Assembly: GCF_001194135.2 (NCBI RefSeq)
Contig: NC_068984.1
Coordinates: forward strand, 133,234,616-133,280,948
Direction: 5' to 3'
Source of the DNA: Octopus bimaculoides
Lineage: Eukaryota
DNA length: 46,333 nucleotides
A model generated the notes under the pieces. It saw only the letters and a list, made by a program, of their open reading frames with translations, ran no database searches and was not told the DNA's origin. A program made the position numbers and the translations under genes. Below, in pieces: positions 1-46,333 of the stretch; position 1 is the first letter of the stretch, and each line of letters begins with the position of its first letter.

Positions 1-193
1 GTGCGGGTGACACGTAAAAGCACCCACTACACTCTCTGAGTGGTTGGCGTTAGGAAGGGCATCCAGCTGTAGAAACTCTGCCAAATCAGACTGGAGCCTG
101 GTGTTGCCATCCGGTTTCACCAGTCCTCAGTCAAATCGTCCAACCCATGCTAGCATGGAAAGCGGACGTTAAACGATGATGATGATGATGATG
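1..193 (+). mobile_element. 3' end/UTR of an RTE-type LINE (family A) with (GAT)n tail
   Basis: Core AAGGGCATCCAGCTGTAGAAAC...CCAACCCATGCTAGCATGG followed by (GAT)n; shared with about 10 other copies in the window. Confidence 0.75.
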
Positions 194-306
194 AACTCCT
201 CCTCATGAAAAGACAGAAAAAAAAAATAAAGGAAGAAAAGGAAAAAAAGAAAGTTATATGGAAAGTGAAAATGTTGTTATGTTACAAGATAAGAAAAAAT
301 TCTAAC

Positions 307-363
307 CTCTGAGTTATTCTTCAGTTTTGAATAAATATCAACTATTAGACCTCCAATGACAAC
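307..363 (-). CDS. PsuG-PsuK exon 11 (start of PfkB-type kinase domain)
   Basis: [19 protein letters not shown]; CCAG acceptor, GAG|GTTAGA donor; phase 0 matches the preceding exon. Confidence 0.75.
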
Positions 364-3300
364 CTGGATATGATGAGAGTGAAGTATGATTAGAACAGGA
401 ATAACAGGATAATGAACACTTTGGTTTCTTTTGGCAATTAGAAAAAAAGACATATACTTTAACATATACATTAAAGCTATACGTGATTGTGACCTTCATG
501 CGTCTTCTCAGAGTATAAATAGTACAACTCATTGAAATTAATGAGAATCAGAACTGCTTCAGCTTAACAATGTTTACTTTGTTCTACAGTTTCGCTTCTT
601 AGATAGATAGCCACCATTACATATCAAAATTAAGCCTATCTATTAGGGAATTTTTGATTGTCAGTAATTTTTTATTTATAAATCAACATTTTTTAGTGTT
701 TCATTCCTCGTCCTTTTTTCATTTTTCAGTACCTTATCTATAAAGTCACAAGGTCCAATAAGACAAAATGAAATAAAAATAAAATCTAGCTCCTAAGAGG
801 TTACTAATAGTATGACATTTGTGAGAAGAGAATATTTTTCAAATAAAACAAGGAGAGATACAGTAATTTTGATGTTAAGGTGGACTGCTTATCACAAGAT
901 CATAAGAATTAACATCTTACATCAACTAATATAATTTTAAAGTGCCTAACAGATGTTTTGGCAGTTAAACAGCCAGTGGTTTTCGAATAATCCTGGGACA
1001 ATGTAGGGTGATAACATTTTTGGACAGACATGTATTACAATAGATCCATATTCAATATAGAAAGGGGTGAAAGAATTGCAGACCAGAAGGTCAACTAGGT
1101 TACAATTGTATCTGAACAAAGAGACAGGGTGTTCAGGGAAGATATGAGAAGTAGCAGGATCAGATAGGAAAAGAGTAAAGTTGCAGGAGGTGGTAAGCAT
1201 GAGAGGTCAGTTGGGATGGAAGGTTTGCGAGAAGGAAATCATCATTATTATCAGCATCATCGTTTAACGTCCGCTTTCCATGCTAGCATGGGTTGGACGA
1301 TTTGACTGAGGACTAGCAAACCAGATGGCTACACCAGGCTCCAGTCTGATTTGGCAGAGTTTCTACAGCTGGATGCCCTTCCTAACGCCAACCACTCCAA
1401 GAGTGTAGTGGGTGCTTTTACGTGCCAGTTAGCAATAGGACAGGCATGGGACTGGAGGAAATAAATTGATGAAAGTTAACCTCAAAGTCAGAATTTCATC
1501 TACAGAGATGGTGGAGAGGATAAGAACTACAACCAGTTCATAGAATCTGATGAAGAGAGTTTGCTGTATTTTGGGATGATATTTAGTATGCCAAACACAA
1601 ATAACTTCTGAGAAAGTTACCTTTTATAGACTGGCACTGGAGATTAGTCTCTCATCTGATTAATACTATATAAGATAGGATTAATAATTAATTCTGTTGA
1701 TTTTTTAAAACTTTTATTCACTAAAACAAGAAATTTAACATACATGAAATCAAAACATTTTTTAACCTAAAGACTTCTTTTGTTACAGCTTAAGAAATGT
1801 TTTTCATCTCTTCTTGTGTGTCTTAATTCCTTCACTTTTATCTTTTAAATACTAATCATTGTAAGTTGAAAACAAAAACAAAAACTTACAACTTTTTCAT
1901 CTTTTGTTGATTTTTTCACATTATGCTTTAATTTACCCTTTGACCTCCAAAGCTCTGCAGAAATTTTAGCAATTTCACTTCCAACAGCCGCATTGTTCAA
2001 AATCAAAGCAATATCAAGGAGAAAAGTCAAGGAAATTGTAATAAAAAGAGAAAAAAATATTTACTTTCATTCAGAAAATCCATGGAAATCACTTAGTTTA
2101 CAAATATTTATATTTTAATTGAAAATACTTAGGAAATTGCAACACAGAATATGACCAATACAGAGTTATACCAACAATTGAAGCTTTATGGGACTGATAA
2201 ATCTGCCAAAAATAGCAGCCAAATCTCTCTTAAATTTCTTTTTAAAAGAGAGAAAAAGATTATGTAATCTTAGACATATTATGTTTGAATAATAGACAGT
2301 TTAGAGAACGGCAAGCTGCCAGAAGCGTTAGCATGCCAAGCATAATGTTTAGCGGCATTTCATCCATCTATAGGTTCTGGGTTCAAATTCTGCCAAGGTC
2401 AACTTTGCCTTTCATCCTTTCAGGGTCAATAAAAGAAGTGCCAGTTGAGCACTGGGGCTCATATAATCTACTTACTCCTTCTCCAAAATTGCTGGCCTTG
2501 TGCCAAAATTTGCAACCAATAATAGATGATTGATCACTGTTAGAATGTTGTCTTTTCAATAAAGGTAGATCTTGATAAACAGCAACTAATAATGAGTGAT
2601 TCCTTACATTGATACAAAATTATAAATCTGTTGATTCCTGACTATCATAATGATTGTGTGGAGGTGCAATGGCCCAGTGGTTAGGGCAGCGGACTCGCGG
2701 TCATAGGATCGCGGTTTCGATTCCCAGACCCGGGCGTTGTGAGTGTTTATTGAACAAAAACACCTAAAGTTCCACGAGGCTCCGGCAGGGGATGGTGGCG
2801 AACCCTGCTGTACTCTTTCACCACAACTTTCTCTCACTCTTACTTCCTGTTTCTGTTGTGCCTGTAATTCAAAGGGTCAGCCTTGTCACACTGTGTCATG
2901 CTGAATATCCCCGAGAACTACGTTAAGGGTACACGTGTCTGTGGAGTGCTCAGCCACTTGCACGTTAATTTCACGAGCAGGCTGTTCCGTTGATCGGATC
3001 AACCGGAACCCTCGACATGTAATAACCATGTGGGAAAGATGCTCAATTTGCAACAGTATTTAGAGTTTGAATGATTGCTTGGAAATACAGCTTTTCTGTG
3101 TCCGGATATACTTCTGGTTGCCAATCCTCAGCTAGAGAAGACTCTCGCCTAACATGCTATGCAGTGGGACTGAACCCAAGACCATATGGTCGAAAAGCAT
3201 GCTTCTTAACCACACAGCCACACTAGCGGCCTATTACATTCAGGAACTATGATTAACTTTGTGACAATTTAAATAAGGATACTTGCATCAAGAGATGCTC

Positions 3301-3553
3301 CTTGGGTAGCTTTGTGAACATGGCGCAAGATGAAAGGAGTCAGATCACGACCGTGAATATTTTGAGCCCTGAAAGAAAAAATATGATAAAAATATAATAC
3401 TTGTATGTGGCAGCCTGTGGTGATATGATTAAATATATGGGGTAGAGTGTTGTGGTACACTGTGCTGTGTTACAGTAAACTATCGCGTCTTATGAAATGA
3501 TGCAGTGCATTGTAGTATATTATAGTATCACCATCATCACCATCATCATCATC

Positions 3554-3584
<31 letters not shown>

Positions 3585-4301
3585 CCATTACCATCACCAC
3601 CACCACCACCACCATCATCATCACTTAGTGGCTTTTTTTCCATGCTGGCATAAGTTGGACAATGTGACAGGACCCAGTGACCCACAAGGCTGTATCAAGC
3701 TCCATTAGCTTTAGCATGGTTTCTACAGTTGGATACCTCCCCTAACATCATCCATTTTACAGTGTCTACTGGATGCTTTTTTTTGTACCACCAGCACTTG
3801 TGAGGTCACCATTATAACATAATGTTGTTGCTTAGCCTCAGACCAGCCTGATTGAGGAGACTTACGATCAAGAGCATCCCAGCCACAATCACCATAATCT
3901 TTTTGAATATATAGGACTACATTATAAAATGAGTCCTTTCTTTTTTAAGATGGTTTTTTTCCTCTTTTTTCATATGACATATAACATCATAGCATGTATA
4001 TCATGGTAATGTGGTTGACAATATCAAAGGATGATATCACCGACATTGTTATTTAATGTCCACTTTCCCATGCTTGCAGACAGAATTTGTGGAGGCAGAT
4101 TTCCTACAACTGGATGCCCAACTTTCAGTTTCTGTCTACCAAATCCACTCACAAGGGTTTGATCGGCCTGAGGCTATAGTAGTAGACACTTGCCCAAGGT
4201 GCTATGCGAGGGGACTGAACCCAGAACCATGTGGTTGGGAAGCAAGCTTTTTACCACACAGCTATACCTGCACCTATATATACACACATATATATATATA
4301 C

Positions 4302-4358
<57 letters not shown>

Positions 4359-4969
4359 TTCACACACACACACACTCACACACATACACACACACACATA
4401 TGTATGTATATATGTATGAGAGGCTTCTTTCAGTTTCCATCTACCAAATCCAGTTGCAAGACTTTGGCTGGTCTGAGGCTACAGTAGTAGACATTTTCCC
4501 AGGGTGCTGCACAGTGGGACTGAACCCAAAACCTCATGGTTTCAAAGCCAGCTTCTTAACCACAGAACCAAACATAATATGATCTGCACCATTGTAATAT
4601 ACTACATAACATCATAATGAAATCACTGGAAACATAAAGATAAGAGAGTCAGAATGTGATCTTGTGAATCAATTCAATGAACTTACGAAGCTTCAGAAAT
4701 TGCTTCTTGAATTGCCATTTCAATTTGATGCCCAGAGGAAGTGGAATGTTCAGGTATTGGTACTGCTATTAGTATACCGTTCTCTAAAGACAACTGTCTG
4801 TGAGCGACTTGAAAGGAAAAAAAAAAAAAAAACAGTTTTTCTATTAAAACATTAGGAGAGCAAAAATAGCACAGATACATCTAGGAAGAGATTTTGTCTT
4901 ATACTATTGGGAACATAAGCTTATACCAAACTGTCACTACTACTACTACAACAACCACCACCACCACTA

Positions 4970-5045
<76 letters not shown>

Positions 5046-7923
5046 TAGTAATAGTAATAATAATAATAATAATATCATCGGCCAATTGGTGGTGGTGGTG
5101 GTGGTGGTTGTAATGGAGAAGACAATGTCAGCAGTATGATGGTTGTGGTAGTGATGATGATCGTTATGATGATGACAATGACAGTGATGATACAGCCATT
5201 ACCTATGATGATGGTGATGATAGTGATGTTGATGGGGGTGATAGTAGTGGTGGTAGGAACAGTGGCGATGAGACATTAGGACTAAAAGAAATCTTGAAGT
5301 AGAGAACCAATGAGAATATGCAAGAACTACTAACTTACCAATTAACTGGGCTGCTTCAAGAGAATTGTTGACATTCATGGGGGCTTGGAAGCCACTTTTA
5401 GGGGTGAAAAAGGCAGGAAACTCTTTGGATGGTCCAAATGATGCAACACAGACACCTTGAGTTTCCTTTAAAAAAAAAAAAAGCAGTTTTTAATGGAAAT
5501 AATATCAATAGTTCACCTATTTTCAGACCTACTTAGTTGTGACATCAAGGTGTCACAGAGATGAGACACTAGTATGCCAATGAACCAAAAGAGGGACCTT
5601 TATCTCAGTGGTTCTCAACCATTTTTTGCCTATGGACCCCTTCGATTCTTATTTTACCTTACAGGATCCCACCCCATGTTAAAAAGAAAATCCTATTATA
5701 TTTTTATAATTAAATATTATTAAGAATTATATTTAAAAAATTAAAATATTATGTGTATTGTAGTGATATAACCAATTTATTATTCATTAATAAATTGGTT
5801 ATATAACAAAATAACAAAATCAACAACAACAACAATAATCCTTTTTATTACAGGCATAAAGCTTGAAATATTAGGGGAAGGGGATAGTTGATTACGTCAT
5901 CCCCAGTGCTCAGCTGGTATCTATCTTATTAACCCCAAAAGGATGAAAGACAAGGTTGACTTGTGCAACATTCAAACTCAGAGGATAATGCCAGAAGAAA
6001 TGCTGCTAAGTATTTTACCCTGTGTGCAAACGATTGTGCCAGCTCACCACCTCAATGATAATAATAATAATGATAATAATAATAATCCTTTCTACTATAG
6101 GCACAAGATCTGACATTCTTGGAGAGGTAGGGGCTAGTCAATCACATCAACCCCCTGTACTATACCTACAGGGTGTCCACAAGGTCTGGGTACATGGATT
6201 AAATAAAATCATAACATAAACAATTAAACATAAGAAATAATAATTTCTTAAAGTATGTGTTAATCCCCATGTACCCAGACTTTGTGGACACCCTGTAGAA
6301 GGGCAAGCAGCTGCACTTACCAGGTACTCTAAAGTTTTACCAATGTCCAAGATTGACTTGACTCCAGCTGATACAACGGTCACTGGTGTTCGACCCATGT
6401 CAACAAGATCAGCACTAATGTCCAGAGCTGAAAATGAAAACAACAAAATAAAAACATCCAAACACCAATGGACGGAAAATTATCAGAAATATCGATTATC
6501 AAAAATCAATTAGGAAAACATTTCAAATTTTATAAAAATATATAAATTTTGTTAGATAAAATCTTTTTAAGGCCATTACAATGTGAAACGTAATACAAAA
6601 GTGAACTAGAAAGGTGAAAACATACCACACAGCTGCATCTAAACTACTATAGTCTAATAAATTTTGTAAAAATGTTGATTTCTGTAGAAATATTAAATTT
6701 GCAAAAATATCAAAATAAAATAAAAATTCCAAAATTCTATAAAAAACATTATATATTGTAAAAATATTGAATGTTATAAAAAGATATTAATTTTGTAAAA
6801 GTAGTTTTTATAAAAGTACTAAAATCTGTAAAAATATCAAAATGCTATAAAAATATCAAATATTGTAAAAATATTTTTTTTAAATATCAAATTTTGAAAA
6901 GAAAACCCATTAGGAGTATCGTGAGATTGTGTGTGTTATTTTATGATGGGAGGAAGAATGTGAGAGAGGAAGACAGAGAGGGGGAGAAATACAGAGACAG
7001 ATAAACAGAGAAAGAGATAGAGACAAGATGGATTAAAGGTATCAAATTTATCAGGAAATTTAGTGCTACTATGATGCATGTGTGTGTGCGCGTGTGTGTG
7101 TGTGTAATTATAACAAAATGAGATAATGCATCAAAAAGTAAATTCCTCCATCTTTACCAATACAAAGATCTAATATTTTATATATTGTTGGTTAGGTCTA
7201 AACTAATAGACTTATGGCCCTGTGAGTATGTGTGTGTGCATGTGTGTATGTATGTATAGAATATGAGCGGTTTAGTTCACTGATGATCTAAACCAATAGG
7301 TATGCTGCATAAGTGCTATAATTGGTCATCCAAGTTCACAGCTGAGGCTGGAGCTAGGGATCCATAGTAGGCTTCCGAGTCAGCAGGTATATATTCCCCT
7401 GTCTTTATTCTTCTATCTACTGTCTTATTCTTTTATACACTGTGAATTCTCTGTCAGAAACTTTCCTATACACGCACTTTGTCTCTGATGACGGAATACA
7501 TAGTGTATGGAGATGTTGACCTATCACCTGGGATATCCCAGAAACACTTGTAAGACATTAATTAATTCTACTTCTCCATTTTTGATTCACCTTATTCCAA
7601 TTGAAAAATTCTAAATAACCTGAGATACTCGTTCTGCTTTAGTTTTGTGGTCCATTTTCCTTTAATATATAAATATATATATATGCTAAATATCCCTAAT
7701 ATCCCAGAAACAGCTGTAAGACTACCTTTCTCCTTATAAATGTCCTACAAATTCCACACAGACTTACTTTTGTTGTCTCATTTTATTTAACATATACATG
7801 CTCACACAAGACCTTCATTAGACTCCTCACTCATGCTATTATTGAACCAGGAGTCTAACTACGGCCCTCCCGTAGCACTTACATAGCCTTACCTGCCATC
7901 TTGGGTCATCTAGATACTAATAC

Positions 7924-7965
<42 letters not shown>

Positions 7966-8043
7966 NNNNNNNNNNNNNNNNNNNNNNNNNNNNNNNNNNN
8001 NNNNNNNNNNNNNNNNNNNNNNNNNNNNNNNNNNNNNNNNNNN

Positions 8044-8114
<71 letters not shown>

Positions 8115-11100
8115 ACATGTGATGGGCTTCTTTCAATTTCCATCTATCAAATCTACTTACAAGGCTTTGGTTGGTCCAGAGCTATAGTAGAAGACACTTG
8201 CCCAAGATGTCATTCAATGGGACTGAACCCAAGACCACATGGTTAGCAAGCAAGCTTTTTAACCATGTTTTCACGTTGACAGTTATAGTAATCTGTTGTT
8301 ATTTTGCTGTTGCTAACAAAGCTAGTATGGGGCTCACTGCAACTTAAAATACATATATTAACCCCTAAGTATTTAGACCAGCCATATCCGGCACAAATAT
8401 TCTACCTGTTTAATGCTCAAACAGGCCAGATTCAGCCTATCACACCTACCCTACAATATCATTTGAAAAATAAACAACCACATCATTGAAATCTTGAATC
8501 TATGAGATAAGCCTTGATCAATTCAAAACAATGTGAATAAAGAAGCATTCTCTTTGAAACAGTAATCTGAATGCTAAAGAGTTAAAGTGGTAAACCTCTT
8601 ACTTGATTCAGCACCTCTGTGAACTCCTCCGACACCACCAGTAACAAACAGTGGAATTCCAACTTTGTGTGCAATCAGCATCGTCGCAGATACAGTAGTG
8701 CTTCCATTCAGTTTCTGTATCAATAAACACAAAATCCCTTTAAGATACAATAATTTGCAAGTGGTTTGAAATTGGTAATACCAATATGGTTGATATTTAA
8801 CTTGAAAATATACAATACTGGTGTTTGACTTTGTTGTGCATCATCATCATCATCAACATCACCGCTCCCGCCGCCACCACCATCATCACCATCATCATCA
8901 TCATTTAAGTCAAGTGAGATCATAGCTGTGGCCAATGCCAGTGTTGCATAACTGGCCCGTATAAAAGTACTCTTCAATCGTCGGGCAATATGCTGTGCTT
9001 GAGAAGACCTGTTGAGTCAAGTGAAATCATAGTCGTGGCCGATGCTAGTACTGCCTGACTGGCACCCATGCTGGTGGCACATAAAAAACACCATTCAAGC
9101 ATGGTTGATGCCAGTGCCGCCTGATTGGCCCCTGTGTTGGTGGCATGTAAAAAGAGTGCCAGTGGTAATCTCGGAGTGGTTCGCATTAGAAAGGGCATCC
9201 AGCTGTAGAAACCTTGCCAGATCAGACTGGAGCTGGGACCACCTCCAAGCTTGCCAGTCCTCAGTCAAACCATCCAACCCATGCCAGCATGGAAAGTGGA
9301 TGTTAAATAATGATGATGATACATACTACTCCATTTATTGGTATCTGATTGTTGGATATAGTTAACCAAATTCATTTAAAACAGTGCTGTTTTAAATATA
9401 TNNNNNNNNNNNNNNNNNNNNNNNNNNNNNNNNNNNNNNNNNNNNNNNNNNNNNNNNNNNNNNNNNNNNNNNNNNNNNNNNNNNNNNNNNNNNNNNNNNN
9501 NNNNNNNNNNNNNNNNTATATATATAAATTAACAATATATAAAATTAATAAAAACAGCTGTTTGCAATGCTATACTGTAAAGGAAAATTATAGCTGTCAA
9601 CTAAACTTAACTAAGGATGTGAATAACACCTACATTGCTAGAAATAGGAGCTAAAATGCTCCAATGTTGTTACAAAGTACATAACATATACTCTGATAGG
9701 GGCTGCAATCGAACCGAACACCAAACCAAGAATTCCTTAGACTGACTGGCCAGTTTCAGCTATTTCCATAGCCATCTTCAGTAAGGCCAGCTCATTCATA
9801 TATATATATATATATACACAGACACACATAAGATATTTATGAGAAAGAGGGAAACAGATGTATGGTTCTAGGCAAACTGCAAAATAAGCAATTAGAAAAA
9901 AATGCTATCAGTTTTTACCTGTGCAACAATATAAGGCAGATCTCGTCTTGATACTTTCTGACTGACAAATGCTGGGTCAGCAACCTGCTCAAGCTGTTGA
10001 CCAGTAAGTCCTGCAAAATTATCAGTGTAAAATGAAAACAGAAACATATAATCTTCATGTCTATTCTAATATATAATATCACTGGTGCAGGCATAGCTAG
10101 GCAGCTAAGAACTTTGGTCTCAGGTTTGATCCTACTGCATGGCACTTTAGACCAGTGTCTTATACTATAGCCTGCCAATAAATGTCTCAGCCAATCTATT
10201 TCGTTACTGATTAAATGAGATGCTTCTTTATTCATAAATACTGGAGATTTTATATTGATTATAACAACTTTCTCACAACATACTATTAAAGCACTTACCA
10301 ACACAGGTTTTACCATTTAGAATGGCTATTGTTGCAGGAACACATTGATTGTTTCGGACAATTTCTTCAACTTTTTTGGCAGTCCTAAAATTAGATGAAA
10401 TATTTTGCATTATTTTCTTGTAACAATGCCGACATCATTTTCTTTTTACATACACAAGCATGGTTATGTGGTTAAGAAGTCTGCATCCCAATAATGTGGT
10501 TTTGGGTTCAGTTTGGGTTCATATTATTGTACCTGATTTTTATCAACAATTTAAGCCAGAAAATATCAACAAGGCAACTGTTGGGGTTTAATAAACACAG
10601 TGTCGCCTTCCTGCCACTTGTGCCGGGGGCACGTGAAAAAGCATTCGAGCGAGGTCATTGCCAGTGCCGCTAGACTGGCTCCTGTGCAGGTGGCACGTAA
10701 AAAGCACCATTTTGAGCGTGGCCATTGCCAGTACCGCCTGACTGGCCTTTGTGCTGGTAGCACGTAAAAGCACCCACTACACTCTCGGAGTGGTTGGCGT
10801 TAGGAAGGGCATCCAGCTGTAGAAACTCTGCCAGATCAGATTGGAGCCTGGTGCAGCCTTCTGGTTCGCCAGTCCTCAGTTAAATCGTCCAACCCATGCT
10901 AGCATGGAAAGCGGACGTTAAACGATGATGATGATCTATCACTTATGACTGTATAACAAACTACAGTATAGAGAGCTTGTTATTCCATCTCCTCAAATTG
11001 CATTTAAGTTTCTACCATCTTAACTATACTACTTTTTTATTTTATTTTATTTTATTTTATTTATTTATTTTACTTGTTTCAGACATTTGTCTGTGGCCAT

Positions 11101-11320
11101 GCTGGGGCTTTTTAGTCAAAGTGCTGAAGACTCTTTAGTCGAGTGAATCAACCCTAGTACTTAATGTTTTTTGTAAAGCCTGGTACTTATTCTATCAGTC
11201 ACTTTTGCTGAACCACTAAGTTACGAGGATGTTGAATTACCAAGATTGTTGTCAAGCAGTGGTGAAGGACAAACACAGGCACAAAGGCACACACACACAC
11301 ACACACCACACACACATACA

Positions 11321-11365
<45 letters not shown>

Positions 11366-12877
11366 ACAAGCTTCTTTCAGTTTCCATCCACCAAATCCAC
11401 TCACAAAGCTTTTGTCAGCTTGAGGTTATAGTAGAAGATACTTGCCCAAGGTGCCACGCAGTGGGACTGAACCTGGACCATGTGGCCAGGAAACAAGCTT
11501 CTTATCACATGACCATGCCTGCACCAAATATTCACTTCTGTTATCTTAACTGTGCTCAACAAAATGAGCCAAGTGCAGAAAGGTACCCTGTCCCATCTTG
11601 ATTCAATAAAATAAAATAAAAATCTGAGGAACATCAAAGATACTTACAACACAAGTATTTGCATCAAATAAATAAAGTTCGTTATTGTGATTACCTGAGG
11701 TTGTGTGGATATGGCATTCCATGACTAATTATGGTGCTCTCCAGAGCAACAACTGGTTGGCCATGACGTAAAGCTTCAGAGACCTCGGGGCTAACCTCCA
11801 GGAGTCCTGTAACCAAAAGCAAATATTTGATTAGCTTAATAATACGTAAAATAATTTGTGAGCTATGCAGGTTTATTCTTATTTCTTTATTGCTCACAAG
11901 GGGCTAAACATAGAGGGGACAAACAAGGACAGACAAAGAGATTAAGTCGATTACCTCGACCCCAGTGCGTAACTGTTACTTAATTTATCGACCCCGAAAT
12001 GATGAAAGGCAAAGTCGACCTCGGCAGAATTTGAACTCAGAACGTAACGGCCGACAAAATACCGCTAAGCATTTCGCCCGGCGTGCTAACGTTTCTGCCG
12101 GCTCACCACCTTGGTGACTATTCTACAATACATTAGTACACTGATGCCTATACTGGAGTAAGGTATGGGTGATTGCGAAATAGAATGGTTACAGCACTCT
12201 GCTAATTCACAGTCAAACATATGGCAGAGTGGTTACAGATGCTCTGGCTCTCTCTCTATTCTGAGTTCAAATCCTGCTGAGGTCAACTTTGTTTTTCATT
12301 CTTCTGCAGTTGATAAACAAAGTACTGACTCGGTACTAGATTGATTCTTGTCTCATTGTCACAGGAAGAAATCAACTACCAGATCTGGAGATGGATGCCT
12401 AAAACACACTGTAATGGTGCTCCAATGATTCCATCAGGAGTTGAAGACTCAAGGAAAGAAGGACTACACTACACTAATATATTGATGTCTTCTCTTTATC
12501 AAAGTAGTATGCTAGTGACTGTGCTCCACATTTCATGACTATGTTGGTGCACTTACAATATATAACGTATATTATATACAACATATAATGTATATTGTGA
12601 ACTACTATATATTTTGCTAACCCTTTTGTTGCCAAAATCTCTGTTGAATTACACTGTCTTAGTTTCAGTCAATTATGAAAATAATGAGGAATTTCCTAAA
12701 ATAGTTTTGTTATTATTAAGTGTATCTTTGGAACATAAATTAATTTGAAATGTTTATGGAGATTTTAACTTAGATCAATTTTAAAACAGAAAGTTTGTTT
12801 CATAGAACCAGAGGCAATCTCAGACAGGTTGGTATCAAAAGGGTTAATGTTTTATATATTATATATATTTTACTTAC

Positions 12878-12922
<45 letters not shown>

Positions 12923-12983
12923 CATCACTATTGCCATCAACACTATCATTATCATCCTTTAATATCTGTTTTATATATACATA

Positions 12984-13042
<59 letters not shown>

Positions 13043-13236
13043 ATATAATATAATAATATACACGCACACACACAAATATATATGTATATATATATAAATG
13101 CTTGTTTTGCTAGTACAAGATTTAATATAAAAAATAAACTAAAATAATTAAACTGTCAAATACCTTGATGAAGTTTTCTCTTGGGTAATTCACAAAGGTC
13201 AATCCTCCTTAAAAATCTTCCTAGGGTCTGCCACAT
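307..13236 (-). CDS. psuG: Bifunctional pseudouridine-5'-phosphate glycosidase / pseudouridine kinase (PsuG-PsuK fusion), multi-exon, 3'-truncated by the window edge
   Basis: Hand-spliced exons join(13236-13164,11806-11695,10384-10299,10010-9919,8714-8603,6427-6321,5465-5339,4807-4687,3368-3283,2014-1890,363-307) total 1098 nt, with all phases consistent and no stops. PsuG motifs: [83 protein letters not shown]. The last visible exon, [10 protein letters not shown], resembles the PfkB kinase N-terminus. Confidence 0.93.
950..1230 (-). mobile_element. Decayed Penelope-like element ORF fragment
   Basis: [34 protein letters not shown] resembles the PLE RT-to-GIY-YIG linker (pattern 'LLQSDP...IF..PP...FRR..NLRDLLV'); recognised from memory. 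Confidence 0.5.
1238..1427 (-). mobile_element. Family A RTE 3' end copy
   Basis: Reverse complement of the element at 1-193. Confidence 0.75.
1890..2014 (-). CDS. psuG: PsuG-PsuK exon 10 (end of PsuG domain plus linker)
   Basis: (N)[41 protein letters not shown]; non-canonical TG acceptor after a U12 branch site; GTAAGT donor. Confidence 0.82.
2302..2520 (+). mobile_element. tRNA-derived SINE (family D), diverged
   Basis: B-box-like GGGTTCAAATTC followed by GTCAACTTTGCCTTTCATCC; matches 11873-12112. Confidence 0.65.
2660..3016 (+). mobile_element. tRNA-derived SINE (family B), about 357 bp
   Basis: A box TGGCCCAGTGG and B box GGTTTCGATTCC; near-identical to 39079-39440. Confidence 0.85.
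3283..3368 (-). CDS. psuG: PsuG-PsuK exon 9
   Basis: [28 protein letters not shown]; TTCAG acceptor, U12-type donor GTATCCTT. Confidence 0.92.
3590..3800 (-). mobile_element. Family A RTE 3' end, diverged, with (CAT/CAC)n tract
   Basis: TTTCTACAGTTGGATACCTCCCCTAAC core in reverse orientation. Confidence 0.6.
4060..4575 (-). mobile_element. Two 5' halves of SINE family C separated by (TA)n/(CA)n
   Basis: Both contain ACACTTGCCCAAGG-like and GGGACTGAACCC motifs in reverse orientation. Confidence 0.7.
4687..4807 (-). CDS. psuG: PsuG-PsuK exon 8
   Basis: [39 protein letters not shown]; poly-Y + AAG acceptor, GTAAGT donor. Confidence 0.93.
4935..5270. repeat. Compound trinucleotide microsatellite (ACT/AAT/GAT/GGT)n
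   Basis: Directly visible. Confidence 0.95.
5339..5465 (-). CDS. psuG: PsuG-PsuK exon 7
   Basis: [42 protein letters not shown]; poly-T + AAG acceptor, GTAAGT donor. Confidence 0.94.
6167..6297. mobile_element. Tc1/mariner-type MITE, 131 bp including TA target duplications
   Basis: TA-CAGGGTGTCCACAA(G)GTCTGGGTACATGG ... CCATGTACCCAGACTTTGTGGACACCCTG-TA; about 28-bp TIRs. Confidence 0.85.
6321..6427 (-). CDS. psuG: PsuG-PsuK exon 6
   Basis: [35 protein letters not shown], containing the Schiff-base Lys motif; TTCAG acceptor, GTAAGT donor. Confidence 0.96.
7255..7930 (+). mobile_element. Penelope-like/retrozyme-like remnant carrying hammerhead motifs
   Basis: Direct repeat TATCCCAGAAACA(CT/GC)TGTAAGAC at 7534-7556 and 7700-7722; CTGATGA core at 7485. 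Boundaries approximate. Confidence 0.5.
7481..7556 (+). ncRNA. Minimal type I hammerhead ribozyme motif (degenerate)
   Basis: Stem I GTCT(7481-84)/AGAC(7553-56); CTGATGA 7485-91; GAAA 7541-44; C-ACTT-G stem III; TA cleavage site at 7551-52; stem II has 2 mismatches in 7 bp. Confidence 0.65.
8358..8585 (-). mobile_element. TTAA-flanked MITE (piggyBac-like ends), family E
   Basis: TTAACCCCTAAGTATT...AATGCTAAAGAGTTAA; same family as 28536-28769 and 30790-30991. Confidence 0.7.
8603..8714 (-). CDS. psuG: PsuG-PsuK exon 5
   Basis: [37 protein letters not shown]; TACAG acceptor, GTAAG donor. Confidence 0.95.
8985..9318 (+). mobile_element. Family A RTE 3' end with ORF terminus (QYAVLEKT) and ~64-bp subrepeats
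   Basis: CAATATGCTGTGCTTGAGAAGACC followed by GCCAGT...ACTGGC units, the family A core and a (GAT)n tail. Confidence 0.7.
9919..10010 (-). CDS. psuG: PsuG-PsuK exon 4
   Basis: [30 protein letters not shown]; TGCAG acceptor, CAG|GTAAA donor. Confidence 0.92.
10299..10384 (-). CDS. psuG: PsuG-PsuK exon 3
   Basis: [28 protein letters not shown]; TTTTAG acceptor, GTAAGT donor. Confidence 0.92.
10600..10935 (+). mobile_element. Family A RTE 3' end copy
   Basis: Near-identical core to 1-193, preceded by 2-3 subrepeats. Confidence 0.78.
11035..11525 (-). mobile_element. SINE family C, near full length, with internal (CA)n
   Basis: tRNA-like head, CORE-like CCTTGGGCAAGT segment, internal microsatellite, 3' body and A-rich tail; matches 34919-35237. 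Confidence 0.75.
11695..11806 (-). CDS. psuG: PsuG-PsuK exon 2
   Basis: [36 protein letters not shown]; TACAG acceptor, AG|GTAA donor. Confidence 0.95.
11873..12112 (-). mobile_element. tRNA-derived SINE family D, full length, CpG-intact (young)
   Basis: Head GGTGGTGAGCCGGCAGAAACGTTAGCACGCCGGGCG, B-box-like GAGTTCAAATTC, (AAGAAAT)n-like tail. Confidence 0.8.
12617..12847. mobile_element. TTAA-flanked MITE, second family
   Basis: CTAACCCTTTTGTTGCC...GGTATCAAAAGGGTTAA; inverted homolog of 32086-32316. Confidence 0.7.
13164..13236 (-). CDS. psuG: PsuG-PsuK coding exon 1 ([24 protein letters not shown])
   Basis: ATG at 13236 in context ACCATG; acceptor TTAG ends at 13258; donor AAG|GTATTT; phase 1 joins exon 2 as G-GA (Gly). 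Confidence 0.75.
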
Positions 13237-14414
13237 GGTGACCCACACTGGAAAACTCTAACAAGAACAGGTAAAAGTGAAGTTGCAAAATGAATAGGTA
13301 ACAGCAAGCTAAGAAAGAAAACAGGTAACAGTAACCTAACAAAGTGATCAGGTAAAAAGCATTATTTTAACTGAAGATTAGAGGGGAAAATAGAGAAAGA
13401 CACAAACGAAGAAAAGATTGAATTTGGTAAGATATAAAGATGAGGATGAAAATAATAGATATAGAGAAACACTAAGGCACTAAACTAAATATTTTACAGA
13501 ATTGAATTTCATCCCTTTTTGTTTATAGTTCAAATCCAGCTAAGTAAATTTTGCCTTTCATCTCTGTCAGGTTATTAAAATAAATATTTGCCATATATAG
13601 AGCTGAATCTAACAACTATACACCAATCCCCACCAAAAATTGGTTTTGTGTCTATTTCAAAGAAATCATTATTAACCCCTTATGCAGGCAAATTTATAAG
13701 GGAGCAACATTGTAAATTAATTTGATTCCTTATTTATATCACTACTGCTTATTTTATCAATCCAATAGTAATGAAAAGTAAAGTAAATCACAAGGGATTT
13801 TAAGTTGGAATGTAGAGAGATAAGGATGGAACAGAATATGTAATGCATTTAGCCTCTCATGTTTCAAACATTTTCATTGTCTTCAATATAAACCATAATA
13901 AAGGATGCTTACGGTAGTTCTGATGGCAGAGATAGTATTAGATAAATAAACTAGACAAAAGTTTCACTTTACCAAGTCAACCAGTATGTACTTAATATAA
14001 GTGAAGCCTTTTGTTTTTATAATCAGTGGTACACTGATTATATACACTGACTAATAAGACAATAGTTTGTTTGTTTTTTGGTTTCAAACACTGGTTTAAA
14101 AAATAATTGAAACAAAGTTTATAAGTTTCATTTGTATCATTAAACAGAGAAATATGGGTCATTAGCAATCTTTGAAGCTAATACAAACATTACTGTTTTA
14201 TTATCTCCTGGGGTGGTGGGGTGAGTAGGACTGCTGAGCTACTTTTTTCTTATTTCTTACTTATCAGATAAGTAGTACGGCTGTTGGATAATGGATTTGA
14301 GTTTCAAGTTTAAACATCATAATCAAAACTCAGAACTTAAAATTATAGTGTCTTAAGAGTTCTAGGAATTGAATCTTATTCAGCTGTTCACAACTCTATC
14401 TTAGTTACCTTTAA

Positions 14415-14513
14415 AGATGAACACCAGAAGATGAACATCAATCAGAAGATGAACATCAGAAGATGAACATCAGAAGATGAACATCAGAAGATGAACATCA
14501 GAAGATGAACATC
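14415..14513. repeat. 14-bp minisatellite (CAGAAGATGAACAT)n
   Basis: Five perfect contiguous units at 14443-14512 plus one full and one partial unit upstream. Confidence 0.95.
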
Positions 14514-14699
14514 TATATCACCATCTGAAAGAAGCTGCAAAGGGCTGTGGGTAATGTCACTCTTGTTTGAAGAAATATATATGTGTGTGTGTGGGTGTGG
14601 GTGTGTGTGTGTGTGTGTGTGTGCGTGCGTGTGTGTGTGTGTGTGTGTGTAAAGTGATGGTTTGTTGCCAACTTAATGTGGCAGTCCCAGGAAAGGGAA

Positions 14700-14915
14700 G
14701 AATGCTACTGCTATTTAGCCAAGTTTTCAAACAGGGGAGATAAACACCTCCCCTCAGCAAAGAGGAAGACGACCTGTATTGATAACTTGCTGGAGGATAC
14801 TGGTACGGAAGGGGTACAGGAGCTGAGGACCATTATGGAAGATCGAGATGAATGGGGAAAACGTGTGGAAACAGTCTTGGGGCATCCTATGGGATGACCT
14901 AGATGAGATGAGATG
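14700..14915 (+). mobile_element. RTE-type LINE C-terminal fragment with (GATGA)n tail
   Basis: TCIDNLLEDTGTEGVQELRTIMEDRDEW resembles RTE ORF ends. Confidence 0.55.
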
Positions 14916-14989
14916 TTGCTGCATGTGTATTCAGAGCTCTTTCTGCCCTTCAATCTAACAACTCCAGTTTTATTCTCAATTCTTTCCTT

Positions 14990-15075
14990 TCAGTGTATCA
15001 ATGGTTTATTTACTGCCATGTCCAGCAGTGCAAACTCCTATGCAGATGACACTGCTCTTCATTCCTTCCAAACAT
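14990..15075 (+). mobile_element. LINE reverse transcriptase fragment (YADD)
   Basis: INGLFTAMSSSANSYADDTALHS matches the CR1/L2-type 'INDL....YADD.TL' motif. Confidence 0.6.
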
Positions 15076-15389
15076 TGCCTGACCATCAGGGCCAGATTAA
15101 GACCCATTGAGGTTCTAAGCACTTAAAAGGTTTTGGTGCCACCATATATATGTAATTCAGAATATGAACAATAATAAACCATAAAATAAATTTTAATTTT
15201 TCAAAATGAAACAAAGTTAACAGAAAAATAGAAAATAATGTTTATTTTTGCCTACTTCCACTTTATTTATATTTGAAAAGTTTTGTCCTACTTTTTATTT
15301 TCAATTGCAAAGTTCTTGATCAGATCCTCACCATGAAACTATGAACACTTCAAAATTATATTTCCAATCATATAATAATAATTGTTGTC

Positions 15390-15840
15390 ATTGTTGTTTA
15401 ACATCCATTTTCCATGCTGGTATAAGTTGGACGGTTTGACGTGGAGACTGCTTGCAGGGAGCTATTCAGACACCAACTGTCTGTTGTGGCATGGTTTCTA
15501 TGGCTGGATGCCCTTCCTAACACCAACCGCTTAACAGAGTGTGCTGGGTGCTTTTTACATGCCACTAACATGGGTGCTTTTTAAGTGGTAGCAGCAACTG
15601 AAAGGACAAACCTGTATGTATGGAAGACAGTGATATTACTTAGCTTGATGTGTCATATCAAGTACAGCAAATTGCTACATCTCCCAGTTCCTTGTCATTT
15701 CCTCAATGAGGCCCAGTATCTGAAGATCCTTTCTCACCACTTCGTCCCACGTCTTCCTAGGTCTATCCCTTCCACAGGTACCATCCACAATTAGAGCTTG
15801 CACTTCTTTATGGAGATGTCCTCATCCATAAGCGAGCTCA
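15390..15840 (-). mobile_element. Family A RTE LINE 3' fragment: ORF C-terminus plus 3'UTR
   Basis: RMDEDISIKKC...GTCGRDRPRKTWDEVVRKDLQILGL...AVLDMTHQAK* followed by the family A core. Confidence 0.75.
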
Positions 15841-16189
15841 AATATTATTTTAGCAAATTTAAAGTGATTTCTTTTGTGCTATAAACCATTTACCATTTCT
15901 ATAGTGCCCCACTTCCTTTGATGTCCTGAGCACATACTTAATTTGCTTAATGGTTAATCCAACACTGCCGACCATATATCACCCACTCACAACTTAAATA
16001 CCATGTGTCAAACCCACACAGCCCCTATTAACGGAGATCTCAAAAGTATCTTCCAATGATGTGTGCCACTTGTTTCTTTTAACAGCAATAAAGGACAAAT
16101 GATACTCATGACAGGCAAACATCATTACACAAGACACTCCCCATTAACTACAAGCAGCACTCAACTACAAATTTCACAATCACTGCACT

Positions 16190-16690
16190 TGGGTCTCACC
16201 TAGCATAAGAATGTCCTTAGCAATGACAAACCCTTTTTTTAAGGGCCAGAAGACACTTCGGCTCCTAACAATTATTAACAGCCTAAAACACTTGGGTAAA
16301 GCCATCACAACTGAGGCAATGCTACAATTGTGCACAGAGACATCCTAAACTGCAACCAGTAAAAGGGCCACCTGTCTGATTGGCATAAAGTCATTTATAG
16401 AAACACTCCAAATTCTGGCACACACATACACTATCTCCTCTCTGTGTCTTTTCTACCTCTACTATAATGGCTCTGCTTCTTGGAGCTGACTAAGCTCACA
16501 ACTTCTTTACTCAGGCATTACTATATTTGTTCTCCCCTTGTCTCAACACCACAGTCACTGCACAAATCGTTACTATTCCTGCTTTCCCACTATGTCAACA
16601 CTCAAGAATTCTCTCCCCTCACAGGTCTTTCCTAAAGTTGTTGACTTACAAAGATTCACGAGGGATATTATTGGCATCGGTTTTACTGGT
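16190..16690 (+). mobile_element. Decayed CR1/L2-like LINE 3' fragment
   Basis: FLRARRHF..QLL, SLCLFYLYYNG, CFPTMSTLKNSLPSQVFPKVVDLQRF, with stops and frameshifts. Confidence 0.6.
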
Positions 16691-17499
16691 CTAAGAAGGT
16701 CATGGTTACTGCCCCTTCCTCTAGTCCTAGTAGTAAATGTGTGTACGCACACATACATACTTATACTCACACATACTCGTCCGCACGCACAGATATATTT
16801 ATCAAAAAGATAATATATGTTGTTAGTAGTATTGCGAAGTTCGCTTGCAGTTATAAGGCTATAGGTTTGATCCTTATACACAAAATCTTTGATAAATTAT
16901 CTTCTACCAAAGCCTCTGGTTTACTCAAGTCTTGTGAGTGAATTTGAGTAGATGGAATTGTGTAGATAAACTTTACTCGTATTTTGAAGGCTCAGCCTTA
17001 TCCCATCACGCTGATTATTTTACCTGGGGGTTGTTTAAATTGCGAGTGTGTGAGGAACATAGAGACACGTACACTTCAATTCAGCGAAAAACCGGAATAA
17101 TCATCGTCGAAACCGATGCAAGAGAAAGATCTGAATAAACACGAAGAAATAGTGTAGAACTAGTGGTTGCAAGGGTCAATATAGGTATGCTATTGCTCAT
17201 GAACGATGAAGTATTGTAAAATAATTTTAACGGAATGAAGTATATTTCAGATGACGAATGAGACGAAGAAGTCTAGTAAAGTGAAGCAAAACAACAACTT
17301 TAATAAGGCCTATTTTTTTTTTTTTGCTTTTGATTTAGAAATTTAAACTTTGAAAGTGTCGTATAGGCGACCCCTACTTAACCTGCTAGAAATAGAAGCC
17401 ACGCTCTCTGTCTCTACGTCTGTCACTCTCAAATATCACGATGCAGTTTTAAAAGAAGACAAATACATTGAATAATGTAGTCCTAAATAAAATATCTGA

Positions 17500-17837
17500 A
17501 TAAAGGAACAGAGGGTCAGAAGAGAAATTTCTTTACTTAAAGGGCTGCTTTACGCGGGCACCTTGTTAAGCGACAACAGCGATGTCTAGTTTAATACCGG
17601 AATGCTGTGCATAAATTGTTTGCGGTCAAAGTCGAAGTATTGACTGATAGCAGTATATTAACTGATAATCACTATTAAATAATATTTACTTACGTCTCTG
17701 GGTCAAAAGTAGAAATCAGATAAACTTACATTACAATGTTTCCAAACAAGATAATGCTACATTAGATACGTATGCGATTATTTAAAGTTATCTTTCCTTA
17801 GTTTAAGCTGAAGTTTCAAAAATAAACCTGTTTGAAA
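17500..17837. promoter_or_regulatory. Putative bidirectional promoter / 5'UTR region between the two divergent genes
   Basis: Repeat-free and visibly richer in CpG than its flanks; minus-strand GTAAGT donors at 17693-17688 and 17729-17724; PsuG exon 1 has an acceptor 21 nt upstream of its ATG, implying an upstream non-coding exon. Confidence 0.5.
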
Positions 17838-18089
17838 ATGTTTAAAAGGATTCCTTTCTATGTTATTTTCCGACTGAACGAAAGATGTCAGAGTACAAGG
17901 TTAAAAGAACTTCTCAACTGTTTTAAAACAAACACATTTATTAATAAGAACGGGAATTTTCAAGTATGTTCGACAGATGCAACAGTGCAACCACCTACAA
18001 ACTTTATTCAACAGCAGCCAATTCTATCTAATCAATACTTGAAAGACCCATTATTGCGGTCTTTCTTAAAACTAGAAGTCCCTTCTTCG
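17838..18089 (+). CDS. aidB: ACAD exon 1 (basic leader + [22 protein letters not shown])
   Basis: ATG at 17838; TCG|GTGGGT donor, phase 0. Confidence 0.85.
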
Positions 18090-21000
18090 GTGGGTATTTA
18101 TTTCGACATTTTGATTATTAATTTTTCGTTAATTTTATTTTTTCCGATCCATTCGTTGTGTAGATTTGGGGATTTTATATGAAACCGTTTGAACTAACAC
18201 TTATATGACACAAGCAGAAAGAACATCTGGTTTCCTTGACGGCTATAATCACAATCACTATTTTAATAGTATTCTTATAATTTTTTAGTATCAGTGAAAC
18301 TTGTCGTTTTCTCTATGGATAATATAAGCGTACGCATTTGCTTTGTTTTCTTCCGTGTTAATACATGGAGGCGGGTTTCCTTCTATAGATAAACGTACCA
18401 GGGGAGAGCATCAAGATATGCGTGTCTGGTATACGTGCACTTACATTACTTAAAGGAGGTGGGTAAACAGAAGGAAAGATAACTTAAATTAGTATCTCAG
18501 CAAGATAATAATTTGCTCCAGTTTTTCACACACACACACACACACACATTATTCTGGTAACATGAACAACATCAAAAGAGACAGAATTAGTTACAGCATT
18601 CTCATGAGACTTAGGAATGGAGTTGGGGCAAGATAAACGCTCATACATGGTAATCAACTAAGGAAAGATTGTTGACCAAGCAGATAACATGTACCAAAAT
18701 TTGGGATACTGGACTGGACACTTGACAAGATCTGCAGCCTGGACATCAAAACTAGAAAAGTACTGACCACCACTGACAACTTCCACATCGACAGCAACAC
18801 CAATAGGATCCATGTGAGACAAAGTGATGACAGTAGAGGCATAAGGTCAGTCCAAACAGCCTTTGAATGTTGCATTTTATCACTCGGACAACACTTGCTG
18901 ACCAGCAAAGAAAGAAATGAGTACATACTCAGAAGTGAGAGCAACAACATCTTCAGTGTTGGCAAAGAAATACTGTACAGATACTCTAAGAATACAACTG
19001 TTTCATGTGACCAAAAGAAAACTGGACTGGCCTACTTAAACAGGAGCTTGGAGGAGAAGCAAGCATCATACCAGCAAAAAGCAATGCATGGCTACATATC
19101 CCATAAACTAGAGGATAAAAACAGCATTGAAAACAAGGAATATTGATAGCACACTCCAATAAAAACAGCAATTCAGTGCAAACATAACAGACTTGATATT
19201 GTTCTGTGGGACACGGGACAAAAGTCATGCACTGTTATAGAGGTCAGCTGCCCAGCGGATGTGAATGCACCATCAAATGTACAGGAAAAAGAGAATATCT
19301 ATGGTGAATTAATGTGGAACTTACAGCTCTTGTATTCTGACTATAAATTCTCATTTGTACCCATCATTATAGGTGCATTATGTTATGTACCTACAAACTT
19401 ACAGAAAAACCTAGAAACACCAGAAATTTAGTTATGGGAGACAGCCAGAACCAATTGTTTTGGTTCATTCCATCTTTGACATGTTTTTGTGGTAGATGCA
19501 TGCTTAGAACTGGATTATTTGGTCTGGCTGCACACAAATAAAATCAGTCAAAATATTTAGATTTTATTAACATGTTTATTTACAGATTGATGTTGCAATT
19601 GGTTTTTACAAAAAGCCATCATGTTGAATACCAGTAGCTTGTGTGTGAGAATGTATGCTTGACAAGGAAATCTTTTAACCGAAAGTTGGAGTATCTTAGC
19701 AACCGGCTAGCCAAAAAGTCATCTATGAGTCCTCTGGAACCCTCTTTCTTGTATTTTTCCCATACATCTCAATTTATAACTATGATTTGGTTCAAAACTG
19801 CATGGAATTTTCCATTAATCTAAACGCCATAAAAATACACCAGAACAACAATTGGCTGAAATACGAACCAAGATCACCTGATAAGGACAGTTGCTGCTCA
19901 ATGTGGAAATTTGATATGCTGTGGCCTGTTTTTCTTTTGTATCTGAACTAATAGGGTCTCAAATGTTGAGTTGTGCAACACTTTCTAGTTCCACAAATAT
20001 AAAGCACTGGAAAATAGAGAAGTGTGGTCTGTGCAGGTGTAAGAAGGCTGGAACACTGAAGCACTGTGCACTTGGTTTTGAGTATTGATACACATGGCAG
20101 TATAATCAAGTGCTTAGAGTACTGGTAGAACTTTCAAAGGCAGGTTTCCTGTCTCCACCACAGATAAAAAGTTGATAACAATAACAATAGAGAAACAAGG
20201 TAAATATCTTCAATAAGCAAATCAAAAAAATTATCAGATTGGTCTTAGCTAGTTTCTCTTTAACTTATATCAGTGGCTCCCAAACTTTTTCGGGCTACTG
20301 TCCCCTTAACACCTAGGCTACATTTCTAGTGCCCCACCACAAATATAGACCATTTTTTGCATCAAATTCAAAACAACTGTATTTCAGAAATAAAACATAA
20401 CCTAATTAACCTATTGTTTTGTTATTTTTACATCAATCCTTTTGACCATCCCATTATTGCCCCCCACTTTTCTTCAGCGTCCCCCTAGATATTTCCACTA
20501 CTTCCAGAGGAGCAGTACTGCCCACTTTGGGAACCATTGATCTATACCAAGCCTTCTAAGTTGTATGAACTCTTTAATCCATACCAGTGGTTCTCAAACT
20601 TTTTTGGGTTGCTGTCCCCTTAGCACCCAGGCTACGTTCCTAGTGCCCCGCCACTGCTCACCACCACAAACACAGACCACGTTTTGGTGTTAATTACTCC
20701 ATCCATCTGTTTTGTCAGATATTTCACTGCACTTCTGTGTATCTATTATTGGAACAATCAAAGCAGTAATGCTTTTTTTTCTTACCTATTCTTTCCCTGT
20801 TAATTTATTTATAGACAAGTTTTAGTATTTTACTATTTACTATTTTGTCATTACTTCAGATTTTGTCTGAATTTGAAGAAGATCTTATCAAGTTTGGAGA
20901 TAAAGTTGAGCAAGAAATCTATGCAATACATCTGCAATGTGATCGACAACAACCTACATTAATATCTTATGATGCCTGGGGAAAACGTGTTGATGTTATT

Positions 21001-24000
21001 GAAACCTCGTCAGCCTGGAAAAAGATGCATGCCATTTCGGCCACGGAAGGATTCATTTCAATACCTTATGAAAGAAAATATAAGGAATACAGGTCTCTTT
21101 CAGATTCATATTTTCCTTAAATCTTTCTGGAACATTATTTTTTTTTAAGTTGCAAGGTTTTTAACAATGTATACATCTAATTTATATAATCATGTAATTT
21201 ATAATAATTGATTACTGTTTGAAGTAACAAATCAACTGATTAGAAGTTGAGTAGAAAGTTTCTGTAGTTGTTTTATTTATGGATTGGGCAACAAAATGCA
21301 GTCCAGTTGTGGTGTGATTTTTCTAGGTAATCTATTTCAGTATTAATTATATGTAGAAGTAAACATTTTGAGTTCTGTTTGCCACCAAATTATGTAAATG
21401 ACAAATAGAGATGAAGAGTTGCATTAAATGATTTTGAGATTTGGCTCCTCATAGTTTTACTTTCAGATCCTGTTACAATTAACTTTTCCACACAGAGCCA
21501 ATAAAATAAATACCAATAGCATACTGTAGTTCATTATAATCTTTTCTTTGCAATATTAACAGTCATCATAAAGCAGTGAGCTGGGAGAATCATTAGTATT
21601 TCAGGTAAAATGCTTTGTAGCATTTTATCCATCTTGACAGTCAGAATTCAAATTCTACCAAGCTCAGCTTCGCTTTTTGGCCTTTTTGGGGTCGATAAAA
21701 TAAGTATCAGTTAAGCACTGGAGTCAATGTAATCAACTTATCCCCACCCCAAAAGGGCTGGTCTTGTGCCAAAATTTGAAACCAATTTTAACAGCCATCA
21801 TCATCGTCATGGGTTGGACAGTTTGACATTTTTTTTCTCTCTCTGACTATTTCAGTCGCTTATACCAAGTAGTTAAACTGATCCTCTTCTCATCAGCAAG
21901 TGGTTTATACAGCTGTCCTTTAGCCATGACAGATGGAGCTGCTAAAATTACTGAGGTTAGCCATTTTCATTTCTATTTTTTTTAACTTCTTTCATCCAAC
22001 TGGGAAAAGAGATCAATTTTTGTTGGAAAATTTTCTGTGTTGCACGAAAAACTCAAACCATTAATCAATGTATTAAAGAAAATTTACCTTCATTTCACTA
22101 TTGCTATGTTAATATTTTATTTCATTCTTTTTATTTTTCCACTACATTTCAACATTTACCCCTACAAACATGCATTTTGCTCATTCTACATTTTGTCCAT
22201 CACAACTACAATGACATCAACTCCTCTAAGCAGGTTGGCCAGTGACTACCCCCACCTTGACCTACCCAATATACTTGTTTCACCTCCTTTCATCCTTCAT
22301 ACAGTCTCTCCTCCTCAGACTAGTCATTTTGCATAGCCCTCCCCCATCAATTGTTTTAAATTTTCACCAATGTTTTTCCTATAGTCATTGACACCTTGCC
22401 ACCTAAAAGTATACATAAAACTATCTGGTGCTGCTGTTTCATCAAACCATTTCTATGACCTGAACTGACAAATAGCAGCCTCAAAATGTTCTCATTCAAA
22501 AGCCATCTTCAAATTTCCCTTACTGAAACTCCATACTTCTGAAGATGTGATCACTCACCTGTGCCTATAAATGTGGAGCTGAGTCAACCTTTCATCAAAT
22601 ACTTACAACACTAATTTGGTGTATTGAGCACCACTTTTTTTCATTTGTTGACCTATTTATACATATATATACAGGGTGTATAAGATATTTGAGAACAGAT
22701 TTATATTTATTAAAAAAAACAAAACAGATATATAACAGATAATAACTTTATTTATCAAAAAATGCAGGATTATTCATTTTTGCTGGCTGAGTGGACTGGA
22801 GCAACATGAAATGAAGTGTTTTGTTCAAGAGCACAACGCGTCACCCAGTTCAGGAATTGAAACCACAATCTTACAATCATGAGTCCAACACCCTAACCAC
22901 TAAGCCATGTGCCTCTTACTCACTACTATGAACTAAAATATCCCACTGCTTACCTCCTCAATTATGAACCAATATATTCTGCTGATTAATCTCACTACTG
23001 TGAATCCATCATCTACAGTGTAATCTGCTAACGTCAGCCAATTTTGCAAAGAAATATTTACAGGAATGATAAAATCAGTAAAAGTGTTTATATTTTATAT
23101 AAGAGTTCATGTTGTGTGTTTTGAAACCTTTTAGGAACTCAAGTTGGAAGAAGATTGGTTGAAGAAAGGAGTTTTTGGAAAGCTAACCAGTCGCAATCCA
23201 TTGAAGTTCTGGACATCTGGTCAATGGATGACTGAACGTAGAGGTGGTTCAGATGTTGGTAAGCCTGATATTTCATCATCATTATCATCATCGTTTAACT
23301 TCCAATTTTTCATGCTTGCATGGGTCAGACGAAATTTGTTGAAGCAGATTTTCTATGGCCAGATACCCTTCTTTTCACCTGTTACTAAAGACAATATTTC
23401 CACAAAAACTAGAAATATTTTTCCAAGGAAGACTGAAAATGAACAACATTGCTTGTATGATGATTATACCTGTTTATATAATCGTTGCATGATGTCAAGA
23501 AAAGTATTGGCACAAACACATACATACATACATACATACATACACATTACAAATACATACACACACACATTATACATACACATATACATTATACATACAT
23601 ACATACATATTTATATACATACTCACACATACACATATATAAATGTTTATGAGTGTATAATGGGCTGCCACACAGTTTCCATCTACTAAATCCACTCACA
23701 AGGCTTTGGTTGGCCTAGGGCTATAGTAGAAGACAGTTGCCCAAGGTACCATGCAATGGGACTGAACCTGAGACTACATGGTTGGGAAGCAAGCTTCTAA
23801 TCCACACAGCCCTGTCTGCCTCCATGAGTGTGGTTGTGGTCATCATCACATTTATTTATCAACATCTTAAGACATTAGCATAAAACAGTGAAGCAATGAG
23901 CTACCATTAGCAAGAAATCCAGTTAGGGGTCAAATATGTTTCAAAAACTCGGTTTCTTTTTTTGTGTTGAGATGGCTGAATGCACTAAATACTCACAGGT

Positions 24001-27000
24001 CCTGAGTTTAAAATGTCATCAAATAGTTCGTTGTATTTCTGGGCAGAACACTTTATTCTGCATTACCTCAATACACTTTGCTTTCAGGTGTAGGTATGAA
24101 CCTATCTAGGAATGTAATATGTAGTAGATTAGCACAAATTATCTTTCATCTTGTTAACAGAGATAAACTGGAGCTAAACACTGGTCCTTAAATGAACCCT
24201 GGGGTCTAGGAGGCATTACATTTATGGTTTTTTTTTACCTTTAGGGGCTTGACCACCCCCTATCAGATGTTCTCAGACCCTGCACTACCAATTCTCTTCC
24301 ACAAAATTGGGATAATGGTGGCCTATCTGAGAAATGAGTCTCGAATGGCCTATGACACCCTGCACAAGGTGTTATAGGCCATTCTCCAAGGCAAAACCAT
24401 CGCAGTCATGACCAAGGGGCATGGCTGAGCATGTCATTTGTCCTGAGGTGTGTGTCCCATTGCCCCCTCTCCCTCTACCTTCTGCTGCTTACCCTCACCC
24501 TTTTTTCTTTTTCTGTTTCTTTGTTTCCTTGTAATTATGATTCAACAAAGTTAGTTTCAAATAGACACATATTTTAAAAATAAGGAGAGAATTTTTTTTT
24601 ATATATATATATATAAACATGGATTTTTATGCATCTATATGTATAAGGAATGGGTGTTGTGGTGTTCAGATTCTTCTTTTATAGCATTATCCATTTAACA
24701 TCCACTTTTACATATAAAATGTACACCAATATCTCCATTCCTTATATACATATTCAATCCCAGAGCTTACCAACTGCCTTCCTTTCCCATCAGATCAAAT
24801 ATTTTGTGTAATATATATATTTATTTTCTGCTCTAGCTGCTTCTACTGAAACCATTGCCAAGAAAGACAAAGATGGTTTTTATAGATTATATGGCAATAA
24901 ATGGTTTACTTCAGCCACTGATGCCAACATGGCATTCACACTTGCCAGAGTTGTTCAAGAAAATGGACAAACAATTAGTGTAAGTTGTAAAACTGTTTTC
25001 ATTTGAAGCAATAGAATATGGTTCTTTCACTTAAAGTATATATTTATATGGATAGGGAAGACAATTCTAATTCACTTATTGATATCCTCCTGTCTACTTT
25101 CAGTGTAGTGGTTTGGTTAACACTACACTCTGTAGAAGTAGTATTACTAGGTATTGTAGTACTTGGTATTAATTAGTAGTATTATCATACAACAGATGGA
25201 AAATCCACAGTCTCGTTCATACACTTCATAGCCAAATTTTAGCATGAAGTGAAAACTAATGACTTAAAATGTAATTGTAGGTTTCCTTTTGTCTGTTGCT
25301 ATACCAGTACTGACAGGAGGAAATTTGTGTAAATAGTTGTGGCGTACCAAACTAAATGCAACAGAATGTTTTTTATGCTTTGGTACTTACTATTTGTATT
25401 GCAGTGGGTTGAGCTGGCCCTGACTAACAAGTTCACCTCTTCCCTCTGGTGAGGTGTAAAGTTCATATTCAGAGCTTCAATGGGAGTACAAGTTCACATG
25501 TTGTCCCCAGTCACATGCATACACTCTTTAGGATAGTGTGAACGTAAAAAGCACCATTTGTGCGTAGTCGATGCCAGTGCTGCCTGACTGGCTCCCATGC
25601 CGGTGGTATGTAAAAAAACACCATTCGAGCGTGGTCATTGCCAGTTCCACCTGACTGGCTCTCATGCCGGTAGCATGTAAAAAGCACCATTTGAGTGTGG
25701 TTGATGCCAGTACCACCTGACTAGCCCTTGTGCCAGTGGCACATAAAAAGTGCCCACTACACTCTCAGAGTGATTGGCATTAGGATGGGCATCCAGCTGT
25801 AGAAACCTTGCCAGGTCAGATTAGAGCCTGGTACAGCCTTCTGGTTTGCCAGTCCTCAAGTCAAACCGTCCAACCCATGCCAGCATGGAAAGCGGATGCT
25901 AAATGACAATAATGATGATGATGATCCATAGCAGCTCGCCTTGCTGTCTATTGTAGACCATCACAGGGGATTCACTGACCCAGTCACCGTTGATTATCAG
26001 AGCAGATGAAGGCTAGGTTTGAAATGGGTTCTAGAGACATACTTTAACAAAAGTTAAAGGATGCTATATTCAAATTTTAATTGAGTCAACTTTGCTTTTC
26101 ATTCTTTGCTTTTCATGCTTCTGGCATTGATTAAAAAAAAATATCTTGATTTTTGAGTCCACATCAATAAGAATAATTCTTATCATAAGAATCAATAGTT
26201 CTTGTAATATGACATTCTCTCCTCCATAACATTGATCTGTTGAAAGACTCTAAAGTGTCTTTATTCTCAGTTTTTCATCAGAATTTCTTTATTTCAGGGT
26301 AAAAATGGCCTGGCAATGTTTTATGTAGCAGTAAAAGATGAAGATGGACAATTAAACAACATTGAAATAGTTAACTTGAAAAATAAATTGGGAACCAGAC
26401 AAATGCCAACTGCAGAATTACAGTTAAATGGGACAAAAGCATTTAAGGTGAAGACATTTTTTCCTCTACTTTGCAAATATATATATTTTATATTCTAAGT
26501 GAACCGGTATTGTCACATGGTTTGTTAATGGAATTCTTCTTAAGTCAGGTTGGCTAAGATCTTCTTCAAATTAAAACATATAATATGGTCCCAACTTTAC
26601 ATATAGGACCTAGTGTGATTATTTGAGATTTATTTTTGAAAATAGTGCATCTTATAAACCATCAAAAACATTAGTTTCTTGAATTAACAGACGTTTCTCC
26701 ATTTCAGGTTTCTCCAACAGACAAAGGCATCAGTTATATAGCCACCATGTTAACTATAACAAGGATCCATAATGCAATTTCAGCTGTCTCCTACATGAGG
26801 AGGTCAGTATGATAATTTAATTTTAACATTTTAACTTTGAGAGCAAGTGGTGCAGTGCGCATAGAGATTGCAAGCCCTTTCTGTTTAGTAAGGTTCCTGT
26901 TGATGATATTCAGTTTAAATTTCTCTTGAATGACATCAGTCAGTAAAACATTAATGGGGAAGGAATTCCTGAAGGCTTCAGTTTTTTTGTATTTTCACTT

Positions 27001-29775
27001 GTTGAGACTGAAGGAAAAGGAATGCGTATGCAGAGTTTTAATGATATTAATGTTTTGTTTAAAATGTTGCTGACCAACAATGGCAGGAAAGACATAAGCA
27101 AGAAGGAGATTCAAAGGGGACTGACGTTCTGGGAAGGAAGAACTAAGCATAATGGTTTGTCAGGGAGTGAGGGGATTGGACACACCGAGAGTGATGGGAG
27201 GTAGAAAGACAAGTGTGTCAGGAATGCCTGAGTGGTGGAGGTACAAGACCAGCCAGCTCCATAGAGCCATGGAGGCTATTATAATAGCAATAGAAAATAC
27301 AGAGAAGTGACAGTATGTTTGAGGACTACAGGTTGGAACATGACCATTTGTGATTGAATTCCAATTAGTTGAGTGGTTCTGATCTGGATGAAGTCCAGGA
27401 TGTCAGTTTCTGGAAATAAAAGTTAGGTGAAGTGTTTAGCATAGGATTTTGGAGGTGAGATATTGTAGGGATGATGAGGTGATGTGAGTGAATCAAATGG
27501 GCTTTGGTTATGGTGGTACATAGATTGCTAGATCAGAAGAGCATGTAACATTGTAATAATATTACAAGAAACTGTATGACAAACTTCTATCAATGTTACC
27601 TTGATGTCAAGTATCATGGTAATTTAACTCATTAATTAATGATTACACTATTTATTAATTTAATTGGAATTACTGTTCTGACTTTAATGTACAGTGGCAA
27701 CAAACTGTCAATCAATTCTAATTAACAAAGTCATGGATTTCATGTTCCTTTAGTAAAAGAAAGTTGACCTCATCAGCATTTGAGCCCACAACAGAAAGGA
27801 ACAAAACTAAATACAGTTCGGCTAAATACTGTTCAACTAAGACAAGCATTTCTTCCTTGGATTCTCTTATGCTAATTCTTCTATAATACTTTCAGAATTG
27901 TCAACATGGCTTGTCAGTTTGCAACAGAAAGACAGGCTTTCAAACATCTTCTGAAAGACTTTCCTCTCCATGTGAAAACATTAGCCAAGCTTGAGGTAAG
28001 ATCTATATCAATTATGGAGACTAGTAGAATCATTAGAACATTAGCCAAAATGCTTTGTAACTTTTATTTCAAATCTTTACATCATGAGTTCCAATCCTGC
28101 AATGGCTGACTTTGCTTTTCATATTTTGAGGATCAATAAAATATCAGTCAAATATTGATGTAATCTATTAACCCTACCCGCCCCCAAATTTCTGTCCTTA
28201 TGCCTAAATCAGAAATCAAAAGGACAGTGCATTGGCAGAGTTATTAGAGTATCTGGCAAAAGGTTTGAGGTATTTACTAATGACCTTTTATGTTCTGAGT
28301 TCAAACCCCGATGAAGTCAACTTTGCCTTTGCTTCCAGGCAAAGATGAAATCATTTGCTTGGAATAACTAAAGTCACCCAATTACTTGTGTAAAGTAGAA
28401 GTGACTCTTTTTTTGTTTTTATGAAGATAAGAAAAAATATGAAGCAGATATCAATCCGTACTTTACAGTCATCATTATCAGTGAACATCTTTATGGTCAC
28501 CATCACCACCATCCTCATGTAAAAACATATTCTTTTGTACTCTAGGCATTCAGATTACTCTGTTAAACACAATGCTTATTTACTCACATTGTTTTGAATT
28601 AATCATGCATTATCTCAAAGCTTTGAGATTTTGATGATGTGATTGTTAATTGTTTATTTTTAAAATGACATTGTAACATAAATGTGAGAGGCTGGATTTG
28701 GCCAGTCTGAACATAAAACAGGTAGAATATTTAGGCCAGATGTGGCCAGTTTAAATGCTAAAGGGTTAAACGGCTATCAGGACTTCCAAGAAGAAATGGT
28801 TTGGTTTCAATCCATGCTGTCAGACCAAATTCCCTGCCACACAAGTACAATTCAGAAGGTTTTCAAAATAACAAAGCAAAACAAAAAAATTGTAAGTTCT
28901 TTATAAATTCCTTTTGTTCATTGCAGATGGAAACCAGAGGTGCTACAATACTTGTACTTCATCTTGGCCACTTACTTGGGCTCCAAGAGAACAAGAAATC
29001 ATCTCCTCTACAAGATAATCTGTTACGTCTGCTGACACCCATAACCAAGCTGTACACAGGCAAACAGGTAATTTCTCCCTTTTGTTGGTTGCTTCAGTTA
29101 CTTGAATGACTCAGAAACCTGGATAAACGCTGGTTTCATGAGCCTGTAGGTTTGAGGCCAACTTTACTTTTAGCTATGGTCTTGTCATTGTGTCTGTGTT
29201 TGTCACAACTACCCTTTAAACCCCCCCCCCCACACCACTTGACAACTGGTGTTGGTTTGTTTGTGTCCCTGAAACTTAGCAGTTCAGTGAGAGCGACCTA
29301 TAAAATAAGTACCAGACTTTAAAAAAAAAACATAAATACCAGGAGCAATTAGTTTGACAAATATCCTTCAAGATGGGTGCCCCATCATGGCCACAGATCA
29401 ATGACTGANNNNNNNNNNNNNNNNNNNNNNNNNNNNNNNNNNNNNNNNNNNNNNNNNNNNNNNNNNNNNNNNNNNNNNNNNNNNNNNNNNNNNNNNNNNN
29501 NNNNNNNNNNNNNNNNNNNNNNNNNNNNNNNNNNNNNNNNNNNNNNNNNNNNNNNNNNNNNNNATATATATGTATTTATATATATATACATATATATATT
29601 TGTTTTGCAAGATTTTTGATGTGAAATCGTGTGTTGAAACAGATGTTGTTGTACTTGGGGATGGTCATATTGCCAGTTTAGCCAATAAAAACACACGCAC
29701 TGTATATTTGGTGTTAATTTGCTTCAGCTTTATATTACATTATATTACATTAATCTTATTTCGGCCTCCCCAAGT

Positions 29776-29824
<49 letters not shown>

Positions 29825-32800
29825 CATAATTAGGATAAAGTCATTATTTAATGATTTATCAGTGGCCAGCATACTAGAAATACTATAATGGTTAATTTAT
29901 ATTATTAATATAAATTAACCCTTATTATAATTATATATACTCACACACACACACACACACACCATGAATAAGTCAAGTGTATATGAATGACAAGATTGTG
30001 GTGGAATTTTAACATTAAAATACTGTTGATGTTAAGGAAATAATTAATGAATTATTAAAAATTTTTATCAAAGGCTGTTGCAGTTGTTTCTGAAGGACTT
30101 GAATGTTTTGGTGGTCAAGGTTATATAGAAGATACCGGTATTCCAACGATGCTTAGAGACTCACAGGTATTATATTCAAGAAGAACATTCTTTTCAATAT
30201 TTTGCTAATTCCCACCATCTTTTAATAAATATTTCTTTTTGCATTCAAATAATCAATAATCACTTATGAGTTTTTTCTTTTATGCTTTTGTTCATCAGCT
30301 ATTAATGTATGAAACACTTTTCCATATCTTGCTGACAAAGAATATGCAACGCATTTTATGAGATCAATAGACGTAATGTTGTTGGTGTTTATGGTGATGG
30401 CGGTGATGGGGTGGTGTGCATGTCTAAGAAATATGTGAGCTTCAGAAATGGAGCTTTTAATAAATTCCTCCTCCACCATTTCATCATCATCATCATTTAA
30501 CGTCCATGTCCTATGCTGGCATGGAATGATCTGTTTGATAAGATCTGATGGTCCTAAGGACTGCATCATGCTCCAGTGTCCACTTTGGTCTGGTTTCCTT
30601 GGCTGAATGCCCTTCCTAACTCCAACCACTTTACAATGTGTGCTGGGTTCCTTTTTTCATACCACCAGCACTATTCAGACTGCCATGGAGACTGATCTTG
30701 TGATTTATAATCCAGAAGGTTGATATCTTCTATTCTAAACCCCACACTACATTATTCTTTTCCTTTTCTTTTTTCTCTTCAGTGATACTTCAATCCTTTA
30801 GCATTCTGCCTATTGTAATGCTTATTTATTCACATTGTTTTGGATTAATCACATATTATCTTATAGCAATGATGTGATTTTTAGAATCACATTGTAGGGT
30901 AGGTGTGAGAGGTTGGATCTAGCTGGTTCAAACATAATAACAGAGAGAATATTTTGACTGGATATGGCCTGTTTAAATGCTATAGGGTTAAAATTATGAA
31001 ACACAGGGCAGTTTGAGTTTCCTTCTCATCATTACAATCATTCTCATCAGCTTTGACCACTACCACAAGATTCATCATATACTAAAACTATCTACTGCTC
31101 TCACCACCACCATTATCATTTTCACATCCTGATATGCATAGGCATGGCTGTGCGGTTAGGAAGTTTGTTTTGCAATCATGTGTCTCCAGGTTCCATCCCA
31201 CTGCATGGCACTTTGAGCAAATGTTTCTACAGCTGGATGTCCTTCCTAATGCCAACCATTCCATAGAGTGTAGTGGGTGCTTTTTACATGGCCCCATCAC
31301 CATTTCTTTTAACACAGCACCAGCATGAGAGCTTTTTATGTGATACGAGCACCAGTATCAATTCTGCTGTGGTGGATGGGTCTTCTTGAGTACAGCAATT
31401 CTCTAGATATCTTGGTCTTTAGTCGTCTCCTTCATAAGGTTCAGTGTCTTGAGGTCAGCCTTCAATACTTTGTCCCGTGTCTTCCTTGGTCTCCCTCTTC
31501 CACAAATTCCATCCACTTTAAATGATCAGCCCTTCTTTTTTGCAACTGTCTACATTCACACACATCACATGACTTTGTAAAGGAAAATTAACTAAAAAAA
31601 ATCTCTCAACCTAATATAATTATGTGAAAATCTAATGTTGTCTGCATTTATTTGTAGGTGTTGCCAATCTGGGAAGGTACAACAAACATTCTATCACTTG
31701 ATGTTCTTCGAGCTCTTCATTCCTCTAAAGAGATTCTGGAATCATTTGGCAATAATGTTCGAATGCTTGTTTCTTCAGCTTCCCAGCATGAACTTTTAAA
31801 CACAGCCAGCTGCAATGTGGTAAAAGCAATGGATGAAACTATGCAGATGATGATAAGTAACAAAGATGTCCTTGCATCAGCAGCACGTGATCTGGCATTC
31901 AGTTTTGCACGTATTTATATAAGTGAGTTTGACTACTTTTCCACTGATTTTTACTGTTTGTGGATTCTTCTTCACTGCATTTGAAACTGGGTCAGTAAAC
32001 TGTGACAGGAATCAAAAACCTATGGTTGTTGGTTTCTGTTACATCACTGATGCTGTATTATGTCAATGGTGAAGTCTCTTGCTTCTTAACCCTTTCAATA
32101 CCAATCTGGCTGAAACCACATCTGGCTCTGTAGTACAAATGTCTTGTTTTCATCAGTTTTTAATTAAAATCTTCCACCAAACCTTAGTCACAATTTATAT
32201 TCCTAACACTAACTTAATGATCACTAAGTTATTTTTTCTAAATTCTTTGTTATGTTTAAAATTAATTGAAAGAAATGCAAAATATTTCAAAATAGATACA
32301 GTAACGAAAGGGTTAAATGGCTCAGTTCACTTAGTTGGTGACATGTACCATAAGAAGTTACACTGCTTTATGTTATAACTACTCCTCCCTGTTGTTTGCT
32401 ATTATTCCCCCTCTCAGCAGCAGTATGACATGACTATAGGCAGAAATAGGAGTTTAGGTGAGTGGGGATTTGCAAGTGTATATGGGTGACAATTTACAAC
32501 ACAATACAGTAACTACATATTACAATGAAACTATTGTATAATACAGTAGTATGACAACAAAAATTGCTGTAATACAACTGGCAGATATCACAACAAAATA
32601 ACATAGAAAGAATGTCTCATAAATATTGTTGCAACAAAGCAGCAAGCTTGCAGAATCATTAAAGCATTGAACCAAATGCTTCACAGTATTTCGCCCCTCT
32701 TTACATTCTGAGTTCAAATTCTGCCAAGGTTGACTTTGCCTGTCATCCATTTGACATCAATGAAAAAAAGTACTGGTCAAGCAGTGGGGTTGTTGTAATC

Positions 32801-33537
32801 AACTAGCCCTTCCTTTAAAATTTCAGGCCTAACAATTTAAGATTACTTATATTACACTAATGTTAAATACATATCTTTCTCTGCAGGTGCTCTGTTACTA
32901 AGACATGCTACTTCACCTGAGTCTACACCATCAGATGTCAAAACAGCTCTGTAGTAAGTGAATATTGTTGATATAGTATATCTAAGTATCTTCATCATCA
33001 TTTTCATTATTTAACATCTGTTTTCCATGCTGTCATAGGTTGAATGGTCACGTGATCTGCTAGAGATAATTGCTAATTCTCTCTTATATTATACCCTATC
33101 ATCTGAAACAAAGCAGAACACAATAGATTATAAATATTCTTGTACACAGGGAATCTGAAATGAAATGCTGGGGCACCATTGAACATATGCTTGTTCAAGC
33201 TGGACTGACCTACAGCTAGATAACAATAATGCATCTCTTACACAAGTAACACTTCGATAGTCCCACACATACATGTATACATATACATATATAAAATGTG
33301 TGTGTGAGGGAGAGAGAGTGTGTGTGTGTGTGTGAAGGAGAGAGTGTGTGTGTGTGTGAAGGAGAGAGTGTGTGTGTGTTTGAGATACCTGTTAATTTAC
33401 CTTAAAATTTTATCTTTTTCCATTACAGTTGGTCAGAAATGGAACTCACTCCATTTTGCAATGGAATCAAGAAAGGGGCCTACCATTCAGACAACCTGAC
33501 ATCAGAATTTGATCTTGTTTTTGGAAAACACACATGA
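17838..33537 (+). CDS. aidB: AidB/ACDH-11-like acyl-CoA dehydrogenase (often labelled ACAD11-like), 13 exons, 623 aa
   Basis: join(17838-18089,20860-21092,21856-21955,23135-23258,24837-24979,26298-26447,26708-26802,27896-27995,28927-29067,30074-30166,31658-31922,32887-32953,33429-33537) = 1872 nt, all GT-AG and phase-consistent. Motifs: [95 protein letters not shown]. Confidence 0.95.
18688..19425 (+). mobile_element. Decayed RLE-type (R4/Dong-like) non-LTR retrotransposon fragment
   Basis: FGILDWT...[31 protein letters not shown] (RT thumb) and [30 protein letters not shown] (PD..D..E-type endonuclease motif). Confidence 0.7.
19890..20140 (+). mobile_element. Decayed RLE-type (R2/NeSL-like) retrotransposon zinc-knuckle fragment
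   Basis: [17 protein letters not shown]....GTLKHC.....*YTWQYNQVL resembles 'TLPT..NL.RW...C.LC...TL.H....C....RYTWRHN.VL'. Confidence 0.55.
20271..20539. mobile_element. hAT/Charlie-like MITE; truncated second copy at 20585-~20700
   Basis: TIRs CAGTGGCTCCCAAA / TTTGGGAACCATTG; a related left end CAGTGGTTCTCAA is also at 5606. Confidence 0.7.
20860..21092 (+). CDS. aidB: ACAD exon 2
   Basis: [16 protein letters not shown]...[21 protein letters not shown]...YERKYKEY; TTCAG acceptor; weak donor AG|GTCTCT. Confidence 0.92.
21570..21790 (+). mobile_element. SINE family D, diverged
   Basis: GAATTCAAATTC...GGGGTCGATAAAATAAGTA...GTGCCAAAATTTGAAACC. Confidence 0.6.
21856..21955 (+). CDS. aidB: ACAD exon 3
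   Basis: [33 protein letters not shown]. Confidence 0.95.
22170..22410 (+). mobile_element. Decayed CR1/L2-like LINE 3' fragment
   Basis: Degenerate translation ...[16 protein letters not shown]...QTSHFA, similar to 16420-16690 and 27030-27480. Confidence 0.45.
22776..22920 (-). mobile_element. tRNA-derived SINE 5' half
   Basis: TGGCTTAGTGGTTAGG A box, GGTTTCAATTCC B box, then GTTGCTCCAGTCCACTCAGC body. Confidence 0.65.
23135..23258 (+). CDS. aidB: ACAD exon 4
   Basis: [41 protein letters not shown]. Confidence 0.95.
23510..23820 (-). mobile_element. SINE family C 5' half plus (CA/TA)n
   Basis: Same head as 11360-11525. Confidence 0.7.
24837..24979 (+). CDS. aidB: ACAD exon 5
   Basis: [47 protein letters not shown]. 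Confidence 0.95.
25545..25924 (+). mobile_element. Family A RTE 3' end with three ~64-bp subrepeats
   Basis: Three GTAAAAAGCACCATT...GCCAGT...ACTGGC units, then the core and (GAT)n. Confidence 0.75.
26298..26447 (+). CDS. aidB: ACAD exon 6
   Basis: [50 protein letters not shown]. Confidence 0.95.
26708..26802 (+). CDS. aidB: ACAD exon 7
   Basis: [31 protein letters not shown]. Confidence 0.95.
27030..27480 (-). mobile_element. Decayed CR1/L2-like LINE 3' fragment
   Basis: [11 protein letters not shown]...[22 protein letters not shown]...NHYA*FFLPRTS. Confidence 0.6.
27896..27995 (+). CDS. aidB: ACAD exon 8
   Basis: [33 protein letters not shown]. Confidence 0.94.
28536..28769 (+). mobile_element. 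TTAA MITE family E
   Basis: Ends AATGCTAAAGGGTTAA; left end degenerate. Confidence 0.7.
28927..29067 (+). CDS. aidB: ACAD exon 9
   Basis: [18 protein letters not shown]...[16 protein letters not shown]. Confidence 0.95.
30074..30166 (+). CDS. aidB: ACAD exon 10
   Basis: [31 protein letters not shown]. Confidence 0.96.
30480..30672 (-). mobile_element. Family A RTE 3' end, diverged
   Basis: (CAT)n TTTAACGTCC...GCCCTTCCTAAC. Confidence 0.6.
30790..30991 (+). mobile_element. TTAA MITE family E
   Basis: CAATCCTTTAGCATT...AATGCTATAGGGTTAA. Confidence 0.7.
31226..31570 (-). mobile_element. Family A RTE LINE 3' fragment with ORF terminus
   Basis: [25 protein letters not shown]...IAVLKKT followed by the family A core. 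Confidence 0.7.
31658..31922 (+). CDS. aidB: ACAD exon 11
   Basis: [20 protein letters not shown]...[14 protein letters not shown], containing the catalytic-Glu motif. Confidence 0.96.
32086..32316. mobile_element. TTAA-flanked MITE, second family
   Basis: TTAACCCTTTCAATACC...GTAACGAAAGGGTTAA. Confidence 0.75.
32887..32953 (+). CDS. aidB: ACAD exon 12
   Basis: [21 protein letters not shown]; CTGCAG acceptor, GTAAGT donor. Confidence 0.88.
33429..33537 (+). CDS. aidB: ACAD exon 13 (terminal, TGA stop)
   Basis: [35 protein letters not shown]; TTACAG acceptor, phase 2 matches exon 12; AATAAA at 33643-33648. Confidence 0.8.
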
Positions 33538-34918
33538 AAAGATAGCATAAAACCCTGAAACCAGAAACCTGATAAAATACAAATACAAGCAATTACATAA
33601 TACAGGAATTTAGACACTTCTGGGTAGCTTATGTAATACAGAAATAAAATCCAGGCTCAACTGAAAAAACTGTGGAATTGCTACATCATAGATGACAATG
33701 GTGATGATGATGATAACATTGATGGTGGTGGAGGTGGTGGTTTGGGAGAAGGAAGTAAATGTCTACAATGAGTCATTTATAAGATTAAACGTTAAATCTA
33801 TTAAAGTTTTCATTAAATAACACATTTGAAAAACTGAAAAATCTGATGTTTTCATTTGTGTTGACAAGGAATTCATTTCCACAGCCACAGAGTTTCAAGT
33901 TCAATCTAACTGCATGCATGTTACCTTGAGCAAGTTTCTTCAACTACAGCTTCAGAACTGAACTACACACAGTGAAAAATAATATAAATCCATTTGTAGG
34001 ATTTAAGTCAGGTTGTTATGTGTTGGTAGTGCTACCGGTAAACAATGTAGACTGGTACTACCTGCAGCAGATACCAAAGTTACGTTGTCACAATGTGGGA
34101 CATATCGATTATATACATATATTTTGTTGCATCTTGGGTGGGTCATTACATTGATAATAAACACATGCACTAGTTCTACTTCACCTCTTTTATTGTTACT
34201 TGTCAACTGGTTAATTATTGCAATAGTTCAGCTAGTACAACAGAGGACTGATGTAGTTACTGTAAAAATTGACATTCTTAGGTTGGTGGTTAAAATCCAT
34301 CTTGTGAGAATAACCATTTTAGAAAGAAGACAGACCTAAACGTGTGATCAGTTAACTGGAGAATTAATCAAACAATTAGTTAATTGGTTAAATAGTTAAC
34401 CAAATGAGAAATAAATAATAAAGAAATGAAACAGAAACAGAACCAGTGTGTGAGTTTATTACAAGCATAATGACCCTCTCAAGAGACAACAAAATGTTTC
34501 AATACACAGGTTCACATCAAGAATCTTGCAAATCAAATACAAAAATGAAACATACATACACATATACTTACATCTTTTATCTTTTACTTGTTTCAGTCAT
34601 TAGACTGTGGCCATGCTGGGGCACTGCCTTGAAGAATTTTAGTCAAATGAATCAATTCCATTACTTATTTTCTTAGTTACAGGGAAGTAACTAAGTAACA
34701 TACATCGTAGTTATAACCATCCTGTCCTTTTCCCAGACACAGCACACTTGGGATCATATTATCCAATAGAAACATTTTTTTTCTAAGGCAGTAAAGTGAC
34801 ATGAAGGAAATTTAGTTACTATTTCTAGTGGGTTGACCAAGTAAAGGTTCCTTCATTGGTTCTGAATGTGTAGTATAATGCTGGATGAGTAACTGTGTTG
34901 TCATGAGTAAAATTATAT

Positions 34919-35237
34919 GAGGCACAGGCACGGCTGTGTAGTAAGAAATTTGCTTCCCAACCACATAATTCTGGGTTCAGTCCTACTTGGGCAAGTGTCT
35001 TCTATAATAGCCCTGGGCCGACCAAAGCCTTGTGAGTAGATTTGGTGGACGAAAACTGAAAGAGACCCATCGTATATATGTGTGTGTCTTTGTTTGTCCC
35101 CCAAAACCATTTGACAACTGGTGTTGGTGTGTTTATGTCCCCATAACTAAGCAGTTCAGGCTTTAAAAAAATAAGTACTGAGGTCAATTGATTCGGCTAA
35201 AATCCTTCAATGCCTCAGCATGACCAAAACAAATAAA
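34919..35237 (+). mobile_element. SINE family C, near full length, with unexpanded internal TA/TG seed
   Basis: Head CAGGCACGGCTGTGTAGTAAGAA, GGGTTCAGTCC B-box-like motif, TTGGGCAAGTG, and 3' body. Confidence 0.75.
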
Positions 35238-35680
35238 ACCATCATCATCATGGGTTGGACGATTTGACTGAGGACTGGTGAACTGGATGGCTGCACCACT
35301 CTGAAAGTGTAGTGGGTGCTTTTACGTGCCACCATCATCGTTCAACGTCTGTTTTCGATGCTGGCATGGGTTGGACAGTTTGACAAGAGCTGACCAGCTG
35401 AAGGGCTGTTCAGGTTCCATGTCTGTTTTCACATGATTTCTATGGCTGGATGCCCTTCCTATTGCCAACCACTTTACAGAGTGTACTGGGTGGTTGTATG
35501 CAGCATCAGCACTTACAAGCCTGCAAGCTTAAGGGTGCTCAGCTGGAGAGGGTTGCAAGGAATGAGCCTGTGTGCAAGGGCAACCATGCTTTTACTTAGC
35601 TTAACGTGTCTTTTCAAACACAGCAAACTGCCAGGAGTCTTGGTCCCCTGTCATCCCAACGTTCGTAGATCCTTTCTCAA
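35237..35680 (-). mobile_element. Family A RTE 3' fragments (two adjacent)
   Basis: GDQDSWQFAVFEKTR followed by the family A core. Confidence 0.65.
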
Positions 35681-35689
35681 CATATATAC

Positions 35690-35965
35690 ACATAGTGCCA
35701 AGGACTCCAAATTTGCCATCAAGATGTAGGACAAGATACTGCAATAGCCTGGGCTTCAGAGGTCCACAGCTCTTCAATATCCTCCCGAAGGACCTGAGAG
35801 ACCTGCATGCGGTAGATGTAGGTGTCTTCAAGATGAGGCTGGACCTCTTCCTGTCAGGTGTCCCAGATGAACCAACTTCATGGCAGGAGGTGCAGATGAG
35901 AGGAGGTGCAGATGAGAGCAGCTGCATCAAACTCTCTCATGCACCAAATGTCAATTCCTGAAGTA
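35690..35965 (+). mobile_element. CR1/L2-like LINE ORF2 C-terminal fragment
   Basis: NSLGFRGPQLFNILPKDLRDLHAVDVGVFKMRLDLFLSGVPDEP. Confidence 0.7.
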
Positions 35966-36804
35966 AAATTGTGTAGCAACAACAGGCAGTGCCCCAGCAT
36001 GGCCACAGCTCACGAGCTGAAACTAGATAAAATGAAATGAAAATGAAAAATGATATACACACATACATACAAGATGGGCTTCCATACAGTTTCTGTCAAC
36101 CAGATTCAATCACAAAGCAAAGCATTGGTTTATCAGCGACTTTAATAGATGACACTTACTCAAGGTATTGCAGAGTGGGACTGAACCGAAAACTACATGG
36201 TTGCAAACAAAGCTTCTTAACCACACAGCCATGCTCGTGGTTAAATACTAATTAGATTAAATACTAACGAATTGTCCTGTTTTATGGGTTAGATTCTTGT
36301 TTTAACAACAACAATAACAACAAGAGCAGCATATTTATTATTTGTTATTTTTTTTTTTTTAGCTTTTTATTGAAACTTTACTAAGATCAAAAGACAGTGT
36401 TACCATATATGACAAGATTGGTTGCATCTACCACAGATGATAATGCTGCAAAGGACAGAGTGTAACAAGCTCAACTCCTTGCAAAGCAGTTATGTTGCTC
36501 ACAAAGCCACAAAGATAAATGTTAAAAGTAACATTCTGACAAGTTGCTTGTGAAGATACATTTACAAGAGCCAGAGAAGAAACATGAGCAAGAAAATACA
36601 AACAGACCAAGCAATAATCAACTATATTGAAACGATGTAAGAAGTCCGGTGGACACGAGAGATTACTGGTCCAAACAGCAAAATCTAAACCTACAAGTGG
36701 CAATTTAGAGTTGCACTAAGAAAAAAATTATTTTTTTCTTAGTAATTTTTTTCTTTTTAATTTTTTTTTCTTCTTTTTTTTACAATCTAAAAATGTAATT
36801 TTTT

Positions 36805-37360
36805 NNNNNNNNNNNNNNNNNNNNNNNNNNNNNNNNNNNNNNNNNNNNNNNNNNNNNNNNNNNNNNNNNNNNNNNNNNNNNNNNNNNNNNNNNNNNNNNN
36901 NNNNNNNNNNNNNNNNNNNNNNNNNNNNNNNNNNNNNNNNNNNNNNNNNNNNNNNNNNNNNNNNNNNNNNNNNNNNNNNNNNNNNNNNNNNNNNNNNNNN
37001 NNNNNNNNNNNNNNNNNNNNNNNNNNNNNNNNNNNNNNNNNNNNNNNNNNNNNNNNNNNNNNNNNNNNNNNNNNNNNNNNNNNNNNNNNNNNNNNNNNNN
37101 NNNNNNNNNNNNNNNNNNNNNNNNNNNNNNNNNNNNNNNNNNNNNNNNNNNNNNNNNNNNNNNNNNNNNNNNNNNNNNNNNNNNNNNNNNNNNNNNNNNN
37201 NNNNNNNNNNNNNNNNNNNNNNNNNNNNNNNNNNNNNNNNNNNNNNNNNNNNNNNNNNNNNNNNNNNNNNNNNNNNNNNNNNNNNNNNNNNNNNNNNNNN
37301 NNNNNNNNNNNNNNNNNNNNNNNNNNNNNNNNNNNNNNNNNNNNNNNNNNNNNNNNNNNN
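36805..37360. other. Assembly gap (N-run); others at 7966-8043, 9402-9516, 29409-29563 and 38372-38425
   Basis: Directly visible. Confidence 1.
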
Positions 37361-38055
37361 ATTAGATAAGGATTTAAGAAAACAAATAAAATAAAAACTA
37401 AGTAATATTTCAACTATATATCTCACATAATATACAATTAACAGCTTGGTATTACTATCAGCTATGGAGAGACATAGGTTATAAACTTATAAAAGTGTCA
37501 TTACTTGCTCAATGGTAATTAGCATTAGAAAAACTTTAATGAAAAGAAAATATCTCTGATAATAATAATAATGAGCTACCCAAGAATTTCTTTTCCAAAC
37601 TAACCTACAAAAATGCAATCAAAAAAATTATAAATTCTAAAATTATATTAGACACAGATGTTTAGATTCTTTTTAATATGGCAATATTACATTTTAAATT
37701 TCATTATTTAAAATCAAAATTGATTTGTAAAATTTGAAATCAAAACTGCTTTGTAAAAAAAAAAAAAAAAAATGAAAATAATTAATGTTGAATGCAGGGA
37801 AACTGAATGCAGAAGAGAAAAATATGTGATAGAATTTCCTGGAGTAGATCGATTGCTTGCAAGTAAATAGATGTTAACTTTTGGGTGGGGGGACAGGGTA
37901 AAATTTGGCTTATGTAGTCAACATTAACGTGCAAGCATTCCACAGAATATTGTCATCAAACCTTCGGCAGAAAACAAGAAAATGGAACCAGTGATAGATG
38001 AGCAATAGGGTGTTAGGATGAGGGTTGAAAATAAAAAGTGTTTTTTGAATTTGGT

Positions 38056-38095
<40 letters not shown>

Positions 38096-38425
38096 TGTAA
38101 ACCAATGTCAGAGAAGAGGCAGAAGGAAAGAAAAGTGTCAGTGAAGAAACAGATTGGCTTTCAGAAATAGTTGACAGAGTGGTATATGACTTCAAAAACA
38201 TTTAATACCGGTTGTTGTTGCTGTTTCATTTATATATATATATATATATATATGTACATACATATATACACAATTTATATATATATATATATATATATAT
38301 GTACAAACACATATACACAATTTATATATATATATATATATGCGTGTAAATAAATATATATGTATATATCANNNNNNNNNNNNNNNNNNNNNNNNNNNNN
38401 NNNNNNNNNNNNNNNNNNNNNNNNN

Positions 38426-38462
<37 letters not shown>

Positions 38463-39078
38463 TATTGTTGATATTTTCTTTTCTGAGAGATGGAGGGTTT
38501 AGACAAACAAAAAATAAAAGAGTAAAATACTACAACAGTGTAAAAAGATGTTGAGATATACATTTAAAAAAAAAAAAAAAAAAAATGTCAGCAGTTAAAA
38601 TTTGTTGGGAATATAGTAAAAAGTTGTGTTTAAAACTTAGTAAAGAAAGAAATAGAAACACTGCAGTAGTGTGGACATAAAGCGTGGCTGTTAAGTCTGG
38701 TAGTGTAACCAACATATATGAATCACTGCCCCATTGGTACAGCCCTGATGGACCACTGCACAGTTCTGATTGTGGATGGCTGTACAGTTGGTTCAGTTGT
38801 CAATGATTGTGGGCCAGCATACACTTGGTACAGTTCTGATAGAGCTATAACCAGATGATGTATTTAATGTACATCGACAAACCTGAAAACTAAACAGTAT
38901 GTAACCATGGTCTAGAGATTAAGACAATTAGGCATTGCTGGTTGGAGACTGATTATCTGACGTGGCTGACTCGACATTCAGCCTGCTTGGGCAACAGTAT
39001 TTTTTGGTGCTGGAAGCAAACACAAGCATACTCACAGACACATAGAGATAGAAAGAATGAGATTACAGTTTATTACGA

Positions 39079-39440
39079 GGAGGCGCAATGGCCCAGTGGT
39101 TAGGGCAGCGGACTCACGGTCGTAGGATCGCAGTTTCGATTCCCAGACCGGGCGTTGTGAGTGTTTATTGAGCAAAAACACCTAAAGTTCCATGAGGCTC
39201 CGGCAGGGGATGGTGGCGAACCCTGCTGTACTCTTCTACCACAACTTTCTCTCACTCTTTCTTCCTGTTTCTGTTGTGCCTGTAATTCAAAGGGTCAGCC
39301 TTGTCGCACTCTGTGTCACGCTGAATATCCCGAGAACTACGTTAAGGGTACACGTATCTGTGGAGTGCTCAGCCACTTGCACATTAATTTCACGAGCAGG
39401 CTGTTCCGTTGATCAGATCGACTGGAACCCTCGACGTCGT
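39079..39440 (+). mobile_element. tRNA-derived SINE family B with 11-bp TSD
   Basis: Near-identical to 2660-3016; ACAGTTTATTA at 39065-39075 and 39448-39458. Confidence 0.87.
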
Positions 39441-39877
39441 GCCAACAACAGTTTATTAATTGATCATAATTGACATAAACACTTTCTCTCTCCTCAAACA
39501 CTTAAACAGGGAACAAGAAAGAGAAAACAAGGAGTACATTAAAACATCTGCCATCAAATGAGTCAGGATCACCAAAACAATTCTGCCAAAAACATCTCAT
39601 GCCCTATCACCTATAACAATAGGCGTATATAACTGACAAGACAGAGAGGACAACCAAATTAATGGAGTGCTGCTAACAAGGACAACAACAGCCAATGTTA
39701 CTGACATTTAAAATGGAGACAACAGAAATTGGTGCAACTGCTGCTTTGCAATCTGAGAAATGACATTAGATGTTAGAAATTGCAACATTTTATTTGTTAA
39801 CTCGACTGTTTGTCATGGCTTACAGAAATTCTTGCATCAGGATAAGAATTTGCCACAAGTGTTGAATATTCATCAGT

Positions 39878-40010
39878 GTCATCATCATCATCATCATCAC
39901 TACTTAACGCTAGCATGGGTTGGAGGATTCAACAGGAGCTGGCAAGAAAGAGAGTAATGCCAGGCTCCAATGTCTTCTTTGGCATGGTTTCTACAGCTGG
40001 ATACCTTCCC
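39878..40010 (-). mobile_element. Family A RTE 3' end, diverged
   Basis: (CAT)n...GCTAGCATGGGTTGGA...TTTCTACAGCTGGATACC. Confidence 0.55.
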
Positions 40011-40379
40011 TAAGAACCTTTCTTACTCTCCTATAATAAATGTTATTGCATGTGTATGTTGTTGTTTTTCTTTCTTTGGTTTGGATGAAGGGGCTTTATC
40101 TATGGCCTTTGCAGATCTAAGAGATTTGAGGTGGATGCAACTAACATTCTTGAACAGCTGCAAGTAAAACATGGCTACGGTGGGACATTAATAATATTCC
40201 TGCATCCCCCCCCCACTAACATGAGTTAGCCAGATGCCCTTCCTGCTGATAATCCTTACCCATTTATCAAGTAAGGGATCTCTTATATTTCCTGTGTTCC
40301 AAGGAACAAAAGCGGCAAATAATTTTTTCACAGGGGACATGACAATATCACTGCCTGTAGCTTACAAGTTCTTAAGAAC

Positions 40380-40419
40380 CACAAATGTATACAAACACAC
40401 ACATATTATCTCTCTCTCC

Positions 40420-40456
<37 letters not shown>

Positions 40457-40600
40457 TAATATATTTATACAAGGGGCTTCTTTCAGTTTCCGCCGACCAA
40501 ATCAACACATAAGGCTTTGACCAGTATTGTGCAGTGGGACTGAACCCAACACTATATGGTTTGTAAACAAACTCCTTAACTGCACACCCATGCCTGCAAC
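40380..40600 (-). mobile_element. SINE family C 5' half plus (TA/CA)n
   Basis: CTTCTTTCAGTTTCC...GTGGGACTGAACCC...CCATGCCTGC. Confidence 0.65.
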
Positions 40601-43600
40601 TTATACATATATAAAACATGGGCAAGGAGGAACCACCTATATAAGTCTGTGTGTGCAAGTGCGTGCATGTGCACCCATGCACATAAAACCATGTGCTAGT
40701 AAAGGCTTGTGAGCCTGCAGCAACTCAAGTAACCATTACAGCACATGTACCATATACTTGTATGCATGACTCAAACACAGTCAAATCTAAAACGTTCCAC
40801 TCATGATCAAGTAACCAACATACCTACTTAACTCCAGGTAAGTTGATGCCAGGTTGTACATGTTTCAAGCAATTCATTAGCCCACAGAGCTGAGTTTAAG
40901 TTACATCACATACTGAAGAGAAGACCTGTTGGTGGATATATTTCAGTTCAACTAGCAATGGTGAGTTGCAGTATTTCAGATACGCACACACATATACAAA
41001 ACTACAGTGTTAAAATCACTGTAATCACTAGAAACATATGTATTTGTTTTATTCACTTTCACTTTAATATTGTCTACCATTTACCAGCTGGTAACTGATA
41101 ATTTATTCCACTGTATCCCAGCTTTAGTGACCAGGCTGTAGATTTACAACAAAAGACTGGTACCTACAATTTACATATACATACACAAGCATGAATATTA
41201 ATAAGCTGAAAGTGAATACAATAGTGTTTGGGACATTTAATGGCTATAATGATCCTACCATGATGTAGTTGGTTCAGCCCTGATGCATAATCTCAGATCA
41301 AACCACTTGCTGAACAAGTGCCGAGCAGCATAGATGTGGCAATAATGGTTGCCTTTTGCAGCAGGTTTTCAGAGGACTTAAAACTACCCATGCTGCTGAC
41401 ACGTCTTCATTCCATTATGGATTTTTTTTTTTTTTTGGCTTTTTCAGTATTGTATGCAAAACATAATACATATGCTAAGCCTGAAGTCTTTTAAAGTAAA
41501 AAACAAAAAGGCCTTGTGCAGGCCCAATCTCGCTCTCTGAACAACATATGCATTCACCCAAAAAGAACAACTAGTCTACATCATTGGATAGGAACAGACT
41601 TTAAGATGTTACGATACAGCCTTCACTCTTCTAGAAATATTTAAACAAAGAATAGGGTTCTCTCTCTCTCTTACATATACATATACCCAGGCCTATTACC
41701 CATTTTTTTTCAGGGGGTAGCCACAATAAGACACACACCAGGCATTCCATTCATTTCCCAGCTCAAAGGGGTGAGCACCCTTCTATGCACGGGTCAAGGC
41801 ATAAAATGCAACCCCCAATATCTCTCTCTCACTCACACACATCCTGCCACAAGTGCTTCACAGTAGTCCACGGGCAAGGTACTTAACTCTTAATAAGCTT
41901 GAGTACCTAGCTACTAGTATAATGCACCCTTGTAAGCAATGGTATCATTTCACAATTGGAGAATATTACACTGCTTGTAGTACTTGATTTTAAATTCCAC
42001 CCCTACCCTGGGTATGGCCCTATAAGGAATTAGATCCTACATTTATCTGTATGCCCAAGATATACCATGGCTGTTATCATAATCTTTGACATACATGTAT
42101 GATGATGGAAGACATTCTGGTGTCTGAATATATATAGTGTGTGAATTGTGTGTATGAAACACTTTTTTCTTATGTCATACAGAAGAGTTTTGGTTTTGTA
42201 AGAGGAAGAAAACAATGGTGTAAGACCACATTACAAGTTCAAATATTGAATGCAGTAAAAATGAATGAATCCTAATGCTATTTCAACCCAGAAATTTAAC
42301 CTACCGAAGTAACAAACAACTGACTGTTGTATATTTAACCCAAATCCCTAACACCTGAGCCAAATCCATCAAACCTTTGTGCAAGTTATGACAGCAAATT
42401 GCAAGATACTTTAGTTTCAATTTGACATATACATCAAAACACACCACATTCGTGTGGCCTGTCCTCTAAAAGACATGAACTCTGTAACAAACACCTGGCA
42501 ACTATTTGACTATGTCAACCAGGCTTTAATGTTTTTGTTACCAACTTAACTACCCTGCCATTCTCTCGCTCTCTCTCTCTCTTCCTCACATCTCCACATT
42601 AACGAAGAAGTAGGAATCAAAACAATAATGTAGAAACTATAACTCAGACACTACACAGTAAAATTATTGTTACAGCACATTCCAGTTAAGAATAAACAAT
42701 CATTTATTAATGCCCTAAGATTATTAACCTTTCAATATTTTCAAACTATTTTCTCTCACTCTCATACGCCCATATCAAAACATGAAACAAAACCAAAATT
42801 TTCTTAATAAAACTCTTCTTTTTTTCTACACTATTATATGACATTAAATGATGCAGCTGGCTTTTTGTGTTGTTGTTTTAAAAAAATAGGAACACACTTC
42901 ATACATAAATATTCCTCCAGTATAGCCTTACATGTGATGGACAAACTAAAGAACTAAAAATTATCTGCACACCATTCTATTTTTTAATAGCCATTCTAAT
43001 TAAACAAATAACCTGGTTGCATAAGTGGTTATGAACTTGTGACATCTCATGACATTTCCTTTTTATTTCCTACTGGTCAAGCATGAGAGAAAAAGGGAGA
43101 GAAGGGAGTGTGCTTTATAGGAGAGAGATGCTGTGTTAGGTTGGGCCAACTAGACACAGATGTATGTGTAACTGCTATACATGTGTGTGTTTATGTTAGG
43201 CTAAGATGTAAATGGAGAATAATTTTTTTTTTTTTTAAATGTTTTAAAAGCTAAAAATTCTGAGTGTCTAAGTATTATCAATCAATATCAGATATTAACA
43301 CACCAACAAAGTATTAGACACTGTCCTATTTTCATACAATGAAAAGAATGAAACAATATGTAGACACTGCTGCAGTGTTTAGTGACATTAAAGTTTGGCT
43401 TTGTTAGACATTGCTGTGCTGTTTCATCTGACATTGATAAACTTAACCGAGTAAAATGTCTGATACAAAAGAGGATGCTATTTTGGACTTAACAAACTTA
43501 TGAGAAGAAATTACATCCAAAGTCCACCTCTATTGGAAACCGCCAGCCTGTTGAAGAGTCTGCAACTCTGAGTTTAATCTTAACAAACACTTCAGCACCA

Positions 43601-44099
43601 CACGAAGTCCAAGAATTCGGACTCTAAGAGCTCAGAGAAACAAAAAGACAGTTTATGTGTCTGACAAATAGTGAGAAGAAAAATAAAATTTTTGAAAATG
43701 AAAATAAGCCAAAACCCAGATATATAAGTTGTGAGTGTAAATAGCAAAGTCTAATAGAAGTCATAATAGAAATGGAACAGTAATTTCAACCAAAATGTTT
43801 GAAGATTTTTCAATCATTTTACATTCAACATAATTTCATCAAATAAAAGAAAATTCTTTTTTTTTTTTCAAAAGGACAAAAAAACAATTTTTTCTGAGGT
43901 CAGCAGTAATTGTAAATGTTTGCTTTGTCTCTTCCTCCTCTTCACATTAAGTAAAGAATTGAAGATTAAAAACTAAAGACAGACAAGACAGGGAGAAGGA
44001 AAAAGTGTTTTTGTATTTTAAACTATTTCCTCCAGTTACTTAGTTGAGTACAATACTATAAAACATGTTAAACACAAGAAATGAGATGTGATGTGTGTA

Positions 44100-44147
<48 letters not shown>

Positions 44148-45742
44148 GCAGGTACACATAAAAAAAAATCAATCAATATTTCCTTTCACATAATCGATAA
44201 AGTATGTTAGATTGGATGGCTGAAATATTCAGCCATAATTTTTTGGAACATAAATAGATAATCTATTTTAATTACACTAAAACATGAAAAATAAACGGCA
44301 ACAGCAGTGATGCTGGTAATGTGTGACAGTAACTGATAATGCTAGTGATGAAGATGATGATGATGATGATGATTGTAATGATGATAATGATATGATGACA
44401 ATGATGTTAATGATGACAACAACAATAATGCTGATATGTCCTTCAATGATTTGATGCTGGTTACAACACACTCCAGTGTCCCTAGTCGAGTGATTTCCTT
44501 CCAATGGATTCCATAAAAAGACATTGGAGAAATTAAACACAATAAAGCTATAACCGTGCTATTTACTGTATCTCTTATACAGTTACATGGTGATGTACTG
44601 AATAATGTATGTTAAAAATTCTTATTGAATTGAAATTTGCCTCTTAGTTGAAGAAGGAAAACAAACGCCTGGTGATAATTGTTAGTTTAAAAAATAAAAA
44701 AAAAGTGGGGGGGGGGGAGATAATTTAAAGAAATAAGGTTAATATCTGTATTATTTGTGGTATATCACTTGAATATAGAAATTCATTCATTTTCTGTTTC
44801 TTTGCCATATCATCTGGAAATAGAATGTTTATTGCAGAAATTGTTACTAGAATTTTTGTTTCCTTATTGAGGTACAAAAAAACATATTTTCTGGAAAGTA
44901 AAAGTTTTGACAACTAAGAGTTAAAACAATTAGATTAGCACTATGTTATGTCTTTAAAGTATGTCATTTTTTTGGTAATAAACAAAAAGCACATATCATT
45001 TCCCAGTATGTGAAAATAACTGAAGCAGGTATGCAGAATATGTGGAGCGCAAAATAAAATGCTGTTTTAGCCCTCTTAATGATGTTTCTGACAATCAAAA
45101 CTTAACATCTGAATATGTGTAGTTATGTAGGCATGTCTGGATGTTGTTAGTAGATTAGCAATTGTGCTTCAGTGCCGTTTATTGGCTATTTGTCAATCAG
45201 TAAAACAATCATATAAACTAGTTAGCATAGAGAATGATAAAAAATTTTTTTTTTAAAAACCCAAAACAATCAACTCTGCAGCACACATTAACAGAATTGA
45301 CCAAATTTTGAAAAATTGGGCAGTGGGGTATCAAGTGTAAGATTGAAATTATGGGAAAATGAAAATTTGTTAGGAGCAAATAAAGTTGGAATGAGATAAT
45401 ATATATTTTCCTCAATAAAGAACATTATTCTCCAGCTGCTGCAATGTCAGATAATTCAGAGACATTGATACAAATGAATGAATTCGAAGTTTATATCAAT
45501 ACATCACGAAAATTAAGTATTACTTGGTTGCCGGTGTGTGTTTAAAGAATCGCGGACTATTTGAAATTCAACTCCAGCATCGACATCAAATTACTGACAT
45601 AGTTGCTATATATAAGTTGAGGAATGAAATATTTTATTTCAAGCTATTGTTCAAATATGAACTAATTTACTGTATTGTCAAGAAATTTTTTTTTAGATGT
45701 TGTCATCATCACCAATATTGAATTATGTGTGTGTGTGTGTGC

Positions 45743-45785
<43 letters not shown>

Positions 45786-45899
45786 TATATATTAATGTTT
45801 GTCTTTATGTTCAGTTATAATACAAACAATTTTATGTTAATGTAATGGGTTTACTTTATACTTTTGTAGAGTACAAATTTATTACTCTTATGCAAAAAC

Positions 45900-45990
45900 G
45901 TTGTTAACTGTGACTTCAAATTTTTGGCTAGCTAAGCCATTGTCGGACAATGGCTTAGCTGGTCGAAACTTCAAAATCACAGTCAACAAC
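45900..45990. repeat. 91-bp imperfect palindrome (45-bp arms, 1-nt spacer)
   Basis: Arms 45900-45944 and 45946-45990 are complementary at 37 of 45 positions; the inner 15 bp are perfect. Confidence 0.9.
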
Positions 45991-46013
45991 ACTCTTGTAT
46001 AAGAATAATATAG

Positions 46014-46052
<39 letters not shown>

Positions 46053-46294
46053 TACTTTTTTACTGTTTTATATCCATTTCTCATGCTAGTATGGATGGGA
46101 TGTTTCGGAAGAAAACAGTAAAAAGAAATATATGTAAAACAAAACAGCTAGTCAAAGAGGTGATGGTATCAATTTTTTGATAGTATTAGTAGTTCATATC
46201 TATGGTAATATTAATGACATTTCTTAACAATGCTACTTTGAGAAAAACATTTTTACAACGACCTCAGTAACCACATCCGATATATATATGTATG

Positions 46295-46333
<39 letters not shown>

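What the first reader, a model, noticed from the sequence alone, without database searches (positions are those of the whole stretch)
2015..3282. Minor-spliceosome (U12) intron with non-canonical GT...TG boundaries
Seen: the donor reads A|GTATCCTTAT, matching the U12 consensus RTATCCTT. A TTTCCTTGAC branch site (consensus TTCCTTRAY) lies with its A 12 nt from the only junction, CCTTG|ATATTGC, that restores the conserved 'SLDA-N-IALI' reading frame. No AG lies there: the nearest upstream AG (2065-2064) is 49 nt away and out of frame, and the first downstream AG is also out of frame. Established: U12 3' splice sites are positioned largely by branch-point distance and tolerate non-AG/AC ends. Inference: this is a rare GT-TG U12 intron that gene predictors would mis-model, and it could be a rate-limiting splice point for pseudouridine catabolism. 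It has grown to 1268 nt and includes three SINE insertions.
Basis: partly seen in the sequence, partly recalled or inferred. Interest (0 to 1): 0.75.

Follow-up and report, generated by a model that had tools for sequence, protein, structure and literature searches.

The report
Octopus minor-spliceosome intron ending in TG
Intron 9 of the octopus pseudouridine-breakdown gene is a real minor-spliceosome (U12-type) intron that ends in TG instead of AG, a very rare but already catalogued variant that octopuses and a cuttlefish share and that several public gene annotations get wrong.

Summary
On the minus strand, window 3282-2015 is intron 9 of the Octopus bimaculoides PsuG–pseudouridine kinase fusion gene. 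It starts A|GTATCCTTAT, carries TTCCTTGAC with its A 12 nt from the end, and ends CCTTG|ATATT.

The TG is not an assembly error. O. sinensis and O. vulgaris have identical intron ends, and the cuttlefish Acanthosepion pharaonis also has GT...TG, with a TTTCTTGAC branch site 13 nt upstream.

Cuttlefish RNA-seq contigs cross exactly this junction. RefSeq proteins of two octopus species read ...SLDA-N-IALI..., which only this junction produces.

The intron sits at the same phase-1 Asn codon in oyster, starfish, pufferfish and cacao, where it is U12-type GT-AG. It is therefore an ancient U12 intron whose AG became TG before octopus and cuttlefish diverged.

Three non-RefSeq annotations mis-model it, by read-through or by a cryptic downstream AG.

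GT-TG minor introns are already catalogued: 29 of about 73,700 conserved animal minor introns, and one in mouse. This is a new, well-supported member of a known rare kind.

The "rate-limiting" idea is untested. Three interspersed repeats are confirmed, but their SINE identity is only partly supported.

The parts
3283..3368 (-). Exon 9 (86 nt) of the PsuG–pseudouridine kinase fusion gene. It encodes (S)[28 protein letters not shown] plus the first base (A) of the Asn codon.
   Evidence: It is preceded by ...CTTTCAG| at 3370-3369. The orthologous cuttlefish exon has the same length of 86 nt.
2015..3282 (-). Intron 9, 1268 nt, phase 1, U12-type with GT...TG termini.
   Evidence: It is the unique junction that reproduces RefSeq protein XP_014786025.1 / XP_052823468.1.
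3275..3282 (-). U12-type 5' splice site GTATCCTT (full context A|GTATCCTTAT).
   Evidence: the only copy in the window. It matches all 8 positions of the RTATCCTT consensus. The same motif is found at the orthologous site in O. sinensis, O. vulgaris, cuttlefish, oyster and cacao.
3269..3271 (-). In-frame TAA reached if the intron is retained. Read-through gives ...SLDA-SILI-stop.
   Evidence: This is exactly how UniProt model A0A0L8FYD9 (P0002) ends.
2026..2034 (-). U12-type branch-point sequence TTCCTTGAC, with the presumed branch A at 2027.
   Evidence: 9 of 9 matches to TTCCTTRAY, with the A 12 nt from the intron end. The published optimum is 11-13 nt (PMC3584512).
2015..2016 (-). Non-canonical 3' terminal dinucleotide TG. 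This G is the first purine after the branch-site AC.
   Evidence: Identical in three Octopus genomes, and the cuttlefish also has TG.
1890..2014 (-). Exon 10 (125 nt). It encodes (N)[41 protein letters not shown], which is the end of the PsuG domain plus the linker.
   Evidence: The first 16 codons are conserved from plants to animals. The cuttlefish exon 10 has the same length of 125 nt.
1955..1956 (-). Cryptic in-frame AG inside exon 10, 72 nt from the branch A. Using it would delete 20 conserved residues.
   Evidence: The deposited O. vulgaris models CAI9722067/8 read ...SLDA-K-LWRS, which means they use this AG.
3136..3223 (.). Interspersed repeat about 85 bp long, shared with the O. sinensis intron.
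   Evidence: seven other copies in the window at 75-84% identity; it lies inside the block that aligns with O. sinensis.
2660..3016 (+). Young 357-bp interspersed repeat, SINE-like, with sequences resembling tRNA A and B boxes visible on the + strand. It is absent from the O. sinensis and O. vulgaris introns.
   Evidence: a 94% identical copy at window 39079-39435; a 95% identical copy elsewhere in the gene (L001 37206-37570) and no counterpart in the O. sinensis intron. No Rfam tRNA hit.
2311..2520 (.). Older interspersed repeat about 200 bp long, shared with the O. sinensis intron.
   Evidence: five other copies in the window at 70-84% identity..

Best explanation
Window 3282-2015 (minus strand) is intron 9 of the Octopus bimaculoides gene for the bifunctional pseudouridine-5'-phosphate glycosidase / pseudouridine kinase.

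It is most likely removed by the minor (U11/U12-dependent) spliceosome. In that pathway the U11/U12 di-snRNP recognises GTATCCTT and the TTCCTTGAC branch site together. The second catalytic step then uses the G that lies 12 nt downstream of the branch adenosine, even though T rather than A precedes it. This joins GCA A to AT ATT and completes an Asn codon.

The intron is an ancient U12-type GT-AG intron, found at the same codon and phase in plants and animals. Its penultimate base changed from A to T before octopuses and cuttlefish diverged, and the change has been kept since.

- Shown here: the sequence signals, their conservation, the uniqueness of the junction, use of the junction in cuttlefish mRNA, and the junction in octopus RefSeq proteins.
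- Inferred: that the minor spliceosome does the splicing, that the site is chosen by distance, and that keeping the first G and last G is what makes TG tolerable.
For: 1. Signals. GTATCCTT sits exactly at the exon end, and TTCCTTGAC (9/9 to consensus) has its A 12 nt from the only frame-restoring junction.

2. It is the only such intron in the gene. The other 16 introns have U2-type GTAAGT-like donors and end in AG.

3. It is not an error. O. sinensis (GCA_006345805.1) and O. vulgaris (GCA_951406725.2) have identical intron ends. The cuttlefish genome (GCA_903632075.3) has GTATCCTTTA...TTTCTTGACTCTATTTTTTTG|ATG, which is again GT-TG, with a distance of 13 nt.

4. Transcripts.
- Four intronless RNA-seq contigs from separate runs (L008-L011), whose protein is indexed in 51 blocks of the collection, align to the cuttlefish genome with exon 9 ending at 33477 and exon 10 starting at 38370, with no overlap.
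- A further transcript-derived protein (P0255) matches the genome-encoded exon 9+10 peptide exactly over 68 residues.

5. RefSeq proteins of O. bimaculoides and O. sinensis read SLDA-N-IALI.

6. Orthology. The same phase-1 split of the Asn codon carries U12-type GT-AG signals in oyster, starfish, pufferfish and Theobroma cacao.

7. Coding constraint on the first 16 codons of exon 10. The pattern N-I-A-L-I-x-N-N-A-x-V-G-S-x-I-A is conserved, and octopus differs from cuttlefish at 4 synonymous and 3 non-synonymous codons.

8. Literature.
- The optimum branch-to-3'ss distance is 11-13 nt, and non-canonical termini are spliced, often less efficiently (PMC3584512).
- U12 3' splice-site recognition is described as rather unspecific (PMC2374985).
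- GT-TG, GT-GG and GT-CG minor introns are tabulated, and all keep the terminal G (PMC1557818; PMC10639083 Supplementary Table S1).
Against: - For octopus, the junction rests on RefSeq models whose evidence I could not inspect, on coding conservation, and on analogy with cuttlefish.
- Dependence on U11/U12/U6atac was not and cannot be tested here.
- The 40 nt upstream of the branch site are T-rich, so the textbook absence of a polypyrimidine tract is not clear-cut in this AT-rich genome.
- The four fetched cuttlefish transcript contigs are only 97-98% identical to the genome, so they probably come from a close relative. P0255 matches the genome exactly, but only at the protein level.
Confidence: 0.9

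Rival explanations
1. The TG is an assembly or sequencing artefact. A missing A would make the true end TAG, and the intron would then be an ordinary GT-AG U12 intron.
For: The site follows a T-rich stretch, where indel errors are common. The window is identical to the deposited assembly, so that assembly is not an independent check.
Against: O. sinensis and O. vulgaris, assembled independently, have the identical ...CTCCTTG|ATATT. The cuttlefish has ...TTTTTTTG|ATG in a different flanking sequence. Four genomes would need the same error.
Confidence: 0.01
2. In octopus the real acceptor is the in-frame AG 60 nt further downstream (window 1956-1955), as in the deposited O. vulgaris models. The mRNA would then lack [21 protein letters not shown].
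For: O. vulgaris proteins CAI9722067/8 read SLDA-K-LWRS. This AG is canonical and in frame.
Against: - The AG lies 72 nt from the U12 branch A, far outside the 11-13 nt optimum.
- The skipped 20 codons are strongly conserved from plants to animals and show synonymous-biased change between octopus and cuttlefish.
- Cuttlefish transcripts include them.
- RefSeq octopus models include them.
- A pipeline that allows only canonical splice sites would produce exactly this model as an artefact.

Use of this AG as a minor isoform is not excluded.
Confidence: 0.03
3. The intron is spliced at the TG junction, but by the major (U2-dependent) spliceosome. It would be a U2-type GT-TG intron of the kind described in human genes.
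For: U2-dependent TG acceptors exist (PMC2374985; ARS2 and GNAS). The region upstream of the branch site is pyrimidine-rich.
Against: - The donor CAA|GTATCC matches the U2-type consensus CAG|GTAAGT (recalled, not checked here) only at -3, -2, +1, +2 and +3, and lacks -1G and +5G (read).
- The title of that study (PMC2374985) describes U2-dependent TG acceptors as alternative 3' splice sites, and the passage read speaks of TG-AG acceptor tandems. Here there is no AG from -49 to +36.
- Both U12 signals are perfect and correctly spaced.
- The orthologous intron is U12-type in four phyla.
Confidence: 0.04
4. The intron is not removed at all. The gene would produce only a truncated PsuG ending SLDASILI*, as in UniProt A0A0L8FYD9, and the downstream kinase exons would be a separate or decaying gene.
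For: The 2015 annotation model P0002 ends this way.
Against: The downstream part is 93% identical in protein between O. bimaculoides and O. sinensis over 412 residues. The glycosidase-kinase fusion is the architecture seen across animals. Cuttlefish transcripts span both domains in one ORF. Exon 10 continues the conserved PsuG domain in frame.
Confidence: 0.01

Closest known systems
U12-type (minor spliceosome) GT-AG introns
   Same: It has the same 5' splice site (GTATCCTT), the same branch-site motif (TTCCTTRAY), and a short branch-to-3' end distance of 12 nt. It is orthologous in position and phase to U12-type GT-AG introns in oyster, starfish, pufferfish and cacao.
   Different: The last two bases are TG, not AG.
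Catalogued non-canonical U12 subtypes GT-TG, GT-GG and GT-CG
   Same: The pattern is the same: a G-type U12 donor, a changed penultimate base and a retained terminal G. Published examples:
- one GT-TG intron in mouse in Sheth et al. 2006, Table 2 (PMC1557818);
- GT-TG listed among human G-type minor introns (PMC8280824);
- 29 GT-TG, 159 GT-GG and 46 GT-CG among about 73,700 conserved animal minor introns (PMC10639083, Table S1).
   Different: This case is in cephalopods, in a gene with no mammalian hit in my searches. The same non-canonical end is shared by octopus and cuttlefish. By contrast, Sheth et al. found that more than half of the non-canonical U12 introns compared between human and mouse had switched subtype. 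I could not check whether this intron is already one of the 29 tabulated, although O. sinensis was in that survey.
U2-dependent TG 3' splice sites (Szafranski et al. 2007, PMC2374985)
   Same: A TG dinucleotide serves as the 3' intron end.
   Different: By that paper's title these are alternative 3' splice sites of U2-type introns, and its discussion refers to TG-AG acceptor tandems. Here the donor and branch site are U12-type, no AG is nearby, and the TG appears to be the constitutive site.

Membership tests
U12-type (minor) intron | 5' splice site matching |RTATCCTT | tested here: met
   A|GTATCCTTAT at window 3282-3273. It matches 8 of 8 consensus positions and is the only copy in the window.
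U12-type (minor) intron | Branch-point sequence TTCCTTRAY close to the 3' end (optimum 11-13 nt) | tested here: met
   TTCCTTGAC at 2034-2026 with the A 12 nt from the intron end. The optimum is taken from PMC3584512.
U12-type (minor) intron | No distinct polypyrimidine tract | tested here: inconclusive
   The 11 nt between the branch site and the end are all pyrimidines, and the 40 nt upstream are T-rich. The genome is AT-rich overall, with about 35% GC, so this feature does not discriminate here.
U12-type (minor) intron | Canonical terminal dinucleotides (GT-AG or AT-AC) | tested here: not met
   The termini are GT-TG. Terminal dinucleotides are not the defining feature of the class (PMC3584512). 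This places the intron in the non-canonical subtype rather than outside the class.
U12-type (minor) intron | Orthologous introns in other lineages are U12-type (positional conservation) | tested here: met
   The same Asn codon and the same phase 1 are seen throughout. Cuttlefish, oyster and cacao have GTATCCTT. Starfish has GTATCCTG and pufferfish GTATCCTC. All have CTTAAC or CTTGAC branch sites 9-17 nt from the end.
U12-type (minor) intron | Splicing depends on U11, U12, U4atac and U6atac snRNPs | not testable with these tools
   This needs snRNA knock-down or blocking in cephalopod cells or in a heterologous minigene.
GT-TG subtype of U12 introns | The mRNA junction maps to GT...TG with no alternative placement | tested here: met
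   - Cuttlefish: blastn places transcript positions 953/954 at genome positions 33477/38370 with no overlap, and P0255 is an exact peptide match.
- Octopus: there is a unique junction for the RefSeq protein, but no octopus RNA was examined directly.
U2-dependent TG acceptor (TG-AG tandem) | U2-type donor, with an AG acceptor close to the TG | tested here: not met
   The donor lacks -1G, +4A, +5G and +6T (consensus recalled). The nearest AGs are 49 nt upstream and 36 nt downstream.

The most novel reading that the evidence does not exclude
The TG end is not merely tolerated but maintained by selection across coleoid cephalopods. By molecular clocks that I recall but did not check, that is roughly 250-300 million years. 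Two mechanisms could explain it. A weak 3' site on a minor intron might throttle expression of the pseudouridine-catabolic enzyme. Alternatively, coleoid 3' splice-site recognition (ZRSR2 and the second-step factors) might be relaxed, in which case cephalopod genomes should hold an excess of non-AG/AC minor introns.
Probability: 0.12. Interest if true: 0.6.

Novelty: new member of a known kind. Interest (0 to 1): 0.35.

Why it matters
Annotation. This gives a clean, cross-checked case in which canonical-only gene predictors break a conserved enzyme. Three of five public models truncate it or delete 20 conserved residues, and they can be corrected.

Splicing. It is a natural example of a U12 intron whose AG was replaced by TG and then kept in two deeply diverged cephalopod lineages. 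The branch distance (12-13 nt) and the terminal G were preserved. That fits the view that minor-spliceosome 3' sites are set by distance from the branch point and by the first-G/last-G pairing, rather than by the penultimate A.

Evolution. It adds an intron shared by plants and animals to the set of very old U12 introns. It is probably missing from human-centred catalogues, because no mammalian homologue appeared in my searches.

It does not change any concept.

Tried and rejected
- A 70-residue exon 9+10 query found only one unrelated hit. The word index is too sparse for short queries, so no conclusion can be drawn from the absence of octopus transcripts.
- The look-up of the Patella vulgata isoform failed, so no gastropod intron was obtained.
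- I found no Logan or ENA transcript for any Octopus species. The clusters of P0002 and P0123 hold only genome-derived models. Direct octopus RNA evidence is therefore missing.
- Window-wide motif counts for GTATCCTT and TTCCTTRAY are at chance level. I rejected them as evidence on their own. Position and orthology carry the argument.
- ARAGORN and Rfam at E<=1 found no tRNA-like structure in the intron repeats. The SINE label rests on copy number, size and A/B-box-like motifs seen by eye.
- I considered A-to-I RNA editing creating an AG, which is known for AA 3' ends. I rejected it because editing cannot turn the T of TG into A.
- I considered sliding the junction to obtain canonical ends. 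I rejected it because the flanking bases differ, so no equivalent placement exists.
- A literature search for minor introns together with cephalopods found nothing. A search with "Octopus" found only the pan-eukaryotic survey.
- Two searches were malformed and returned errors.
- I used an E. coli PsuG sequence written from memory, only as a tblastn probe to locate exons. Nothing rests on it.
Full report
**What is there**

The window is 100% identical to Octopus bimaculoides assembly GCA_001194135.2, chromosome record CM046604.1.

On the minus strand it holds exons 1-11 of an 18-exon gene. The 689-residue RefSeq product (XP_014786025.1 / XP_052823468.1, P0122) joins a pseudouridine-5'-phosphate glycosidase domain (PF04227) to a PfkB kinase domain (PF00294).

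The finding's coordinates are intron 9.
- Exon 9 (window 3368-3283) ends ...TCT CTT GAT GCA A.
- The intron starts GTATCCTTAT at 3282.
- TTCCTTGAC occupies 2034-2026.
- The intron ends ...TTTTCTCCTTG at 2015.
- Exon 10 (2014-1890) starts AT ATT GCT TTG ....

**Check of the observation**

- The branch A at 2027 is 12 nt from the last intron base.
- The nearest upstream AG (2065-2064) would add 49 nt, shift the frame and hit a stop.
- The first downstream AG (1979-1978) would remove 37 nt and shift the frame.

A search of junctions near the exon ends found only one that reproduces the RefSeq protein. It cannot slide by even one base, because the flanking bases differ.

Motif counts over the whole window are at chance level. 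The significance lies in where the motifs sit and in their recurrence in other genomes.

Intron 9 is the only intron of the gene with U12-type signals. The other 16 have GTAAGT-like donors and end in AG.

**Is the TG real?**

TTTCCTTGACTTTTCTCCTTG|ATATTGC.

The cuttlefish Acanthosepion pharaonis (GCA_903632075.3, 4892 nt) has TCAA|GTATCCTTTATC ... TTTTCTTGACTCTATTTTTTTG|ATGTTGC. That is again GT...TG, in a different flanking sequence, with the branch A 13 nt from the end.

An artefact repeated in four genomes is not credible.

**Is the junction used?**

For cuttlefish the answer is yes, from direct evidence.
- The 706-residue product (P0246) is indexed in 51 blocks of the collection.
- The four contigs fetched (L008-L011, from separate SRA runs) are intronless, 2.5-2.7 kb long and 97-98% identical to the genome exons.
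- They align with exon 9 ending at genome position 33477 and exon 10 starting at 38370, with adjacent query positions 953/954 and no overlap.
- Another transcript-derived protein in the same cluster (P0255) contains, residue for residue, the 68-residue peptide encoded by the genome's exon 9 joined to exon 10 at the TG junction. This peptide differs from those of the other transcripts tested.

For octopus the evidence is indirect.
- RefSeq proteins of O. bimaculoides and O. sinensis read ...[22 protein letters not shown]....
- The 16 codons after the junction follow the pattern N-I-A-L-I-x-N-N-A-x-V-G-S-x-I-A, conserved from cacao to Hydra to vertebrates.
- Octopus and cuttlefish differ there at 4 synonymous and 3 non-synonymous codons.

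These codons are therefore translated in this frame, and only the TG junction allows that. No octopus transcript was retrievable here.

**What the intron is**

The same codon (Asn, split A|AT or A|AC, phase 1) carries an intron in every genome examined.

| Species | Donor | Branch site | A to 3' end | 3' end |
|---|---|---|---|---|
| Crassostrea virginica | GTATCCTT | TTCTTAAC | 9 nt | CAG |
| Asterias rubens | GTATCCTG | CCTTAAC | 17 nt | CAG |
| Takifugu rubripes | GTATCCTC | CCTTAAC | 16 nt | AAG |
| Theobroma cacao | GTATCCTT | TTTCTTAAC | 11 nt | GAG |
| Hydra vulgaris | GTATCTTT (degenerate) | TTCTTTAC (degenerate) | 15 nt | CAG |

This is therefore an ancient U12-type GT-AG intron shared by plants and animals. 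Its penultimate base changed from A to T in an ancestor of octopus and cuttlefish.

Intron length ranges from 94 nt in pufferfish to 5795 nt in Hydra. The O. bimaculoides copy is the shortest of the four cephalopod introns.

**How it most likely works**

The first step is inferred to be ordinary minor-spliceosome recognition of the donor and branch site, both of which match consensus perfectly.

The published rules fit the second step.
- The optimum branch-to-3' site distance is 11-13 nt.
- Non-canonical termini are spliced, often less efficiently.
- 3' site choice is error-prone and rather unspecific (PMC3584512; PMC2374985).

In octopus the stretch after the branch AC is TTTTCTCCTT and then G, so this G is the first purine and lies at distance 12. 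In cuttlefish the G lies at distance 13.

The first and last intron bases are still G and G. The tabulated G-type variants GT-GG, GT-CG and GT-TG all keep that terminal G. I infer that distance together with the G...G pairing defines the site. This was not tested.

If the intron is retained, the frame reads SILI and then TAA at 3271-3269, which removes the end of the glycosidase domain and the whole kinase.

**Rivals**

- An assembly error is excluded by the four genomes.
- Use of the in-frame AG at 1956-1955 is what the deposited O. vulgaris proteins show (SLDA-K-LWRS). That AG lies 72 nt from the branch A and deletes conserved residues that cuttlefish mRNAs keep. It looks like an artefact of canonical-only annotation, although a minor isoform is not excluded.
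- U2-dependent splicing of a GT-TG intron is unlikely given the donor CAA|GTATCC, the lack of any nearby AG and the U12-type orthologues.
- A-to-I editing cannot create an AG from TG.

**Annotation consequence**

- UniProt A0A0L8FYD9 (O. bimaculoides) reads through the donor and stops at SLDASILI*.
- The O. vulgaris models skip 20 residues.
- The A. pharaonis model reads SLES-SILYLCK-LQQSS, which is read-through followed by a skip.

**Repeats in the intron**

Three segments recur elsewhere in the window.
- 3223-3136: seven other copies at 75-84% identity.
- 3016-2660: one copy at 94% identity, at 39079-39435.
- 2520-2311: five other copies at 70-84% identity.

The 357-bp element is absent from the O. 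sinensis and O. vulgaris introns, so it is a recent insertion. The other two lie in blocks shared with those species.

ARAGORN and Rfam see no tRNA fold in any of them. "Three interspersed repeats" is confirmed. "SINEs" is plausible but not shown.

**Comparison with what is known, and novelty**

Non-canonical U12 termini make up about 4-5% of minor introns. GT-TG in particular is listed:
- once in mouse (PMC1557818, Table 2);
- among human G-type minor introns (PMC8280824);
- as 29 of about 73,700 conserved animal minor introns and 15 in plants (PMC10639083, Table S1). That survey included O. sinensis.

The kind is therefore known, and RefSeq already encodes this junction. I found no paper that describes this intron or minor introns in cephalopods specifically.

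Two points are mildly notable. The same non-canonical end is shared by octopus and cuttlefish, whereas more than half of non-canonical U12 introns switched subtype between human and mouse. And the intron is shared by plants and animals.

**Verdict**

The finding is real, correctly read and well supported. It is a new member of a known rare kind and is of modest interest. The suggested regulatory role is untested.

Noticed in passing
window 20815-21117 (+) and 31658-31981 (+): Two open segments on the opposite strand match Pfam AidB_N (E 3.9e-6) and ACDH-11_C (E 5.2e-11). An AidB/ACAD11-like acyl-CoA dehydrogenase gene appears to lie head-to-head with the PsuG-kinase gene, whose first exon is near window 13236-13164.
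   Followed up: partly
window 7966-8043, 9402-9516, 29409-29563, 36805-37360, 38372-38425: These are runs of N, meaning assembly gaps. The 36.8-37.4 kb gap explains the apparent 21.6% GC dip in the composition profile and the long X-filled ORFs. None of the gaps touches intron 9.
   Followed up: yes
window 34217-34309 (+): This is the only Rfam hit at gathering threshold in the window: tRNA, 35.1 bits over 93 nt. ARAGORN does not call a tRNA there. It may be a tRNA-derived repeat or a pseudogene.
   Followed up: partly
Public protein records P0002 (UniProt A0A0L8FYD9), P0243/P0244 (O. vulgaris CAI9722067/8), P0245 (A. pharaonis CAE1248353): All three non-RefSeq annotations mis-model intron 9. 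They show read-through to a stop, a 20-residue deletion through a cryptic AG, and read-through followed by a skip. The records could be corrected.
   Followed up: yes
L013 50729-56523 (Hydra vulgaris): The orthologous Hydra intron has weakened U12 signals: donor GTATCTTT, branch site TTCTTTAC, and a T-rich tract before CAG. It may be on the way to conversion to U2-type.
   Followed up: no
L014 5562-5788 (Theobroma cacao): The plant orthologue has a textbook U12 GT-AG intron at the same codon and phase: GTATCCTTAA ... TTTCTTAAC, 11 nt from GAG. This intron position therefore predates the plant-animal split.
   Followed up: partly
Hit lists: Among the 240 best hits listed for the glycosidase and kinase parts there are birds, reptiles, amphibians, fishes, invertebrates, plants and fungi, but no mammal. 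That would explain why this intron is absent from human-centred U12 catalogues.
   Followed up: no
L002 1460-1572 and 1963-2076 of the O. sinensis intron (same in O. vulgaris, L007): A segment of about 114 nt is duplicated inside the O. sinensis and O. vulgaris intron, with about 390 nt between the copies. O. bimaculoides has a single copy. This accounts for part of the length difference (2219/2237 nt against 1268 nt).
   Followed up: no
window ~3530-3600 (minus strand, intron 8) and 4056-4582: There is a GAT/GGT-type microsatellite just upstream of exon 9, and TA/TG/CA-rich simple repeats that create spurious ORFs of 130-143 residues.
   Followed up: no
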